A DNA stretch of 64,000 bases, taken from positions 2,912 through 66,911 of the forward strand of contig JBBSHU010000003.1 in assembly GCA_038232455.1 (NCBI GenBank), given 5' to 3'. Below, piece after piece: positions 1 through 64,000 of the stretch. This DNA is from Acidimicrobiales bacterium. GTDB taxonomy: Bacteria > Actinomycetota > Acidimicrobiia > Acidimicrobiales > AC-14. A program made the translations under genes and the position numbers. Every line of letters starts with the position of its first letter. Position 1 is the stretch's first letter. The notes beneath the pieces are model-generated. The model was not told where the DNA came from, made no database searches, and was given only the letters and a program-made list of their open reading frames with translations.

Positions 1-124
1 GCTGCTGATCGACCCGGTCGAGCAAGAACGAGCGCAAGGCCCGATAGGTCACGAAGTCGGTGGCAGCGAGGCCGATGATGACCAGCCCCAACACGACGAG
101 CAGCAGGCGGCTCCGTAACGACAA
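1..124 (-). CDS. sensor histidine kinase, N-terminal fragment (continues beyond window start)
   Basis: Minus strand from TTG (122-124) reads LSLRSRLLLVVLGLVIIGLAATDFVTYRALRSFLLDRVDQQ. This is a signal-anchor TM helix typical of the kinase that follows an OmpR-type regulator. It begins 7 nt after the regulator stop (132-134). Only 41 aa are visible. Confidence 0.45.
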   Translation of the reverse strand, partial: MSLRSRLLLVVLGLVIIGLAATDFVTYRALRSFLLDRVDQQ

Positions 125-131
125 AGGCCGC

Positions 132-833
<702 letters not shown>

Positions 834-891
834 CACTCCATCGTGGACCCTCTTGCTGTGGGTTCGCTGAGAACAGGGGGTAGGCCTCCCG

Positions 892-1698
892 TCAGTTGAG
901 GCGGGCGCGCAGCGCCAGGGCCTCGGCCTCCAGGGCCGCCTCCATGGCGGGCAGGGCGACGGCCAGGCCCTCCAGGACCTCGGCGGCCTCGACGAACTGG
1001 CCGGTCGACCCGAGCACCCGGGCCAGCTCCCGGCGCTCGATGGCCGGCGTTCCGGGGATGGCCAGCCGCAGAGCGAAGACCCAGGCCAGGCTGTCGAGAT
1101 CACCCTGGGACGCGTAGATCGCCCGGAGGTTGGCCAGCATCCGACCGAGGATGGCCCGGGGCCCGACGGGATCGAGGTAGGACTCGACGAAGGGGGCATC
1201 GAGTCCGTTGACGGCCTTGAAGCGCTCGATGCACCCGGCTCGATCGAGAACCCGGCCGCCGGCGAAGGGGTCGACGAACACCGGCGGCTCGCCCGCGACG
1301 TCGTGGCGCAACAGGAAATGGCCGGGCAGGCCCACGCCGACCAGATTCAGGCCCAGGCGGCGGCCGATGGCGATGCCCAGCACCGACAGGGTGATGGGCA
1401 GGCCCACCCGCCGGCGCACGACCACGTTGAGGAACGAGTTGTCGGGGTCGTAGTAGTGGGCGACATTGCCCGTGAAGCCCAACCCTTCGAACAGGTGGCG
1501 ACGCCAACCGTCGAGGTCCCGGGATGGGCACCCTTCGGCAATGCCGTCGAGAAGCTCGAGCTCGAAGTCGATGTCGAGATCGGGGTAGGCGTGGGCGGCC
1601 ACGAGCAGGGCGGCCTCGTCGAGGTCGAACTCGTCCTCGGGGCCCTGGACGAGCTCGGCGAAGCGCATCGTGGGGTCGTCGCTGGCCACGGACGCCAA
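892..1698 (-). CDS. transglutaminase-like / SirB1 (UPF0162) family protein
   Basis: 268-aa ORF with AHYYDPDNSFLNVVVRRRVGLPITLSVLGIAIGRRLGL...GLPGHFLLRH core and a helical TPR-like C-terminus, as in the SirB1 N-terminal domain family. Confidence 0.7.
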   Translation of the reverse strand: MASVASDDPTMRFAELVQGPEDEFDLDEAALLVAAHAYPDLDIDFELELLDGIAEGCPSRDLDGWRRHLFEGLGFTGNVAHYYDPDNSFLNVVVRRRVGLPITLSVLGIAIGRRLGLNLVGVGLPGHFLLRHDVAGEPPVFVDPFAGGRVLDRAGCIERFKAVNGLDAPFVESYLDPVGPRAILGRMLANLRAIYASQGDLDSLAWVFALRLAIPGTPAIERRELARVLGSTGQFVEAAEVLEGLAVALPAMEAALEAEALALRARLN

Positions 1699-1729
1699 GG
1701 TACCGCCGGTCGCCTACGATCGGTGTCCG

Positions 1730-1987
1730 ATGGCAACCGCGAGCCCCACCCCCACCCCGAATCCCAATGCCATGAAGTACACCCTCGACGTGCGTCTTCC
1801 GAGCACCATCAACTTCGCCAACGCCGAAGCCGCCGCCGACCACCCCTTCGCGGCCGCAGTGTTCGCCGGCGGCGGGGCGGCATCGTTGTTCGGCGTGAAC
1901 GACTTCGTCACCATCACCCGCCAGCCCGGGGCCGACTGGGACACCATCACGGCGACCGTGCAGGCCGCCGCGGCCGAGCACCTGTAG
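1730..1987 (+). CDS. NifU N-terminal (Nfu_N) domain protein
   Basis: ATG 1730 within ORF 1670..1987. TPNPNAMKYTLD ... GVNDFVTITRQPGADW matches the Nfu_N scaffold-domain signature (TPNPNALKF...). Confidence 0.7.
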   Translation: MATASPTPTPNPNAMKYTLDVRLPSTINFANAEAAADHPFAAAVFAGGGAASLFGVNDFVTITRQPGADWDTITATVQAAAAEHL

Positions 1988-2009
1988 CGCCCGCTCTCCT
2001 CCTCTGCCC

Positions 2010-4742
2010 GTGAGCGTCGAGATGGAACTCGACAACGCCCTCCGGGCCGACATGAGGTTGCTGGGCTCGTTGCTCGGCCAGACGCTGGTACGCCAGGTCG
2101 GCCCCGAGCTGCTCGAGCTGGTCGAACAGGTGCGGGGCCTCAGCCGTAAGAGTCGCCAGGTGGGTGGCGCCCATTACATGGCCGACGCGCTGGGCGAGGC
2201 CGACCTGCCCACCACGATCTGGCTGGCCCGGGCCTTCACCTCGTACTTCCTCCTGGCCAACACCGCCGAGCAGGTGCACCGGGCCGCCGCCCTCGACCGG
2301 CTCAGAGTCGAGAACGGGAGCGCCATCGGCCAGATGGCCGGTCGGGTGGCGTCGGACCCCGAAGCCGTCGCCGAGTTGGTTCGCTCGGTGGGCAGGATCG
2401 AGCTGCGGCCGGTGTTCACCGCCCATCCCACCGAGGTGGCCCGCCGGTCGGTGCTCACCAAGCTCCGGGGCATCGGTGAGCTGTTGGAGGTGCGAAGCCG
2501 CAGCGGAGGCTCCGACCAGGTGGCCATCGACGAACGGATGGCCGAGCTCGTCGATCTTCTGTGGCAGACCGACGAGCTGCGTCGTGAGCGCCCGACGCCG
2601 GCCCAAGAGGCAAGCGCGGTGAACTATTACCTCGACGACCTGGCGCGCAATGTCGTACCCCGAGTGGTCGACGACTTCGTCGGCCAGGTGAGGCATCTGG
2701 GAGTGGAGTTTCCGCCGGGTGCGACGCCGGTGCGGTTCGGGAGCTGGGTCGGAGGCGACCGCGATGGCAACCCCAACGTCACCCCGGAGGTGACGGAGGC
2801 CGTCCTCGCCCAGCAGCACCACCTGGGGATCGGCATGCTCCTGGCCGACATCGACGCCCTCATCACCGAGCTCAGCTCGTCGACCCAGATCACCGCCGTG
2901 TCCGACGATTTGCGGACCAGCATGATGGCCGACGCCGACCTACTGCCCGAGATCGTGTCCCGCTACGGCAAGCTCAACGCCGAGGAGCCTTATCGCCTGA
3001 AGGCCTCGTTCATCGCTCAGCGCCTCCGCAACACCCGGGTACGTCTGGCCGAAGGACGCGCAATCGTGGTCCGGTCCGAGTACCCCGATGCCGCCGCCCT
3101 GTACGCCGACCTCGAGCTCATGCGCGAGTCACTTATGGCCAACCGGGGCCAACTCGTGGCCAGCGGATCACTGTCCCGGATCATGCGCTCGGTGACAGCG
3201 TTCGGGTTCCAGCTCGCCACCCTCGACATCCGCGAGCACGCCGAACGCCTCCACGCCGCGGTGGGCGCGGCGTTCGACGGCCTGGCCGAGTCCGACCGGC
3301 CCTACTCGTCGCTGGACGGCCCCGAACGGTTCGCCCTGCTGAGCGCCGAGCTACGAAGCCGGCGCCCGCTCCTGGGGCCGATCCCCGCGCTCGACGGCCA
3401 GGCCGCCGACACCTACGCACAGTTCACGACGCTGCGTTCGGTGCTCGACCGGTTCGGCCCGGACGCAGTGGAGAGCTACATCGTGTCGATGACGAAAGGG
3501 CCCCACGACGTCCTCGCCGCCGTGGTTCTCGCCCGAGAGGCCGGCTTGGTCGACGTGCACCGCGGTGTCGCCCGCATCGGGTTCGTCCCGCTCCTCGAGA
3601 CGGCGGAGGAGCTGGACTCGGCCGGAGAGATCGTCGACCGCCTGCTGTACGATCCGTCCTACCGGGCCGTGGTCGCCATGCGCGGCGACGTCCAGGAGGT
3701 GATGCTCGGCTACTCGGACTCCAACAAGGACGCCGGCGTCGTCGCCTCCCAGTGGAAGATTCACAAGGCGCAACGCATGCTCCGGGACACGGCCCGGTGC
3801 CACGGGGTGCTCCTGCGTCTCTTCCACGGCCGCGGGGGCACCGTCGGACGGGGCGGGGGCCCCACCCACGATGCCGTCCTCGCCCAGCCTTTCGGCGTGC
3901 TCCAGGGACCGATGAAGCTCACCGAGCAGGGGGAGGTGATCTCCGACAAATACCTGCTTCCCAGCCTGGCCCGTCACAACCTCGACCTGGCCCTGGCCGC
4001 GGTGGCCGAGGCGGTGGTCCTGCACCGCACCTCCCGGTTGGCGGACGACGTGCTCGACCGGTGGGACGCCACCATGGATGTCGTCTCCGCATCGGCCGCC
4101 ACCGCCTACCGGTCGCTCCTGGCCGAACCCGGCCTGGCCGGGTACTTCCGGGCGTCGACACCGGTGGAGGAGCTCGCCGAGCTGAACATCGGCTCCCGCC
4201 CGGCCCGGCGCGCCCCCGGAGCCGACTTCGAGGGCCTGCGGGCGATCCCGTGGGTCTTCGCGTGGACGCAATCCCGCCAGATCGTTCCCGGGTGGTTCGG
4301 TGTGGGGTCGGGCCTTGCTGCCGCCCGGGCCTCCGAGGGTTTCGGGGCCCTGGCCGAGATGTACGGCGGGTGGCACTTCTTCCGGACCTTCATCTCCAAC
4401 GTGGAGATGGTGCTGGCCAAGGTCGACCTCGGCATCGCCCGCCTCTACGTGGACCGCCTCGTCGATCCGGCGCTGCACTACCTTTTCGACGTCATCCAGA
4501 CCGAGTACGACCTCACCGTCGCCGAGGTCCTGGCCGTCACTGGCCAGGACAGGCTTCTCGAGCGCCAACCTGCCCTGGGCCGCACCCTCCGCGTGCGCGA
4601 TCTCTACCTCGACCCCATCAGCCACCTCCAGGTCAACCTGCTCTCCCGGTGGCGACAGGCCGATGAGCCCGACCCCATGCTGCGCCGAGGATTGCTGGTC
4701 ACCATCAACGGCATCGCCGCCGGCCTCCGCAACACTGGTTGA
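2010..4742 (+). CDS. ppc: phosphoenolpyruvate carboxylase
   Basis: 910-aa ORF with hallmark motifs VFTAHPTE, GYSDSNKDAG, FHGRGGTVGRGGGP and the C-terminal ...AAGLRNTG. Confidence 0.95.
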   Translation: MSVEMELDNALRADMRLLGSLLGQTLVRQVGPELLELVEQVRGLSRKSRQVGGAHYMADALGEADLPTTIWLARAFTSYFLLANTAEQVHRAAALDRLRVENGSAIGQMAGRVASDPEAVAELVRSVGRIELRPVFTAHPTEVARRSVLTKLRGIGELLEVRSRSGGSDQVAIDERMAELVDLLWQTDELRRERPTPAQEASAVNYYLDDLARNVVPRVVDDFVGQVRHLGVEFPPGATPVRFGSWVGGDRDGNPNVTPEVTEAVLAQQHHLGIGMLLADIDALITELSSSTQITAVSDDLRTSMMADADLLPEIVSRYGKLNAEEPYRLKASFIAQRLRNTRVRLAEGRAIVVRSEYPDAAALYADLELMRESLMANRGQLVASGSLSRIMRSVTAFGFQLATLDIREHAERLHAAVGAAFDGLAESDRPYSSLDGPERFALLSAELRSRRPLLGPIPALDGQAADTYAQFTTLRSVLDRFGPDAVESYIVSMTKGPHDVLAAVVLAREAGLVDVHRGVARIGFVPLLETAEELDSAGEIVDRLLYDPSYRAVVAMRGDVQEVMLGYSDSNKDAGVVASQWKIHKAQRMLRDTARCHGVLLRLFHGRGGTVGRGGGPTHDAVLAQPFGVLQGPMKLTEQGEVISDKYLLPSLARHNLDLALAAVAEAVVLHRTSRLADDVLDRWDATMDVVSASAATAYRSLLAEPGLAGYFRASTPVEELAELNIGSRPARRAPGADFEGLRAIPWVFAWTQSRQIVPGWFGVGSGLAAARASEGFGALAEMYGGWHFFRTFISNVEMVLAKVDLGIARLYVDRLVDPALHYLFDVIQTEYDLTVAEVLAVTGQDRLLERQPALGRTLRVRDLYLDPISHLQVNLLSRWRQADEPDPMLRRGLLVTINGIAAGLRNTG

Positions 4743-4746
4743 CCTC

Positions 4747-5117
4747 ATGCTCGACCACGTATCCATCCAGTGCGCCGACGTGGCGACCAGCGCCGCCTTC
4801 TACGACACCGTTCTCGGCCCGCTCGGCGGCTCCCGGTTGATGGACTTCGGCCAGGTCGTCGGTTTCGGCGTTGCTCCGATGCCCGATTTCTGGCTGGGCC
4901 CCGGACCACCGGTGAGGGCTTCCGCGAGTCTCACATCGCCTTTTCGGCGCCCGACCGGGCAGGCGTGCGGGCGTTCTTCGACGCCGCCGTGGGAACCGGC
5001 GCCGAAGTCCTGCGGGAACCACGGATGTGCCCCGAATACCACCCCGCCTATTACGGCGCCTTCGTCCGAGATCCCGACGGCAACAACGTCGAGGCTGTCT
5101 GCAACCTACCGGAGTAG
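4747..5117 (+). pseudogene. glyoxalase/VOC-family gene, frameshifted
   Basis: N-terminal half MLDHVSIQCADVATSAAFYDTVLGP...PDFWLG is in the frame of ATG 4747. The C-terminal half TTGEGFRESHIAFSAPDRAGVRAFFDAAV...AFVRDPDGNNVEAVCNLPE is in the frame of ORF 4770..5117. The junction lies at gggcccc (4896-4902). Confidence 0.7.
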
Positions 5118-5122
5118 GCGAG

Positions 5123-5317
5123 TCAGCAGTCTGCGAGGGCGCAGATTCCCCGGCAGATCTCGTCGGTGTCGCCGGCATCGAGCAGCGCAGACGGGGTGGA
5201 GCCATTCGAGCGCTGTCCGCCGGCGGGCGGTGGCCGCCGCCCCAGGTGGGCCACGCCGACCACGTCGACGCCTTTGGTGGCGACGGCCGTGACGAAGGGA
5301 TCGCCAGTATCGATCAT
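5123..5317 (-). CDS. hypothetical small protein with C-terminal C-x3-C-x4-C
   Basis: ATG 5317 to TGA 5123 (64 codons): MIDTGDPFVTAVATKGVDVVGVAHLG...DEICRGICALADC. Third positions are mostly G/C. No SD and no family recognised. An antisense plus-strand ORF (5166..5399) is an alternative explanation. Confidence 0.25.
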   Translation of the reverse strand: MIDTGDPFVTAVATKGVDVVGVAHLGRRPPPAGGQRSNGSTPSALLDAGDTDEICRGICALADC

Positions 5318-5346
5318 GTCGCGGATGACCGAGACGAGTCTGACCG

Positions 5347-5604
5347 TCAGGCGGGGCCCATCTCGGCGGCCATCTGGAGCTTGGGGCGCACCGAGGTGAG
5401 GTATTCGAGGGCGGCCACCACGCCGACGATGCCGATGCCGAGGATCGTCCCCACCACCATGACGAGAATCCAGGTCCGGCGACTGAGACCGACCCGGGTC
5501 CACTGCACGGCGGGCCGGCGGGCGGCGTCGATGATGGCGGCAATAGGAAGGGAGAGGAGTCCGAGGCCGATCACCAGCAGGGCTATCCCGGTGGGACCGG
5601 GCAT
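5347..5604 (-). CDS. small two-TM membrane protein (PLD-nuclease N-terminal-like)
   Basis: ATG at 5604 overlaps the stop of the macro-domain gene (ATGA). IALLVIGLGLLSLPIAAIIDAARRPAVQW...RRTWILVMVVGTILGIGIVGVV resembles the PLDc_N small membrane domain. Confidence 0.55.
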   Translation of the reverse strand: MPGPTGIALLVIGLGLLSLPIAAIIDAARRPAVQWTRVGLSRRTWILVMVVGTILGIGIVGVVAALEYLTSVRPKLQMAAEMGPA

Positions 5605-6167
5605 CAGCCGACGCCTCCCAGCAGGCGGCGGTAGAGGGCGAACGTGGCGTCGTCGAAGGCAACCAGGGTGACCTCCTCGAGGTGGGCCCACGCAGACGCC
5701 GACTCCGACACCGTCTCGAAGGCGATCGCCGCGGCCTGCTCGGGCGGGTAGCCGTAGATCCCTGTCGAGATGGCCGGAAACGCCAGCGACCGGGCGCCCA
5801 GCTCGTCGACCACCTGGAGGGAGCGTCGGTAGCACGACGCCAGCAGGTCGGCTTCGCCGGCGGTACCGCCCCGCCACACGGGGCCGACGGTATGGACGAC
5901 CCAGCGGGCCGGTAGGCCGAAGCCCGGCGTGGCCTTGGCGTCGCCCGTGGGGCACCCGCCGAGCGCCCGGCAGGCCTCGACCAGCTGGGGACCGGCCCGC
6001 CGGTGGATGGCCCCGTCGACCCCGCCACCGCCCAGCAGCGACTCGTTGGCGGCGTTGACGATGGCGTCGACCTCCAGGGCGGTGATGTCGCCGGTGATCG
6101 CCTCCAAGCGCACGGCGATCAGTCTGCTCGGCGGTGGGGCTTGCGCCCCCCCCCAGTCACGAGCCAT
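5604..6167 (-). CDS. macro-domain protein (O-acetyl-ADP-ribose deacetylase, YmdB-like)
   Basis: [36 protein letters not shown] ... [13 protein letters not shown]. Start placed at MARDWGG (6167) rather than 6212, because the longer form would translate through a perfect palindrome. Confidence 0.85.
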
Positions 6168-6172
6168 GATGA

Positions 6173-6194
6173 CACTGTTGTAATTACAACAGTG
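6173..6194. promoter_or_regulatory. perfect 22-bp palindrome, candidate operator
   Basis: cactgttgtaattacaacagtg is identical to its own reverse complement. It has an AT-rich core in a GC-rich genome. It lies 6 nt upstream of the macro-gene start and 82 nt upstream of the divergent whiB start. Confidence 0.5.
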
Positions 6195-6275
6195 GGATAG
6201 GTGCAACCGCATCTACCCGGAGACGACGTGGCCGCAGTGACTTGACGGCGCGAAGCCGGCGAAGGAGCGAGCCGA

Positions 6276-6554
6276 ATGGACAGGCGAGGGCACAGGTTCG
6301 ACCTTGGTGACCGCACATGGCAGGGCCAGGCCAACTGCCTGGGGGTCGATCCCGACCTGTTCTTTCCGGAGCGAGGAGCGTCGACGCGCGAGGCCAAGTC
6401 CGTCTGTCGCGGATGTGTCGTGCGGGAGGACTGCCTCGAGTACGCACTCGTCAACGGCGAGAAGTTCGGGATCTGGGGCGGGCTGTCGGAGCGGGAGCGC
6501 CGGCGCATCCGCCGCCAGCGCGCCGGCGCCCGGCGCGACGTGGCCTCCGCCTGA
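6276..6554 (+). CDS. whiB: WhiB-family (Wbl) transcriptional regulator
   Basis: Four Cys in Wbl spacing (NCLGV ... CRGCVVREDC), the GIWGG turn and a basic tail ERERRRIRRQR. SD gaaggag lies 8 nt upstream. Confidence 0.9.
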   Translation: MDRRGHRFDLGDRTWQGQANCLGVDPDLFFPERGASTREAKSVCRGCVVREDCLEYALVNGEKFGIWGGLSERERRRIRRQRAGARRDVASA

Positions 6555-6641
6555 TCGATCTCCGGCGACCCCGGCCGCAGCCCTCCACGACGGGCTGTGG
6601 CCGGCGGGCGCCGGCGCTGGTCCACAAGCATGGGCCGTCCT

Positions 6642-7454
6642 CTACGAGGTGCCGCCCCCGTGCTCGGCCAGCCGGGACTCGATGGTGCGCGACGGGTGCA
6701 GGTCGAGCTCGGCCCACCGTTCGGGCGCTACGCCGTCGACCACCGCGGCGGGGACCAGCCCCACCAGCTCGGCCCGATCCACCGCCACCCGGGCGGCCAC
6801 GACGTCGTAGACCTGAGCCGGCCCCACGGCCAGGGGGTCGACCAGGTTCATGGAGACCTGCGCTCTTCCGCCCACGTCGAGCCCGAGGGCCCGCACGGCC
6901 GGGCTCCGGAGGGCGACGGCCACGGACCGGGCCACCGCGGTGTCGGTCCCCGGGGCCAGCCAGAGGTTGTAGGCCACCAGGACGCCCCGTGCCCCGACGC
7001 ACACCGCCCCGGCGGTGGGGTGGGGGACCGGCGGCCCCGTAGCGGGCGCCAGGTCGTCAAAGGCCCGGCGACGTACCTCGGGTAGCGACCGCTCGGGCCC
7101 GTAGACGAAGCTCGGCAGGCCGAGCTCGGCGGCCGCCCAGGCGGCGAACCGGTCCCGAGCCCCGATGGCATCGTCGAGGAGCGTGGTCCCCAGGGGGACG
7201 AACGGTACGACGTCAACGGCGCCGAGCCGGGGGTGGGCCCCTGCGTGGTCCCGGAGGTCGACGGCGGCCACGGTCCGAACGGCCACCGCCCGCACCGCCG
7301 CTTCGAGGCCGTCGCCGCCGGCCAGGGTCAGCACGGCCCGGTTGTGGTCGGCGTCGACGTGGAGGTCGAGCAGGTGGCCACCCGCGGCTGCCACGACCGT
7401 GTCGATGACGGCGGGGCGGCGTCCCTCGCTGATGTTCACCACGCACTCGAGCAC
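6642..7454 (-). CDS. glutamate formimidoyltransferase (FTCD N-domain family)
   Basis: GTG 7454 gives VLECVVNISEGRR..., DHNRAVLTLAG, HPRLGAVDVVPFVPL, which are typical formiminotransferase N- and C-subdomain motifs. Confidence 0.8.
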   Translation of the reverse strand: MLECVVNISEGRRPAVIDTVVAAAGGHLLDLHVDADHNRAVLTLAGGDGLEAAVRAVAVRTVAAVDLRDHAGAHPRLGAVDVVPFVPLGTTLLDDAIGARDRFAAWAAAELGLPSFVYGPERSLPEVRRRAFDDLAPATGPPVPHPTAGAVCVGARGVLVAYNLWLAPGTDTAVARSVAVALRSPAVRALGLDVGGRAQVSMNLVDPLAVGPAQVYDVVAARVAVDRAELVGLVPAAVVDGVAPERWAELDLHPSRTIESRLAEHGGGTS

Positions 7455-7527
7455 CGGCGCAGTGTGCCCTGTCCCGTGCCGGAACGCCTTTCCTGGGCGG
7501 TGCTTGTACGGTGGCGCCGACGTGGCG

Positions 7528-8469
7528 ATGCACCTGGGCCTGGCCCTACCGCAGTTCGACCTCCCGGCCCCGGCCCCGGCGCAGCGTCCGGGCCGCTCGG
7601 GCCCGGTTTCGTGGTCGACGGTCCAGGAATGCGCCCAGCGGGCCGAAGACCTGGGTTTCGAGTCGTTGTGGCTCACCGACCAGGGGTTTGATCCCCTCGT
7701 GGCCCTCGGCGCCCTGGCCCGGGTCGTTCACCGGGTCCGCCTGGCCACGATGGCGCTCGACGCAACCTGTCGTCCGGCCGCGGTCGTGGCCAAGGCCCTG
7801 GCCACGATCGACGTCGTGTCCGGAGGCCGGCTGGTCGTCGGCCTGGGCACCCCTCACGAGGACGAGCCGGTCGCGCTGGCCGAGACCTGCCAGGTCCTGG
7901 TCGGCATGTTCGACGGGGGGCCGTTCTCGTTCAGCGGGGCCCACGTGCAGGTCGCCGGGGCCCGCTGCCTCCCCCTGCCCGTTCAACGCCCACATCCCCC
8001 GATCTGGGTCTGCGGCGCCAGCGATGAGCTGCTCGACGTCGTCGCCCGCCACGCCGACGGCTGGAGCGCGTCGTGGGCCTGGACCCCCGAGGCCTACCGC
8101 AGCCGCCGGGACATCCTGGATGCCGCCTGTGACCGGGTGGGTCGCGACCCGGCCACCGTCACCCGCGCGGTGGGGCTGTGCACCCTGGTGGGCGAGGACG
8201 AAGCCGACCTGTCGCGCCGGTTCCGGCACCTCTCGGGCCTGGACGGCATGGCGGGAGTCTCCCTGGACGAGTGGCGCCGAGGCCGCCTGGTGGGGACGGT
8301 GGACGAGGTAGGCCGCCAGCTCGAAGAGTGGGAGGCGCTCGGCGTGGACACCCTGGTCCTGGGGGTCGGCACGGTTCCGTTTTCGGCAACGGGGCCCGAC
8401 GACATGGCAATGTTGGCCTCAGCCTGTAGGCTTGAGGGCGTATGGGCCTCGGACCCCCCGAACTTCTGA
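7528..8469 (+). CDS. LLM-class (luciferase-like) flavin/F420-dependent oxidoreductase
   Basis: ATG 7528 within ORF 7165..8469. [41 protein letters not shown] and [20 protein letters not shown] are luciferase-like monooxygenase hallmarks. The 3' end overlaps tatA by 28 nt. Confidence 0.8.
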
Positions 8470-8705
8470 TCATTCTTCTCATCGTCTTCCTCCTCTTCGG
8501 CGCGACCCGGCTTCCCAAGCTGGCCAAATCGCTGGGCGAGGCGTCGAAGGAGTTCAAGAAGGGCGTGGCCGAGTCCGAGAATGAACAGAACCCCCCTACA
8601 CCGAAGCCCGACGACAAGGTCACCATGACCAACGCCGAGCTCGATGCCCTCCTCGCCGAGCGCGAGGCCCGGGCGCGTAGAGACGCGCCGCCCACCTCTT
8701 CTTAG
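8442..8705 (+). CDS. tatA: twin-arginine translocase subunit TatA/E
   Basis: [41 protein letters not shown] is the canonical TatA TM helix plus amphipathic helix. Confidence 0.9.
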
Positions 8706-8737
8706 AGGGAACTCGGCGGCGGTCGCCGTCGTTCTCC

Positions 8738-9262
8738 ATGGCAGGTAGTGGGATTCCGACGTGGGAGGAGGTTGCGCGCAGCCATGGCCGCTTCCTCTAC
8801 ACCGTCGCCTACCGCCTGACCGGGAACAACGACGATGCACAGGATCTCGTGCAGGAGGTGCTGCTCCGGGTCCGCAAGGGTCTGAGCACCTACAAGCCTG
8901 GGAACCTCGAGGGGTGGTTGAGCCGAATCACGACGAATGCCTTCCTCGATGAGGTTCGCTGGCGACGACGCCGTCCCGCCGAGGTGATGGCCGACGAACC
9001 CGACCGGGTCCTGCCCCCGACCGTGGGCGCCGATGTCGCCCTGGAGGCCGAGGTCTTCTCGGCCGACATCCAGGCCGCTCTGGGGCGGCTCCCCGACGAG
9101 TACCGGACCGCGGTAGTTCTCTGCGACGTGGTCGGCCACTCCTACGAGGAGATCGCCGAGTCCCTCGACATCCCCCTCGGTACCGTCCGGAGTCGGATCC
9201 ACCGTGGACGGGCCCAACTCCGCAAGGCCCTCGTGTCCGGAGGTCACCGTGACGCCGGATGA
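8738..9262 (+). CDS. sigE: ECF RNA polymerase sigma factor (SigE-like)
   Basis: Region 2 (AQDLVQEVLLRVRKGL), GWLSRITTNAFLD, and region 4 (YRTAVVLCDVVGHSYEEIAESLDIPLGTVRSRIHRGR). It is followed by an anti-sigma gene, as in mycobacterial sigE-rseA. Confidence 0.9.
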   Translation: MAGSGIPTWEEVARSHGRFLYTVAYRLTGNNDDAQDLVQEVLLRVRKGLSTYKPGNLEGWLSRITTNAFLDEVRWRRRRPAEVMADEPDRVLPPTVGADVALEAEVFSADIQAALGRLPDEYRTAVVLCDVVGHSYEEIAESLDIPLGTVRSRIHRGRAQLRKALVSGGHRDAG

Positions 9263-9773
9263 CCCCCGCGCCGGGCCGTCGGCGCACCTCGGCGATGCCC
9301 TGAGCGCCCTCCTCGACGGTGAGCTGAGCGACGCCGACACCGCCGAGGCTCGTGCCCACCTGGCTGCGTGCCCCACGTGCGAAGCCGAGCTGGGGGCGAT
9401 CGGCCAGGCCCGCACCTGGCTTCGCGGCCTTCCCCCCGTCGAGCCACCCGCCGACTTCTTCGAGCGGTTGATCGCCGGCTCCGTGCCCGAACGGAGTGCC
9501 GGCTCCGTGCCCGAACGGAGTGCCGGCCACGAGGCCACGGTGACGCCGCTCAGCGGGGCTCCCAGCCAGAGGCGGCGATGGCGGGCCGGTGTGGCCGCCA
9601 TGTCCGCCTGTGCCGCGGTCACCGTCGTCGTGCTCAGCGTGGCAGCTCCCCACGACCCGCCGACCTCACCCCCGCTGGGCCGCTTCATCGTCGCCCATGA
9701 GACCGAGGTCGGCGTCGGCGACCCGGTGAGCGAGCTGGCCACCGCCGTCGTGCCCGTAGGGTTCCAGCGATGA
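9249..9773 (+). CDS. anti-sigma factor (zf-HC2, RseA-like)
   Basis: GTG 9249 overlaps the sigma gene end. HLAACPTCEAEL is a H-x3-C-x2-C motif, followed by a single TM helix AGVAAMSACAAVTVVVLSVAA. Confidence 0.75.
   Translation: MTPDDPRAGPSAHLGDALSALLDGELSDADTAEARAHLAACPTCEAELGAIGQARTWLRGLPPVEPPADFFERLIAGSVPERSAGSVPERSAGHEATVTPLSGAPSQRRRWRAGVAAMSACAAVTVVVLSVAAPHDPPTSPPLGRFIVAHETEVGVGDPVSELATAVVPVGFQR
9477..9524 (+). repeat. perfect 24-nt tandem duplication inside the anti-sigma gene
   Basis: ggctccgtgcccgaacggagtgcc x2 encodes GSVPERSA-GSVPERSA in frame. Confidence 0.95.
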
Positions 9774-10786
9774 GGCCAGCGGTCGTGGGCTGCGCCCTGG
9801 TGCTGCTCATCGCCGTCCCGTCTCCCACCCTCGCCGCCGATTTCGCCGGCCCGACAGGCGGGGCCGTGGGCACCGTCGAGAACCCCTTCGACGGTGCCCG
9901 CAGGGCCGAGGAGCGGTTGTCGTTCGCCGGGTCGGTCAACGTCAGCTGGGACGATGCCAAGGGCCCCCATTCCGACCACCTCGACGTCCGGGCGGCCGGC
10001 GGTTCCATCCAGCTGCAGGGCGGATCGACGTTGCTGGCCGAGCCCGGCGGGACCACCATGGCCCGCCGCCCCGGGGGCGACTGGGACCTGTTGTGGGCCG
10101 GGGCACCGACGTCGACCGGGCGACCCGATGTCGACGAGAAGTACGACCTCACGCCCGTCGACGAACCTGCGCCCACGATGGTGGCATCGCGTCCGACCCA
10201 CCTCGTCGAGGTCCGCCAGGCCGGAGTCGTGCGTGAGCGCCTCTTCCTGGACACCGAGAACGAACTTCTCCTGCGGCGGGAGCAGTTGGACCTCAGCGGG
10301 CATCCGGTGCACGTGGTGGCCTTCTCGTCGATCGACCTCGGTTCGCAGATCGCCGGGCCCCCCACCCCGGCCCACCCCTCCGACCACTCGCCCCGTCGTC
10401 TCTCGTCGGTGTCGTCACCAACGGGCCTGCCCGGCGGGTACCGACGGGTCGACGCCTACCGCGACAAGGGTGCCGTACAGGTCCTCTACAGCGACGGTCT
10501 CTACGACCTGTCCGTGTTCGAACAGCAGGGCGCACTGGCGGCGAGCGACGTCCCGAAGTCGGGGAAGCAGGTCAAGGTCGGGTCGTCCAAGGGTTGGATC
10601 TACGCCTGGGCCGGCGGCCAGGTGTTGCTGTTGCGCCGTGGCCACACCGTCTACTCGTTGGTGAGCGAGGCTCCGGTCGACCAGCTCATGGCCGCGGCGA
10701 AGGCTTTGCCTGCGGCCGGGGGATCGTCGCTGGTCACCCGCTTGCGCCGGGTGTGCAGGAACCTGGTGCAGCCTCTCGCCGGGTGA
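9770..10786 (+). CDS. secreted protein, possibly MucB/RseB-like sigma-E regulatory protein
   Basis: ATGA overlap with the anti-sigma stop. Signal peptide MRPAVVGCALVLLIAVPSPTLAADF. The RseB-like call rests on position after sigE/anti-sigma, not on a recognised motif. Confidence 0.5.
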   Translation: MRPAVVGCALVLLIAVPSPTLAADFAGPTGGAVGTVENPFDGARRAEERLSFAGSVNVSWDDAKGPHSDHLDVRAAGGSIQLQGGSTLLAEPGGTTMARRPGGDWDLLWAGAPTSTGRPDVDEKYDLTPVDEPAPTMVASRPTHLVEVRQAGVVRERLFLDTENELLLRREQLDLSGHPVHVVAFSSIDLGSQIAGPPTPAHPSDHSPRRLSSVSSPTGLPGGYRRVDAYRDKGAVQVLYSDGLYDLSVFEQQGALAASDVPKSGKQVKVGSSKGWIYAWAGGQVLLLRRGHTVYSLVSEAPVDQLMAAAKALPAAGGSSLVTRLRRVCRNLVQPLAG

Positions 10787-10818
10787 CCGCCGACGGTCCT
10801 GGGATCAGTTCCCTGAGA

Positions 10819-11082
10819 TCAGTTGACGGAGACGGCCGTGCCGGCGGCCGCCGCTCGTTCGAGGCGACGACGGCGGGCGATGCGCCGCCGCTCACGCTCC
10901 GAGGCCCCACCCCAGACGCCGTGGTCGATGCCGTTGGCCAGGGCGTACTCCAGGCACGGCGTCTTGGCCGGACAGTCGGCACAGACCCGCCGGGCCACCT
11001 CGACGCCGACACCGTCGCTCGGAAAGAACAGCGAAGGCGACTTGTCCCGACAATTTCCTTCGGCCATCCACAGGGTGTCCAT
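10819..11082 (-). CDS. whiB: WhiB-family (Wbl) transcriptional regulator
   Basis: Start at MDTLW (11082), preceded by aaggaggg. CRDKSPSLFFP...CADCPAKTPC, GVWGG and a basic tail ERERRRIARRRR. Confidence 0.9.
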   Translation of the reverse strand: MDTLWMAEGNCRDKSPSLFFPSDGVGVEVARRVCADCPAKTPCLEYALANGIDHGVWGGASERERRRIARRRRLERAAAAGTAVSVN

Positions 11083-11202
11083 CGACCCTCCTTGTAGCCC
11101 CACTCACAAGACAACGAGTCGGGTCTGGTGTTGGTTCCCACCCTGTCCTACGGAGACCGGGCCCCTGATGGATCGTCTCACTTCCCGTGTAGCCTTAGCC
11201 AA

Positions 11203-11496
11203 ATGACGACCGTACCGGTGGAAGAGGACCAGCGGGCCCCCCGGGGCCACGTGCGGATCATCTACCTGGGCCCGGTCGCGCCCCACTGGGAGGTCGTTTC
11301 CCAGTTCGGCGGCGACCGTAACGCCGTGGAGTCGTTCAAGGAACGAGCCACCGCCCGTCTCTTGCTGCTCCCTCCCCACGATCCCCAGTTCCGGCGCAAC
11401 CGGGAGCGGGTCGTGCGCGACGCCGAGCGCGAGGCGCTCATCCTCGAGTGGGACCTCGGGGTTCCCGACGAGGAGATGGAAGAGGGCACCGGTTAA
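11203..11496 (+). CDS. hypothetical protein
   Basis: ATG 11203 within ORF 11128..11496: MTTVPVEEDQRAPRGHVRIIYLGPVAPHWEVV.... No SD; TAGCCT lies about 8 nt upstream, so it may be leaderless. No family recognised. Confidence 0.5.
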   Translation: MTTVPVEEDQRAPRGHVRIIYLGPVAPHWEVVSQFGGDRNAVESFKERATARLLLLPPHDPQFRRNRERVVRDAEREALILEWDLGVPDEEMEEGTG

Positions 11497-11516
11497 GACC
11501 CGCCTCTCCGGCCAGC

Positions 11517-11560
11517 CTTCACCGGTCGTTCACCCTGCGTTCACCATGCGTTCAGTTCCC
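11517..11560 (+). promoter_or_regulatory. Pho-box array (four 11-nt direct-repeat units) upstream of pstS
   Basis: cTTCACC (11517), gTTCACC (11528), gTTCACC (11539) and gTTCAGT (11550) are exactly 11 nt apart. A TAGTGT -10-like hexamer sits at 11577-11582. Confidence 0.65.
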
Positions 11561-11588
11561 GGTCTTTCGTCCTTCCTAGTGTGACGCC

Positions 11589-12674
11589 GTGCAATCAACC
11601 TTGAAGCGAAGCAGACGTATCGGACTCGCGGCCCTGTGCTCGTTCGCCCTGCTGGCGACGGCATGCGGCAGTAGCAGCAAGTCGGCCACGGACACGACTA
11701 CGCCGGGTGCCCCGGTCGCCGGGGCCAAGGACACGGCCAGCCTCTCGGGGGCGGGGTCCACGTTCGTGCAGAGCATGCTCCAGGAGTGGATCAAGCAGTA
11801 CGGAAAGGCCGCTCCCGGGGTGAGCATCAACTACCAGGGCGTGGGCTCGGGCGCCGGTATCCAGCAGTTGACGGCCAAGACCGTCGACTTCGCCGGTTCC
11901 GACGTGGCCCTCAAGCCCGAGGAGGTGGCGGCCACGGGTGGCGAGGGCGCGGTGGTCACCGTCCCGTGGGTCGCAGGTGGTATCGCCGTCGAGTACAACC
12001 TGTCCCAGGCCAAGGACCTCAAGCTCTCCCCCGACACGCTGGCCGGGATCTTCTCGGGCAAGATCGCCAAGTGGGATGACCCCGCCATCAAGGCCGACAA
12101 CAAGGGGGCGTCGCTGCCCGGCACGGGCATCCAGGTGGTGCACCGCTCCGACGGATCGGGTACCACGCAGGTGTTCACGTCGTACCTCAAGGCGGCCGCC
12201 GCACCCGGGTTGTGGGACTACCCCACCGACAAGGACTGGCACGCTCCCGCCGGCACCGGGGCCAAGGGTTCCGACGGCGTGACCCAGGCGGTGAAGCAGA
12301 CCGACGGCGCCATCGGCTACGCCGAGGTGAGCTTCCCCAAGCAGTCGTCGCTGGGGACGGCTCAGATCAAGAACAAGGACGGCCAGTTCGTCGGCCCCAC
12401 GGCGAGCGCCGTCACCGCCGCTCTCGCCGAGGCCACGCCCAACCCCGACGGGACTCTCAAGCTGAACTACACGCCGACCGCTCCCACCGCCTATCCGATC
12501 AGCACCACGACCTACGCCATGTTCTACAAGGCTGGCGATCCCAACAAGACGACGGCGCTGAAACACTTCATCCAATGGGTCCTCACCGACGGTCAGAAGC
12601 TGGCCGAGGGGCTCGACTACGCTCCTCTGCCACAGTCGATTCTCACGCCGGCTCTCGCCGCTGTGAGCGCCTGA
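11589..12674 (+). CDS. pstS: phosphate ABC transporter substrate-binding lipoprotein
   Basis: Lipoprotein signal LLATAC. GAGSTFVQSMLQEWIKQY, YQGVGSGAGIQQL and VVHRSDGSGTT are PstS motifs. First gene of pstSCAB. Confidence 0.92.
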   Translation: MQSTLKRSRRIGLAALCSFALLATACGSSSKSATDTTTPGAPVAGAKDTASLSGAGSTFVQSMLQEWIKQYGKAAPGVSINYQGVGSGAGIQQLTAKTVDFAGSDVALKPEEVAATGGEGAVVTVPWVAGGIAVEYNLSQAKDLKLSPDTLAGIFSGKIAKWDDPAIKADNKGASLPGTGIQVVHRSDGSGTTQVFTSYLKAAAAPGLWDYPTDKDWHAPAGTGAKGSDGVTQAVKQTDGAIGYAEVSFPKQSSLGTAQIKNKDGQFVGPTASAVTAALAEATPNPDGTLKLNYTPTAPTAYPISTTTYAMFYKAGDPNKTTALKHFIQWVLTDGQKLAEGLDYAPLPQSILTPALAAVSA

Positions 12675-12735
12675 CGCTCGCTGCTGGCAGGCCGGACCGA
12701 GGGAACGAGGTGCGACCGACTCGGCGGCGCTGGAG

Positions 12736-13722
12736 ATGGACGTGAGCACTGTGGAGACACCGACACCCGAACGGCCCGCCATCGCGGGCCGTTCGTCGCG
12801 CAAGGTCGGCGACCGGGTGTTCCAGGCCCTGACCACCACCGTGGGTGCGATCGTCCTCGCCGTCCTCACCGTCATCACCGTCTTCCTCTTCGTCAAGGCA
12901 TGGCCGGCCCTGCGCTCCGCCGGACTCGGGTTCTTTACCGAGACGAAATGGTTCCCCGACACCAACCCGCCCACGTTCGGGGTGGCGGCGCTGCTGTGGG
13001 GCACGCTCCTGTCCAGCGTCATCGCCCTGGTGATCGCCGTACCCGTCGCCATCGGCTCGGCCCTGTACACCACCGAGTACGCCCCGGCCGTGGTCGGTCG
13101 CTGGGTGGGCTACCTGATCGACCTCCTCGCCGCCGTGCCCAGCGTCGTCTACGGGTTCTGGGGGGTCGTGTTCCTCGTGCCCCGGATGATCCCGCTGCAA
13201 CGGTGGCTCGCCCACCATCTGGGGTTCATCCCGCTCTTCCACGATCCCGACAACCTCTTCGGCAAGTCGATGTTCGCCGCCTCGGTGGTCCTCGCCCTGA
13301 TGGTCCTGCCCATCGTGGCCGCCGTCACCCGTGAGGTCTTCCGCCAGGTCCCCCGGGACATGCGCGAGGCGGCCCTGGCCCTCGGCGCCACCAGGTGGGA
13401 GATGATCCGCACCGCGGTCCTCCCCGCCAGCCGCAGCGGCATCGTCGGCGCCATCGTGCTCGGCCTGGGCCGGGCTCTCGGCGAGACCATCGCCATCGCC
13501 CTGGTGTTGGCGGCGACGTTCGACATCAACATCAAGATCCTCCAGCCCGGGGGCAACACGATCGCCGCCAACGTGGCCACCAAGTTCGGCGACGCCGGCT
13601 CACTGGGACGGTCGGCGCTGGTGGCCAGCGGCCTGGTCCTGTTCGCCATCACCCTGGCCGCCACCCTGTCCGCCCGCAGCGTCATCCGCCGCACCGGCCG
13701 CGCCGCCTCAGGCCTGGCATGA
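12736..13722 (+). CDS. pstC: phosphate ABC transporter permease PstC
   Basis: 328-aa multi-TM ORF with the EAA-like loop REAALALGATRWEMIRTAVLP, in pstC position. Confidence 0.9.
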   Translation: MDVSTVETPTPERPAIAGRSSRKVGDRVFQALTTTVGAIVLAVLTVITVFLFVKAWPALRSAGLGFFTETKWFPDTNPPTFGVAALLWGTLLSSVIALVIAVPVAIGSALYTTEYAPAVVGRWVGYLIDLLAAVPSVVYGFWGVVFLVPRMIPLQRWLAHHLGFIPLFHDPDNLFGKSMFAASVVLALMVLPIVAAVTREVFRQVPRDMREAALALGATRWEMIRTAVLPASRSGIVGAIVLGLGRALGETIAIALVLAATFDINIKILQPGGNTIAANVATKFGDAGSLGRSALVASGLVLFAITLAATLSARSVIRRTGRAASGLA

Positions 13723-13856
13723 GCCTCGTCGGGTCCTGTCACGTGGCCGGCCCCTCCCCCCGCCCTCCGGGCGGCGGGCCCCTCTCCACGTGCCACCCGT
13801 CTCGGGAGCGGAGTATCGACGCCCTTCGGGCGACGGCCAAGCCATGAGCCTCGTCG
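13718..13856 (+). repeat. 14-nt direct repeats flanking a 111-nt pstC/pstA spacer
   Basis: catgagcctcgtcg occurs at 13718-13731 (contains the pstC stop TGA) and again at 13843-13856 (contains the pstA ATG). Confidence 0.6.
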
Positions 13857-14911
13857 AGGAGCTGCCGGCTCCGGAGTTGCCGGCGTCGCCGCTGAGCAGT
13901 AAGAGGGGTCGGTTGCGCCGCTCCCAGTCCATCGGCGCGGCGGCCATCGGTGTCGCCATCGCCGCCGTCGCCTTCGTGTTGACGCCGCTGCAGGGGAGGG
14001 CCGACCTCGTCCTGGTGGCCTGGCTCTTTGGGACCGCCGCCTACCTGGTGGCGGCGGGCCGGGTCGAGGGCCGACGTTCGCTCGTCGACCGCCTGGCGGG
14101 CGTGTTCATGGTGACGGCGGTGGCCGTCTGCCTCATCGCCCTGGGATCGGTGCTCATCTACACCATCGTCCGCGGGGCCAAGGCTCTGCGCCCCGACTTC
14201 TTCACTCATTCGATGAAGGGGGTGGGGCCGAGGGACACGAGCGGTGGTGCCTACCACGCCATCATCGGCACCCTCGAAGAGGTGCTCCTGGCCTCGGTCA
14301 TCTCCGTGCCCGCCGGGCTGCTCGTGGCCATCTACCTCACCGAGTACGGCACCGGCGTGCTGGCCAGGGCGATCAGCACGATGGTCGACGTCATGGTGGG
14401 CATCCCGTCGGTGATCGCCGGCCTGTTCATCTACGCCTTCTGGGTCCTCGCCTTGCACCAGGGCTTCTCCGGGTTCGCCGCCGCCCTGGCCCTGTCGATC
14501 CTGATGCTGCCGATCGTCGTGCGCTCGGCTGAGGAGATGATCAAGCTCGTTCCGTCGTCCCTGCGGGAGGCGTCGTACGCCCTGGGCATCGCCCGCTGGC
14601 GCACCCTTCTCCGCGTCGTGCTGCCCACCGCATCGGCAGGCATCACCACCGGCGTCATGCTCGCCGTGGCCCGGGTGACGGGCGAGACGGCGCCGCTCCT
14701 GCTCACCTCCTTCGGCTTCGACTCGACCCGCACGAACCCTTTCAGCGGGCCCGAGGAGTCGCTCCCACTGTTCGTGTTCCGACAGGCGTCCTCGGCGTTC
14801 GACACGGCCATCGACCGGGCATGGGCCGCCGCCCTCACCCTGATCGTCGTCGTCGTGCTGCTCACCGTGGCCGCCCGGCTGCTCACCATCCGAAACCAGC
14901 TCAAGCCATGA
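13844..14911 (+). CDS. pstA: phosphate ABC transporter permease PstA
   Basis: ATG 13844 within ORF 13790..14911. Multi-TM with [21 protein letters not shown]. The stop overlaps the pstB ATG (ATGA). Confidence 0.9.
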
Positions 14912-15729
14912 GCTCCGACATCCTGGCGTCCACTGTCGCCGTCCGAGAGGCATCCATGAAGCGCATCGAAGCCGTCGATGTCAGCGCCTGGTATCGCAAG
15001 CACAAGGCCATCGAGGGGGTGACGATCACCCTCGAGCCCAAACACGTCACCGCCCTGATCGGGCCTTCGGGATGTGGGAAATCCACCTTCCTCCGCACCC
15101 TGAACCGCATGCACGAGGTCGTGCCCGGGGCCCGGGCCACGGGACAGGTCACCCTCGACGGGGAAGACATCTACGCCAGCGCCGTCGACCCGGTGGCCGT
15201 GCGCCGCGCCATCGGCATGGTGTTCCAGCGCCCCAATCCCTTCCCATCGATGTCGATCGGCGACAACGTGGCGGCCGGCATCAAGCTCAACGGCCGCCAC
15301 GACAAGGCGGCGATGAAGGACATCGTCGAGCGCTCCCTCAAGCTGGCCGGTCTGTGGGACGAGGTCAGCGACCGCCTCGACCGTCCCGGCGGCAGCCTCT
15401 CGGGCGGCCAGCAGCAGCGCCTGTGCATCGCCCGGGCCATCGCCGTGGAGCCCGCCGTGCTGCTCATGGACGAGCCCTGCTCAGCCCTCGACCCCATGTC
15501 GACCCTGCGCATCGAAGACCTCATCTCCGAGCTCAAGGACCGCTACACGATTGTCATCGTCACCCACAACATGCAACAGGCGGCGAGGGTCAGCGAGACG
15601 ACCGCATTCTTCAACCTCGATGCCGCCGGCGAGCCCGGCCGCATGGTCGAGGTCGGCCCCACGACCAAGATCTTCACCAAGCCCGACGACGAGCGCACCG
15701 AGGCCTACATCACCGGCCGGTTCGGATGA
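14908..15729 (+). CDS. pstB: phosphate ABC transporter ATP-binding protein PstB
   Basis: Walker [10 protein letters not shown], signature [14 protein letters not shown], Walker [12 protein letters not shown], and IVTHNMQQA. Confidence 0.95.
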
Positions 15730-16385
15730 CCATGCGCATCGGGTTCCAGGAGTCGCTCGGAGCCCTCCGTGCCGATGTCGACTGGCTCGGCTCCCTGGCT
15801 GCCGATGCCGTGGAGGCGGCCACAACGGCCCTCATCTCGGGCAACCAGGTGAAGGCCGAGATGGTGGTGGCCGGCGACGACGAGATCGACACCTTGTTCG
15901 TCACCCTCGAGGAGCGGGCCTATGCCCTGATGGCCCAGCAGGCACCGGTGGCGATCGACCTGCGGTTCCTGGTGTCGGCGCTGCGGGTGATGGCCGATTG
16001 GGAGCGCACCGGCGACCTGGCCGTGTCGCTGGCCAAGCTGGCCCTGCTCGACTGGGAGCGTGAGGTCGTCGCCCTCGAGCTGCTCGAGGACATGGCGTCC
16101 ATCGCCCTGGAGCTGATCGCCGCCGGACGCCGGGCGTGGCGGAACAAGGATCTCGACCTGGCCGCCGCCCTCGAGCGACGCGACGACGCCCTCGACGAGT
16201 GCTTTCGCCGCCTCGCCGCCCATCTGTTGTCCCAGCACGGGCCCGAGGCCAGTGGCCTGGTCTTCCACGCCCTGCTGGCCGGTCGCAACCTCGAACGCAT
16301 CGCCGACCATGCCGTGGCCGTCGGCGACCGCGTGGTCTACATGCTCACGGGTGACCCACGGTCGCTGGTAGCGGAGATCGGATGA
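15726..16385 (+). CDS. phoU: phosphate signalling complex protein PhoU
   Basis: ATG 15726 overlaps the pstB stop. Two PhoU repeats (DDEIDTLF..., DDALDECF...) and NLERIADHA. Confidence 0.9.
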
Positions 16386-16451
16386 CGTGCCGGTACGTCG
16401 GTGTCGGGGTGACAGAGGTAGCCATCGCCTGGTTGCCGGCGGGGCCGACCT

Positions 16452-17738
16452 ATGGTGGATGCGATGCAACTGGCCGCCAGTGATGCGGTCGTGGCCGGTG
16501 TGGCCGCAGCTGTGGTCCTCGTGGTGTTGGTGTGGGCCTGGCTTTTCCGGCGAAGCACGACCCGCCGACTCGCCTCACTGACGACGCGCCTCGACGAGGA
16601 GGGCGGCGACGAGCTGGTTTCCCGGGGCGGGATGGAGCGCAACATCTCCCGGCTCGAGCGGGCCGCCGAGCGGGCGGTCACCGACCGGGGGAGCGCCCGC
16701 CTGGCCCGCAGTCGCCTGGAGGGCGCCCTCCGCGTCGTCGGCATCGGCGTCGTGGTTTGCGACGAGTCGGGTGAGATCGTGTTCCAGAACGAGCAGGCCG
16801 ACGCCTTCATGGGTGACCGCCCGGCCGAGGCGGCCGAGGCGCTGGCCCACCAGGCGGTCACCGAGCTACTGGAGGCCGCCGCCGACGGTGAGGTCCAGAC
16901 CCAGACCCTCGACCTCTACGGTCCACCCCGACGCACGCTCACCATCGTGGCATCGCCGGTTGACGACGGCTGGCGGGGCCTCGGCGCGGTGGCCGTCATC
17001 GAGGATGTGTCCGATCGCCGTCACCTGGAGGCCGTGCGTCGCGACTTCGTGGCCAACATCAGCCACGAGCTGAAGACACCTGTCGGCGCCCTGGCCCTGC
17101 TGGCCGAGACCTTGGCCGGTGAGGACGACGCAGAGGTGGTCAACCGCCTGGCCCGGCGCCTCCAGCTCGAGTCACAGCGGGTGGCCCGCATCGTCGACGA
17201 TCTCCTCGATCTGAGTCGCATCGAATCGGAGGAGACGCCGATGCGCGAGCCGGTGGCCGTCCATCTGCTGGTCGCCGAGGCGGCCGAAAGGGTTCGCTCG
17301 GCGGCCGAGCAACGGGCGGTGACCATCACCTTCGGCGAGGGGGCCGAGCACCTGATCGTCAGGGGTGACCGTCGCCAGTTGGTGTCGGCCCTGTTCAACC
17401 TCCTCGAGAACTCGGTCAAGTACTCCGACGAGGGCTCCACGGTCGACGTGCGCTCGCACACCGACGGCGAGTGGGTCGAGCTCACCGTCACCGACCAGGG
17501 CATCGGCATTCCCGAGCGTGATCTCGAGCGTGTCTTCGAGCGCTTCTACCGGGTCGACCGGGCCCGGGGCCGCGACACCGGGGGGACGGGGCTGGGGCTG
17601 GCCATCGTCCGCCATGTGGCCAACAACCACGGGGGCGACGTCCGGGTGGAATCCCACGAGGGCACCGGGTCCAGCTTCACCCTCCGCATCCCCGCGGGGC
17701 CCGGCCCGGTGGCCATGAGCCCGGCCAAGGCCGGCTGA
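16452..17738 (+). CDS. sensor histidine kinase, SenX3/PhoR-like
   Basis: N-terminal TM, PAS-like segment, H-box ISHELKTPVGAL, N-box FNLLENSVKY, G-boxes DQGIGIP and GGTGLGLAIV. Position after phoU and before an OmpR-type regulator. Confidence 0.85.
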   Translation: MVDAMQLAASDAVVAGVAAAVVLVVLVWAWLFRRSTTRRLASLTTRLDEEGGDELVSRGGMERNISRLERAAERAVTDRGSARLARSRLEGALRVVGIGVVVCDESGEIVFQNEQADAFMGDRPAEAAEALAHQAVTELLEAAADGEVQTQTLDLYGPPRRTLTIVASPVDDGWRGLGAVAVIEDVSDRRHLEAVRRDFVANISHELKTPVGALALLAETLAGEDDAEVVNRLARRLQLESQRVARIVDDLLDLSRIESEETPMREPVAVHLLVAEAAERVRSAAEQRAVTITFGEGAEHLIVRGDRRQLVSALFNLLENSVKYSDEGSTVDVRSHTDGEWVELTVTDQGIGIPERDLERVFERFYRVDRARGRDTGGTGLGLAIVRHVANNHGGDVRVESHEGTGSSFTLRIPAGPGPVAMSPAKAG

Positions 17739-17761
17739 CAGCTGAGGGCCAGGGAGAACCG

Positions 17762-18469
17762 ATGGGAGAGCTGGGTGCCATGATCCTCGTCGTCGAGGAC
17801 GAGGAGTCGTTCGTGGAGGCCCTCACCGTGGGTCTCAAGCGGGAGGGCTTTCGCGTGAACGTCGCTCGCGACGGTGCCGACGCCCTGACGTTGTTCGACG
17901 TGGTCAAGCCTGATCTCGTGCTTCTCGACGTGATGCTCCCCCGGGTGTCGGGCCTCGACGTGTGCCGTGAGATCCGGCGCAGGTCCCGGGTACCGATCAT
18001 CATGGTGTCGGCCAAGACGGCAGAGATCGACACCGTCGTCGGGCTGGAGGTCGGCGCCGACGACTACGTGCCCAAGCCGTACCGGCTGCGAGAGCTGGTG
18101 GCCCGCATGCGGGCCGCGCTGCGCCGGGCGCCCGGTCCCGACGCACCCAGCAACGCCGCCACCCTCGAGGTCGGCGACGTGCGCCTCGACCCCGAACGCC
18201 ACGAGGTGTTCGTGCGAGGGGAGAAGGTGACCCTCCCGCTGAAGGAGTTCGAGTTGCTGGAGGTTCTCCTCGACAACGCCGGACGGGTGCTCACCCGCGA
18301 CTCGCTGATCGACCGTGTGTGGGGTGCCGACTACGTCGGCGACACCAAGACCCTCGACGTCCACGTGAAGCGCCTTCGGGCCAAGGTGGAGGAGAACTCG
18401 GCCCTCCCGCAGCGCATCGTCACCATCCGCGGCCTGGGATACAAGTACGAGTCGGTCTCCACCGGCTGA
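17762..18469 (+). CDS. OmpR/PhoB-family response regulator, RegX3/PhoP-like
   Basis: ILVVEDEESF...DLVLLDVMLPRVSGLD receiver domain and the winged helix ...IVTIRGLGYKY. Confidence 0.9.
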   Translation: MGELGAMILVVEDEESFVEALTVGLKREGFRVNVARDGADALTLFDVVKPDLVLLDVMLPRVSGLDVCREIRRRSRVPIIMVSAKTAEIDTVVGLEVGADDYVPKPYRLRELVARMRAALRRAPGPDAPSNAATLEVGDVRLDPERHEVFVRGEKVTLPLKEFELLEVLLDNAGRVLTRDSLIDRVWGADYVGDTKTLDVHVKRLRAKVEENSALPQRIVTIRGLGYKYESVSTG

Positions 18470-18524
18470 ATCCCGCCGGCGGGCGGGGTCGCTCCGGCAA
18501 CGAGGTTGGCGTTGCTGCGACGAT

Positions 18525-19030
18525 GTGGGGGTGAGGAGTCCTCTGGCGGCGGCGGCGGCGATGGTGGCCGTGGTGTCGGTGGTCCTCGGCGTCAGCACCA
18601 CGTCGACCCGATGTTCGACGACGTCCGGGGCCTCATCTCCGCGGCCGATCTGGCCATCTGTCACCAAGAGACGCCGATCTCCGCCGACGACACGGACATG
18701 GGCCCAGCGGATTCGCTGGTCTTCAACGTTCCCCGCGAGATCGGCGGTGCCCTGCGAAACGCCGGTTTCCGAGCTTGTGACACGGCGTCCCAGGCTCCCG
18801 GCCTGACCGACGACAACGAGGACGGCTCTCTCGAGATCTATACCATCGACGAGGTCTCGCCCGGCCGCCTTCAGGTCACCAAGATGACCTATGTCCCCAC
18901 CTGGGTGGAGATACCCGGACACCGGATCGTGCGGGCCACGCCGGACCACTACGGCGAGTCCTACAACCGCACGGTCGAAGCCATGAACCTGCTCGGGCCT
19001 GGTGCCTGCGACGCCCGGCCGGCGGCTTGA
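18525..19030 (+). pseudogene. CapA (PGA_cap metallophosphatase) family remnant
   Basis: The signal peptide VRSPLAAAAAMVAVVSVVLGVS is in one frame. CapA-like segments FDDVRGLISAADLAICHQETPIS...ALRNAGFRACDTAS and the C-terminal VTKMTYVPTWVE are in another. The central catalytic part (roughly 150-200 aa in family members, from memory) is absent. Confidence 0.5.
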
Positions 19031-19180
19031 GCCAGGCTCGACCCGGACCCGATTGAGCGGTTCGGGAAGTCGAGGTATCTAGAGGGGTTTGCCGCGCTCT
19101 GTGATAGGGAGGGCAGGTAGCCCCACGCGTAGCAACGCGGGCTGGAAGAATCGGCCCTCAACCCAAGGAGGAACACCCGG

Positions 19181-19717
19181 ATGGCCACGAAGATGAGCTT
19201 GCGGATACTGGCGATGGGCGTGATGGCATCGTCACTGGTGGTGGGGGGGGCCACGGTCGCGGCCGCCGGCCCCGGCGTTCCCAAGCCGGTGGTGTACGCG
19301 GCCGGTGCGCTGAAGGACCTCTCGGCGGCTTCCAATCCAACCGATGGCGCCAAGGCCAAGTTCTTGGCCACCGCCGGCCCCACCGGTACCCACGCCGTGC
19401 TCGTCGTCAAGGGCCTCGCCCCCACCGCGGTCGGCTCCACGTTCGGAGCCCATGTCCACGTCGGGTCCTGCGTCGCCGGCGCACCCTTGACGGCCGGGCC
19501 TCACTACAACTCCGGCCCTCCCGGCGCTCCCGCCGACCCGCAGCACGAGATCTGGCTCGACTTCACCGTCCTCCCGGGCGGCGTCGGGGTGGCACAGACG
19601 ACGGTGCCGTTCACCATTGCCCCCGGTGCCGCCAACTCCGTGGTGATCCACGCCCTGCCCACCCCGCCGGGGGGCAACGCCGGAACCCGCCTCGCCTGCC
19701 TGCCGGTCCAGTTCTGA
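19181..19717 (+). CDS. sodC: Cu/Zn superoxide dismutase-like secreted protein
   Basis: Signal peptide, GAHVHVGSC (H-x-H), GPHYN, HEIWLD, VVIHA and the C-terminal AGTRLACLPV. SD aaggagg lies 8 nt upstream. Confidence 0.8.
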   Translation: MATKMSLRILAMGVMASSLVVGGATVAAAGPGVPKPVVYAAGALKDLSAASNPTDGAKAKFLATAGPTGTHAVLVVKGLAPTAVGSTFGAHVHVGSCVAGAPLTAGPHYNSGPPGAPADPQHEIWLDFTVLPGGVGVAQTTVPFTIAPGAANSVVIHALPTPPGGNAGTRLACLPVQF

Positions 19718-19749
19718 CCGGACGTCACCTGAACAGCTGAATGGGCTCA

Positions 19750-19781
19750 GCCGTGGCCATCCCTTGGAGGGTGGCCACGGC
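19750..19781. terminator. bidirectional hairpin between convergent sodC-like and parA-like genes
   Basis: gccgtggcca (19750-19759) pairs perfectly with tggccacggc (19772-19781). The loop adds inner ccct/aggg pairing. No clear U-tract. Confidence 0.45.
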
Positions 19782-19784
19782 GCC

Positions 19785-20528
19785 TCAATCACACAACCGG
19801 ACTGCCACCTCCGCCCACAGATCGCGAAAGGCCCGGGCGGCAGGGGTGGAGGGTGCGAACGTGGCGACCGGGGCTCGTTCAGGGCCCATCCGCTCGATGA
19901 TGCTGGCGCCGGGGATCACCGTGGTGAGCAGGTCCGGCCATTCGGCCCGCAGGTTGTCGACCAGGTCCCGATGGAGTCGCTTGCGTCGATCGACCATCGA
20001 CAGGTAGGGCAGAAGCCCGGGTGCATCGGGGGTCCGGTCGAGGAAGCCGGCGAGCTGTCCGAGCGTGCGCGATGACAGCGTGGTGGGGATGACGGGCACC
20101 AGGAGCCCGTGGGCGGCCCCGAACACGCTCTCGCTGGCCAGGGAGATGCTCGGCGGGCAATCGAGGATGGCGACGTCGTAGCTGTCGGCCACGGCTTCGA
20201 GCAACGAGGCCAGGCGTTCGGTGGGCCGCTTCCGACCATCGAGGTGCAGGTCGAGGTGACGGAGGGAGAAGTCGGCAGGCACGACGTGCAGGCCGGGCAG
20301 GTCGGTGGCGCGTACGTGGGCGGCCAGCGCGCCCCTGCCGCTGACCAGGCGTTCGGTGCCGCCCTTCAGCTTGGGCTTGACCCGGAAGAAGAACGTGGCC
20401 GCGCCCTGGGGGTCGAGGTCCCACACAAGTACTCGGGCTCCGTTGCCGGCCGCCTCATAGGCGAGGTTCACCGCCGACGTCGTCTTTCCGACTCCTCCCT
20501 TGATGCTGTAGGTCGCCAGTACCTTCAC
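19785..20528 (-). CDS. orphan ParA/MinD-family P-loop ATPase
   Basis: GTG start. Deviant Walker A SIKGGVGKTTSAVNLA, DLDPQG, and Walker B VAILDCPPS. 247 aa, no N-terminal HTH and no parB nearby. The start overlaps the stop of the upstream CHAD gene (GTGA). Confidence 0.9.
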   Translation of the reverse strand: MKVLATYSIKGGVGKTTSAVNLAYEAAGNGARVLVWDLDPQGAATFFFRVKPKLKGGTERLVSGRGALAAHVRATDLPGLHVVPADFSLRHLDLHLDGRKRPTERLASLLEAVADSYDVAILDCPPSISLASESVFGAAHGLLVPVIPTTLSSRTLGQLAGFLDRTPDAPGLLPYLSMVDRRKRLHRDLVDNLRAEWPDLLTTVIPGASIIERMGPERAPVATFAPSTPAARAFRDLWAEVAVRLCD

Positions 20529-22087
20529 GGTGTGGCTTCCGCAGCCGAGCGGAGAAGGGTGTCGAGACGGCGACGGGTCTTGGCCGTGTCGTAGGCGGCG
20601 AAGCGCTCGGCGAACTCCGAGCGGGCGGCGATGCGACGTCGCTCGAACTCTCCGGCCAGCTGGCCCATGGCCACCAGCGTGTCGGCTCCGGCACCGGCGC
20701 CGGTCATCTCGTGGGACATCGCCCGCAGTTGGGCGGCGTGCACCTCGGTGTCCTGGTGTTCACCGAGGTTGTCCTGGAGCGCCTTCAGTCGTTGGACGAA
20801 TGCCTTGCGCTCGCCCGAGGGAACCACGGCACCGAAGCACTCGAGAAGGTAGCGGAGCTTCTTGGCGTCCTTGCGTAGCTCGTGCAGCTCCTCGGCCGGT
20901 GTATCCGGGCCGATCCCCCTTCCCCTGGCGACGAGGCGGTCGTTGGCAACGCGGATACGGCGGGCGGCGACCTCACCGATGGGAGCGGGGGCGTCGACGC
21001 CGAGGCGCTGTCCGCCCGCGGGTTCCCTCAGCCAGTCCCGCCACGCGCCCATGAGCTCGTGGAAGCGCTCGGACCTCAACAACATGGCCAACGCGACGTG
21101 CTCGTTTCGGCGCTGGTGGTCGATGTGTTCGAAAAGCGGCCCCAGCGCTGCGGCGACATCGGTTCCCAAGGGGCCCACGTAGGTGTCCCACTCGATCACG
21201 TACACATCGAGGTCGCGGGCCGGGCCGGTGGCTGCGCCGAGCCAGCCGAACCCCTCCCGGAAGCGATCGCGTGCGGCGGCAGGCAGGACTCGCTTCCCCT
21301 GGGCCAGCACCGAGCGGGTACGACGCACGGCCACCCGGAGGTCGTGCAGGAACTCCGGGTCGACATGTTCGATGGTGCCCTGACAGTTGGCGTCGACCTC
21401 GCCGGTCAGATTGGCGAGTACCCGGCGGAAGGCGTCGAACGCCGGCTCACGACGGTCGAGGGCCACGGTTGGCGATCCCGAGTGTCCGCCCAGGTCGACT
21501 CCGGCACTGGTAGCCGCGAAAGTCATGAGATCGCCGTCGAGCTGGTGGAGCCCGAGCGACCCCAGCAGAGCCCTCGCCCGCTCGGCGGCCTTGGGGTAGC
21601 CGGCCAATTCGTCGACCTCGGCCACCCAGCTCGGGCCCAGGCCGCGGTGCTCGCCGTCCGGAGCGCCGGTCAGGCCCTCCAGCTGGTCGTGGACGACCAC
21701 CGACGCCACGGTCTTGTCGAGCTTGTCGCGCTGCACGGCGGGCCTCTGGCGGCTGGCCAGACCCACGACGGGCATCAGGGCCCGGACGTCGAGCAGAGGG
21801 GCGAGGCGGGACCGGAGAGGCCCGACGGGGAGATCGGAACCGAACCGGGGAGGGCAGGACACGGGAATGTGGGCCGACGCCGGACCACCACCGGTGAGCA
21901 CCAGCTCGCGCCCCGACGCCTCCTGGAATTCGAGGCGCAGGCCTGCGGCATTGAGTCGACCGTCGAACGTGTCGAGCAGCGTCCGGCGCATCGCCAGGGC
22001 CGGGCCGGTTTCGAAACCACTCTCGGCCAGGGCCGCCAGGACGCCATCGGCGTCGATGCCCGGATGGGTATAGAGGGGGGAGGCCAC
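20525..22087 (-). CDS. CHAD-domain protein with degenerate CYTH-like N-terminus
   Basis: CHAD helices with conserved basic motifs LHDLRVAVRRTRSVL and LHELRKDAKKLRYLLECF, plus LGEHQD. The N-terminal ~190 aa are CYTH-like in length and position but lack the ExExK signature. Confidence 0.85.
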   Translation of the reverse strand: MASPLYTHPGIDADGVLAALAESGFETGPALAMRRTLLDTFDGRLNAAGLRLEFQEASGRELVLTGGGPASAHIPVSCPPRFGSDLPVGPLRSRLAPLLDVRALMPVVGLASRQRPAVQRDKLDKTVASVVVHDQLEGLTGAPDGEHRGLGPSWVAEVDELAGYPKAAERARALLGSLGLHQLDGDLMTFAATSAGVDLGGHSGSPTVALDRREPAFDAFRRVLANLTGEVDANCQGTIEHVDPEFLHDLRVAVRRTRSVLAQGKRVLPAAARDRFREGFGWLGAATGPARDLDVYVIEWDTYVGPLGTDVAAALGPLFEHIDHQRRNEHVALAMLLRSERFHELMGAWRDWLREPAGGQRLGVDAPAPIGEVAARRIRVANDRLVARGRGIGPDTPAEELHELRKDAKKLRYLLECFGAVVPSGERKAFVQRLKALQDNLGEHQDTEVHAAQLRAMSHEMTGAGAGADTLVAMGQLAGEFERRRIAARSEFAERFAAYDTAKTRRRLDTLLRSAAEATP

Positions 22088-22134
22088 GGTCCCGCCGAAT
22101 GTAGGCGGTCGACGACGACGCCGCGGCGGGCTCG

Positions 22135-23025
22135 TTAGGCGAAGCGGATGATGCTGATGAGGCCGGCGGCCAGGCTGTAGACGGCGAAGGGGAGCAGGGT
22201 CCCCGATCGGAAGAACCGGACCAGGAAGTGCACCGACACGAAGGCGGCGGCACCGGCGAAGAGGCTGCCGACGAGGGCCTGGGCCCGTACGCCGTCGCCC
22301 AGGCTGCCGGCCAGGTCGGGGACCTTGTAGATGCCCGCGGCGAGGATGATGGGAGTGGCCATCAGGAACGAGAAGCGGGCGGCGTCCTCGTGGTCGAGAC
22401 CCCGCAGCAGGCCGGCGACCATGGTGATCCCCGAACGGCTGATGCCGGCGAAGAGGGAGCCGACCTGGGCGACACCGATGGCCCCCGCTTCCTTGAAGTC
22501 AAGGGTGTCGAGACGTCGGCCCTCTTCCTCGCCGGAAGCCGACGTTGGGTGGGCGGCAACCAGCTTGCGGACGGCCGACCGCCGGCGGACCTGCTCGCCG
22601 GCCAGGAGGATGACCCCGTTGATGGTGAGGAAGATGGCGGCCGCCAAGGGCTTGGCGAACAGGGTGCGCAACGTGTGCTCGAGGGCGAGGCCGACCACCC
22701 CGGTGGGAATGGTGGCCACCACGAGCAGCCACGCCAGGCGTTCATCCGGCGTTTCGATCCGCCTGGTGCGCAGGGTGCGGAAGAAGCCACCGATGATGCG
22801 CACCCACTCGGCCCGGAAGTAGACGAGCAGGGCCACCGCGGTGGCGACGTGGAGGGCAACCACGAAGGCCAGGTAGAACGATTCGTCGGCGGACTGGGCG
22901 GTGACGAGGCGGTCCCATCCCAGCCATGCCGGCACCAGGACCGAGTGGCCCAGGCTGGAGATCGGGAACAGCTCGGTGACTCCCTGCAGGAGGCCGATCA
23001 CGATGGCCTGGAAGTAGGTGATCAT
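22135..23025 (-). CDS. uppP: undecaprenyl-diphosphate phosphatase
   Basis: MITYFQAIVIGLLQGVTELFPISSLGHSVLVP and GISRSGITM are BacA/UppP signatures; 8 TM-like segments. Confidence 0.95.
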   Translation of the reverse strand: MITYFQAIVIGLLQGVTELFPISSLGHSVLVPAWLGWDRLVTAQSADESFYLAFVVALHVATAVALLVYFRAEWVRIIGGFFRTLRTRRIETPDERLAWLLVVATIPTGVVGLALEHTLRTLFAKPLAAAIFLTINGVILLAGEQVRRRSAVRKLVAAHPTSASGEEEGRRLDTLDFKEAGAIGVAQVGSLFAGISRSGITMVAGLLRGLDHEDAARFSFLMATPIILAAGIYKVPDLAGSLGDGVRAQALVGSLFAGAAAFVSVHFLVRFFRSGTLLPFAVYSLAAGLISIIRFA

Positions 23026-23037
23026 GATGTCTTTCTA

Positions 23038-23052
23038 CTACGCCTGTCGTAG
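23038..23052. promoter_or_regulatory. candidate BlaI-family operator (CTACG-N5-CGTAG)
   Basis: ctacgcctgtcgtag is a perfect 5-5-5 inverted repeat in the 52-bp uppP/blaI divergent spacer. A further ctacgg lies at 23061. TAAAGT at 23067-23072 sits 5 nt before the GTG. Confidence 0.45.
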
Positions 23053-23077
23053 CGCAGCCTCTACGGTAAAGTCAGGC

Positions 23078-23473
23078 GTGACCGCGCGCCGAGACCGGGG
23101 CCGGGGACGCGTCGGATCACGACGCCGCCCCGGTGAGCTCGAGAGTGAAGTCCTTGCTGCGTTGTGGGCCGGGTCGGAGCCGATGCCTCCGGCCGAGGTG
23201 CAGGCCGCCATAGGTGGGGACCTGGCGTACACCACGGTCATGACGATCCTCGTGCGTCTACACGGAAAGGGACTGATCGAGCGCACCAAGGTGGGCCGGG
23301 CGTTCGCCTACCGGCCGGTGGTGGCCGAGACCGACGTGGTGGCCGACCAGGTGCGTCGCCTCCTCGCCCACGGCCACGACCGCGTCGCCGTGCTGCAGGG
23401 CTTCATCGACGGCCTGCGGCCGGGGGACGAGGCGATGCTGCGGAGCATGCTCGCCGACATCGGGGAGCCGTGA
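23078..23473 (+). CDS. blaI: BlaI/MecI/CopY-family transcriptional repressor
   Basis: LESEVLAALW...AYTTVMTILVRLHGKGLIERTKVGRAFAYRP is a winged-helix penicillinase-repressor fold. GTG 23078 chosen; the start is uncertain. Confidence 0.85.
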   Translation: MTARRDRGRGRVGSRRRPGELESEVLAALWAGSEPMPPAEVQAAIGGDLAYTTVMTILVRLHGKGLIERTKVGRAFAYRPVVAETDVVADQVRRLLAHGHDRVAVLQGFIDGLRPGDEAMLRSMLADIGEP

Positions 23474-23474
23474 C

Positions 23475-24431
23475 GTGCGGACGGTGATCTACGTTCCGTT
23501 CGCCCTCAGCCTGGCGTTCGTCGGCCTGAGCCGCCTGGTGTGCCGGCGGACGTCGCCGCGCCCCGCAGCGTGGTCGGTCGCTGTTGCCATGGTGGTCCTG
23601 GCCGGGTCCACCGTGGCTGCCCTCGGGCTGTTGGCCTGGCCGCTGGCGGCGCGTCTGCCGATGGTCGCCCACCTCGGAGGATGGCAGCCGGATGCGGTGA
23701 ACCATGGCGTGCCGGTTCCCGAACTGGAGTCGATCGTCGCCTCCCTTGTCCTCGCCGCTATTGCGGCGACGGCGTTCTGCCACCTGAGTCGTCTCCGTGG
23801 CGCCTGCGTCGAGATATCGACGATGCACGTCGACCTGGGACCGGCCGCGGTGGATGGCCTGGTCGTGATCGACGACCCTCAACCGGGTGCCCATGCCCTA
23901 CCCGCCACCCTTGCCCGCCGGGGCGTCGTCGTGGTGTCGACAGGAATGCTCGAGGCCCTCGACGACGACGAACGGGTCGCGGTTCTGGCCCACGAACGGG
24001 CCCACCTGGCCCACGCCCACCGGCTCTTCCTGGTCGTCGCCGGCCTGGCCGCAGCCTTGAACCCGCTGCTGGTGTCCTGTCGTGGCGATCTCGCTTTCGC
24101 CCTCGAGCGCTGGGCCGACGAGGATGCGGCCAGGCGGAGTGGCCGGACGGTCACCGCCCGGGCCCTGGCCAAGGCATCGCTGGCGAAGCTGGCGACCCTC
24201 CGCCCGCGGATCTCGCCGAGCCCGTTCTTGGGTCCGAACGGAGGTCTGGCCATGGAGCTCGTACGACTCGGCGTCCCTCACCGGGTTGCCGCACTTCTGG
24301 AGCCGGAACCCCGAGGTGGGCGCACCTGGCCGGCCTGGCTGCCGGCCGGACTGGCCGTCATCGGCATTGTCGCGGTCGTGTGGGCGACCCGCGACACCGA
24401 ACATCTTTTCGAGCTTCTCCAGGCGCACTGA
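23475..24431 (+). CDS. M56-family (BlaR1-like) membrane metallopeptidase
   Basis: Multi-TM N-terminus and the zinc motif VLAHERAHLAH (HExxH). It begins 2 nt after blaI. Confidence 0.8.
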   Translation: MRTVIYVPFALSLAFVGLSRLVCRRTSPRPAAWSVAVAMVVLAGSTVAALGLLAWPLAARLPMVAHLGGWQPDAVNHGVPVPELESIVASLVLAAIAATAFCHLSRLRGACVEISTMHVDLGPAAVDGLVVIDDPQPGAHALPATLARRGVVVVSTGMLEALDDDERVAVLAHERAHLAHAHRLFLVVAGLAAALNPLLVSCRGDLAFALERWADEDAARRSGRTVTARALAKASLAKLATLRPRISPSPFLGPNGGLAMELVRLGVPHRVAALLEPEPRGGRTWPAWLPAGLAVIGIVAVVWATRDTEHLFELLQAH

Positions 24432-24475
24432 CCTAACGTGGGGCTCGACCGAGACCAGAGCGGGAGCGACGCACG

Positions 24476-24893
24476 ATGAGCGACATGAACGACTGGAACG
24501 CCAAGATCATCGAGGAGTTCCGCAGCAACGAGGGCAAGGTCGGCGGCCAGTTCGAGGGCGCACCCCTCCTTTTACTTCACAGCACCGGGGCCAAGAGCGG
24601 CGAGGAGCGGGTCAACCCGATGATGTACCAGGCAGTGGGGTCGGATATGGCCGTCTTCGCTTCCAAAGCGGGGCGCGCCGACCAATCCCGACTGGTACCA
24701 CAACCTGGTGGCCAACCCCCGGGCCATGGCCGAGGTGGGGACGGAGAAGGTTCACGTCACGGCCAGGGTCGCCGAAGGCGACGAGCGGGACCGCATCTGG
24801 ACGAAGCAGAAGGCCGACTACCCAGGCTTCGCCGAGTACGAGCAGGCCACGTCGCGCCAGATCCCCGTTGTCATCCTGACCCCGGAGAGCTGA
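24476..24893 (+). pseudogene. Ddn-family (F420H2-dependent nitroreductase-like) gene, frameshifted
   Basis: MSDMNDWNAKIIEEFRSNEGKVGGQFEGAPLLLLHSTGAKSGEERVNPMMY...FASKAG continues in the +1 frame as PTNPDWYHNLVANP...EGDERDRIWTKQKADYPGFAEYEQATSRQIPVVILTPES. There is an extra nucleotide in ggggcgcg (24670-24677). Confidence 0.75.
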
Positions 24894-25293
24894 TCCGCCC
24901 GATCCTGTCGGCCGCGCCTGTCGCGCAGCCGACGCAGGTCCGGGCGACGATGTGGGCTCTCATCCGGTCGATGCCGATCGGGCGCCCACAGCTCTCGCAG
25001 ACGCCGTAGGTCCCGACGAGAAGCCTTTCTCGGGCTTGGTCGATCGCGCCGAGGTGCCGACGAGCGTCGCTCACCAGCGCCGCCACCTGGGCCCGCTCGA
25101 ACCCCAGGGTTGCGCCTTCAGGGTCGTGCTCGTCGTCGGCCACCGTCAACGCACTCGACTCGATGATCGCGTCGAGTTGCTCCACGAGGCCGGCCAGGCG
25201 CGCCGACGCCTCGACCCGCTCGGACTCCAGCAGTGCGTCGAGTGCCCCCCGCTCCGCCGTGGTCAGACCGGGGCCGATTGGGTTCTCGCTCAT
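24871..25293 (-). CDS. TraR/DksA-family zinc-finger protein
   Basis: ATG 25293. Coiled-coil N-terminus and C4 finger CESCGRPIGIDRMRAHIVARTCVGC. Confidence 0.8.
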   Translation of the reverse strand: MSENPIGPGLTTAERGALDALLESERVEASARLAGLVEQLDAIIESSALTVADDEHDPEGATLGFERAQVAALVSDARRHLGAIDQARERLLVGTYGVCESCGRPIGIDRMRAHIVARTCVGCATGAADRIGRISSPGSG

Positions 25294-25329
25294 CTGAAGG
25301 ATGATCGCGCGGGCCGGGCAACTACTACC

Positions 25330-27462
25330 GTGGGAACCGTGACCGAATTGGATGTCAGAGCCGAGGGCGGCGACTCGGGGGCGTCGTCGGAGCACGGCGG
25401 CGAGCGCCGGTACCTCAACCGCGACCTGTCGTGGCTCGACTTCGCCGGCCGGGTGCTCACGCTGGCCGAGGACGACCACCAACCGGTGCTCGAAAGGGCG
25501 AAGTTCCTCGCTATCTTCAGTGACGGCCTCGACGAGTTCTTCCAGGTCCGCGTCGCCGGGCTCAAAGAGCAGGTCGCCGCCGGTCTGGGGGCCACCAGTC
25601 CCGACGGCATGAGCCCCACCGAGCAGCTACGCGCCATCTGCGAACGGGTGCACGAGCTGTTCGCCCGCCAGAGCCGGGCGTTCCTCGAAGGCGTGGCGCC
25701 GGGGTTGGCCGAAGCCGGCGTGGTGTTGTCCGACTGGGACTCGCTCGACGACGACGACCGCGAGTTCCTGGTGACGGCGTTCCACGAGCGCATCTTCCCG
25801 GTGCTGACCCCCCTTGCCGTCGACCCCGGCCATCCCTTCCCGTACATCTCGAACATGTCGCTGAACCTGGCGGTGACCGTGCGCGACGCCAACACGGGCG
25901 AGAACCGTTTCGCGCGGGTCAAGGTTCCCCCGCTGCTTCCCCGGTTCGTCGTGATGCCCGACGGTGAGCGTTTCGTGCCCATCGAACAGGTCATCGCCGC
26001 CCACCTGGGCACCTTGTTCCCGGGGATGGAGATCCAGGACCGGGAGTCGTTCCGGGTCACCCGAAATGCCGACCTGGCCATGGAGGAGGGCGAGGCCGAC
26101 GATCTGCTCGCGGCGGTGGAGCTGGAGCTGCGGCGGCGCCGGTTCGGCCGGGCCGTACGCCTCGAGGTCGACGCCAAGATGACCGAGGAGACCCGCCAGT
26201 TGCTCATGCGGGAGATGGAGATCCAGCCCGACGATCTCTATCCCGTCGAGAGCCCGCTCGACCTGGCCGGGCTGTGGTCGGTGTACGAGCTCGACCGTCC
26301 CGAGCTCAAGGACGAGACCTGGGTCGGCATCACCCAACCGGCGCTCGTCGACGCCGAAGGCGACCCCGCCAACGTGTTCGCCGTGCTGCGCGAGCGCGAC
26401 ATCCTCGTTCACCATCCCTACGACTCGTTCACCACGTCGGTGGTGGCCTTCGTGGAGCAGGCGGCCGCCGACCCGAGCGTGCTGGCCATCAAGCAGACCC
26501 TCTACCGCACGTCGGGCGACAGCCCCATCGTCAAGGCGCTGATCCGCGCCGCCGAGGCGGGCAAGCAGGTCGCCGTGCTGGTCGAGCTCAAGGCCCGTTT
26601 CGACGAGCAGGCCAACATCGCCTGGGCCCGTGCGCTCGAAGAGGCGGGGGTCCACGTGGTCTACGGGCTGGTCGGCCTGAAGACCCACACCAAGACCGCC
26701 CTGGTCGTGCGCGACGAGCCCGAGGGGATTCGCCGCTACTGCCACATCGGCACCGGCAACTACAACCCCAAGACGGCGCGGCTCTACGAGGACCTGGGCC
26801 TGCTGTCGGCCGATCCCGACCTGGGGTCCGACCTGAGCGAGTTGTTCAACTACCTCACCGGCTACAGCCGCAAGTCGCAGTACCGCAAGCTCCTCGTGGC
26901 CCCGCTGTCGTTGCGCTCGGAGATGGTGGGCCTCATCCAGGCCCAGCGCGACGCCGGCTCCGAGGGGCGGATCGTGATGAAGATGAACAGCCTGGTCGAC
27001 TCGGCGGTCATCGACGAGCTCTACGCGGCGTCGGAAGCCGGGGTCAGCATCGACCTGATCGTGCGGGGGATCTGCTGCCTGCGGCCCGGAGCGGATGGGC
27101 TGTCGGAGAACATTCGCGTCCGTTCGATCGTGGGCCGCTACCTGGAGCACTCCCGCATCTACGCCTTCGGACAACGCGAAGAGCGCCGGTACCTCATTGG
27201 TTCGGCCGACCTCATGCCCCGGAACCTGGACCGCCGCGTCGAGGCTGTCACGCCCATCGAGGATGTCGAGCTGCAGGCCCGCCTCCAGGAGATTCTCGAC
27301 GTGTGCCTGTCTGACGACCTGCTGGCCTCGGAGCTGCACGCCGACGGGTCGTGGCAAAAGGTCGCGGTCGAGAAGGAGGTCAACGCCCAGCTCCGCCTCC
27401 ACGAGCTGGCCCTCGAGCGGGGCCGGCGCCGGCGGGAGGCGGACGCGGTGAGACGTAGCTAA
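25330..27462 (+). CDS. ppk: polyphosphate kinase 1
   Basis: RYLNRDLSWLDFAGRVL, FLAIFSDGLDEFFQVR and HTKTALVVR, then two PLD-like C-domains (HSRIYAF). GTG 25330 or 25339 as start. Confidence 0.95.
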   Translation: MGTVTELDVRAEGGDSGASSEHGGERRYLNRDLSWLDFAGRVLTLAEDDHQPVLERAKFLAIFSDGLDEFFQVRVAGLKEQVAAGLGATSPDGMSPTEQLRAICERVHELFARQSRAFLEGVAPGLAEAGVVLSDWDSLDDDDREFLVTAFHERIFPVLTPLAVDPGHPFPYISNMSLNLAVTVRDANTGENRFARVKVPPLLPRFVVMPDGERFVPIEQVIAAHLGTLFPGMEIQDRESFRVTRNADLAMEEGEADDLLAAVELELRRRRFGRAVRLEVDAKMTEETRQLLMREMEIQPDDLYPVESPLDLAGLWSVYELDRPELKDETWVGITQPALVDAEGDPANVFAVLRERDILVHHPYDSFTTSVVAFVEQAAADPSVLAIKQTLYRTSGDSPIVKALIRAAEAGKQVAVLVELKARFDEQANIAWARALEEAGVHVVYGLVGLKTHTKTALVVRDEPEGIRRYCHIGTGNYNPKTARLYEDLGLLSADPDLGSDLSELFNYLTGYSRKSQYRKLLVAPLSLRSEMVGLIQAQRDAGSEGRIVMKMNSLVDSAVIDELYAASEAGVSIDLIVRGICCLRPGADGLSENIRVRSIVGRYLEHSRIYAFGQREERRYLIGSADLMPRNLDRRVEAVTPIEDVELQARLQEILDVCLSDDLLASELHADGSWQKVAVEKEVNAQLRLHELALERGRRRREADAVRRS

Positions 27463-27624
27463 GTGCCCCATCAGGCGACATCTACCGCGCTCACGCCGGC
27501 CAGGACCACCGCTGACGGCGTCCTCGTCCCCGCCGTACGGCAGAGGGTGGGGCTTCGTCCTGCGGCCTTGCCGGCGGCGCTCCTGGCTCGCCGTGAGCAT
27601 CGCCAACGTCACCTGATGGGACAC
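27463..27624. repeat. imperfect long palindrome filling the ppk/CHAD intergenic spacer
   Basis: gtgccccatcaggcgac (27463-27479) pairs 15/17 with gtcacctgatgggacac (27608-27624). Nested arms are gctcacg/cgtgagc, gccagga/tcctggc and acggcg/cgccgt. Confidence 0.6.
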
Positions 27625-27626
27625 TA

Positions 27627-29147
27627 GTGTCACCCACGAGATCGGCCACCGAGCGTGAGGTCAAGCTCGGGGCGCGGGCCGGATTTCGCCTTCCCGATCT
27701 CGACGGCGTGTTCGAGGGTGTGACGTCGGCCCCGCTGGCCGAGCGCGACCTCAAGGCGGTGTACTACGACACTGACGACCTCCGCCTGGCGCGGTGGGGC
27801 GTCACCGTGCGCCATCGCACGGGCGAAGGCACGGTCTGGACGGTGAAGCTCCCCGAGGGGGAGGAAGGCCCCGCCCTCGTGCGGCGGGAGGTGAGTTGCG
27901 ACGGCCCCGCCGACACGGTTCCCGACGAGGCCCTCGGCCTGGTCCGTGCCTACCTGCGGCAAGAGCCTCTCGTGGTCGTCGCCCACATCCACACCAAGAG
28001 GTCGGGGGTGGTCCTGAGCGATGTCGAGGGCCAGCAGGTGGCCGAGGTGGTCGACGACGAGGTGTCGGTGCTCCACGGCGGCCGGGTGGCCGCCCGCTTT
28101 CGCGAGGTGGAGGTCGAAGTCGCCGATCGGGCCGCGTCCGGTCTGATCCACGCGGTTGTCGGGCGGCTCCGTGAAGCCGGGGCCGGCAAGCCCGACGCAA
28201 CGCCGAAGTTGGTGCGCGCCCTGGGCGAGCGAGCCCTGGAACCCGCAGAGTTGTCGGGCGTCGAGCTCGGTGAGGAGCCCACCGCCGCCGACGTGATCCG
28301 GGCGACCATGGTGGAGTCGGTCACGCGGATCCTGCGCCACGACGCCGGCGTTCGCCTCGGCGACGACCCCGAGGACATCCACCAGGCGCGCGTCGGCACC
28401 CGCCGTCTGCGCTCCGACCTGCGAACGTTCGCTCCCCTGCTCGACGACGAATGGGTCAAGTCTCTGCGCCGCGACCTCAAGTGGCTGGGCGGCGAGCTGG
28501 GAGCCGTACGCGACGCCGACGTGTTGGCCGAGCGGCTGAGGAAGCAGGCCGACGCCCTTCCTGAGCGCGACGGTGCCGGCCTGGCCCCGCTGTACCGCCG
28601 GTTGGCCAAGGAACGCGAGGAAGCGGGCACCCGGCTGCTCGCGGCCATGTCGGGCGACCGTTACGTCGACCTGCTCGACCGCCTGGTCTCCGGTGCCAGT
28701 GCCCCGGAGGTGCGCCGGGAGGCCGACGGGCCCGCCCGCCGGGTCGTGCCCGACTTGGTGGGCCGCCCGTGGCGTCACCTCAAGAAGGTGGTCGGCCAAC
28801 TGCCGTCGGAGCCTTCCGACGCCGAGCTCCATGAGGTTCGCATCCGGACCAAGCGCACCCGGTACGCCGTGGAAGCGGCCATCCCCGCGGTCGGTGGCGG
28901 GGCGAGGAAGTTCGCCAAGTCGCTGGCCCGTCTGCAGGCCGTGCTGGGTGACCATCAGGATGCGGTCGTCGCCGAGGAGTGGCTACGCAAGGCGGCCAGC
29001 GAGGCCGGCGGGGCGAGTGCGGCCGAAGCTTTGGCGGCAGGCGAGCTCATCGCCGTACAGCGGGCCGAGGAGGCCACCAGCCGGGCCGCCTGGCCGGCAG
29101 CCTGGAAGAAGGTGACCCAGAAGAGGCGGCGGTCGGGGCTTGGGTGA
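27627..29147 (+). CDS. CYTH (triphosphate tunnel metalloenzyme) plus CHAD domain protein
   Basis: N-terminal EREVKL (ExExK), then CHAD motifs IHQARVGTRRLRSDLR, LHEVRIRTKRTRYAVE and LGDHQD. Confidence 0.9.
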   Translation: MSPTRSATEREVKLGARAGFRLPDLDGVFEGVTSAPLAERDLKAVYYDTDDLRLARWGVTVRHRTGEGTVWTVKLPEGEEGPALVRREVSCDGPADTVPDEALGLVRAYLRQEPLVVVAHIHTKRSGVVLSDVEGQQVAEVVDDEVSVLHGGRVAARFREVEVEVADRAASGLIHAVVGRLREAGAGKPDATPKLVRALGERALEPAELSGVELGEEPTAADVIRATMVESVTRILRHDAGVRLGDDPEDIHQARVGTRRLRSDLRTFAPLLDDEWVKSLRRDLKWLGGELGAVRDADVLAERLRKQADALPERDGAGLAPLYRRLAKEREEAGTRLLAAMSGDRYVDLLDRLVSGASAPEVRREADGPARRVVPDLVGRPWRHLKKVVGQLPSEPSDAELHEVRIRTKRTRYAVEAAIPAVGGGARKFAKSLARLQAVLGDHQDAVVAEEWLRKAASEAGGASAAEALAAGELIAVQRAEEATSRAAWPAAWKKVTQKRRRSGLG

Positions 29148-29164
29148 CGAGGAGGCGGCGGCAC

Positions 29165-29557
29165 ATGGATGAGGTCGTGCAGGCGGCGGGTGGGGTCGTG
29201 TGGCGCCACGGACCCGGCGGCGTGGAGATCCTCCTCGTCCATCGACCGAAGTACGACGACTGGAGCCTTCCCAAGGGCAAGCTCGACGCCGGCGAGACCT
29301 CGGAGGCGGCGGCGCTGAGGGAGGTCGAGGAGGAGACGGGGATGCGCTGTTCGCTCGGTGACGAGTTGCCGCCGGTCACCTACGCCGACCGCCACGGACG
29401 GGCCAAAATCGTGCGCTATTGGGCCATGGAGCCCGTGGGTGGGAAGTTCGCCCCCAACCACGAGGTCGACGAGGTGCGCTGGGTCACACCGGCGGGAGCC
29501 GGCGCTCTGCTGTCCTACGCCCGCGACAAGCGGGTCACCGAATCGCTGTCGGTCTGA
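29165..29557 (+). CDS. NUDIX hydrolase (MutT1 N-domain-like)
   Basis: Nudix box GKLDAGETSEAAALREVEEETG; 130 aa. Confidence 0.9.
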   Translation: MDEVVQAAGGVVWRHGPGGVEILLVHRPKYDDWSLPKGKLDAGETSEAAALREVEEETGMRCSLGDELPPVTYADRHGRAKIVRYWAMEPVGGKFAPNHEVDEVRWVTPAGAGALLSYARDKRVTESLSV

Positions 29558-29577
29558 CGTTCTACGATTTCGCGCCA

Positions 29578-30042
29578 ATGACCGTCTACCTCGTTCGCCA
29601 CGGCAAAGCCGGCAGTCGCCACGACTGGAACGGTCCCGACGACGAGCGCCCGCTGAGCAAGCGGGGGCGGCGTCAGGCGGAGGCGTTGGTCGACCTGCTC
29701 GCCGATCGCGGCATCGTGAGCGTGTTCTCCAGCCCGTCGGTTCGCTGCGTCCAGACGGTGGAGCCCCTGGCCGACAAGCTCGGGCTGGGAATTGATCTCC
29801 GTGTCGAGTTGGGCGAGGGCACGGCGAAGGACGATGTTGCCGGGTTCGTCGGTGATCTGCTCTCCACGACCGCGGCGGTGTGCAGTCACGGCGACATGAT
29901 CCCGATCATCCTCGAAGTGCTGGCGACCGATCACGGACTCGAGCTCCCCGACGACTACCCGTGTGCCAAGGGGTCGGTCTGGGCACTGGTCGACGACGGG
30001 TCAGGCCGGATGGCGGCCAAGTACCTCCCGCCACCGGGATAG
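29578..30042 (+). CDS. sixA: histidine phosphatase family protein (SixA-like)
   Basis: VYLVRHGKA (RHG catalytic motif), RPLSKRGRRQA and CSHGDMIP. Confidence 0.85.
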   Translation: MTVYLVRHGKAGSRHDWNGPDDERPLSKRGRRQAEALVDLLADRGIVSVFSSPSVRCVQTVEPLADKLGLGIDLRVELGEGTAKDDVAGFVGDLLSTTAAVCSHGDMIPIILEVLATDHGLELPDDYPCAKGSVWALVDDGSGRMAAKYLPPPG

Positions 30043-30275
30043 GTCCGCCGACTCAGTGAGGGAGGGGGGACTCGACGCGAGCGCGTCAGTCAGCGTCACC
30101 CTCTGCCCGAATGTCTCCGTCTTCACCCGAACTGATCCGCCCATAGCACTCACCGCCTCAACAACTACCCCAATCCGGAAGACCTTCTGCGCAGGAAGAG
30201 TTCCCGGTCTACTGGTAAAAGCCGGTCACGGCGCTTGGTCCTCCTTCGACCTTCCATCGCGAGCAGACTGCGATC

Positions 30276-31244
30276 GTGCGCCCCCGTGACGCCTCCGTGA
30301 TCGATCTTCTCGTCGTCCTCGCCCTACCGGTCCTGCTTGTCCTGTCGGCGTGCGGCGGCAGCCAACCCGACCGCACCGCTGGGCCGGCGACGTCTGCGAC
30401 CCTCCCCGCGACGGAGCGTCAGACGATCACCTGGGACGGGCAGAGCCGAACCTACCTACTGCACCGCCCGGCGGGCCAGGCGCCGGGCCGCCGTCCTCCT
30501 CTGGTCATCGTGCTCCACGGCGCTTCCGTCACCGCCGAGCAGACGGAGCGCTACTACCGCTGGGACCCCCTGGCCGATGCCAGTGGATTCGTCGTCGCCT
30601 ACCCGCAAGGAATCAACAACGCCTGGAACGCCGGTTCGTGCTGCGGCGACGCCCCCAATCGCGGCACCGACGACATCGGGTTCATCAACGCGGTGATGAC
30701 CGATGCCTCCGAACGTACCGACGCCGACCCGTCGCGCCGGTATCTCACCGGAGTGTCTAACGGGGCCATGATGACCGTGCGCTACCAGTGCCAGCGGCCG
30801 GAGCAGCTGGCGGCGATCGGTTCGGTGGCAGGAACATTCACCTCGCCGTGTGACCAGCCGCCGCCGGTTCCCTTCATCGCCATCCATGGCGTCGACGATC
30901 AGGTCGTGTCATTTGCCCAGAGCTCAAACACCGCAGAAGCCGGCTCCCGCATGCGTCTTCCTGCCGTCGAGATGGTCGCCCGCTTCCTCGCAGCCGACCG
31001 TTGCCATGATCCGGTGACACGGTCGGCCGGTCCGGTCCACACCCAAACGGCGTCCTGCGACCCGGGGCTCGACGTCGAAGTGATCACCATCGACGGCGCC
31101 GGCCATCAGTGGCCCGGGGCCACGATTGATGGCGCCCGCCTGGCGATGGACGGTCCACGCAACCAGCCGAGCAAGGCGATCGACGCGACGGCCGAGCTGT
31201 GGTCGTTCTTCGCGGCCCACCCGCCCTCTCCGACCGGACGGTGA
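30276..31244 (+). CDS. PHB-depolymerase-family esterase lipoprotein (LpqC-like)
   Basis: Lipobox LVLSAC. PLVIVLHG..., AYPQG...WNAGSCCG, GVSNGAMM (G-x-S-x-G) and IAIHGVDD. Confidence 0.8.
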   Translation: MRPRDASVIDLLVVLALPVLLVLSACGGSQPDRTAGPATSATLPATERQTITWDGQSRTYLLHRPAGQAPGRRPPLVIVLHGASVTAEQTERYYRWDPLADASGFVVAYPQGINNAWNAGSCCGDAPNRGTDDIGFINAVMTDASERTDADPSRRYLTGVSNGAMMTVRYQCQRPEQLAAIGSVAGTFTSPCDQPPPVPFIAIHGVDDQVVSFAQSSNTAEAGSRMRLPAVEMVARFLAADRCHDPVTRSAGPVHTQTASCDPGLDVEVITIDGAGHQWPGATIDGARLAMDGPRNQPSKAIDATAELWSFFAAHPPSPTGR

Positions 31245-31551
31245 CCAGGGCGGGGCCTCATCTGATTTGGCTTGAGGCCGTCGAGGCGCTCCTGGCGACC
31301 TTCGTGGTCAGGAACGCAAAACGATGGGCACTTACTCGAAGACTCCGTAACCTGGCTCGGAGCCGCAGTAGTTCCAGCCGTCACGATGGCCGCAGTCGAC
31401 CAGTTGTAGGTGCCATAGTCCGTCGAGATGAACGCCGGGCAATCGGCGTGCAGGAAGAAGACTCGGCGCTGGCCGCAACCGGCGTCAGGCGGTCCGTGAA
31501 CGGGCGTTCGATCCGCTGCATGCCCGGGTCGGCCGAATTCGACACGCGTTG

Positions 31552-31631
31552 CCGTGTGCCAAGGGGGTCTGGGAGCTGTCGACGACGGGTCAGGTCGGAT
31601 GACGGCCGAATATCTGGCGCCGCCGGGATAG
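31552..31631 (+). pseudogene. displaced, decayed copy of the sixA 3' end
   Basis: Manual alignment to 29959-30042 gives about 70 of 80 aligned positions identical, with a 3-nt gap and a 1-nt gap. It ends in the same ...CCGGGATAG stop context, and the reading frame is broken by the 1-nt gap. Confidence 0.6.
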
Positions 31632-31664
31632 TTCGGACTTCGCGCTCCGTTGAAACCCGTGAGA

Positions 31665-31934
31665 TCAGGTGGGCTTCTCGGCGACCTCCTCGGCCAGGTC
31701 GGCCATTGTCTCCTGACCACTGAAGGTGTCCCGCCCCTCCTCGCGACCGGGCGGCGCGGCGTTGGCCGTCTCATAGGCCGCCCCCTCGGTATTGTCGGGC
31801 CCCTTGTCGAGCGTGACATTCGCCCCGCAGTGGGGGCAGGTCACCAGCCCGATTTCGATGTTGGCGGCGTGTTGGCCCATCTCGCTGGGGAGATCCTTGC
31901 CGCAGCTCGGGCACGTCTGTTCGGACATCTGCAT
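31665..31934 (-). CDS. small zinc-ribbon protein
   Basis: MQMSEQTCPSCGKDL...VTCPHCGANV (two CxxC pairs) with an acidic tail. SD gaggtg lies upstream. The start is either 31934 or 31928. Confidence 0.5.
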   Translation of the reverse strand: MQMSEQTCPSCGKDLPSEMGQHAANIEIGLVTCPHCGANVTLDKGPDNTEGAAYETANAAPPGREEGRDTFSGQETMADLAEEVAEKPT

Positions 31935-31988
31935 CACCTCGATACAGGCGCTACCCACGCGGAGGCCGTCCCCAAACGGCCACCTACC

Positions 31989-32855
31989 ATGACGACCATG
32001 GATGCAATCCGTTCGCCGGACCAAGTCCAGGCCGCCCTTCGCGCCCAGGACTACCTGGCCGACCGGGGCCTGGCAACTGCGGTGTTCCTCGCCTTGTCCC
32101 TGGGTCGGCCCCTTCTCCTCGAGGGTGAGGCGGGCGTGGGAAAGACCGAGGTGGCCAAGGCGCTGGCCGCCATGCTCGACGTCGAGCTCATCCGCCTCCA
32201 GTGCTACGAGGGCATCGACGCCAGCCAGGCCCTCTACGAATGGGACTACGCCCGCCAGCTTCTGGCCATCCGGGCTGCACCGGGCGAGGCCGCCGTTGCC
32301 GACCTGTTCAGTCCCGACTTCCTCGTCGAACGCCCGCTCCTCAAGGCCCTGCGTGCGGGAGACCGGGCGGTGTTGCTGATCGACGAGGTCGACAGGGCCG
32401 ACGACGAGTTCGAGGCTTTCCTGCTCGAGGTGCTCTCCGACTTCCAGGTCACCGTTCCCGAGCTGGGCACGATCCAAGCCGAGCGCCCGCCCCTCGTGAT
32501 CGTCACGTCCAACCGCACCCGAGACCTCCACGATGCCGTCAAGCGTCGCTGTCTGTACCACTGGATCGACTATCCGGACCTGCGACACGAAGTGGCGATC
32601 GTGACCGTTCGGGTTCCCGATGTACCCGCCGCCCTGGCCACCAAGGTCGCCGGTGCGGTGGCACGCCTGCGGAGCATGGACCTGGTCAAGCGGCCGGGCG
32701 TGGCCGAGACCATCGACTGGGTCAGGGCCCTCGCCGCACTGGGTGCCGGCGAGCTCGACGCGGACGCGGCGCGCGACACCCTCGGCGTCGTGGTGAAGGA
32801 CCACGACGACCTGACCGTGGTGACCGAACGCGTGAGTGAGATTGTCGACGGTTGA
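31989..32855 (+). CDS. coxD: MoxR-type AAA+ ATPase, CoxD-like
   Basis: Walker A LLEGEAGVGKTE, Walker B VLLIDEVDRA, and SNRTRDLHDAVKRRC. Position in the CODH cluster. Confidence 0.9.
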   Translation: MTTMDAIRSPDQVQAALRAQDYLADRGLATAVFLALSLGRPLLLEGEAGVGKTEVAKALAAMLDVELIRLQCYEGIDASQALYEWDYARQLLAIRAAPGEAAVADLFSPDFLVERPLLKALRAGDRAVLLIDEVDRADDEFEAFLLEVLSDFQVTVPELGTIQAERPPLVIVTSNRTRDLHDAVKRRCLYHWIDYPDLRHEVAIVTVRVPDVPAALATKVAGAVARLRSMDLVKRPGVAETIDWVRALAALGAGELDADAARDTLGVVVKDHDDLTVVTERVSEIVDG

Positions 32856-33957
32856 GGAGTCGCTCGTCGGCTTCGGCCGGGCGCTGCGTGCCGACGGCGT
32901 CACCGTTGGCACCGGCCAGTTGGCCTCCTATTGCGAGGCCGTGGCCCGGCTCGACCTCTCCGATGGCGAGGATGTCTACTGGGCAGGCCGGTCCTGCCTG
33001 GTGTCCCGCCGGGAAGACATTGCAAAGTATGATGCCATCTTCAAACGATGGTTTATTGACAGTGGTCGGCAATCTGAAGTGCGGATCAGCGGGATGCTGC
33101 GCCGGTTCTCCGTCGCCCTTCCGGGCGATCCGCCCAACGGCCCGAGGGTGCCGCCCGAAGTGCGCGAGGACGGTCCTCGCGGTTCGGTGGCGTCGGCCGC
33201 TGAACTGCTCCGGCGAAAGCGTTTCGCCGACTGCACCCCCGCCGAGCTCGCCGCCCTCCGCTCCCTCATGGCCCGGGTGCAGTTGGTCACCCCGTCCCGC
33301 CGCTCTCGCCGGACCGCTCCGTCGACGAGCGGTCGCTCCACCGACTTGCGCCGGAGCATCCGGCGATCGCTTCGTACCGAAGGCGAGATCCTCCGCCTGT
33401 GCCGTCGCGACCGCCAGCTCTGCCACCGCCGCCTGGTCCTGCTGCTCGACGTCTCCGGGTCGATGTCGGACTACTCCCGTGCGCTCCTGCAGTTCGCCCA
33501 CTCGGCCACCCGGGCTGGGCGAGTGCCGACCGAGGTTTTCTGCTTCGGCACTCGGTTGACCCGGGTGACCCACGAGTTGCGCCACCACCGTGCCGACCAA
33601 GCCCTGGACAAAGCGGCCGAGGCGGTCGTCGACTGGGAGGGCGGCACGCGCATCGGCGACTCGGTCGGCACGTTCCTCCGCATGTGGGGCCGCCGTGGCC
33701 TGGCGCGCGGGGCGGTCGTGGTCATCTGCTCTGATGGGCTCGACCGGAGTGACCCACAGCTGTTGGCCGCGGAGATGGCCAGGCTCAGTCGCCTCGCCCA
33801 CCGGGTGGTGTGGGTCAACCCCTTAAAAGGAGACCCCCGCTACGAGCCCCTGGCAAGGGGGATGAGCGCCGCTCTGCCCTTCGTCGACGCGTTCCTGGCC
33901 GGCCACAACCTTTCCAGCCTGGAAGCCTTGGCGGAATTGTTACCGCAGTTGGTCTGA
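32836..33957 (+). CDS. coxE: VWA-domain protein, CoxE-like
   Basis: GTG 32836 overlaps the coxD end. MIDAS LLLDVSGSMSDYS and VVWVNPLKGDPRYEPLARGM, typical of CoxE/VWA_CoxE. Confidence 0.85.
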   Translation: MRLSTVEESLVGFGRALRADGVTVGTGQLASYCEAVARLDLSDGEDVYWAGRSCLVSRREDIAKYDAIFKRWFIDSGRQSEVRISGMLRRFSVALPGDPPNGPRVPPEVREDGPRGSVASAAELLRRKRFADCTPAELAALRSLMARVQLVTPSRRSRRTAPSTSGRSTDLRRSIRRSLRTEGEILRLCRRDRQLCHRRLVLLLDVSGSMSDYSRALLQFAHSATRAGRVPTEVFCFGTRLTRVTHELRHHRADQALDKAAEAVVDWEGGTRIGDSVGTFLRMWGRRGLARGAVVVICSDGLDRSDPQLLAAEMARLSRLAHRVVWVNPLKGDPRYEPLARGMSAALPFVDAFLAGHNLSSLEALAELLPQLV

Positions 33958-33972
33958 ATCCTTACCACTGCG

Positions 33973-34001
33973 TTGACCCCGCTGACGGGCATGCGTATAT
34001 T
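33973..34001 (+). promoter_or_regulatory. near-consensus sigma-70-type promoter for coxMSL
   Basis: TTGACC (33973-33978), 17-nt spacer, TATATT (33996-34001). The predicted leader is ~130 nt to coxM ATG 34140. Confidence 0.5.
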
Positions 34002-34139
34002 CGGCTTGTCAGTCTGCCGGACGCGAAGGAGGCATTGGCGGGCCAGCACGACGGTGAATCCCGCAGGGTGGAACCACCGCTGTCGCTTCTGTCTCTTGCG
34101 CCCGGCCCACGCCGGCGCTGTCCCTTTTTCGGAGGTGAG

Positions 34140-35009
34140 ATGTTCCCGGCCAACTTCGACTACGTCGCTCCCACCACGGTCAACGAGGCGGTGAAGCTCC
34201 TCGCTGAGCATGGCGAGGACGCCAAGGTCCTCGCCGGTGGCCAGAGCTTGATCCCCCTCATGAAGCTGCGATTCGCCGCCCCTCTGTTGCTCATCGACAT
34301 CAATCGCATTGAAGGTCTAGACGACATAACGCTCGACAAGGCCGGCACGCTGCGCATAGGCGCGCTGGTGCGCAACCGGGCCCTGGAGCGTTCCGACCTG
34401 CTGAAGAAGAAGTACCCGACGATGGCCGCCGCAGCGCCGCTCATTTCCGACCCGATCGTGCGAAACCAGGGCACCTTCGTCGGATCGCTCTGCCACGCCG
34501 ACCCCCAGGGTGACTGGGGTTCGGTGATGCTCGCCCTCGGTGGCGAGATCGTGGCCCGCAGCACCAAGAGCACGCGCCGCATCCCCATCACCAAGTTCTT
34601 CGACGGCCCGTTCACCAGCGTGCTGCGGCCCGACGAACTGGCGGTGGGGGCTACCGTGGTCGACCCCGGCCCGAGGTCGTTCGGCACCTACCTGAAGCTG
34701 GAGCGCAAGGTCGGCGACTTCGCAACCGTCGGCGTGGCCGTGTTCGTGTCGACCGAGCGGGGCGTGGTGCGCCGGGCCGGCATCGGCCTCACCGGCGTGG
34801 GACCCGGCAACATCAAGGCCACCGAGGCCGAGCAGGCTCTGGTCGGCGCCCGCCTCAGTGCGAAGACGATTACCGAGGCCGCCCGACTGGCGGCCGCCGC
34901 CAGCGATCCCCAGACCGATGTTCGAGGAAGCGCAGACTATAAGCGCGACATAGTGCGGGTGTTCGTCGAGCGGGGCCTCACCCAATCCACGTCAGTCAAG
35001 GCTGCGTAG
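34140..35009 (+). CDS. coxM: CO dehydrogenase medium (FAD-binding) subunit
   Basis: [21 protein letters not shown]...[17 protein letters not shown], and the FAD_binding_5/CO_deh_flav_C pattern ...[11 protein letters not shown] ggaggtg lies upstream. Confidence 0.95.
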
Positions 35010-35022
35010 GCGAGGAGAAGCG

Positions 35023-35520
35023 ATGACTCAGTTCAGCGTCACGGTCAACGGTCAGAAATGGGAGGACGACATCGAGGCCCGGTTGCTGCTCGTGCACTTC
35101 CTCCGGGACAATCTCGTTCTTCAGGGCACCCACGTCGGCTGCGACACCACGAGCTGCGGAGCCTGCACCGTCCTCGTCGACGGGCTGCCGGTCAAGTCCT
35201 GCACCATGTTTGCCGTCCAGACCGATGGGCGTGAGATCACCACCGTCGAAGGCCTGAAGCAGAACGGCGAGCTCGACCCCATCCAGGTCGGCTTCAAAGA
35301 GGAGCACGGCCTCCAGTGTGGGTTCTGCACCCCCGGGATGATGTTGGTGAGCAGGGCCCTCCTGGACGAGAACCCGGACCCGTCCGAGGAGGAGATCCGC
35401 TGGGCCCTGTCCGGCAATCTCTGCCGGTGCACGGGGTACCAGAACATAGTGAAGGCCGTGCAGCACGCGGCCGAGGCCATGAAACCCGAGCCCGAGCCCG
35501 CCCTGTCCCGCCGCAAGTAG
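35023..35520 (+). CDS. coxS: CO dehydrogenase small ([2Fe-2S]) subunit
   Basis: [20 protein letters not shown] and NLCRCTGY cluster-binding motifs. Confidence 0.95.
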
Positions 35521-35533
35521 AGGAGACCCCTTC

Positions 35534-37903
<2,370 letters not shown>

Positions 37904-37912
37904 TCGTCGTTC

Positions 37913-38905
37913 GTGTCCGACCTCGAGGCCGATGAAGCCGGGCTTCGGCAACGACGGGAGGCCTTCGTGCGAGCGACGGTGGTCTGGACCCACCGACCAG
38001 TGTCGGCCGCCCCCGGGGACAAGGCCATCGTCACGGCCGATGGTCGGCTGCGCGGGTGGGTGGGCGGATCGTGCGCCGAGCCGATCGTGGTGCGCGAGGC
38101 CCGGCGTGCCCTGGAGGCGGGCACACCTCGTCTGCTGCGCCTCGGGCCGGGCCAGGCGGTATGCGACGACGATGGCGTGGTGACGGCCCCGGTGAACTGC
38201 GCCAGCGAGGGATCGCTGCACGTCTTCCTGGAACCGGTCCTGCCGCCCCTCCATCTGGTCGTAGTCGGCCGCTCTCCGTTGACCCGCGCCCTGGTCGGCA
38301 TGGCCGCCGTGCTCGGGTGGCGCACCGTCGTGGTCGAGCGTGACGACGACGACGCCGCCGACCTGTCGGAGCTCTCGGCCGCCGGTGGATCCATCGTGAC
38401 CGATCTCGACTTGGCCAAGGCTGAAGTCGATGCGTCGTCGTTCGTGGTGGTTGCCACCATGGGTCGCTACGACGAGGAAGCCCTGGAAGCGGCGCTGGCC
38501 ACCGACGCCCGCCACATCGCACTGGTGGCCTCCAGCCGGCGCGCCGAGGTCGTGCTGGACGGTCTTCGGGCGTCGGGGGTCGCCGAGGACTGCCTGGTTC
38601 GGGTGAAGAGCCCGGCCGGCCTGGCCCTCGGCGACCTGAGTCACGAGGAGACGGCGGTGGCCATCCTGGCCGAGATCGTGCAGGTGCGGAACGTCCTACC
38701 GGGTCCTGGGACGACCGGCTCCGTGCCCGAACGCACTCCCGCCGACGCTGTGGCAGAGGCGGTCGACCCGGTATGCGCCATGACGGTGACGATCGGCGCC
38801 ACCTCCGTCCGCCTCGACCTCGGCGGTAACACGTACTGGTTCTGCGGCCGCGGCTGCCGTCGACGATTCGAGAGCGACCCCGACCGCTGGCTCGCGTCGC
38901 CATGA
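37913..38905 (+). CDS. XdhC/CoxI-family maturation protein fused to a C-terminal YHS domain
   Basis: XdhC_CoxI N-domain (ATVVWTHRPVSAAPGDKAIV...WVGGSCAE), Rossmann-like VVVGRSPLTRAL, and a C-terminal DPVCAMTV...YWFCGRGCRRRFESDPDRW (YHS/TRASH-like). Confidence 0.8.
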   Translation: MSDLEADEAGLRQRREAFVRATVVWTHRPVSAAPGDKAIVTADGRLRGWVGGSCAEPIVVREARRALEAGTPRLLRLGPGQAVCDDDGVVTAPVNCASEGSLHVFLEPVLPPLHLVVVGRSPLTRALVGMAAVLGWRTVVVERDDDDAADLSELSAAGGSIVTDLDLAKAEVDASSFVVVATMGRYDEEALEAALATDARHIALVASSRRAEVVLDGLRASGVAEDCLVRVKSPAGLALGDLSHEETAVAILAEIVQVRNVLPGPGTTGSVPERTPADAVAEAVDPVCAMTVTIGATSVRLDLGGNTYWFCGRGCRRRFESDPDRWLASP

Positions 38906-40050
38906 GTGAGGTCGACGACGTCCTGGCTGCCCTCGCAGCACCTGGGGCCGAGGACATGGCGCTGGCCACGGTGGTCGGCGTGCAGGGCTCCACGTACCGA
39001 CGCGAGGGGGCACGCCTCGTGATACCCGCGACCGAGGGCGCGACCACGGTGGGCAACATCTCCGGAGGGTGCCTGGAAGGCGACGTGATCCTCGCGGCCC
39101 GGGCGGTTCTCGCGTCGGGGCGCCCGCAACTGCTTCACTTCGATCTCACCGCCGACGACGAGGCGGTCTGGGGGTGGGGCCTCGGCTGCAACGGAGCGAT
39201 CGACGTGTTCGTCGAGCCTGCGGCGCGAGCGGCGCCGTTCGTCACCGCCATGGCCGCGGCCAGGGCCCAGCAGCGGCCCCTGGCTCTGGCCACCGCCATC
39301 ACCGGCCGTGCCGTCGGCTCCCGAATGGTGATCCACGCCGACGGCCGGCGCGAGGGAACGTTCGGCGCCACCGACGACGAGGTGGCGGTCCTCGCTCGAG
39401 AGGCCCTTGCATCCAGGCGTTCGTCCACCACGACCATCGCCGATGGCGCACGCGTGTTCGTGGAGGTCGTCGTCCCGCCCACCAGGTTGGTGGTCTGTGG
39501 CGCCGGCCACGACGCCATACCCCTCGTAGAGTTCGGTGCCCGTCTCGGCTGGCGGGTCGAGGTGGTCGACAACCGTCCGGCGTTGCTGACGGCCGACCGG
39601 TTTCCCCAGGCGGCCCGCTTCGTCCGATGCCCCCCTGTGCAGGCCGCCGGGGAGGTGGGCCCCGACGAACGCACCTGCGTGGTCTTGATGAGCCACAACT
39701 TCCTACGGGACAAGGACTATCTCCAGTCGTTCCTCGGGATATCGCTCGCGTACCTGGGCATTCTCGGCCCCCGGGTACGCCTCGACCGTCTCGTCGCCGA
39801 GCTCCGGGCCGAGGGCGTCGATGTCGATCCAGCCGATCTCGATCGGGTCTACGCCCCGGCCGGGCTTGACATCGGCGCCGAGGGGCCCGAGGAGATCGCC
39901 TGGGCCATCGTCAGCGAGATCCTGTGTGCGGGCAATGGGGCCCCGGCCGGGTCGCTGCGGGACCGACCTGGGCCCATCCATGCCGTAGCCGGGCTTCGTG
40001 TCCAGGGCGTCACAAATACCAACCCGGAGGAGCCCGCCGTTGCGTATTGA
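38902..40050 (+). CDS. XdhC/CoxF-like maturation protein
   Basis: ATGA overlap with the previous gene. LATVVGVQGSTYRREGARLV...GNISGGCLEGDV, VVCGAGHDAIPL and GLDIGAEGPEEIAWAIVSEIL. Confidence 0.85.
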   Translation: MSEVDDVLAALAAPGAEDMALATVVGVQGSTYRREGARLVIPATEGATTVGNISGGCLEGDVILAARAVLASGRPQLLHFDLTADDEAVWGWGLGCNGAIDVFVEPAARAAPFVTAMAAARAQQRPLALATAITGRAVGSRMVIHADGRREGTFGATDDEVAVLAREALASRRSSTTTIADGARVFVEVVVPPTRLVVCGAGHDAIPLVEFGARLGWRVEVVDNRPALLTADRFPQAARFVRCPPVQAAGEVGPDERTCVVLMSHNFLRDKDYLQSFLGISLAYLGILGPRVRLDRLVAELRAEGVDVDPADLDRVYAPAGLDIGAEGPEEIAWAIVSEILCAGNGAPAGSLRDRPGPIHAVAGLRVQGVTNTNPEEPAVAY

Positions 40051-40498
40051 GAACCGTTTCACCGTGAAGCTCCCGGTCGACGAGACCTGGAAGGTGCTGT
40101 TCGACATCGAGGGCATCACTCCGTGCATGCCCGGTGCCGAGATCGACGAGATCACCGACGACGGGATCACCGGCTCGGTCAAAATCAAGCTCGGCGCCAT
40201 CCGCGCCCACTTCAAGGGCACCGTGGCGTTCACCGAGATGAACGAGGAGGCGAACCGCATGGTCCTGCACGCGGTTGGCCGGGAGGCGAAGGGTCTGGGC
40301 AACGCCACCGCCGACGTCACCGTGGTGCTGGCGCCGACCGACTCGGGCACCGACGTGAGCATCGACGCCGAGGTCATGATCACGGGCAAGATCGTCCAGT
40401 ACGGGCGAGGCGTCATCGTCGACGTCTCGGCCAAGCTGATCCGCCAATTCGTCGAGTGTCTCGAGGAAAGGCTGGCAGAAGAATGCAGGAGCGCCTGA
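40040..40498 (+). CDS. coxG: CoxG-like SRPBCC-fold protein
   Basis: TTG 40040 lies 8 nt after ggagga. FTVKLPVDETWKVLFDIEGITPCMPGAE...GSVKIKLGAIRAHFKG is typical of the COXG family. Confidence 0.8.
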   Translation: MRIENRFTVKLPVDETWKVLFDIEGITPCMPGAEIDEITDDGITGSVKIKLGAIRAHFKGTVAFTEMNEEANRMVLHAVGREAKGLGNATADVTVVLAPTDSGTDVSIDAEVMITGKIVQYGRGVIVDVSAKLIRQFVECLEERLAEECRSA

Positions 40499-41109
40499 TC
40501 GGCGATCCGTCGGTGGTCGTGGGCATCGTCCTCGGGGCCGGGGCCTCGAAGCGGCTCGGTCGGCCCAAGCAGACTCTGCCCTTCGGTGATACGACCTTGT
40601 TGGGCTGGACCCTGCGCAATGTCGAGGCGTCGGCCGTCGATCGGGTGGTTCTCGTGATCGGTGGAGCAGCCGACGACGTGCTGGTTGGCCTGGCGCCGGC
40701 CCGGGCAGAGGTCGTCCGCAGCGACGCCTACGCCACGGGGTGCGCGTCGTCCCTTCTTGCCGGCCTAAAAGCCGCCGGGGCCTGTGACGCGGTGATGCTC
40801 CTCCTCGGTGACATGCCCGGCGTGGACGCAGCGACGATCGACGAGGTGCGTACCGACTGGATTCACCGCCGGTCGTGGGGGGCGGTGACGAACTACCAGG
40901 GGGCTCTGGGCCACCCGTTCATATTCGGCGCCGAAGCCTTCGGAGCCCTGCGTGACCTTCACGGCGACAAGGCGGTCTGGAAGCTCCTCGAGGAACACCC
41001 CGACTTCGTGCGCACTATCCCCGTCGACCGGGTCCTGCCACTCGACGTGGACACGTGGGACGACTATGAAGCAATACTCAGAAACGTGCTAGACCGTCCG
41101 CTTCGGTGA
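40483..41109 (+). CDS. mocA: MobA-like nucleotidyltransferase (molybdenum cofactor cytidylyltransferase, MocA-like)
   Basis: GIVLGAGASKRLGRPKQTLPF...LLGDMPGV, the NTP_transf_3 pattern. Position next to CODH maturation genes. Confidence 0.75.
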   Translation: MQERLIGDPSVVVGIVLGAGASKRLGRPKQTLPFGDTTLLGWTLRNVEASAVDRVVLVIGGAADDVLVGLAPARAEVVRSDAYATGCASSLLAGLKAAGACDAVMLLLGDMPGVDAATIDEVRTDWIHRRSWGAVTNYQGALGHPFIFGAEAFGALRDLHGDKAVWKLLEEHPDFVRTIPVDRVLPLDVDTWDDYEAILRNVLDRPLR

Positions 41110-42152
41110 CCGAGCATCCCGATGCTCAGGAAGCGGCCGCGAACATGACCGTATCGGACACATTGGGCCGGCCGGTCCGGGACCTCCGCATCTCGGTCAC
41201 CGACCGATGCAATTTCCGCTGCACGTACTGCATGCCCAAGGAGATCTTTCACCGCGACTACGAGTTCCTGGCCCGGGAAGCGCTGCTCAGCTTCGAGGAG
41301 ATCGACCGGGTGGCCCGCTCGTTCGTGCGTCATGGCGTACGCAAGCTTCGCCTCACGGGTGGGGAGCCGCTCCTGCGCAAAGGAATTGAGGCGCTCATCG
41401 CCAAGCTGGTCGGGATTCCCGATCTCGACGACCTTACGCTGACTACCAACGGCGCATTGCTGGGCCGCAAAGCCCAGGATCTGGCCGCGGCCGGGCTTCG
41501 CCGGGTCACCGTGAGCCTCGACTCGATGGACGACGCCGTGTTCTCGGCCATGAACGAAGTGAGCTTCGGGGTGCGGGCGGTGCTCGAGGGGATCGCCGCT
41601 GCCGCCCAAGCCGGCCTCACCCCCATCAAGATCAACATGGTGGTGAAGCGGGGGGTCAACGAACGTTCGATCCTCGACATGGCCCGGCATTTCAAAGGCT
41701 CCGGGCACACCCTGCGATTTATCGAGTACATGGACGTCGGCACGACCAATGGCTGGCGACTCGACGAGGTGATCCCGGCCCGGGCCATCGTCGAGGCGCT
41801 GGACCGAGAGTTCGGAATAGAACCGCTGGACTCTTCCTACCGGGGCGAAGTGGCCCAGCGGTGGCGTTATCGAGACGGCACGGGGGAGGTGGGCGTCATC
41901 GCCTCGGTCACCGAACCGTTCTGCGGTGACTGCACCCGGGCTCGCCTGTCGGCCGAAGGTGTCGTCTACACCTGCCTATTTGCTACGCACGGGACCGACC
42001 TGCGCCAGGTAGTGCGGGCAGGTGCGAGCGCCGCGGTACTCGACGAAGCGGTGTCCGGGCTGTGGAGGAGCCGTGCCGACCGGTACTCCGAGACCAGGTC
42101 GTCACAGACCTGCGGCATCGACAAGGTCGAGATGAGCTACCTCGGTGGCTGA
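41106..42152 (+). CDS. moaA: GTP 3',8-cyclase (radical SAM)
   Basis: GTGA overlap with mocA. LRISVTDRCNFRCTYCMP (CxxxCxxC), LRLTGGEPLL, and C-terminal CGDCTRARLSAEG. Confidence 0.95.
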   Translation: MTEHPDAQEAAANMTVSDTLGRPVRDLRISVTDRCNFRCTYCMPKEIFHRDYEFLAREALLSFEEIDRVARSFVRHGVRKLRLTGGEPLLRKGIEALIAKLVGIPDLDDLTLTTNGALLGRKAQDLAAAGLRRVTVSLDSMDDAVFSAMNEVSFGVRAVLEGIAAAAQAGLTPIKINMVVKRGVNERSILDMARHFKGSGHTLRFIEYMDVGTTNGWRLDEVIPARAIVEALDREFGIEPLDSSYRGEVAQRWRYRDGTGEVGVIASVTEPFCGDCTRARLSAEGVVYTCLFATHGTDLRQVVRAGASAAVLDEAVSGLWRSRADRYSETRSSQTCGIDKVEMSYLGG

Positions 42153-42224
42153 CCAGCGGGGGACCGGTTCGACATGGCGCCACCGGGATAGTTCCCACTC
42201 GGGCGGAGGTATCGTTCCCCCCGA

Positions 42225-43754
42225 ATGCGAATCGCCGCCTTCGACCTGGGGACCAACTCGTTCCACCTCCTTGTCGTCGACGCGCATCCCGACGGAACCT
42301 TCGCCCCCCTCGTGCGGGAGAAGGAGATGCTGCGACTCGGCGACGTCGTCAGCCACGAGGGTCGGATCAGCGAGGCGGCCATGGCGCGCGCGGTCAACAC
42401 CGTGCGTCGGTTCCGCACCCAGGCCGAGGGAGTCGACAGCGACGACGTGGTGGCTTGTGCCACCAGCGCCATTCGCGAGGCCGACAACGGTGGCGAGCTG
42501 GTGGACCGGATCAAGTCGGAGGCCGGCGTCCGGGTCACGGTGATCAGCGGTATCGAAGAGGCCCGGCTGATCTTCGAGGCCATCCGGGCCAGTGTCGTCA
42601 TCGACCCGGGACCGGCCCTGTGCCTCGACCTCGGCGGCGGGAGCCTGGAGCTCATGGTCGGCGACACGTTGGGCCTGCGTTGGGCGTCGAGCGTGAAGCT
42701 GGGTGCGGCCCGACTCACCGCCGAGCTGGTGGGTGCCGACCCGCTGTCGGACGAGGACGTTCGGCGGCTCAGGGAGCGCGTCACTTCGATCCTGGCGCCA
42801 CTGGCTGACGAGGTCGTCCCCCTGCACCCGACCATGGCGGTGGGCACGAGCGGCACGTTCATGGCTCTGGCCCGGATGGTGGCAGCTCGGCGCCCGGGCG
42901 GCATCCCCACCTCCGTCAACCAGCTCAGCTTCAGCCGCGACGAGCTCCTGGCCGTCCACGACCAGATCATCAGGCTGTCGGCCGCCGACCGGGCCCGCCT
43001 GCCCGGCCTCGACGCCCGCCGGGCCGACATCATCCCCGCCGGGTCGGTGCTGCTGGTCACCGCCATGGAGCTGTTCGGCTTCGACGAGCTCACCGTGAGC
43101 GAGTGGGCGTTGCGCGAGGGCATCGTCCTCGACAGCATCAAGCGCCATGACGACGCCGACTGGAGCGGCGACCCACGGGCTATCCGCCTTTCGTCGGTGT
43201 TACGGCTGGCTCGGGGCTGCAACTGGGACGAGGGCCACAGTCGCCAGGTGACCCGGCTGGCCCTCGACCTGTTCGATCACACGCTGACCCTGCACGGTCT
43301 CACCGCGGCCGACCGGGAGCTTCTCGAGCACGCCAGCCTGCTGCACGACATCGGCGAACACGTCGCCACCGAGTCCCACCACAAGCACACCGCCTACCTG
43401 GTCCAGCACGGCCGACTGCGGGGGTTCTCGCCCGACGAGGTCACCGAAGTGGCGACCCTGGCGCGCTATCACCGCGGTGGGGATCCCCGACCTTCGTCGG
43501 ACGGCATGGCCGGCGTGGCCGCCACCCGCCGCGACAGCGTGTCCCGACTGGCCGCCCTGTTGCGGGTCGCCGACGGACTGGACCGGCGCCGGGCTGCGGC
43601 GGTCGGCGGGATCGAGGTGGACCTTGACATCACGCGGGTGCGGATACACGTGCGCTCCGACGACGACATCGACGTCGACCTGTGGGGCGGCCGCCGCAAG
43701 CGCGAGCTCTTCGAGCGTCTCTTCGACCGCCGCCTGGAGCTCGTCCGCGGTTGA
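42225..43754 (+). CDS. ppx: Ppx/GppA-family phosphatase with C-terminal HD domain
   Basis: IAAFDLGTNSFHLLV, ATSAIREA, LDLGGGSLEL and HD region LLHDIGEHV...HHKH. Confidence 0.9.
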   Translation: MRIAAFDLGTNSFHLLVVDAHPDGTFAPLVREKEMLRLGDVVSHEGRISEAAMARAVNTVRRFRTQAEGVDSDDVVACATSAIREADNGGELVDRIKSEAGVRVTVISGIEEARLIFEAIRASVVIDPGPALCLDLGGGSLELMVGDTLGLRWASSVKLGAARLTAELVGADPLSDEDVRRLRERVTSILAPLADEVVPLHPTMAVGTSGTFMALARMVAARRPGGIPTSVNQLSFSRDELLAVHDQIIRLSAADRARLPGLDARRADIIPAGSVLLVTAMELFGFDELTVSEWALREGIVLDSIKRHDDADWSGDPRAIRLSSVLRLARGCNWDEGHSRQVTRLALDLFDHTLTLHGLTAADRELLEHASLLHDIGEHVATESHHKHTAYLVQHGRLRGFSPDEVTEVATLARYHRGGDPRPSSDGMAGVAATRRDSVSRLAALLRVADGLDRRRAAAVGGIEVDLDITRVRIHVRSDDDIDVDLWGGRRKRELFERLFDRRLELVRG

Positions 43755-43788
43755 CGGCTCCAAAGACGCAGGCCGGACCTACGATCGG

Positions 43789-45033
43789 ATGATCAGCGAG
43801 CCCCGGAGCGACGCGGAAGGAGGCTGGCAGCCTCTGCGCCGGTCGCCCCGGCCCCGGGCCCGGATCAGTGGGACGCCCTTCGCCCGCTTGGCCACGGCCC
43901 ATGTGCTGGCCATTGCCGGGGACACGCTCGTCACCATGGCCCTGGCCGGGTCGCTGTTCTTCTCCATCTCCCCCGGGGCAGCCAAGAACCGGGTGGCGTT
44001 GTACCTGCTGCTGACGATGGCGCCCTTCGCAGTGGTGGCCCCCCTGCTGGGCCCCGTCCTCGACCGCAGCCGCCGCGGGCGGCGCATGATGCTGATCGCC
44101 TGCAACGCGGGGCGGGCGGTGGTCTGCCTCTTCATGGCCCGCCACGTCCAGGGTCTCCTGCTGTTCCCCGAGGCGTTCGTCGTGCTCGTGCTGTCGAAGG
44201 CCTACTCGGTCACCAAGAGCGCCCTCGTGCCCAACACCGTGGCCGACGAGCACGGCCTGGTCGAGGCCAACTCCCGCCTGGCCGTGCTCGGCGTGGTCGC
44301 AGGCTTCGTCGCGGCCGTTCCCGGCCTCGCTGTCCTCAAGATCGGTTTCCTCGGCGCTCCGTGGGTCCTGCGTCTGTCGACGGTGGCTTTCGCCGGTGCC
44401 GCTGTAGCCGGCTTCCGCCTGGTGCGACCGCCCGGCGGCGGCGCCCCCCTGGTCAGCGTGGCCGAGGAGAAGGCCGAGCTACGGGCCGCCACCATCCGCC
44501 TCTCGGTGGCGGCCATGGCTGCGCTGCGGGCGGCCGTCGGGTTCCTGGTCTTCCTCACCGCCTTCGCCCTCCGCCGTGACGGGGCCCCGGCATGGTGGTT
44601 CGGCGTGGTGATCGGCGCCAGCATGGCGGGCTCGTTCGTGGGTGCCGCGGTGGCGCCGCGCCTGCGCAAGGAGGTTGCCGAGGAGCGGATCCTCGCCGCC
44701 TCGTTGTTGGCGGTCGCCGCCGTCGGTCTGGTGGCCGCCTATGTGGGCGGACGGGCCAGCATTGCCGCCCTCGCCGCCGTGCTCGGCGCCGGAGCAGGGG
44801 CGGGCAAGCTGGCGTTCGACAGCATCGTGCAGCGCGACGCCCCTGATGCCGTTCGGGGCCGGACCTTCGCTCGTTTCGAGACGCGCTTCCAGCTCGTCTG
44901 GGTGATCGGCGCGGCCATCCCCGTCGTCATCCCCGTGCCCAGCCGGTGGGGGATGGCGCTCATCGCTGTGGGGTGCGGGGCGGCATTGGTGGTGTACGAG
45001 GCCGGCCTGCGCGCCGTCCGCGGCAGCGAATAG
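43789..45033 (+). CDS. MFS transporter
   Basis: ATG 43789 within ORF 43477..45033. About 11-12 TM segments, with a LDRSRRGRRMM loop between TM2 and TM3, as in MFS. Confidence 0.75.
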   Translation: MISEPRSDAEGGWQPLRRSPRPRARISGTPFARLATAHVLAIAGDTLVTMALAGSLFFSISPGAAKNRVALYLLLTMAPFAVVAPLLGPVLDRSRRGRRMMLIACNAGRAVVCLFMARHVQGLLLFPEAFVVLVLSKAYSVTKSALVPNTVADEHGLVEANSRLAVLGVVAGFVAAVPGLAVLKIGFLGAPWVLRLSTVAFAGAAVAGFRLVRPPGGGAPLVSVAEEKAELRAATIRLSVAAMAALRAAVGFLVFLTAFALRRDGAPAWWFGVVIGASMAGSFVGAAVAPRLRKEVAEERILAASLLAVAAVGLVAAYVGGRASIAALAAVLGAGAGAGKLAFDSIVQRDAPDAVRGRTFARFETRFQLVWVIGAAIPVVIPVPSRWGMALIAVGCGAALVVYEAGLRAVRGSE

Positions 45034-45039
45034 CTCCGG

Positions 45040-46230
45040 CTACTCCTCTGTCGTGGGTTCCTCGTCGGGTATGTCGATGCGAGCCAGCCATAGGCCGGGG
45101 GCGTCGAGCTCGGCCGGCGTGGGCAGCTCCCGCTCGCTGTGCCACAGACGGCGCAGGCCCTCCTCGCCGGCCCGGTCGACCACCCCCTCGGAAAACGCCG
45201 CCCCCCGCTCGTAGTCGGCCCGTTCGAGGCCCAGGCCCACCAGCCGACCGGCGAAGCGGTCACCTTCGGACGGTTCGACCCGACGCCGGCGCATGGCCTC
45301 GGTCACCATGCTGTAGGCGCCGACCAGGCCGTGTCCGACCTCGTCCATCACGTGGTCGACGTAGCCGGTGATGGCCATGGTGAGCACGGCGATGCGGCTG
45401 AGCACCTCGCGCTGGGCATCGGTTTGGACCGCGCCCAGGAGGGTCTCGGGGTTGCCCAGCACGCTCTGGAGGGCCTGGGGGTCGGTGGGGTCGAGGTCGC
45501 CGAAGCTGTGCTCCACGGCGTCGGGGTCGACCTCGAAGCGGCTCACGTACTCGTCGACCAAGCCGTGCAGGCGGGCCCGGACGTGCGGTCGCCCCAGCAC
45601 CGCGTGGGTGGTGACCTCGCGGATGCAGACCCACATGCGCAGGTCGGCGGCGGGCAGGCTCCACTCAGTGGCGAAGGCGTCGAGGTTGGCGGAGACCACG
45701 AGAAGCTGATCGGCGGGGGTGCGGGGAAGGGGCAGGTCGTACTGGCCCATCGACCGCCGGGCCAGGTGACCCACCATGTAGCCCGACTGCACGCCGAGCA
45801 GGACGGGCACGAGGATCTTGCCCAGGTCACCGAGCAGGGCGGTGGCCGGGTCGGGCTCCACCCCCGGCTGGCCGGACTGGGCCAGCGCCGCGGCCAGGTG
45901 CTCGAGGAACGGCCGGTAGGCCTCCATGCTGTGCAGGGCCCAATCGCCCTTGGTGACGGGGAGGATACTGAGCACGCCCCCGGCGACCGAGGTGGACAGG
46001 CCGGTGGCTTCGCCGACGTGGAGATCGGCGGCCCGGAGCACTTCCTCCATGCGCATGCGCTCGAGGGGCTCGACGTTGGGCTCGGAGGTCCCGTCGGTGG
46101 CGATCCACTGGGCGGTCTGGCGGGCCACGTCCCAGTTGACCGGGCCCTGGCCACCGAACCAGCGAGCCAGGTCGCCGAACATCGGCCACCCTTCGAAGGG
46201 GTTCGTGCCCCCCGGCGGCTCACTGCTCAC
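45040..46230 (-). CDS. DUF2342/TIGR03624-like putative zinc-metalloprotease family protein
   Basis: GQGPVNWDVARQTAQWIA... N-terminus and overall length match the family. The expected HExxH position reads IREVTTH, so catalytic competence is doubtful. Confidence 0.65.
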   Translation of the reverse strand: MSSEPPGGTNPFEGWPMFGDLARWFGGQGPVNWDVARQTAQWIATDGTSEPNVEPLERMRMEEVLRAADLHVGEATGLSTSVAGGVLSILPVTKGDWALHSMEAYRPFLEHLAAALAQSGQPGVEPDPATALLGDLGKILVPVLLGVQSGYMVGHLARRSMGQYDLPLPRTPADQLLVVSANLDAFATEWSLPAADLRMWVCIREVTTHAVLGRPHVRARLHGLVDEYVSRFEVDPDAVEHSFGDLDPTDPQALQSVLGNPETLLGAVQTDAQREVLSRIAVLTMAITGYVDHVMDEVGHGLVGAYSMVTEAMRRRRVEPSEGDRFAGRLVGLGLERADYERGAAFSEGVVDRAGEEGLRRLWHSERELPTPAELDAPGLWLARIDIPDEEPTTEE

Positions 46231-46284
46231 GACACGAATGCTACGTCGTCTGCCGCCTGTCGGTGGACGGGCCGCCGACGGCCG

Positions 46285-47523
46285 TCACGACGACGCCGGT
46301 CGCTCGACGAGGGTGATGGCTGCGGTGCGCGTGCGATGGTCACGGACGACTTTGAGGACGACCGAGTCGCCGGGGGCATGGGACCGCAAGACCATGACCA
46401 GGTCGCCCATGGACGCCACGGCGTGGCCGTCGACGGCCACGATCACGTCGCGCGTGGCCAGGCCACCCCGCTGGGCCGGGCTGGCGTCGGTGACCACCGC
46501 CACCATGGCCCCGCCCTCGACGTTGAGGTCGAGAGCGGTGGCGGCGTCGAGATCACCACCCTCGATGCCGAGCCACGAATGCACCACCTTGCCCGTGCGG
46601 ATGAGCTCGTCGGCCACCGATCGGGCCACGTCGATGGTGGTGGCGAACCCGAACCCGGCGCCGACGGGATCGCCGGACTCGACCGAGGTGGTGATCCCGA
46701 TCACTGCGCCGTTGGCGTCGAGCAGGGCGCCTCCCGACGAGGCCGGGGCGATGGGTGCGTCGGTCTGGATCATGTCGACGAGGGCGGTACGGGCCTGGTT
46801 GGTGGCCCCGGTCGTCACCAACTGGCGATGGAGGGCGCTGACCACCCCGCCCGAGACCGACGGGCCCCCGGCCAGGCCGAGAGGGAAGCCCATGGCCATC
46901 GCCGTCTGCCCCACCCGCAGGTCGACAGCGGTGCCCAGGGTGGCCACCGGGAAGGGGCCTCCGTCGAGCTTGACGACGGCGGTATCGGTCTCCGGGTCGG
47001 TTCCGACGAGGTGGGCCCCCAACTCCTGGCCGTTCGCCATGGCCACCCTGATCACCGTGGCGCTCTCGACCACGTGGGCGTTGGTCAGGACATGGCCGTC
47101 GCTGCGGAAGACCACCCCCGAGCCGGTGGTCGATCGGTCGGCGGCCTGGACCTTGAGCTGGACGATGGCGGGACGGAGACGCTCGGCTATGTCGACCACG
47201 GGCGACGAAGACACCGTGGATGCGGTTCGGGGCCGCACTATCTGTCGCTCCACCGCCACGTCGGACGACGTCGACCGGCTCCGTGTGCCCACCAGGGCCA
47301 CGACCAGGCCGGTGGAGACGAGGCTGGCGACCACCGCCGACACCCCGGCCACGGCCCAGGTGGGTGGGCGTCCCGAGGGCCGTTTCGGGCTCTTGGTCCC
47401 GAGGGGGGCGCCGGAGGCCGGTTGGCCGACGGCCATCTCCGACGGGTGCCGCCACAACCGGTCGTCGGGTGCAGGTGCCTCCCGGAACGCCGAGGGGTCG
47501 TCTTCGGGATCGACGAGCTCCAT
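46285..47523 (-). CDS. HtrA/PepD-type S1C serine protease with PDZ domain
   Basis: Start at MELVDPEDD (47523). TM anchor, catalytic triad contexts LTNAHVV, DTAVVKL and PASSGGALLD, and a C-terminal PDZ (GGLATRDVIVAVDGH). Confidence 0.85.
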   Translation of the reverse strand: MELVDPEDDPSAFREAPAPDDRLWRHPSEMAVGQPASGAPLGTKSPKRPSGRPPTWAVAGVSAVVASLVSTGLVVALVGTRSRSTSSDVAVERQIVRPRTASTVSSSPVVDIAERLRPAIVQLKVQAADRSTTGSGVVFRSDGHVLTNAHVVESATVIRVAMANGQELGAHLVGTDPETDTAVVKLDGGPFPVATLGTAVDLRVGQTAMAMGFPLGLAGGPSVSGGVVSALHRQLVTTGATNQARTALVDMIQTDAPIAPASSGGALLDANGAVIGITTSVESGDPVGAGFGFATTIDVARSVADELIRTGKVVHSWLGIEGGDLDAATALDLNVEGGAMVAVVTDASPAQRGGLATRDVIVAVDGHAVASMGDLVMVLRSHAPGDSVVLKVVRDHRTRTAAITLVERPASS

Positions 47524-47632
47524 GGCGCGGCAGGTTACCGGCAGAGGCACTGATTTCTCTTTCAGGGTCGAAACCAGGACCCTCACCGAGCCCCGGGATC
47601 AGAAATCTGGATCCCCGGTAACATTTGGCACT

Positions 47633-48097
47633 GTGTCCACGCACTGCCCCGAGGGCGACGACTGGGTCGCGCTCGGCACCGAGCCCCTTGCCGTGCCCGC
47701 CGCCATGGAGTGGGCGGTTCGGCCTCACTGCGGGGCCGTGGTCGTGTTCACCGGAGTGGTCCGAGATCACGCCGAAGGCAGGACCAACGTGACCGCCTTG
47801 ACCTACGAGGCCTATGAAACCGAGGTCGAGCCCCGACTGTCGGCCATCGTCGCCGAAGCCCGTCGGCGCTGGCCCGACGTCGGGCGCCTCGCCCTCCTCC
47901 ATCGCACCGGGCGCCTGGTCGTCGGAGAGGCGTCCGTCGTGGTCGTGGCCTCGGCCCCGCACCGCGACGATGCCTTCGAGGCGGCCAGGTGGTGCATCGA
48001 CACGCTCAAGACCACCGTGCCGATCTGGAAGCGGGAGACCTGGGAGGGCGGCGACGACTGGTCGACGTGTTCCCACTCCGTCGCCGAGGTGACATGA
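47633..48097 (+). CDS. moaE: molybdopterin synthase catalytic subunit
   Basis: GTG 47633. GAVVVFTGVVRD, LTYEAYETE, HRTGRLVVGEASVVVVASAPHRDDAFEAARWCIDTLKTTVPIWKRE. Confidence 0.9.
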   Translation: MSTHCPEGDDWVALGTEPLAVPAAMEWAVRPHCGAVVVFTGVVRDHAEGRTNVTALTYEAYETEVEPRLSAIVAEARRRWPDVGRLALLHRTGRLVVGEASVVVVASAPHRDDAFEAARWCIDTLKTTVPIWKRETWEGGDDWSTCSHSVAEVT

Positions 48098-48291
48098 AGA
48101 ACCTTCTCTATCTGGGCATCGCCTTGGGCATCAGCCTCATCGGTTGCCTGGTGTTGTGGGCGCGTACCCGCCGCCCGCGCTCGATGGAGCACAGCATGAA
48201 GGAGTTCAGCAAGGAGCTGGGTGCCCTCGCCCCCTCCGAGCCCCCGGCGCCACCGCAGCCATTCCGGCCAAGGGGCCGTAACCCTGGCTAG
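48094..48291 (+). CDS. small single-TM protein
   Basis: ATGA overlap with the moaE stop. MKNLLYLGIALGISLIGCLVLWARTRRPR, then a Pro-rich tail. Confidence 0.45.
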   Translation: MKNLLYLGIALGISLIGCLVLWARTRRPRSMEHSMKEFSKELGALAPSEPPAPPQPFRPRGRNPG

Positions 48292-49288
48292 GGACCTGGC
48301 CATCGATCTGGGCACCGCCAATACCCTCGTCTACGCCAAGAGCCGGGGGATCGTGCTCAACGAGCCCACGGTCATCGCCCTCAACGTCCAGACCCAGGAC
48401 GTGCTGGCCATGGGCCAGCAGGCGTGGCACATGATCGGTCGCACGCCCGGCTACATCCAGGCCGTGCGCCCGCTGCGCAAGGGGGCCATCACCGACTTCG
48501 ACATCACCCAGCGCATGATCCGTCTCCTCCTTCAACGGGCCGGGCTGTCGCGGTTCCAGCGCCCCCGGGTGCTGCTGTGTGTGCCGTCGGCCATCACCGA
48601 GGTGGAGCGCCGGGCCGTGAAGGAGGCGGCCCGCCAGGCCGGGGCGGCCGACGCCCAGCTCGTCGCCCAGCCCATGGCCGCGGCCATCGGTGCCGGGCTG
48701 CCCATCCACGAGCCGCTCGGCAACATGGTGGTCGACGTGGGCGGGGGCACGACCGAGACGGCGATGATCTCCCTCGGCGGCATCGTTGCCCTCCAGGCCA
48801 TCCGGGTGGGTTCGTTCGACATCGACGCCTCCCTCCAGGCCTACGTCCGCCGGGAGTACGGCATGGCCATCGGCGAGCGCACGGCCGAGGAGATCAAGCT
48901 GGCCATCGGCTCGGCCTACCCGATCGCCGAGGACGTCAAGGCCGAGGTCCGCGGGCGCGACCTCATGTCCGGGCTTCCCAAGACGGCCATCCTCTCGCCC
49001 GGCGAGGTGCGCGAGGCCATCGACGAGCAGGTGCGGGCCATCGTCGACTCGGTGATCAACTGCCTGGGTTTCGCCCCGCCCGAACTGGCCCAGGACCTCA
49101 TCCTCCAGGGCATCCACCTGGTGGGCGGCGGCGGACTGCTGCGGGGCCTCGATCGGCGTCTGGCCGAGGAGACGTCGCTGCCCGTGCACCTGGTCGACGC
49201 TCCCCTCGAGTGCGTGGTCCTCGGCGCGGGCAAGTGCCTGGAGGCCTTCGAGTCGCTGAAAGTGCTCTTCATGGGCGCCGAGCGGTAG
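48221..49288 (+). CDS. mreB: rod-shape-determining actin homologue MreB
   Basis: DLAIDLGTANTLVY, VPSAITEVERRAVKEA, VVDVGGGTTE and HLVGGGGLLRGLD. The only in-frame canonical start upstream of the conserved core is GTG 48221, so the true start is uncertain. Confidence 0.88.
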   Translation: MPSPPPSPRRHRSHSGQGAVTLARDLAIDLGTANTLVYAKSRGIVLNEPTVIALNVQTQDVLAMGQQAWHMIGRTPGYIQAVRPLRKGAITDFDITQRMIRLLLQRAGLSRFQRPRVLLCVPSAITEVERRAVKEAARQAGAADAQLVAQPMAAAIGAGLPIHEPLGNMVVDVGGGTTETAMISLGGIVALQAIRVGSFDIDASLQAYVRREYGMAIGERTAEEIKLAIGSAYPIAEDVKAEVRGRDLMSGLPKTAILSPGEVREAIDEQVRAIVDSVINCLGFAPPELAQDLILQGIHLVGGGGLLRGLDRRLAEETSLPVHLVDAPLECVVLGAGKCLEAFESLKVLFMGAER

Positions 49289-49328
49289 CGGTAGAACGCT
49301 GACAAGAGTCCTCCACGACACTGGGGCT

Positions 49329-50366
49329 GTGCTCCCCGCGCAGGGGGCTGCCCGGGCTCTGCGCCCCGCTCGGGCTTCCGGCCGCGGCGCTGCTTCGCTC
49401 GTGCTGATGGCCGCGCTCGCGGTGAGCGGCTGCGCCCGCCATGCGCGAGTGGATGCCGTACAACCGGCTCCGCCGTCGTCGATCGCGGCGCCGACCTTGA
49501 CTCCGGCGGGCCCCTCGTCCACGACGCCGGCCCCGGCTTCGACGCCGGCCCCGACTTCGACGCCGGCCCCGACTTCGACTACGGCGCGGCGATCCGTGCC
49601 GATCAGCACCATGACCCTCGCCCTGGTGGATCACAACCGGCCCACGGTGAGCGGCGATCGGACCATCTCGGATTCCCGATCACTGACGACGCGGGTCTGG
49701 TATCCCTCGGAGGGAGGCCCGTGGCCGCTCGTGGTCTTCGCTCACGGGTTCGAGGTCGGTCCCGACCCCTACGTGCCCCTCCTGAGGACCTGGGCGGCCG
49801 CCGGCTACGTCGTGGCCGCGCCCGAGTTCCCCCTCACCGATGCCGAGGTGGCCGGCTCCGACCTCGACGAGTCCGACATCGACAGCCAACCGGCCGACAT
49901 GGCCTTCGTGTTCGCCAGGCTCCTCGATCCCACCGGAGCGCTCTCGGGGTACGTCGATCCCACCCGGCTCGGCGTCGCCGGCCATTCCGACGGCGCCCAG
50001 ACGGCTCTGGCGACCGCTGCCAACCGCCCGGTCCCTCTCAGCGCCCTGATCGTCATGGCCGGGGCGCCGGTGGGCTCCGGGCCCACCGGCAACCCCCCGA
50101 TCCTCGTCGCCCACGGCGACGAGGACTCGATCGACCCCTTCGAGAAGGGACGGGCGGTCTACGACGAGGCAAGCTCACCGCGCTTCCTGCTCACGCTTCT
50201 GGGTGGCGAACATCTGCCGCCGTTCACCGCGGGCAGCCAGTACCAGGACGTCGTCGACAAGACGACGATCGACTTCCTCGACACCTTCCTCGGCCACCCG
50301 ACCTCGGGGGCCGCCTTACTCGGTGACGGCCGTCCCGGCCTGGCAACCATCGACGCCGCGGGCTGA
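49329..50366 (+). CDS. alpha/beta-hydrolase lipoprotein (PAF-acetylhydrolase/dienelactone-hydrolase-like)
   Basis: Lipobox AVSGC, a Pro/Thr/Ser linker, PLVVFAHGF, the nucleophile elbow GHSDG, and HGDEDS. Confidence 0.7.
   Translation: MLPAQGAARALRPARASGRGAASLVLMAALAVSGCARHARVDAVQPAPPSSIAAPTLTPAGPSSTTPAPASTPAPTSTPAPTSTTARRSVPISTMTLALVDHNRPTVSGDRTISDSRSLTTRVWYPSEGGPWPLVVFAHGFEVGPDPYVPLLRTWAAAGYVVAAPEFPLTDAEVAGSDLDESDIDSQPADMAFVFARLLDPTGALSGYVDPTRLGVAGHSDGAQTALATAANRPVPLSALIVMAGAPVGSGPTGNPPILVAHGDEDSIDPFEKGRAVYDEASSPRFLLTLLGGEHLPPFTAGSQYQDVVDKTTIDFLDTFLGHPTSGAALLGDGRPGLATIDAAG
49524..49577 (+). repeat. 18-nt x3 tandem repeat in the hydrolase linker
   Basis: acgccggccccgRcttcg x3 (first unit has 1 mismatch) encodes TPAPASTPAPTSTPAPTS. 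Confidence 0.9.
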
Positions 50367-50403
50367 TCGGCGGACCGCCGTCACGACTGCTAGCACTGGG
50401 CTT

Positions 50404-51654
50404 ATGTCGCAAGGCCCCCAAGCGCCGTCTGCAGTCCCACTCGACGCCGACACGATCGTGGTGGAGTTGGTGGCCACCCCCGAGGGCAAGGCCGATCCGT
50501 ACTCCCGGTACGCGGCCCTGCGGTCGCACGCCCCCGTCCACCGAAGTGCCATCGGCTTCTGGGTGCTGAGCCGGTACGACGACTGCCAGCGGGTGCTGCG
50601 TGACCCGCGGGCGGGCAAGGACTTCTCCGGTGCCACCCGGGCCCTCGGCCTGAGCGAGGAACAACAGGCCGAACAGGCCACGTTCCGGGACGACCACTCC
50701 AACATGCTGTTCGCCGATCCCCCGGACCACACCCGGCTACGGAGCCTTGCCACACGGGCCTTCACCCCGCGCACCGTCGAGGCACTCCGCGAGCGGGTGG
50801 TCACCCTGGTCGACGAGTTGATCGACGGCTTCGGCTCCGGCGAGGTCGACCTCATGGACGCCCTGGCCTTTCCGCTCCCGGTGACGGTGATCGGCGAGAT
50901 GTTGGGAGTGCCCCCCGAGGACAGAGCACAGTTCCGGCCACTCGTCCGGGCGAGCACCGCAGTGCTGGAGCTGGCCATCACGCCCGAGGCCCTGGCCGCC
51001 GCCACTGCCGCCCGCGCCACCATGGAGGAGTACTTCGGCGAGCTGGTGGCCGAGCGCCGGGCCCGTCCTCGAGACGACCTGCTCACCCAGCTGATCGAGG
51101 CCGAGGACAAGGGCGACCAGCTCAGCGAACGCGAGCTGATCTCCACGGCCATTCTCCTGTTCGCTGCGGGGTTCGAGACCACCACCCACCTCATCGGCAA
51201 CTCCGTGCTGGCCCTGCTCCGCCACCCCGACCAGTTGACCCGCCTCCGCCTCGACCCCGGGCTCCTGCGTCCCGGCGTGGAGGAGCTCATGCGCTACGAC
51301 AGCCCGGTGCAGGTCAACGCCCGAACGGCCTACGAAGGCATCGAGGTGGGCGGTCACGACATCGAGGCCGGCGCCACCATGCTCGTGCTCCTCGGTGCCG
51401 CCAACCGCGATCCCGACCGCTTCGCCGACCCCGACCGCCTCGATCTCGGTCGGGCCGACGGCGCTTCCATCAGCTTCGGTAGCGGCATTCACTACTGCCT
51501 GGGCGCCGCCCTCGCCCGCCTGGAGGCCCAGGTCGTCCTCGGCCGCCTGGTCGAGCGGTTCGGTACCTGGGAGTTGGTGGGCGGCCAACCCCAACACCGC
51601 GACAGCCTCACCCTCCGGGGCCTCGTCGATCTCCGGGTCGGCTTCTCCGCCTGA
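50404..51654 (+). CDS. cytochrome P450
   Basis: I-helix AGFETT, ExxR (EELMRYD), and the haem-binding loop FGSGIHYCLGAALAR. Confidence 0.9.
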   Translation: MSQGPQAPSAVPLDADTIVVELVATPEGKADPYSRYAALRSHAPVHRSAIGFWVLSRYDDCQRVLRDPRAGKDFSGATRALGLSEEQQAEQATFRDDHSNMLFADPPDHTRLRSLATRAFTPRTVEALRERVVTLVDELIDGFGSGEVDLMDALAFPLPVTVIGEMLGVPPEDRAQFRPLVRASTAVLELAITPEALAAATAARATMEEYFGELVAERRARPRDDLLTQLIEAEDKGDQLSERELISTAILLFAAGFETTTHLIGNSVLALLRHPDQLTRLRLDPGLLRPGVEELMRYDSPVQVNARTAYEGIEVGGHDIEAGATMLVLLGAANRDPDRFADPDRLDLGRADGASISFGSGIHYCLGAALARLEAQVVLGRLVERFGTWELVGGQPQHRDSLTLRGLVDLRVGFSA

Positions 51655-51687
51655 CAGTCAGCAATCCCTGTCCCCGACGCCAACATC

Positions 51688-52287
51688 TCAGCGCTTTCCG
51701 CTGAGGTCCTCGGCGGCCTGGCGAACCTGCCAGTCGCGGTCGCCCAAAGCGGTCTCGAGGGCGGCTTCGACGTCGGGACCGGCGAACGGGGCCAGGGAGA
51801 TCACCGCCCGGCGTCGGACGGTGGCCTTGTCGGTGGTCGCCGCGAGGATGGCGGGCAGGCCCCGCTCGTCGCCGATCGCGCCCAGGGCGGCCACCGCTGC
51901 CTCCCGGCACAGCGCGTCGGAGTGGGTCGAGGCCACGGTCACCAGGCTGTTGACGACGTCGGCCGTTCCTGACTCCTGCTCGCCCAGGGCCCAGGCGGCC
52001 ACCTCCACCACGCGCGGGTCCTCGTCGGCCAGGAGGGCGATGGGGTCGACGCCGTCGACGGACGTGCTGACCTCACTGGCCCGTTGGCGCACGGCGGGGT
52101 CTTCGTCGGTCAACGCCAGCCGCACGTCGGCCGCCGTCACCGCTCCGATGCGAGCCAGGGCGGCAAGGGCCGTGGCCCGCACGGATCCCACGGGGTCGTC
52201 GAGGAGGCGCCGGGCGGTGGCGGCGTCGCCGGAATGACCGGCCAGCGCCGCCCTGCGCCGTCGGTCGGCCCCTTCAGCCACCCGCAT
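51688..52287 (-). CDS. HEAT-repeat protein
   Basis: ATG 52287 preceded by ggaggg. Repeated D(P/E)xxxVRxxAxxALG units (DDPVGSVRATALAAL, DEDPAVRQRA, DEDPRVVEVAAWALG, DRDWQVRQAA). Confidence 0.7.
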   Translation of the reverse strand: MRVAEGADRRRRAALAGHSGDAATARRLLDDPVGSVRATALAALARIGAVTAADVRLALTDEDPAVRQRASEVSTSVDGVDPIALLADEDPRVVEVAAWALGEQESGTADVVNSLVTVASTHSDALCREAAVAALGAIGDERGLPAILAATTDKATVRRRAVISLAPFAGPDVEAALETALGDRDWQVRQAAEDLSGKR

Positions 52288-52321
52288 ACCCTCCGGTCCA
52301 GACCCATGCCACCATGGAACC

Positions 52322-52957
52322 GTGCGCCGGCCGGTGATCAGCACCTCGATCGCCCTGGCCGTGGTGCTCGTGACTGCGGCCGGGTGTGGTGGCCAGGCCG
52401 AGACGCGCCCCACGGTGGCGGCCCAGGCGACCCGATCCACCGTCCCGCAGGACCAGCTGTGGTCGCCCAAGTTTCACACGCCGCCTACACCCCCTGCGCC
52501 GCCCACCACGAGGGTCCGCGGGCCGTATCCCGTCGACATCCCCGACAACCCCTACGCGCCCGAGGCGGTCAAGCAGATCGGCACGATGGAGATCCCCAAG
52601 ATCGAACTGACGCACACGGTCTACGAGGGGGTCACGCTGCACAACATCGACCAGGGTCCGAGTCACTGGCCGGGGACGGCGGTGCCCGGACATCCGGGTA
52701 ATGCCGTGTTCGCCGGCCACCGGACCACCAATGACCACCCGTTCGCCCGTATCGCCGAGCTGGTCCCCGGCGATCAGGTCATCTTCACGGTCGACGGCTC
52801 GCGCACCACCTATGTGGTCACCGGGAACCTGGTCGTGGCTCCGTCGGACACCTGGATCGCCGACCAGACCCCGGCCATGACCGCCACGCTGTATGCCTGC
52901 CATCCGCCGGGGTCGGTCGACCAGCGTTACGTGGTGCGCCTGGCCCTGGCCACCTGA
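52322..52957 (+). CDS. class E/F-type sortase
   Basis: Signal anchor. GNAVFAGHRTT (catalytic His), the TLYACHP variant of TLxTC, and a C-terminal R in YVVRLA. Confidence 0.85.
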   Translation: MRRPVISTSIALAVVLVTAAGCGGQAETRPTVAAQATRSTVPQDQLWSPKFHTPPTPPAPPTTRVRGPYPVDIPDNPYAPEAVKQIGTMEIPKIELTHTVYEGVTLHNIDQGPSHWPGTAVPGHPGNAVFAGHRTTNDHPFARIAELVPGDQVIFTVDGSRTTYVVTGNLVVAPSDTWIADQTPAMTATLYACHPPGSVDQRYVVRLALAT

Positions 52958-52989
52958 GCCGATCACCGACACCTGGCGAGCCGCAGGCA

Positions 52990-53403
52990 TCAGCCGACGG
53001 CGTGACGCAGGGCCCGGGCGGCGAGGGCCAGGCCCGCCCCGGTGGTGACGGCCATGAGCACCCCGACGAACGTCACCAGGACCAACAGGGCCAACCCCGA
53101 TCGCAGCCGGACCCATGCCCGGCTCGGTTTACGCCGGGCACGCCGGAGCGGCCGGTCCGGCGGAGGGCCAGGCCGGTGTGGGCGGTCGAGCGGGGTGGCG
53201 GCCGTCGGGCGCGAGGCCAGCCGGCGTGGACGCGGACGTCGGCGGGGCCGGTCGCGGTCGGTTGGGCGACGGATCGTGGCAGGCTGGTCCGGGTCGCTCA
53301 ATGCGACCCGTATGACGAAAACTGTCGCCGCTACGACCACGAGGCCGATCAGGAACGTGGACACAACCGACCCGATGCTAACGGGCCCATCCGACGATCC
53401 CAA
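52990..53403 (-). CDS. hypothetical membrane protein with Arg/Pro-rich loop
   Basis: Two hydrophobic helices (VVSTFLIGLVVVAATVFVI; LALLVLVTFVGVLMAVTTGAGLAL) flank a RRPTDRDRPRRRPRPRR loop. The start is uncertain and overlaps the divergent PDZ-Lon gene start. Confidence 0.4.
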   Translation of the reverse strand: MGSSDGPVSIGSVVSTFLIGLVVVAATVFVIRVALSDPDQPATIRRPTDRDRPRRRPRPRRLASRPTAATPLDRPHRPGPPPDRPLRRARRKPSRAWVRLRSGLALLVLVTFVGVLMAVTTGAGLALAARALRHAVG

Positions 53404-54589
53404 TACCGGCCCGGTTCCCGACTATGGCTGGGGTACGAGCGCGTCCTCGGAGTCCACGTTCGCCGGGCCCCAGACGGTCCCTCCGCCGCCCTCGAAAGGG
53501 GCTCCCGTACCCCCGGCGCCAGGAGGGGCGGGTCAGCCCCCCCTGGGCGGCCCGTCGCGTCGCCGTCCGGTTGCCCTGGTTGCCGCCGCGGTAGCTTCGC
53601 TCCTGGTGGTGGCGGCCGTTGCCGCGCTGTTCATCCGGATCCCATACGACACCATCGCCCCCGGGTCGGCCAGCCGGGTCGACGACCTCATCGTCATCAA
53701 TGGCCACGATGCCTACCCGCCCAAGGGAAAGGTGCTGTTCACCACCGTCTCGGTGCGCGAGCGGGTCAACCTGTGGGAGGCCCTCGCCGGCTGGCTCGAC
53801 CCCGACGTCGACGTCGTCTCCGACAACGACATCCGGGGTCCGGTGCCTCCCGATCAGTACCACCAGCTCAACGTGGAGGCCATGGCCGACTCCAAGACGT
53901 CGGCCGAGGCGATCGTGCTCCGCCACATGGGCTTCACCGACATCGGTGGTGGGGCGGAGGTCATTTCCGTCGAGCCCGGCCTACCGGTCGCTTCGGTGCT
54001 GAAGCCGAAGGACCTCATCGTGGGGGCCGACGGCCAACCGGTCACCGGTCCGGCCGAGGTCATCGCCGTCATCCGGAGCCACAAGCCGGGGGAGTCGGTG
54101 AACCTGAGCGTTGTTCGCGACGCTGGCCCTCCGGTCGACCTCACCACCACGCTGGGCACGGGCGACCAGGGTCAGGCTCTGCTGGGCGTGCGACTCAGTA
54201 CCAAGCTGAAGCTGCCGTTCGGGATCACCATCGACTCGGGCAACATCGAGGGTCCGTCGGCGGGGCTAGCCTACTCGCTCGCCCTGCTCGACCAGCTCAC
54301 GCCCGGTGACCTCACCGGTGGGGCCACGGTGGCCGCCACAGGCGAGCTCGGACCCGACGGCGTGGTCGCCCCCATCGGCGGGGTGGCCCAGAAGGTGGCT
54401 GCCGTCCGCAAGGCAGGCGCCAAGATGTTCCTCGTACCCAAGGACAACTACGCCGAGGCCAAGGCCCACGCCGGCTCCCACCTGAAGGTGGTGGCCATCG
54501 GCACCTACGACGACGCCCTGCGGGCGCTCGCGACCCTTCCCGGGAGCAATGCCGCCGACTTCCTCCCCGGCGGGGGCGGCGGCGGTTAG
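53375..54589 (+). CDS. PDZ domain plus Lon-like (S16) C-terminal protease domain protein (YlbL-like)
   Basis: ATG 53375 within ORF 53042..54589. TM anchor, PDZ (LKPKDLIVGADGQPV), and the Lon_C motif IEGPSAGLAYSLALLD ... GGVAQKVAAVRKAGAKMFLVP. Confidence 0.85.
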   Translation: MLTGPSDDPNTGPVPDYGWGTSASSESTFAGPQTVPPPPSKGAPVPPAPGGAGQPPLGGPSRRRPVALVAAAVASLLVVAAVAALFIRIPYDTIAPGSASRVDDLIVINGHDAYPPKGKVLFTTVSVRERVNLWEALAGWLDPDVDVVSDNDIRGPVPPDQYHQLNVEAMADSKTSAEAIVLRHMGFTDIGGGAEVISVEPGLPVASVLKPKDLIVGADGQPVTGPAEVIAVIRSHKPGESVNLSVVRDAGPPVDLTTTLGTGDQGQALLGVRLSTKLKLPFGITIDSGNIEGPSAGLAYSLALLDQLTPGDLTGGATVAATGELGPDGVVAPIGGVAQKVAAVRKAGAKMFLVPKDNYAEAKAHAGSHLKVVAIGTYDDALRALATLPGSNAADFLPGGGGGG

Positions 54590-54689
54590 CACGGTTACCA
54601 TCGGGCAGTAGCTATGTGCCCGGGTCCGATTCTCCGCTCAAAGGGCCGCTCGGGCCCGGTCCTCCGCTCTCCGGGGAGCTGAGGGCCCG

Positions 54690-57311
54690 TTGTCCGGCTC
54701 GGCTGCGGTGCTGCGCTTCGCGGCCGAGTTCGCTACCTTCCTGGTGGCTGTGGCCGGGGCGGCCATCGTCTTCGCCCGGCCCCGACTGCTGGGGGTCGGT
54801 CGTGGCTCTCGGATAGCCCTGTTCGTCGGGTTTCTCGCCCTGGCCGGGGCTGCGTTCCTGCACGGTTCGCTGGCTCTCGAAGCGGGCGACTTCCCGGTCC
54901 TGGTCATTCGCGGTGTCGGCATCGTCTTGCTGGCCGTTGGCACGCTCGGCTGGGGTGAAGATCGGGCGACCCGCCGGGTGGTGTGGCTGGCCCTGGTGCT
55001 CATCACCCTCTCCGAGGTGGCCGCCGCCACCGGGGTCGCCGGGGCGGTGGTCGACGGGGCACGGATTCTCGGCGCCGTCGGCCTGGGAGCGGTGCTGTTC
55101 ACATCGGCCCGTCGGTCGGTTCCCGCCCAGGTGGCAGTAAGCACCGCCGGCTCCCTCCTCCTGGTAGTCCTCGCCGTATCGGTGGCCCTGTCCCTGGTGA
55201 TTTCCCACAACGTGGAGAAGGAGGCGCTGCGGCGGGTCGACACGCGAGCCCGGGCCGAGGCCGACGAGATAATGACTTCCGTCCTTCCCACCGCCGCGGC
55301 AAACGCCACGCTCGTTGCGGCCACGTTGCAGGGCAGCCGTCTCCCGCTTCTCCGTGCCCTCGACCAGGACCCCGCGCCCAGCCCGGCGCTGGCCGCCGAC
55401 ATCGACAGCTTCGTCGACGCCAACCTGCTCCGCGCCGGCAACCCCGTGCTCTACGCCACGGGCAAGCAGGCCCTCGTGGTGTTCTCCGGCATTGGCCGTG
55501 CCGGCGCCGAGGCCCTGGTGGGATCCCCGGCGATCGAGGAGGCGGTGACCACCCAGGGTCGCACCGGGTCGGTGCAGGTGGCCGACGGCAGGGCACTCGC
55601 CATCGGCGCCGCAGCGGTAACGGCCCCGGCGCCCGAGGGCCGCCAGCCGGTCGGCGTGTTCGTCGCCACGACGGGCCTGGACGGGGCCTACCTCAACCAG
55701 CGCACCCTCAACGAAAAGAGCATCAGCCTGGCGGTCGTCGACCGCGAGCGGACCCTTGCCAGTTTCGGGTCGCTCCCTTCCAAGGGGGTGGAGGCGGTGG
55801 GCCGGTCGGCACTGGACAGCGCCGACGGCACGGCCTCATCGGTGTCCGGAGACTTCTTCCTGTCCGCCAGCGTGGTCCATGGTTCCGACGGGTCGTCCGT
55901 GCTGGCCGTGGTGGCGGCCACGCCCACCACCGTGGTCGATGACACGAGGAACTCGTTGTTCGGCACCCTGTTCCTGGTGGCGTTGGCGACCTCGCTCATC
56001 GCGTTCCTGGCCGCCGGCATCGTAGGCGAGCGCATCGGCGGTGAGCTGCGGCGGCTGACGGTGGCCGCCGAGGGGGTGCGGCGCGGCGATTTCGCCACCC
56101 GGGTCAGCGTGACCAGCCAGGACGAGCTCGGCGTGCTCGGGTCCACACTCAACTCGATGGCCGGGTCGATCGAGACGCTCACCACCGAGTTGCGGGAGAA
56201 GCGCGATGAGGAGGCTGCACTGCGCAGCCGGCTGGAGGCGGTCGTCGCGGGCATGGGCGAGGCGGTGGTTGCCGTCGACCGGGAGGGTCGGGTCACCACC
56301 TTCAACGGTGCCGCCGAGGGCTTGTTCGGTGTCGACGCGGCCCGGGCCGAGGGCCGACCGGCCGACCAGGTCGTGCGGGTGACCGGCGAGGACGGTACCG
56401 ACCTCAGCCCCCGTCTGGCCCGGCCCGAGGAGGGACGGTGGGCCACGGCGGCCGTCGTTCACGGCGGCGACGGGACCGCTGTTCCCGTGGCCCTCTCCGC
56501 CGGTGGACTGGCCGACGCCGGCGGCGGTATCGGCGGTGGGGTGTGGGTGTTGAGGGACATGCGCCTCGAACGTGAGGCGGAGCGGACCAAAGCCGACCTC
56601 CTGGCCAATATCAGCCACGAACTGCGTACCCCTCTGGTGCCGATCAAGGGCTACGCCATGATGCTCAAGGGAGGGCGCCTACCCCGCGACGAGGCCCGGG
56701 CCGGCCTGACCGCGATCGGTGACGCCGCCGACCAGCTCGAGCGGGTGATCGGGCGCCTGCTCGAGGTGGCCGGTGGACGCTCCCGGAGCGACGCGGTGGA
56801 CCGACCGGAACCCACCCGGGTAGGTCCGCTGATCGATTCGGTGATCCGGCGTTGGAAGGCTCGCGAGGGCGAGCGTCGCCCCGTCACCCGCCGGATCTCC
56901 CGCAATCTTCCGGCCCTGGTGGTCGACCCCCACCGCCTGGACGAGTCACTCGACGAGCTCATGGACAACGCCGTCAAGTTCTCCCCCGAAGGCAGCCGCA
57001 TCCTCATTGCCGCGCGCCTCGTCGACCTTCCCGAAGGCCAAGGCGAGGCCACCCCGGCCGTGGAGATCTCCGTCGACGACCTCGGCATCGGGATCGCCAC
57101 CGACGAGCTCAGCCGGATCTTCGAGGACTTCACCCAGGCCGACAGCACGGCCACCCGGGCCTTCGGGGGTCTCGGCCTCGGACTGTCGGTGGTGCGACGA
57201 ATGGTCGAGGCCTATGGAGGAGAACTGGCCTGTGAAACCGAGGAAGGCAAGGGATCGCGGTTCTCAATCATCCTCCCCGTCGTGCCGATACAAGCCGAGG
57301 AGGAGAGATGA
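54690..57311 (+). CDS. large multi-TM sensor histidine kinase (HAMP-PAS-HisKA-HATPase), no adjacent regulator
   Basis: About 6 N-terminal TM helices, an extracytoplasmic segment, then HAMP, PAS (GEAVVAVDREGRVTTFNGAAEGLFG), H-box ISHELRTPLVPIKGY, N-box MDNAVKFSP, and G-box GGLGLGLSVV. TTG 54690 or GTG 54708 as start. Confidence 0.85.
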   Translation: MSGSAAVLRFAAEFATFLVAVAGAAIVFARPRLLGVGRGSRIALFVGFLALAGAAFLHGSLALEAGDFPVLVIRGVGIVLLAVGTLGWGEDRATRRVVWLALVLITLSEVAAATGVAGAVVDGARILGAVGLGAVLFTSARRSVPAQVAVSTAGSLLLVVLAVSVALSLVISHNVEKEALRRVDTRARAEADEIMTSVLPTAAANATLVAATLQGSRLPLLRALDQDPAPSPALAADIDSFVDANLLRAGNPVLYATGKQALVVFSGIGRAGAEALVGSPAIEEAVTTQGRTGSVQVADGRALAIGAAAVTAPAPEGRQPVGVFVATTGLDGAYLNQRTLNEKSISLAVVDRERTLASFGSLPSKGVEAVGRSALDSADGTASSVSGDFFLSASVVHGSDGSSVLAVVAATPTTVVDDTRNSLFGTLFLVALATSLIAFLAAGIVGERIGGELRRLTVAAEGVRRGDFATRVSVTSQDELGVLGSTLNSMAGSIETLTTELREKRDEEAALRSRLEAVVAGMGEAVVAVDREGRVTTFNGAAEGLFGVDAARAEGRPADQVVRVTGEDGTDLSPRLARPEEGRWATAAVVHGGDGTAVPVALSAGGLADAGGGIGGGVWVLRDMRLEREAERTKADLLANISHELRTPLVPIKGYAMMLKGGRLPRDEARAGLTAIGDAADQLERVIGRLLEVAGGRSRSDAVDRPEPTRVGPLIDSVIRRWKAREGERRPVTRRISRNLPALVVDPHRLDESLDELMDNAVKFSPEGSRILIAARLVDLPEGQGEATPAVEISVDDLGIGIATDELSRIFEDFTQADSTATRAFGGLGLGLSVVRRMVEAYGGELACETEEGKGSRFSIILPVVPIQAEEER

Positions 57312-58492
57312 GACTGCGGTTGGTGTCGTCGGTTCTGGCAACGGCCATCCTGGCCGTCGCCTGTTCGGGCGGCGGGGGAGGCCCGTCGTCGGCGCGCCTC
57401 AGCGCGAGCGGAGCGGTCGAGGTGGCCACCGGCGGCGGCGCCTATCACTCCGTCAACGGGTCTCGAACCCTGCACGCTGGCGACCGGGTCAAGGTCGGCT
57501 CCGGCAAGGCGGCCATCCGTCTGCACGGCGACCGCCGGCTCGAGCAGCGAAACGGTTCCGAGGTCGAGTTCGCCGCGGCCGCAGGCGGCTCCAGTCTCAA
57601 GTCCTCCCTCATCTCCGGCGACCTCCTGGTGACGGCGGCCGGTGACGGCGACCCGTTGGATGTGACCGTGGCCGATTCCGAGGTGTCGGTGGCGGGAGGC
57701 GCGGCACGGCTCAGTCGTGGTTCGGCGGCAACGGTGGCGTCGTACACCGCCGGTGTGACGGTGGCGTCGGCCGGCCGGTCCCTGCAGGTCCCCGCTCGGC
57801 GTCAGGTGGCGGTGCCCGCCGCCGGCCTCCTGCCCGGGAAGCCATCGCCGCTGATCTTCAAACCCGGCGATTCCTGGGACCAGCGCTTCCTCGGCGACGC
57901 CATCGATCTCGGGAACCAGTTGGTCGCCCGCAGCCGGGGCTTCACGGCCCAGCTCGGTCCCGGCGAGGGCCGGAGCGCCGGCTTCTACCGGCAGATTCTT
58001 CCCGCCCTCGCGAACGAGCCGTCGTTCGACGTGGCCTCGCTGGGCCCCGACCGCTCGCCGGGTGAGGCGCTGGTGGGGCTGGCTATCACCGTGCAGGGCA
58101 ACCGCGGCTCGTTTGCCGACCGCCTGGCGTCGGTTTTCGCGTTCCACGACGACGGGGCGGCGTGGGGCCTGGTCGCCCTCGACCAGGGAGTGTCCCGGGC
58201 GCCACTGCTGTCCGGGGTCGACGAGGCCATTGGTCGGGGACCGCTGAGCCTCGCTGAAGCCCCCCCCGTGGCCGCACCGGCTGTCGGTAGCCCGACGCCG
58301 ACCCCGGCGACGGCGGCGCCCGCACCGTCGGGTGGGGACACGATCGTGACTCCCACCCCCTCGGTCGCCTCTCCGTCGCCCACCGCCCCCGGGGTCGCGC
58401 CACTGAACACCGGGGCCCCCCTCGTCGACAACACCGTCAACTCCCTCGTCGATGTCCTCACCGGCCTCCTCGGGGGTTTGGGCCGCAGGTAA
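57308..58492 (+). CDS. putative lipoprotein (FecR-like beta-rich N-domain, Pro-rich C-terminus)
   Basis: ATGA overlap with the kinase stop. Signal plus Cys (ILAVACSGG). No firm family assignment. Confidence 0.6.
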   Translation: MRLRLVSSVLATAILAVACSGGGGGPSSARLSASGAVEVATGGGAYHSVNGSRTLHAGDRVKVGSGKAAIRLHGDRRLEQRNGSEVEFAAAAGGSSLKSSLISGDLLVTAAGDGDPLDVTVADSEVSVAGGAARLSRGSAATVASYTAGVTVASAGRSLQVPARRQVAVPAAGLLPGKPSPLIFKPGDSWDQRFLGDAIDLGNQLVARSRGFTAQLGPGEGRSAGFYRQILPALANEPSFDVASLGPDRSPGEALVGLAITVQGNRGSFADRLASVFAFHDDGAAWGLVALDQGVSRAPLLSGVDEAIGRGPLSLAEAPPVAAPAVGSPTPTPATAAPAPSGGDTIVTPTPSVASPSPTAPGVAPLNTGAPLVDNTVNSLVDVLTGLLGGLGRR

Positions 58493-58582
58493 TTGTCGGG
58501 GACGGACACCGGGGCCTGCCGCCGCGAACCATTTGTCCCGACCCTCCACCGCACCGGGAGGCCCCGGCGTTACTCTGGCCGC

Positions 58583-60664
58583 ATGGATGACGGACCGATC
58601 GTCATCAGTTCGGGGACGCTGTACACCCCCGAGTCGGTGGCCATCAAGAACTTTGCCACCAGCTTCCGGGGATACGACCAGAGCGAGGTTCGGGCCTACC
58701 TGAAGAGGGTGGCCGACGAGCTCTCGGCCGCCGCCGCCCGGGAGATCGAGTTGCGGGAAGCCCTGCTCGACGCCCACAAGCGGGCCGCCAATCCTGTGCT
58801 CGACGAGGAGACGCTCACCGCCGCCCTGGGTGAGCACGCCGCCCACTTGCTCAGCCAGGCCCGGGAGGCGGCGGCGAACATCGTGGCCGAGGCCGAGAAG
58901 CGCACCGCCCGAATCATCGGTGAGGCCGAGGTCAGAATCGCCCGGGTCCGCTCCGAGGCCGATGGCCTGCTGGCTCGCCGCTCCGAGGAGGCCGACCGGA
59001 TGACCTCGGGCGTGCGCCAGGCGGCCGAGGCATCGGCGCGCACTCTTCGCGACCGGGCCAGGGCCGAGGCCGAGGCCGAGGTCGAGTCGGCACGGAAACA
59101 GGGCCGGGAGATGGTGGGTGAGGCCCGGGCCGTGCGGGAACGGATGCTCGCCGACCTCACCCGCCGGCGGCGCACGGCCGAGGTCCAAATCGACCACCTG
59201 CGCCTGGCCAGGCAGCGCCTGCTGGAGGCGTACGCCGTGGTGCGCCGCACCCTCGACGAGGCAACCCATGAGGTGGGTGCGGCTGAGGCCGCGGCCGGAC
59301 CAGTGCTCGACGCCGCGGCCGGCCGCCCCCCTCGCGACATCGACGGCGATCGCGGTGGCGCCGGTGCCCGCGGGACCGACGACGCCGGCCGGTCGCCATC
59401 CGATCGTCACGCCGGTCAGCGACGACCGGCCGTTGCCGCTCCGTCGGCCCAGGAGCTGGCCGGCCCCCCAGGGCGGGCGCACGGTTCCCCCCGTGACATC
59501 GTTGCCCGGGAGAAGCGGTCATCGGCCGGCCGGCCGGGACCCGACCTCGAGGTTCCCATGGCGGACACACCCAAAGCGGAGCCCAAGGTCGACGCCCCCA
59601 AGGTCGACGCCCCCAAGGTCGACGCCCCCAAGGTCGACGCCCCCAAGGTCGACGCCCCCAAGGTCGACGCCCCCAAGGTCGACGCCCCCAAGGCGGCCGC
59701 GTTACGGGCCGCAACCACCAACCCCGACGACCTGTTCGCCCGGCTTCGCGCTGCCCAGGCTTCGGCGCCGACCACCGACACCGAACCGCCCGTCGCGACC
59801 GAGCCGAAGTCCGCTCCCGGCGTCTCGGGTGATCCCGGCGCGTCATCGTCTCCGCACCCCGGCAACGGTGTCGCCACCACGCCCCCGTCGGAGCCTGCCA
59901 ACCCCGCCGAGGGCGCCCCCGTCTCCGGGAGAGAGGAGTCCGCCCTGGCGTGGCGCGACCGACTTCTCGAGCCGATCGAGGCCGACCTCGTCCGCCGGCT
60001 CAAGCGGGTCCTCCAGGACGAGCAGAACGAGGTGCTCGACCGGCTGCGGCAGGAGCGACGCCCCACTGCCGCTTCGGTCCTTCCCTCGCTCGACGATCAG
60101 GTCGAGCGGTACAAGACGGCGGCCCTACCTCTCCTGTCCCAGGCGGCTGACCGGGGATCCGAGTTCGTGGTGTCCCCTTATGACCGGACCGACGGTGACC
60201 CCGACAAGGCGAATGGGTCGCCCAGCAGGGGTTGGGACGTCGAGCAGTGGGCGGCCGACCTCGCCATCGACTTGGTCGTGCCCCTACGCGATCGCCTCGA
60301 AGGGGCGATCTCCGACGCCGTGGCCGATCCCGTCGCCTCGGCCACCGCCACCTCCGACACCATGGCCTACGACGTCAGCGGGGTGAGCGAGAGAGTGGGG
60401 GCCAGCTACCGCCAGTGGAAGGCCACCCAGATCGAGCAGGCCGCTCGCCACCACGCCAACGTGGCATTCGGTGAGGGGGCCTTCTCGGCCACACCGCCGG
60501 GCGCCCAGCGGTGTTGGGTCGTCGACGACGATGGTCCCTGTCCGGACTGCGACGACAACACTCTGGCCGGGACGGTGACCAAGGGTCACCCCTTCCCGAC
60601 GGGCCAGACGCACCCGCCGGCCCACGGCGGATGCCGCTGCATCCTGGTGGCGCCACCGTCCTGA
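58583..60664 (+). CDS. DivIVA-domain protein fused to a C-terminal phage Mu-F/SPP1 gp7-like domain
   Basis: N-terminus FATSFRGYDQSEVRAYLKRVADEL (DivIVA), a long coiled coil, (PKVDA)x7, and the C-terminus WVVDDDGPCPDCDDN...HPPAHGGCRC, matching the CxxC...PPxHxxCRC end of the Phage_Mu_F family. Confidence 0.8.
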   Translation: MDDGPIVISSGTLYTPESVAIKNFATSFRGYDQSEVRAYLKRVADELSAAAAREIELREALLDAHKRAANPVLDEETLTAALGEHAAHLLSQAREAAANIVAEAEKRTARIIGEAEVRIARVRSEADGLLARRSEEADRMTSGVRQAAEASARTLRDRARAEAEAEVESARKQGREMVGEARAVRERMLADLTRRRRTAEVQIDHLRLARQRLLEAYAVVRRTLDEATHEVGAAEAAAGPVLDAAAGRPPRDIDGDRGGAGARGTDDAGRSPSDRHAGQRRPAVAAPSAQELAGPPGRAHGSPRDIVAREKRSSAGRPGPDLEVPMADTPKAEPKVDAPKVDAPKVDAPKVDAPKVDAPKVDAPKVDAPKAAALRAATTNPDDLFARLRAAQASAPTTDTEPPVATEPKSAPGVSGDPGASSSPHPGNGVATTPPSEPANPAEGAPVSGREESALAWRDRLLEPIEADLVRRLKRVLQDEQNEVLDRLRQERRPTAASVLPSLDDQVERYKTAALPLLSQAADRGSEFVVSPYDRTDGDPDKANGSPSRGWDVEQWAADLAIDLVVPLRDRLEGAISDAVADPVASATATSDTMAYDVSGVSERVGASYRQWKATQIEQAARHHANVAFGEGAFSATPPGAQRCWVVDDDGPCPDCDDNTLAGTVTKGHPFPTGQTHPPAHGGCRCILVAPPS
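59582..59686 (+). repeat. seven perfect tandem copies of a 15-nt unit
   Basis: cccaaggtcgacgcc x7 with no mismatch, plus a partial eighth (cccaagg). In frame, it encodes PKVDA repeats. Confidence 0.97.
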
Positions 60665-60732
60665 GGTCGTCGTACCTCGGTGCCCGCTCGGGTGAAGAGG
60701 GTATGGCCGCAATCTCTCATAGTCTCTAGCCC

Positions 60733-63678
60733 GTGCGTCCCCCCACTGATCTGCCTCGGCGGCCAACCCAGCGCCACCGACTCGGCCTTGTGCTCGTTGC
60801 CGTGGTGGTCTTCGTGCTCTTGTTGCTGGCGGTCTCGTTGCGGGGCATCGCCGGCTTTTACACCGACTATCTGTGGTTCGGCGAGCTCAGGCTGACGAGC
60901 GTCTGGAAGGGCGTACTCGGGGCCAAAGCGGCCATGGCCTTGGTGTTCACCGCGTTGTTCTTCGTGCTCATGTGGGTGAATCTGGCCGTCGCCGACCGCA
61001 TCGCTCCCAAGTTCCGTCCTACCGGCCCCGAGGAGCAGATCGTCGAGCGATATCACGCACTGGTCGGTCCTCGGGCCGGGCTTGTCCGTATCGGCGTGTC
61101 CCTGCTCTTTGCCCTCATCGCCGGGCCGGGGACGGCGGGACAGTGGAACTCGTGGATCCTGTTTCGCAACCGAGTGGACTTCGGTACCAAGGACCCTCTG
61201 TTTCACAAGGACATCGGGTTCTTCGTCTTCCAGCTGCCGTTCATCAAGTTCGTGGTCGACTGGCTCTTCGCTGCGGTGGTGATCGTGGTCATCGTCACGG
61301 CCGTGGCCCACTACCTCAACGGTGGCATCCGGTTCCAGACGCCCATGCAGAAGGTGACCCCGCAGGTGAAGGTCCACCTGTCGGTCCTGTTGGCTGCCCT
61401 CGCCCTTCTCAAGGCGGTCGGCTACGTCCTGCAGCGCTACGAGCTGGTCTACTCCACCCGGGGGGTGGTCAGCGGGGCGAGCTATACCGACGTCAAGGCA
61501 CAACTCCCAGCGCTGAACCTGCTGATCGGGATCTCGGTCATCGCCGGACTGCTGTTCCTGGTGAACATCTTCTGGCGGGGATGGGTGCTGCCCGTCGCTG
61601 CTGTCGGTCTGTGGGCGCTGGTGTCGGTGGCTGCGGGCACGGCCTACCCGGCCCTGGTCCAGAAGTTCAAGGTCCAGCCGAACGAGTCGACCAAAGAGCA
61701 GCCCTACATCGCTCGCAACATCAACGCCACCAGGGCGGCTTTCAACATCAAGGACACGGCGGTCACCGACTTCGCCTATCGCGACGACCTCAACGCGACC
61801 GACCTGGCCAAGAACCAGGAGACCATTCGCAACGTCCGCCTCTGGGACCCCGCCATCCTCACCGAGGACTACAAGCGCCTCCAGGAGATCCGGAACTTCT
61901 ACCAGTTCAACGATGTCGACGTCGACCGCTATGGCCTCACCGCGTCGGAGCGGGTGACCCAGGTGCTCGTCGCCGCCCGGGAGCTCAACATCGAGGGCAT
62001 CCCGTCGCCTTCATGGGTGAACCAGCACCTGGTGTACACGCACGGCTACGGGGTGGTGGGCTCCCCGGCCAACGCTGTAGCCCCCGACGGCAACCCCAAT
62101 CTGTTGGTCAAGGACCTGCCCCCCACGCCTGAGAACGGTCCTCTCACCGTGACCAACAACGCCATCTACTTCGGCGAGAGGCTTCCCGGCTACGCCATCG
62201 TGAAGACCAAGCAGCAGGAGATCGACTTCACCGAGGCCAACGGCACCAACCACACCAGCACCTATCACGGCACCGGCGGTGTGACCATGAGCTCGTGGGT
62301 GCGCCGAGCGGCCCTGGCCCTGCGTTTCGGCGACCCCAACCCGCTCATCTCCGGGTTCGTCACCCCCGAGTCCAAGGCCATCTACATCCGCGACATCGAC
62401 GAGCGGGTCCGCAAGGCCGCGCCGTTCCTGAAGTACGACAGCGACCCGTACCCGGTGCTGTTCAACGACCGGATCGAGTGGATCTACGACGCCTACACCA
62501 CGACCAGCCAGTACCCGTACTCGCAGCCGGCCGACACCTCGCGAGTTCCGCCCGGTAGCGGTCTGCAGAGTGGTTTCAACTACGCACGCAACTCGGTGAA
62601 GGTGGTCATCGACGCCTACGACGGTTCCATGAAGTTCTTCGTCATGGACAAGTCCGACCCGCTCGTACGGGCCTACAGCAAGGCCTTTCCGAAGCTGTTC
62701 ACCGACGGCGTCACCATGGACCCGGGTCTTCGGGAGCACCTCCGCTACCCCGAGGACCTGTTCCGGGTCCAGACCAACATGTACGGGCTGTACCACATGA
62801 CCAACGCCGGGGCCTTCTACAACAAGACCGACGGCTGGGACATCGCCCAGTCGCCCGGAGCCGTCGGCGGGGCCGTCACCCTCGCGCCCGGGGGCCAGGT
62901 CGTGCAGTCCCGCGCCCCGCGGATGCAGCCGTACTACCTGCAGACGCGCCTCCCCGGCGAGACCGGCGAGGGCTTCTTGATCCTCGAGCCGTTCGTCCCG
63001 TTGTCCAAGGACGACAGCCGTAAGGATCTCACCGCGTTCATGGTGGCCAAGAGCGATCCGGCCGACTACGGGAAGTTACAGGTCTACGTGATGCCCCGAC
63101 AGAAACAGATCGACGGGCCGGCCCTGGTAAACGCGCGCATCAACCAGCAACCGGAGATCTCCAAGGAGATCACCCTGCTCGGATCACCGGGCCAGGGGTC
63201 GAAAGTGACGCTCGGAAACATGCTGTTGGTACCGATCGAGGAATCACTGCTCTACATCCAACCGCTCTACGTGTCGTCGGAGAACACGCCGCTGCCCCAG
63301 CTCAAACGGGTGATCGTGGTGTACGCCGACAAGGTGGTGATGCGGGAATCGCTCGAGCTTGCCCTAACCGACATCTTCGGCGGCGCCCCACCCACACTCG
63401 AGCAGACGCCGACGGCTGGTCAACCGCCGCCATCGGGTACGCCACCCCCGGCTGCCAGCCCCTCGCCCCCCACGGGGGCGGCGGGCACAGCCCAGAGCCT
63501 CCTGACCCAGGCCTCCGACCACTACAAGACCGCCGATATCGCCCTGAGGAACGGCGACCTGGCGACCTACCAGAAGGAGAGCAACGCGGCGCGTGACCTG
63601 GTCGCCCAGGCCGCCACGGCCCTGGGCACCGGTCCGCCTCCCACGACCGCCGCTCCCCCCACCCTGGCTCCGTCGTAA
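60733..63678 (+). CDS. UPF0182-family large membrane protein
   Basis: 981-aa ORF. N-terminal multi-TM region with FYTDYLWFGEL, then YVLQRYELVYS..., LPGYAIVK..., and a Pro-rich tail; these are hallmarks of COG1615/UPF0182. Confidence 0.88.
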   Translation: MRPPTDLPRRPTQRHRLGLVLVAVVVFVLLLLAVSLRGIAGFYTDYLWFGELRLTSVWKGVLGAKAAMALVFTALFFVLMWVNLAVADRIAPKFRPTGPEEQIVERYHALVGPRAGLVRIGVSLLFALIAGPGTAGQWNSWILFRNRVDFGTKDPLFHKDIGFFVFQLPFIKFVVDWLFAAVVIVVIVTAVAHYLNGGIRFQTPMQKVTPQVKVHLSVLLAALALLKAVGYVLQRYELVYSTRGVVSGASYTDVKAQLPALNLLIGISVIAGLLFLVNIFWRGWVLPVAAVGLWALVSVAAGTAYPALVQKFKVQPNESTKEQPYIARNINATRAAFNIKDTAVTDFAYRDDLNATDLAKNQETIRNVRLWDPAILTEDYKRLQEIRNFYQFNDVDVDRYGLTASERVTQVLVAARELNIEGIPSPSWVNQHLVYTHGYGVVGSPANAVAPDGNPNLLVKDLPPTPENGPLTVTNNAIYFGERLPGYAIVKTKQQEIDFTEANGTNHTSTYHGTGGVTMSSWVRRAALALRFGDPNPLISGFVTPESKAIYIRDIDERVRKAAPFLKYDSDPYPVLFNDRIEWIYDAYTTTSQYPYSQPADTSRVPPGSGLQSGFNYARNSVKVVIDAYDGSMKFFVMDKSDPLVRAYSKAFPKLFTDGVTMDPGLREHLRYPEDLFRVQTNMYGLYHMTNAGAFYNKTDGWDIAQSPGAVGGAVTLAPGGQVVQSRAPRMQPYYLQTRLPGETGEGFLILEPFVPLSKDDSRKDLTAFMVAKSDPADYGKLQVYVMPRQKQIDGPALVNARINQQPEISKEITLLGSPGQGSKVTLGNMLLVPIEESLLYIQPLYVSSENTPLPQLKRVIVVYADKVVMRESLELALTDIFGGAPPTLEQTPTAGQPPPSGTPPPAASPSPPTGAAGTAQSLLTQASDHYKTADIALRNGDLATYQKESNAARDLVAQAATALGTGPPPTTAAPPTLAPS

Positions 63679-63705
63679 CGGGTCGGTGCTAAAGTAAGGC
63701 TACGC

Positions 63706-63782
<77 letters not shown>

Positions 63783-63800
63783 ACGAACGACAGTTCAACG

Positions 63801-63827
63801 GAGCCCGCCGAGACGATCGGCGGGCTC
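63801..63827 (+). terminator. hairpin after the tRNA gene
   Basis: gagcccgccg (63801-63810) pairs perfectly with cggcgggctc (63818-63827), with a 7-nt loop, followed by ttcctgtcc (weak U-tract). Confidence 0.5.
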
Positions 63828-64000
63828 TTCCTGTCCCTGGCACCCGGCTTCGTGGCAACCCGCCCCCTGAAAGGGGTGCCTACCCCCTGGCCGCGGTGTG
63901 CGGTCAATGCCACACTTGGTCGGTGCGACCAGGGTTTCGGCTCAACGAGACCACCAGCACGAGACACGCCGGTCCTCATGCGCGAGCGGACCTCGACAGC

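Follow-up and report, generated by a model that had tools for sequence, protein, structure and literature searches.

A conserved CHAD–ParA gene pair as a candidate machine for organising polyphosphate granules

The window analysed here, the whole 64,000-nt stretch of an Acidimicrobiales contig, carries two overlapping genes, encoding a degenerate CYTH-CHAD protein (CHAD1) and a small ParA-like ATPase, and a functional link of this pair to inorganic polyphosphate (polyP) is well supported by the evidence described below. Among candidates for a dedicated machine to organise or position polyP granules, this pair is the strongest to date. Whether the two proteins form a dedicated system that acts on these granules by the ParA/MinD principle is, in our judgement, evenly balanced. 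We lean slightly away from the fuller proposal that this would be the first dedicated ATP-driven system to position and partition an inorganic polymer body, using a widespread ParA subfamily, a TTM-CHAD adaptor and spacing along the nucleoid.

Both open reading frames, of 247 and 520 codons, lie where the initial annotation had placed them (Table 1), and their coding statistics are good (GC3 0.84). At their junction the forward strand reads TCAC, that is, GTGA on the coding strand, and the GTG of the ParA-like gene, the first possible start of its ORF, shares bases with the TGA of CHAD1. The motifs quoted for the two proteins (KGGVGKTT, LHDLRVAVRRTRS, LHELRKDAKKLRYLLE and LGEHQD) were all recovered. 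The uppP/bacA gene may be co-transcribed with the pair; it was placed outside the conserved module because the same order was found only in locus L002. Scanning positions 19000-23600 for consensus promoters and terminators gave none, which is uninformative at the 70% GC of this actinobacterium, and a repeat search of 19500-23300 for centromere or iteron arrays gave chance-level matches only.

Table 1. Coordinates of the CHAD1-ParA locus and of its Pi/polyP surroundings, as positions in the window
Feature	Position	Strand	Details
pstSCAB	11589-15729		
PhoR/PhoP-like pair	16452-18469		
ParA/Soj-like ATPase	19785..20528	-	247 aa; distinct CHAD-linked subfamily
R182, in basic run DRRKRLHR	19983..19985	-	aligns with B. 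subtilis Soj R189
Walker B region DVAILDCPP	20151..20177	-	D123, C124, P126 invariant
Subfamily-specific basic loop F48-R-V-K-P-K-L-K-G-G57	20358..20387	-	at position of H. pylori ParA L23
Deviant Walker A KGGVGKTT, signature lysine K10	20478..20501	-	aa 10-17; invariant in orthologues
GTGA overlap of start and stop codons (translational coupling)	20525..20528	-	4 nt
CHAD1	20525..22087	-	520 aa; degenerate TTM + CHAD; putative polyP-granule adaptor (phosin)
Long CHAD domain	20528..21472	-	aa 206-520; central-pore residues H248, R251, R255, R291, R412, Y413
Triphosphate-tunnel (CYTH/TTM) fold, no ExExK	21473..22087	-	aa 1-205
uppP/bacA	22135..23025	-	Pfam BacA; 47 nt upstream of CHAD1, same strand
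ppk1 + CYTH-CHAD paralogue	24952..29147	+	ppk1 24952-27462, then catalytic-type CYTH-CHAD 27627-29147; Pfam
ppx	42225-43754		

A gene-neighbourhood survey, a check that the initial annotation had suggested for Actinomycetota, was strongly positive and extended the pairing beyond that phylum. Across two independent samples with 149 evaluable loci in all, 121 have a CHAD1 orthologue adjoining the ParA-like gene, mainly directly upstream (in L101 it lies downstream instead); full-length orthologues stand beside it in 57/74 evaluable genome loci and in 64/75 evaluable metagenome loci. The linked genome loci belong to Acidimicrobiia, Solirubrobacteraceae (Thermoleophilia), Methylococcales, Rhodospirillales, Desulfuromonadales and Chlorobi, at least four phyla, and the literature adds Acidithiobacillia to the module's range. 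The 4-nt overlap, as ATGA or GTGA, recurs in 35 of the 57 linked genome loci; the overlap is 1 nt in four others, and in most of the remainder the genes are separated by at most 25 nt. Because it was found again in around 120 other loci, the arrangement lies far above chance, and conservation across phyla rules out a chance adjacency of the two genes. At 50% identity the ATPase subfamily comprises about 420 representative clusters with E<=1e-30 against the window ATPase, the best 150 of which all score at least 183 bits.

In the tree, every evaluable genome locus is linked apart from one nested subclade and locus L049. The ATPases of the Methylobacter/Crenothrix clade have no adjoining CHAD gene, and the Methylobacter copy adjoins glgP. 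The adjoining CHAD gene is missing in about 19% of evaluable loci, from Methylobacter and others, an observation that counts against the positioning model. Among the carriers of the module is Candidatus Microthrix parvicella (L011), which lives in wastewater and is of interest for removing phosphorus. Chlorobaculum has a homologue that shares 98% identity with CtCHAD across the crystallised CHAD domain, and the gene that follows it encodes a ParA-like protein of 247 aa, about 42% identical to the window ATPase. The structure 3ea0 ("ParA family ATPase from Chlorobium tepidum") is unlikely to be the ATPase adjacent to CtCHAD, since it ranks only 49th and shares just 19% identity with the window model.

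The surroundings of the pair point to polyP as well. As had been noted, the window is rich in Pi/polyP genes, which include NUDIX and His-phosphatase genes in addition to those of Table 1. The paralogue next to ppk1 carries EREVK, the ExExK-type motif ascribed to it, and matches both Pfam CHAD and Pfam CYTH (33.4 bits). Often the gene just ahead of the pair is ppk1; it has this place, on the same strand, in Desulfuromonadales, Chlorobi and one Acidimicrobiia locus, and other loci with the pair are flanked by pst, phoU, PPK2, Na/Pi transporter or His-phosphatase genes. Linkage as tight as this to ppk1, PPK2, pst, phoU and His-phosphatase would also suit a pair that acts on polyP without positioning it, in which the ATPase serves as an ATP-dependent switch for granule biogenesis, size or turnover. 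Such a switch, which we consider rather unlikely, could license or limit the PPK1 nucleation site, recruit or gate TTM/CHAD proteins and polyphosphatases at the surface of the granule, or report the ATP level to polyP metabolism, and would play a part like that of the regulators MipZ, FlhG and BcsQ.

Domain fusions bear on the same question. ParA-like::CYTH fusions occur in 12 of the best 150 representative clusters of the subfamily, and the fusion loci examined (3/3) lie directly behind a CHAD1-type gene. The fused CYTH domain retains ExExK in some members, and one member is fused to a sucrose-6F-phosphate phosphohydrolase, a sugar-phosphate phosphatase. These ExExK-retaining and phosphatase fusions hint that the role is not purely mechanical but enzymatic or regulatory, which favours the switch and counts against the positioning model; against the switch, about 90% of representatives are plain ATPases of 245-260 aa without an enzymatic domain. 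An HMM of the fused CYTH tails matched neither the N-domain of CHAD1 nor that of the paralogue. Since it misses both, the fused CYTH represents a different TTM lineage, and therefore the Rosetta-stone argument holds at the level of the domain family only.

The upstream protein was correctly recognised as a CHAD protein. Pfam CHAD (PF05235) matches residues 223-455 with 189.9 bits against a gathering score of 25.6 (8.8e-56), and phmmer relates the domain to 3e0s and 6qv7 (E 5e-42 and 2e-41, respectively); no NCBIfam model attains its cut-off for either CHAD1 or the ParA-like protein. The AF2 model of CHAD1 (pLDDT 94.4) is folded from end to end, and its two four-helix bundles with a central basic pore, the long type of CHAD domain, superpose in Foldseek on 6qv7/6qva with TM 0.90-0.93 and an rmsd of 2.0 A. 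The six central-pore residues of Table 1 correspond to H253, R256, R260, R296, R418 and Y419 of CtCHAD, mutation of which reduces polyP binding, and these polyP contacts are invariant in 51 homologues. The distal patches are partly retained, with basic equivalents for CtCHAD R385 and K390 and none for K386 and K389, and the equivalent of R438 is one residue off. Judged by its sequence, CHAD1 is thus an orthologue of CtCHAD and a predicted non-catalytic TTM-CHAD protein that retains the polyP-binding residues. The AF2 model has no disordered basic tail like the ATPase-activating tails of ParB, McdB and MinE, which counts against the positioning model and is in keeping with a switch.

The N-terminal domain of CHAD1 adopts an eight-stranded beta-tunnel fold that matches about 40 TTM chains in Foldseek (TMt 0.5-0.69), including 7ns8, 2een, 5a65, 2gfg and full-length YgiF (5a60), and CHAD1 has no CYTH match in Pfam. 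Its strand beta1 reads PLYTHPG in place of ExExK, which bears out the description of a CYTH-like N-terminus lacking this motif, and ExExK is absent from every aligned CHAD1 orthologue shown. The initial annotation had gone further and suggested the non-catalytic CHAD protein as a possible adaptor. The missing ExExK and the retained polyP residues agree with that role; however, the degenerate TTM domain is also found in Chlorobium CHAD paralogues without ParA, so it is not ParA-specific and cannot yet be named the adaptor element. Its presence in these ParA-less paralogues also counts against the positioning model.

The second protein belongs to the ParA/MinD family, as first read from its deviant Walker A motif, which agrees with the definition KGGxxK[ST] with an N-terminal signature lysine (PMC9178275, Table 1). 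It matches AAA_31 (2e-31) and CbiA in Pfam, its closest solved relative is T. thermophilus Soj (1e-21), and its AF2 model (pLDDT 81.5) aligns in Foldseek with Soj/ParA (TM 0.73-0.83), followed by MinD, McdA, BcsQ and FlhG. K10, K15 and the Walker A' aspartates D37 and D39 are retained, the two aspartates being invariant in homologues. There is no HTH, nor an N-terminal extension of any kind, as Walker A begins at residue 10. At the other end, the last helix (aa 229-246 of 247) is the core C-terminal helix, aligned to the end of T. thermophilus Soj, and the extra amphipathic membrane-targeting helix of the MinD type is absent. R182 is invariant in 42 Acidimicrobiia homologues and nearly so across phyla; its counterpart in B. 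subtilis Soj, R189, is the non-specific DNA-binding arginine. The PRNVR region, one Soj DNA-binding position, is not conserved, a further observation counting against the positioning model. From the retained motifs and the modelled fold, the ATPase appears to be an intact Soj-like ParA. The presence of BcsQ, FlhG and MinD among its close structural relatives would fit the switch proposed above; two points argue against it, namely that Soj-type partition ATPases are the nearest relatives in both sequence and fold and that the protein retains the DNA-binding arginine of Soj.

The same Soj-like fold and motifs raise the question of whether this could be an ordinary DNA-partition ParA, with its ParB and parS elsewhere in the genome, of which the window covers 64 kb, and with a CHAD neighbour that is unrelated or only co-regulated. 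We consider this very improbable. In the tree the subfamily is a compact clade at a great distance from B. subtilis Soj, with about 30% identity to it, and the window protein scores 78.4 bits against the NCBIfam ParA_partition cut-off of 180 and 81.6 against 348 for the RepA equivalog. In agreement with the earlier observation that the 64 kb hold no parB or parS-like partner, a Pfam scan of about 45 candidate window ORFs (at least 90 aa, high GC3) found no ParB domain, and the parS consensus gave 0 matches within 3 mismatches in the window; an iteron array is likewise missing nearby. The neighbour that is conserved across phyla, with overlapping codons, is CHAD and not ParB, and the existence of CYTH fusions also speaks against DNA partition.

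The subfamily has in addition a basic loop of its own. L23, the loop at the same position in H. pylori ParA, is the ParB-binding loop and binds a basic peptide of ParB (PMC11229316). The consensus FR[VI][KR][PA][KR]x[KR]GG is kept in the non-Chlorobi members across phyla, where B. subtilis Soj has GLGIKADVEQ; the Chlorobi members keep FRI and then diverge into a less basic loop, FRIKASRKYNS. In the AF2 model the pLDDT falls below 50 at residues 55-62. Conservation of this loop in all non-Chlorobi members, at the ParB-binding site, fits a conserved dedicated partner.

Another reading of the loop is that the matrix of the ATPase is polyP and not DNA, its ATP dimers binding the surface of the granule through R49, K51, K53 and K55 together with the DRRKR patch, and that the ATPase and CHAD1 form a dynamic shell that prevents granule fusion or shapes the granules. 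This we regard as improbable. A basic, flexible and conserved loop at a dimer-proximal partner site, at which H. pylori ParA binds a basic peptide, would suit it, and a CYTH fusion would put a triphosphate-binding tunnel on the same polypeptide; moreover, polyP and DNA can both be considered as polyanions. Against it, CHAD domains show specificity for polyP, with no binding of nucleic acids, and the loop is less basic in the Chlorobi members. To our knowledge, no ParA/MinD protein uses polyP as its matrix, and the basic patches of ParA proteins are not known to bind polyP.

In the positioning model, which we prefer, CHAD1 would coat or cap polyP through the CHAD pore, as shown for its orthologue CtCHAD. 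The ParA-like ATPase would form ATP-sandwich dimers that bind a matrix, most likely the nucleoid via the R182 basic patch, and these dimers would engage CHAD1-decorated granules via the family-specific basic loop at the usual partner-binding site. CHAD1 or the granule would then stimulate ATP hydrolysis and release, and granules tracking the ATPase gradient would be spaced along the nucleoid and shared between daughter cells. The model builds on the observed gene pairing and coupling, the domain identities, the conserved residues and the linkage to ppk1 and pst, and it postulates a physical contact between ParA and CHAD1, DNA binding, ATPase stimulation and granule movement. The idea that the CHAD protein links granules to a ParA gradient had already been put forward in the initial annotation. 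Its foundations, a conserved pair, polyP residues and an intact ATPase, held up; positioning itself is what we infer, the data showing a link to polyP rather than movement.

Several bacteria space their polyP granules evenly on the nucleoid, by a mechanism treated as undefined both in a review of 2025 and in a preprint of April 2026 from a ParA/MinD laboratory. According to the preprint, ParA-type ATPases are not needed for polyP spacing in Synechococcus elongatus, and therefore a ParA-based system cannot be general. The literature other than Iyer & Aravind 2002 and Tumlirsch & Jendrossek 2017 gave no published account of a CHAD-ParA polyP system, in line with the earlier statement that no such dedicated system had been described; a cluster from Acidithiobacillus is merely depicted in two papers. 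The module offers a two-gene handle on the placement and inheritance of polyP granules, with the structure of the partner domain already solved in CtCHAD, and occurs in cultivable and partly tractable organisms such as Methylotuvimicrobium buryatense 5G, Methylomonas lenta, Chlorobaculum and Acidithiobacillus. If the model is true, an inorganic polymer would join DNA and protein assemblies among the cargoes of ParA/MinD proteins, the CHAD "phosins" and the degenerate TTM domains would gain a function, and the number and inheritance of polyP granules could become engineerable for phosphorus recovery.

The module apparently also occurs in Acidithiobacillus, as the folD-ppk-parA-CHAD cluster. Two papers report that the CYTH-CHAD gene, ppk and parA are conserved together and draw the cluster, though not with the meaning proposed here; one reads it as an adenylate-cyclase/cAMP operon and the other in a copper-resistance context, and ParA is annotated simply as partitioning chromosomes or plasmids. 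In that cluster the CYTH residues are reported to be conserved, unlike those of the CHAD1 N-domain. CtCHAD (Chlorobium tepidum Q8KE09; PDB 3E0S/6QV7/6QVA) shares with CHAD1 the architecture of about 520 aa, the long CHAD domain, the central pore and the six polyP contacts, at a full-length identity of about 29%; it was crystallised with polyP in work that covered the CHAD domain only (residues 208-522). The E. coli tripolyphosphatase YgiF likewise has TTM followed by CHAD, but combines a catalytic ExExK tunnel with a short, poreless CHAD domain, whereas CHAD1 has no ExExK and a long CHAD domain.

AlgP of Pseudomonas aeruginosa, a histone-H1-like protein, is the sole protein so far implicated in the even spacing of polyP granules on the nucleoid; it is a passive DNA/polyP-binding protein rather than an ATPase system and is unrelated in sequence. 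The chromosomal ParABS system (Soj/Spo0J) provides the best match in sequence and fold, with KGGVGKT, the catalytic aspartates and the R189-equivalent arginine in common. It differs from the window ATPase, which comes without ParB/parS, has its own conserved basic motif in the L23 loop and remains below the NCBIfam cut-off. The McdA/McdB system, which positions carboxysomes in cyanobacteria and proteobacteria, also consists of a small ParA-type ATPase gene beside the gene of a cargo-bound partner. Its cargo is a non-DNA, nucleoid-associated body, the same Brownian-ratchet logic would be expected for CHAD1-ParA, and McdA is among the structural neighbours of the ParA-like protein (6nop, 6non). 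McdA carries SGGQGKT (PMC9178275), whereas the window ATPase has the signature lysine, and McdB is small and largely disordered with a basic N-terminus, whereas CHAD1 is a fully folded TTM-CHAD protein of 520 aa. In contrast to McdAB, the partner gene here comes first and the codons overlap, and the cargo would be an inorganic polymer granule.

The initial annotation had described two minus-strand ORFs, one for a CHAD protein and one for a ParA-type ATPase, joined by a GTGA overlap, and had proposed that they form a polyphosphate (polyP) granule-positioning module. Both ORFs and their overlap were exactly as described (see the table): the plus-strand TCAC at 20525-20528 is GTGA on the coding strand, so that the GTG start of the ATPase gene overlaps the TGA of CHAD1, and 20528 is the earliest possible start of the ATPase ORF. 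In Pfam, CHAD1 matched CHAD alone (8.8e-56) and the ATPase matched AAA_31/CbiA, while neither protein reached the cut-off of any NCBIfam model (the ATPase scored 78 bits against ParA_partition, cut-off 180). The window has a GC content of ~70% and its nearest homologues are in Acidimicrobiales; promoter and terminator consensus scans of 19000-23600, in this ~70% GC sequence, gave no matches. The convergent neighbour of the ATPase gene encodes a Cu/Zn-superoxide-dismutase-like protein.

The phosphate and polyP context that had been noted around the pair is real, comprising pstSCAB, a PhoR/PhoP-like pair, ppk1, CYTH-CHAD, NUDIX, His-phosphatase and ppx genes. The listed ppk1 ORF carries an N-terminal extension that overlaps, in antisense, an ORF with a DksA/TraR zinc finger, and ppk1 itself probably begins near 25.4 kb, diverging from the dksA-like gene. 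Genes for a DivIVA-domain protein (unusually long) and an MreB homologue, both concerned with cell organisation, are also present, with no evident tie to the CHAD1-ATPase module.

Coordinates of the gene pair, its surroundings in the window and related loci (L-numbers, homologous loci in other genomes or metagenomes; P-numbers, representative proteins)
Feature	Location	Strand	Remarks
CHAD1	20525..22087	minus	520 aa; strong coding statistics
ParA-like ATPase gene	19785..20528	minus	247 aa; strong coding statistics
CHAD1 paralogue	27627..29147		Pfam CHAD plus CYTH; EREVK present
Cu/Zn-superoxide-dismutase-like gene	19181-19717	plus	178 aa; Pfam 24 bits, under the 28.9 cut-off
ppk1 ORF as listed	24952-27462	plus	~150-aa extension ahead of first PPK domain (aa 154)
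DksA/TraR zinc-finger ORF	24871-25482	minus	203 aa
NUDIX hydrolase, SixA-like histidine phosphatase, esterase with PHB-depolymerase-type domain	28979-30042, 30276-31244		3' of ppk1 and CYTH-CHAD
DivIVA-domain protein and MreB homologue	58493-60664 and 48221-49288		DivIVA domain N-terminal in a 723-aa protein
ParA-like::CYTH fusions	L167 3427-6515; L168 3463-6566; L169 1-2906		P0371, P0386, P0393, P0408, P0414, P0436, P0489
Reversed gene order	L101 2383-5058		CHAD1-type gene ~600 nt downstream of ATPase
Methylobacter-clade ATPase and glycogen phosphorylase	L030 6001-9335		same strand
Chlorobiaceae 241-284-aa protein	L081 5183-5980; L085 3147-4001; L086 3276-4001		between ppk1 and CHAD gene
Chlorobium CHAD1-type paralogue	L082 5001-6578; L083/L084 5001-6554		ParA-like gene absent

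How often a ParA-like gene adjoins a CHAD gene, a question raised by the initial annotation, was surveyed twice, and 121 of the 149 evaluable loci in the pooled surveys were linked to CHAD1. With the ATPase as query and one genome per species, 80 genome loci were returned; a full-length CHAD1 orthologue (30-71% identity, the N-domain covered too) lay directly upstream on the same strand at 57, the CHAD gene was absent at 17, and the upstream sequence was too short to judge at 6. The distance from the CHAD1 stop to the ATPase start was -4 nt in 35 of the 57 linked loci and -1 in four, the remaining gaps being at most 39 nt with one exception. These loci belong to Acidimicrobiia (among them Candidatus Microthrix parvicella and Iamiaceae), Solirubrobacteraceae, Rhodospirillales, Desulfuromonadales and Methylococcales, the last represented by, among others, Methylotuvimicrobium buryatense 5G, Methylomonas lenta and a Bathymodiolus symbiont. 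An independent survey of metagenome contigs, queried with the most divergent ATPase member, from Chlorobaculum, found CHAD1 directly upstream at 63 of 80 loci, downstream at 1, absent at 11 and the sequence too short at 5; the downstream case (L101) is the sole metagenome locus with reversed order. Immediately upstream and on the same strand, ppk1 was present in Desulfuromonadales, Chlorobi and one Acidimicrobiia locus, and pst and phoRP genes lie close by at several Acidimicrobiales loci. In a neighbour-joining tree all surveyed genome-locus ATPases formed one tight clade, distant from B. subtilis Soj, in which the CHAD-less loci were confined to one nested Methylobacter/Crenothrix subclade plus L049, a topology that points to secondary loss of the linkage.

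The AlphaFold model of CHAD1, built from an alignment of 51 homologues, was confident end to end (pLDDT 94.4), and Foldseek against the PDB divided it into two parts. The N-terminal domain has the triphosphate-tunnel (CYTH/TTM) fold, matching 7ns8, 2een, thiamine triphosphatases and class IV cyclases, with full-length YgiF also among the matches; its first strand reads PLYTHPG in place of the catalytic ExExK motif, which is absent from all aligned orthologues of other phyla. The earlier description of a degenerate CYTH is therefore right at the level of both fold and motif. The C-terminal domain superposes on the CHAD domain of Chlorobium tepidum (CtCHAD) and its polyP complex (6qv7/6qva, TM 0.90-0.93), with sequence matches to 3e0s/6qv7, residues 208-522 of Q8KE09 (PMC6537752), at E 5e-42 and 2e-41. 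The CtCHAD domain binds polyP and was crystallised with a polyP 9-mer (Lorenzo-Orts et al. 2019, PMC6537752), and binding fell by as much as 150-fold when H253/R256/R260, R296 and R418/Y419 were mutated. The aligned CHAD1 residues, H248, R251, R255, R291, R412 and Y413, are invariant among the 51 homologues, and the distal polyP patches are kept in part. The model has no disordered basic tail of the ParB, McdB or MinE kind.

The nearest structures to the ATPase model (pLDDT 81.5) were Soj/ParA, then MinD, McdA, BcsQ and FlhG, and T. thermophilus Soj was the best solved relative by sequence (1e-21). KGGVGKT with the signature lysine K10, D37, D39, D123 and R182 vary little or not at all across phyla. 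We take R182 to align with R189 of B. subtilis Soj, a non-specific DNA-binding arginine. The protein terminates in the core C-terminal helix and therefore has no MinD-type membrane anchor. As in the initial annotation, no parB/parS-like partner came to light in the window: none of the window ORFs scanned encoded a ParB domain, a parS search allowing three mismatches gave no site, and repeats resembling a centromere array were absent from the CHAD1-ATPase locus. That this Soj-like protein is an ordinary partition ParA served by a distant ParB we regard as highly improbable.

A subfamily hallmark, FR[VI][KR][PA][KR]x[KR]GG, occupies residues 48-57, a segment that is flexible in the model and where B. 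subtilis Soj has GLGIKADVEQ; the Chlorobi ATPases retain FRI alone, and the loop after it has diverged and is less basic. The counterpart of this segment in H. pylori ParA, loop L23, clamps the N-terminal peptide of ParB; within the family, this is the region that varies and is specific to the partner (PMC11229316). Conservation of the motif at this site across phyla in the non-Chlorobi members argues for a conserved dedicated partner. Because the motif is basic, its ligand could be an acidic surface on a protein, or else polyP itself; a role for polyP as the matrix of the ATPase seems to us unlikely.

When 1.84 billion representatives were searched exhaustively, 423 clusters reached E<=1e-30, and 12 of the top 150 were ParA-like::CYTH fusions of 504-544 aa, in which residues 1-245 form the ParA-like domain and the CYTH domain is C-terminal. 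Pfam confirmed the CYTH domain in five (36-73 bits, cut-off 23.2), and an HMM made from these five tails detected the other seven. A clear ExExK (EIEFK, EVEFK) is present in at least four tails, the others being degenerate, and the fused CYTH belongs to another TTM lineage than the CHAD1 N-domain. All three fusion loci looked at have a CHAD1-type gene immediately upstream with overlapping codons, and one (L168) is flanked by PPK2, an Na/Pi cotransporter and a His-phosphatase, the last also found in the surroundings of the pair in the window. The fusions connect this ATPase subfamily with the biology of TTM and CHAD proteins by evidence that does not depend on gene order, and make physical ATPase-TTM contact plausible.

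In the Methylobacter clade the ATPase gene has no adjoining CHAD gene and precedes a same-strand gene for glycogen phosphorylase, as seen at L030 and at least 15 more loci (e.g. L031, L039-L042, L112, L122, L133); in Methylobacter its neighbour on the other side is a GGDEF gene. One representative (P0492 / L170) is fused to sucrose-6F-phosphate phosphohydrolase. Carbohydrate stores may have become a second use of the subfamily, or the arrangement may be a remnant of older synteny, since glgP lies ~2 kb away in the CHAD-linked Methylomonas lenta (L075). The other CHAD-less loci shared no neighbour gene.

The Chlorobaculum GCA_001602925 protein is 98% identical to CtCHAD across the crystallised CHAD domain, and its gene stands in the order ppk1, 265-aa repeat protein, CHAD, 247-aa ParA-like gene, as at two more Chlorobiaceae loci; the text of the CtCHAD paper (PMC6537752) does not comment on the ATPase. 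The 241-284-aa proteins in this position have no Pfam match, in L085 and L086 their gene overlaps the start of the CHAD gene, and the Chlorobaculum copy (L081) is built from about ten leucine-rich-like repeats ('CSGNxLxSLxGxP'), each 22 residues long; they may be a lineage-specific third component. Degenerate-TTM CHAD proteins also exist without the ATPase: some Chlorobium carry a CHAD1-type paralogue in the order pstCAB-phoU-unknown(368-387 aa)-CHAD-ppk1, so this architecture either predates the link to the ATPase or extends beyond it.

Functional coupling of the ATPase subfamily to polyP via CHAD1 is well supported and, in our judgement, very likely. For its mechanism we favour, at about even odds, a ParA-type positioning and partition system for granules, in which ATP-bound ATPase dimers would sit on the nucleoid and transiently tether CHAD1-coated granules, and ATP hydrolysis would set up a gradient that spaces them. 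An ATP switch over granule biogenesis or turnover is a possible but distinctly less probable role for the same pair.

No paper in the literature searched combines 'CHAD domain' with 'ParA family', and neither a 2024 ParA/MinD review nor the seven-ATPase H. neapolitanus study mentions polyP or CHAD as cargo. Two Acidithiobacillus papers depict a conserved folD-ppk-parA-CHAD cluster, read in one as a cAMP operon and in the other in a copper-related context, with ParA labelled simply as a partition protein; the cluster was known before, while its wide conservation and meaning are not described in the literature searchable. According to a 2025 polyP review and a preprint of April 2026, what positions the granules is unknown; in S. 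elongatus, the preprint adds, positioning does not depend on ParA. AlgP is the sole granule spacing factor described to date. With the gene pair in hand, the acknowledged question of granule positioning becomes directly testable in cultivable organisms, and the crystal structure of the partner domain is already available. Compared with the ParA/MinD positioning paradigm, the granule positioning system we favour would bring a new class of partner and a new, inorganic cargo.

Follow-up and report, generated by a model that had tools for sequence, protein, structure and literature searches.

The DNA analyzed here, a 64,000-nt stretch from an Acidimicrobiales bacterium (the window), contains a polyphosphate operon whose gene order, ppk1-CHAD-nudix-sixA-ppx-MFS, is conserved in the Acidimicrobiales. 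Between sixA, whose identity to relatives is 69 to 87%, and ppx lie a lipoprotein esterase gene, a form I CO dehydrogenase (CODH) cluster, and moaA, together with two further copies of the sixA 3′ end (Table 1). Every gene name given in the original prediction, from ppk1 through Ppx-GppA, was confirmed by Pfam.

Table 1. Features of the sixA-ppx region, in window positions
Feature	Position	Strand	Basis or remark
ppk1 (polyphosphate kinase 1), left conserved flank	25339-27462	+	Pfam PP_kinase N, middle, C1, C2
CYTH-CHAD protein	27627-29147	+	Pfam CHAD (1e-63) and CYTH
NUDIX hydrolase	29165-29557	+	Pfam NUDIX; ATG start, 130 aa as in relatives
sixA (histidine phosphatase, 154 aa), intact; left border gene	29578-30042	+	Pfam His_Phos_1
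Copy 1	29959-30046	+	Final 84 nt of sixA (29959-30042) plus 4 nt past the stop
nc1, non-coding, without homologue	30050-30235	.	GC 0.62
Esterase_PHB-family lipoprotein, cargo module 1	30276-31244	+	Pfam; alternative GTG start at 30297
nc2, non-coding, without homologue	31238-31550	.	Right end, probable illegitimate join to the sixA stump
Copy 2	31552-31634	+	Frameshifted stump of a second sixA: final 84 nt plus 3
znr (zinc-ribbon gene, 87 aa), left end of CODH module	31665-31928	-	Weak Pfam Zn-ribbon matches
Form I CODH module	31989-41109	+	Pfam; coxL motif
coxD (AAA)	31989-32855	+	Pfam
coxE (VWA_CoxE)	32836-33957	+	Pfam
coxM	34140-35009	+	Pfam
coxS	35023-35520	+	Pfam
coxL	35534-37903	+	Pfam; AYRCSFR
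xdhC, first	37913-38905	+	Pfam XdhC
xdhC, second	38902-40050	+	Pfam XdhC
coxG	40040-40498	+	Pfam CoxG
mocA (MobA-like)	40513-41109	+	Pfam
moaA (335 aa), putative separate third cargo module	41145-42152	+	Pfam Radical_SAM and Mob_synth_C
Copy 3	42176-42195	+	Old relic of the sixA terminus, GGCGCCACCGGGATAGTTCC
Conserved ppx leader, right hotspot border	42200-42224	.	GGGCGGAGGTATCGTTCCCCCCGA; similarity to relatives resumes here
ppx (exopolyphosphatase), right border gene	42225-43754	+	Pfam Ppx-GppA, domain III and HD

The flanks are collinear with the related loci L291, L294, and L296 over at least 14 kb, with a sole break at 30050/42200. Nucleotide identity to these three loci is 83 to 93% across the ppk1 region, and ppx is 86 to 95% identical to its relatives. 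The borders of the break are identical across all comparisons (left, 30035-30050; right, 42199-42204). On the left, similarity stops in the same interval for all relatives, and on the right, it resumes at 42199-42201 for L291, L299, L300, L293, and L001 and at 42204 for L296. The 3′ 285 nt of sixA are 85% identical to L291, compared with 95 to 96% for the backbone. Because this 3′ part diverges more in every pair of relatives, relaxed constraint explains the divergence equally well, and no recombination tract in the flanking genes is demonstrable from the comparison of sixA with the backbone.

The cluster encodes a form I aerobic CODH, as evidenced by coxM-coxS-coxL, the accessory genes coxD, coxE, xdhC, and coxG, and the motif AYRCSFR in CoxL (class motif, AYXCSFR). 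The znr gene adjoins coxD also in L082, L083, L095, and L301, with 91% nucleotide identity to L301. The module as a whole is 90 to 95% identical in nucleotides to L301 and L305, which are contig fragments: L301 has an N-run and ends in coxD, and homology to L305 stops exactly at the mocA stop codon, with the L305 contig itself ending 22 nt past mocA. The same CODH gene order is found in L083 and L095 in other genomic contexts. On sequence comparison, moaA appears to be a third, separate cargo module; the nearest MoaA homologues (87 to 88% amino acid identity) follow Fe-S assembly genes rather than CODH.

The esterase carries the lipobox LVLSAC. It is 92% identical in nucleotides to an esterase at the same site in L291, the similarity being confined to 30236-31237, and 78% identical to a copy in L242 that lies in an unrelated context. 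The nearest relatives thus differ in context from module to module: L291 and L242 for the esterase, L301 and L305 plus L083 and L095 for CODH, and suf-type loci for moaA. The two non-coding stretches beside the esterase have GC contents of 0.62 and 0.64, versus 0.70 for the window, and the ORF overlapping nc2 has no Pfam match. The original prediction had described the DNA between copies 1 and 2, apart from the esterase gene, as lower-GC and non-coding, which agrees with these values. It had also suggested comparing the composition of the cargo with the flanks; the cargo does deviate, but weakly.

Copy 2 is the displaced, dead sixA end that had been recognized from the sequence. Alignment of 29959-30042 with 31552-31631 yields 70 identities in 84 columns (70/80 once gaps are left out). 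The two gaps measure 3 nt and 1 nt, and the 1-nt gap breaks the frame in copy 2. The similarity continues 3 nt beyond the sixA stop codon, and a search upstream of 31552 found no sixA similarity. An 18-nt core of the sixA end occurs again at 42178-42195, just 5′ of ppx. CGCCACCGGGATAG is present exactly at 30029-30042 and 42178-42191, and the variant CGCCGCCGGGATAG is present at 31618-31631. With its flank, copy 3 is identical to copy 1 at 17 of 18 positions and to copy 2 at 19 of 20. The 17/18 identity would be unexpected from drift alone if the relic predates the split from L294, and it could hint at a repeat-directed process.

The existence of this third copy had also been predicted, with the caveat that so short a match can arise by chance. 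The core has four matches with at most one mismatch, against 0.16 expected from shuffles, and three of the four are copies 1 to 3. Moreover, in a local-alignment shuffle test, none of 3,000 shuffles matched the sixA end as well as the 45 nt 5′ of the ppx leader. These statistics indicate that copy 3 is not a chance similarity. Its conservation is partial: a homologous relic lies inside the sixA-ppx spacer of L294 (p = 0.0003, shuffle test), and a weak, degenerate one adjoins ppx in L001 (p = 0.035, shuffle test). Since L294, with only 73 nt between sixA and ppx, also has copy 3, the arrival of CODH did not create it, contrary to the original prediction. Copy 3, which sits at the right edge of the hotspot, is a duplicate of the sixA terminus older than the present cargo.

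A comparison of the closest relatives shows a hypervariable sixA-ppx spacer, with seven alleles between the same flanking genes. It is empty in L294/L295, L296/L297, L002, and L005; it holds a toxin-antitoxin pair in L299/L300, such a pair together with the same esterase but no CODH in L291, a membrane protein gene in L001, and genes for an FHA protein and a kinase in L293. In L301, an intact sixA is followed directly by znr-coxD, and the window has the esterase, CODH, and moaA. The L291 toxin-antitoxin genes are a CcdA/PemK pair located at the position of the window's nc1. More distant genomes also have sixA directly followed by ppx, and this adjacency is the ancestral, still common state. 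Both kinds of relative that the original prediction proposed to look for are therefore represented: genomes with an empty junction, and genomes carrying only one of the two inserts (L291 and L301). At the empty sites, the sixA copy is single in L296 and L002, and L294 also keeps its relic. The cargo starts 3 to 8 nt past the sixA stop codon in all alleles. All cargo junctions lie within a few nucleotides of one another, which selection on the 50-nt spacer or a site-specific enzyme could explain.

No recombinase, whether integrase or transposase, was found in the seven alleles; Pfam searches covered the window cargo, L291, L293, L299, and L301, and the L001 insert ORF has no Pfam match. As predicted, the window region contains no integrase candidate, all cargo ORFs being accounted for by other Pfam families. 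Also, there is no tRNA gene near the hotspot, and there are no prophage or conjugation genes at the hotspot alleles.

We propose that the sixA-ppx spacer is probably a horizontal-transfer hotspot without mobile-element genes in one Acidimicrobiales clade, turning over by recombination in the flanks and occasional illegitimate joins. The hotspot would be the ~20-nt spacer from the sixA stop codon to the conserved ppx leader, inside the ppk1-CHAD-nudix-sixA-ppx operon, and the window cargo would be a mosaic of at least three modules: the esterase, form I CODH (znr to mocA), and moaA. Window positions 31551-32084 form one alignment block with L301 3470-4012, spanning the sixA end, spacer, znr, and coxD start; znr follows 33 nt after copy 2 in the window versus 38 nt after the intact sixA in L301. 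This collinearity identifies copy 2 as what remains of a sixA formerly adjacent to the CODH cluster.

We infer the following mechanism, flank homology plus one illegitimate end, and the following order of events. The CODH module would formerly have stood directly behind an intact sixA, as in L301 today, with copy 3 already in place. Later, a segment with a complete sixA 3′ part and the esterase would have joined in, with one crossover being homologous, within or 5′ of sixA, and the other end having been joined illegitimately 84 nt ahead of the stop codon of the resident sixA. The old sixA end would thereby have been pushed downstream as the dead stump, copy 2. The nc2/copy 2 junction is seen in one assembly. 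An identical structure would result from the converse process, in which a donor fragment starting 84 nt before a sixA stop codon and bearing CODH was captured 3′ of the esterase and anchored by homology in ppx. CODH first and the esterase later, as proposed earlier, fits the copy 2-znr collinearity with L301 and a CODH silent-site divergence about equal to that of the backbone. The original picture of two tandem islands stands in that the cargo is composite, with parts that are separate in relatives, but not in its count, as moaA appears to be a third module.

Gene shuffling at this locus left the repeated sixA ends as genuine scars, and an integrating mobile element as their maker is unsupported. 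Two integrative elements with a sixA-end-like attP could have integrated successively by means of a tyrosine or serine recombinase, the integrase having been lost or acting in trans, which we consider unlikely. Direct repeats of the target gene's end do flank all of the cargo (copies 1 and 3, 17/18) and the esterase segment (copies 1 and 2), several different cargoes occupy the same few nucleotides, and L001 has its weak relic adjoining ppx. Also in favor of this idea, att identity segments of actinomycete integrative elements can reach 45 to 110 nt. Nevertheless, the seven alleles lack a recombinase, and the L291 esterase lacks flanking sixA repeats; the classical footprint of elements that regenerate a gene's end, which the original prediction had seen here, is unsupported. 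Only 33 nt and ~20 nt separate the CODH module from the repeats on its two sides, too little to accommodate a decayed integrase. Moreover, the almost empty L294 site retains a relic, and 80 more distant loci have no sixA-end repeats 3′ of sixA except for a 15-nt tandem copy in L006. Finally, no unit of cargo and att was found again with matching ends in other genomes: the CODH of L301 follows an intact sixA, and the CODH of L083/L095 and the esterase of L242 lie in unrelated contexts.

A local origin is improbable. The sixA end might have been duplicated in situ by slippage or unequal crossing-over, with cargo inserted between the copies and the second copy mostly deleted; in its favor, the sixA end and relic of L294 are only 26 nt apart, and the tandem copy in L006 is of its own sixA terminus. 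However, the L294 relic is unlike L294's own sixA end (shuffle p = 0.89; p = 0.43), and copy 2 has its own spacer and znr as in L301, which suggests that two alleles were joined and not that the sixA end was duplicated locally.

Slightly less probable still, the sixA terminus and the ppx-side relic might be recognition sites for an enzyme that shuttles integrase-less cassettes, either an integrase acting in trans or, as with Xer-dependent elements, an enzyme of the host. If true, this trans-acting recombination system would amount to a platform for cassette capture that differs from integrons, located in the polyphosphate operon of these Acidimicrobiales, and the cassettes shuttled would be a toxin-antitoxin pair, an esterase, and a 10-kb CODH cluster.

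Least credible is an assembly chimera of coexisting esterase-allele and CODH-allele strains joined at their shared sixA: the relatives come from metagenomes, contigs such as L301 and L305 break near the locus, and confirmation from an independent contig (L161) extends only over sixA, nc1, and the start of the esterase, but copy 2 is not an intact sixA, and its abrupt start 84 nt before the stop codon, two indels, and 12% difference from copy 1 leave no shared k-mer path from nc2 into copy 2.

A hotspot without mobile-element genes has precedents. Oliveira, Touchon et al. (2017, PMC5635113) documented hotspots that lack mobile elements and turn over via recombination in the core genes on either side, and sixA-ppx would be a new instance of this already known kind. 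As in those hotspots, the accessory genes enclosed by one pair of core genes vary among close relatives and turn over rapidly, integrase, transposase, and tRNA genes are absent, and the cargo consists of toxin-antitoxin and adaptive metabolic genes. Unlike them, the sixA-ppx site is intra-operonic, with a ~50-nt spacer and two scars of the upstream gene's 3′ end, and flank recombination is what we infer rather than observe.

Second, C-terminal displacement arrays (Rhs, CDI, and T6SS effector-immunity orphans) are proposed to originate by homology-facilitated illegitimate recombination (PMC5361080). They share with the window an intact upstream gene followed by a dead 3′ fragment still joined to its former downstream neighbor (copy 2-znr), and incoming DNA that supplies both a new 3′ end and new cargo. 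In contrast to these arrays, SixA is a small housekeeping-type phosphatase (His_Phos_1 only) and not a polymorphic toxin with an immunity gene; there is no selection for variable C termini, and a single stump was displaced.

Third, integrase-less islands flanked by att sites can form by tandem accretion at a gene's 3′ end, for example, the cis-mobilizable elements beside streptococcal ICEs at fda. Here too, direct repeats of a coding gene's end bracket tandem cargo without an integrase. However, no relative examined has a cognate integrase-bearing element at sixA-ppx, and the sixA repeats are unequal (84 nt versus 18 nt), one of them predating the cargo.

Finally, form I CO dehydrogenase clusters are horizontally transferred in soil Actinomycetota (PMC13554262). 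The present cluster resembles those in its complete coxMSL and accessory genes, patchy distribution, and differing contexts in related genomes, but it differs in that the site of insertion, its two borders, and the intermediate alleles are defined at single-nucleotide resolution and in that no mobile element is associated with it.

For genome scanning, the locus illustrates that cargo bracketed by repeats of a gene's 3′ end is not necessarily an integrase-driven island. It provides a nucleotide-level example of a complete pathway for atmospheric CO oxidation entering and leaving the genomes of uncultured soil Acidimicrobiales. CODH moves as a unit of ~9.5 kb, from znr to mocA, that lands in a very short, permissive spacer inside a conserved operon, and no mobile element is recognizable. 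This agrees with recent reports that rank the genes for CO dehydrogenase and hydrogenase with those most often transferred in oligotrophic soils. The sixA-ppx junction is thus a defined locus for following gain, loss, and replacement across strains. Moreover, to judge from its position, the placement of CODH within a polyphosphate (starvation) operon may affect its expression.

Judged from SixA homologues, with one genome taken per species, the order ppk1-CHAD-nudix-sixA-ppx(-MFS) is ancestral and is kept in Acidimicrobiales and beyond. In L002, L005, L019, L040, L048, L050, and L056, which are loci fetched from relatives, ppx lies directly after sixA. The main expectation of the original prediction, that relatives with such a junction exist, is thus borne out, and its gene identities were all confirmed by Pfam. 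Close relatives were represented by contigs from a large protein collection whose SixA proteins are 70 to 87% identical to that of the window. A SixA scan of metagenome contigs returned only relatives no more than 52% identical, and an exact-protein look-up of Ppx gave no match.

Content of the sixA-ppx junction in close relatives
Locus	SixA identity to window	Between sixA and ppx
L299/L300	87%	CcdA/PemK toxin-antitoxin pair
L291	86% (amino acids); backbone 93-95% (nt)	CcdA/PemK pair and esterase (92% DNA identity to window's), without CODH
L001	86%	membrane-protein gene
L293	85%	FHA protein, Ser/Thr kinase, third gene
L301	82%	intact sixA, 38 nt, znr (minus strand), coxD; contig ends there
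L294/L295	81%	empty
L296/L297	76%	empty

Synteny between the window and L291, L294, and L296 holds over 24434-30049 and 42200-50363 and is broken only at the sixA-ppx spot. In all comparisons, similarity ends at 30035-30050, no more than 8 nt past the stop codon, and restarts at 42199-42204. The nudix-sixA gap is a second small insertion spot of the same operon, since L001 (9446-10000) and L301 (2351-2997) carry a VapBC-like pair there (PIN toxin and AbrB/MazE antitoxin, minus strand). Also, contigs of GCA_030155865.1 show breaks or N-runs around the locus (L301 at about 4014-4022; L305 at its end, 3159), and the same assembly holds the different L293 allele, which together suggest that strains within one sample differ at the hotspot.

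Features of the sixA-ppx region, with a tandem repeat elsewhere in the window (window coordinates)
Feature	Position	Description
nudix-sixA spacer	29558-29577	20 nt, without VapBC-like pair
sixA	29578-30042	His_Phos_1 gene, 154 codons
copy 1	29959-30042	sixA 3' end
nc1	30050-30235	non-coding
esterase gene	30276-31244	homology to L291 limited to 30236-31237
nc2	31238-31550	non-coding
copy 2	31552-31634	displaced sixA 3' end
CODH module	31665-41109	znr (zinc-ribbon gene) and coxD to mocA
first XdhC-family gene	37913-38905	C-terminal YHS (metal-binding) domain
moaA	41145-42152	alone behind CODH cluster
copy 3	42176-42195	relic upstream of ppx
ppx	42225-43754	
tandem repeat	59552-59746	about nine copies of 15-nt CCCAAGGTCGACGCC (encodes PKVDA), inside long ORF 58493-60664

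The three copies of the sixA end reported earlier were recovered in place by alignment and shuffle tests. Positions 31552-31631 repeat the last 84 nt of sixA, 70 positions being identical and the alignment containing a 3-nt and a 1-nt gap; the similarity between copies 1 and 2 extends 3 nt beyond the stop. Because comparison within the window found no sixA-like sequence upstream of 31552, copy 2 is a frameshifted stump. Its history is evidenced by L301, in which positions 3470-4012 (the last 84 nt of the intact sixA, the spacer, znr, and the beginning of coxD) align with window 31551-32084 as one block (85.8%, 543 nt). This single-block alignment indicates that copy 2 is the remnant of a sixA gene that once stood directly ahead of the CODH cluster. 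Identity matrices revealed no clear donor lineage for either copy: the best matches to copy 2 are L001 (88.8%) and copy 1 (87.5%), while L301 reaches 80%.

L305, a second contig from the same assembly as L301, is 90% identical to window 37961-41109. Third-codon-position identities to L301 and L305 are 0.83 to 0.88 for CODH genes and 0.75 to 0.82 for backbone genes, which dates the presence of CODH here to roughly the time when the two sub-clades separated, or slightly later. The esterase is common only to the window and its nearest relative, L291. These two observations favor the proposed order of CODH first and esterase later, although the converse order takes an equal number of events.

Copy 3 matches copy 1 at 17 of 18 positions and copy 2 at 19 of 20, flanks included. 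Its 14-mer core CGCCACCGGGATAG occurs exactly at 30029 and 42178, against a one-mismatch expectation in shuffles of 0.16 hits per window, and none of 3,000 shuffles matched as well as the 45 nt ahead of the ppx leader. In L294, sixA and ppx are a mere 73 nt apart, and this stretch contains GGCACCGGGACAGGTCGG, as far from the ppx leader as copy 3 is in the window; the BLAST alignment of the window and L294 reaches back to 42178, and MAFFT aligns both elements. The L294 element resembles the window-type sixA end (shuffle P = 0.0003) but, by the same test, not the sixA end of L294 itself; internal duplication within L294 was not significant. L001 carries a weaker relic, GCGCCAAGCCGGATAG (P = 0.035), while none is demonstrable in L291, L293, L299, L296, or L002. 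Copy 3 is thus real, antedates the cargo now in place, and was not made on CODH arrival; it may derive from an early insertion or a small duplication.

A search of 80 genome loci for repeats of the sixA end beyond the gene gave only chance-level 12- to 13-mers, with the exception of L006, a distant Acidimicrobiia genome. There (5151-5190), the final 15 nt of sixA, stop codon included, stand in tandem 5 nt apart (CCTCCCCCGAGCTGA TGGGG CCTCCCCCGAGCTGA), a small duplication of the terminus that is independent of those in the window. In the window, the moaA 3' end (42134-42149) is complementary to copy 3 (42179-42194) at 13 of 16 positions, 29 nt apart, which may be chance or may allow a weak hairpin to form in the moaA-ppx gap.

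The cargo was first described as two tandem islands, but the differing contexts of the esterase, CODH, and moaA point to at least three modules instead. L242 has an esterase of 74% identity whose surroundings are unrelated. The window's CoxL carries AYRCSFR, the form I motif. The order znr-coxDEMSL-xdhC-xdhC-coxG-mocA is also present in L083 and L095, where it lies at other genomic sites and without moaA; in L095, the flanks of the cluster, which is closely related to that of the window, mostly lack Pfam hits, and one MazF/PemK toxin gene (5172-5489) adjoins the znr end. Homology to L305 stops exactly at the mocA stop. The nearest MoaA homologues (87 to 88%; L302 to L304) follow Nfu/ApbC/IscA-type Fe-S assembly genes and precede sulfite reductase, and the window moaA looks like a relocated or extra copy; the loci of the closest MoaA and MocA homologues stop short of the right end of the CODH allele. 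Neither nc1 nor nc2 resembles any fetched locus, whether compared as DNA or in translation, and neither keeps a trace of the L291 toxin-antitoxin pair.

The cargo deviates only weakly in composition. Tetranucleotide usage is mildly deviant, marginally for the CODH module (2 of 42 chunks as far, with a leave-out reference) and more clearly when the cargo is taken as a whole (0 of 40), but GC3 gives no separation (0.80 to 0.91 in cargo genes and 0.85 to 0.92 in flanks). Over 29500-42400, Rfam at a permissive threshold gave one chance-level hit; the sole tRNA lies at 63706, and promoters and terminators in 29900-32100 are no more numerous than in shuffles.

How the cargo arrived is best accommodated by recombination in core genes. 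Hotspots without mobile elements are a documented class that diversifies via recombination in flanking core genes (PMC5635113), and the sixA-ppx locus fits this class. [quoted passage not shown] Here, one homologous crossover in a conserved gene would be combined with one illegitimate join, putatively at 31551/31552. The 3' part of sixA diverges more than the backbone, yet it does so in all pairs compared, and no recombination tract is demonstrated. Site-specific integration into the sixA end, the mechanism proposed originally, retains some weight, as the cargo is flanked by sixA-end repeats, its junctions coincide, and copies 1 and 3 are nearly identical. However, no recombinase domain was found in any sixA-ppx allele compared, the CODH module leaves no space for a decayed one, no element with the same ends recurs in relatives, and the relic is kept in the near-empty site of L294; an integrating element thus has no positive support. 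Xer/dif-like sites and integron attC sites were rejected by eye, as the repeat resembles neither.

In soil Actinomycetota, form I CODH is reported to be transferred horizontally often (PMC13554262). The view of composite insertions into an ancestral sixA-ppx junction, with CODH the older, is largely right, although the mechanism proposed for them is not supported, and the locus, though instructive, is an ordinary gene-turnover hotspot.
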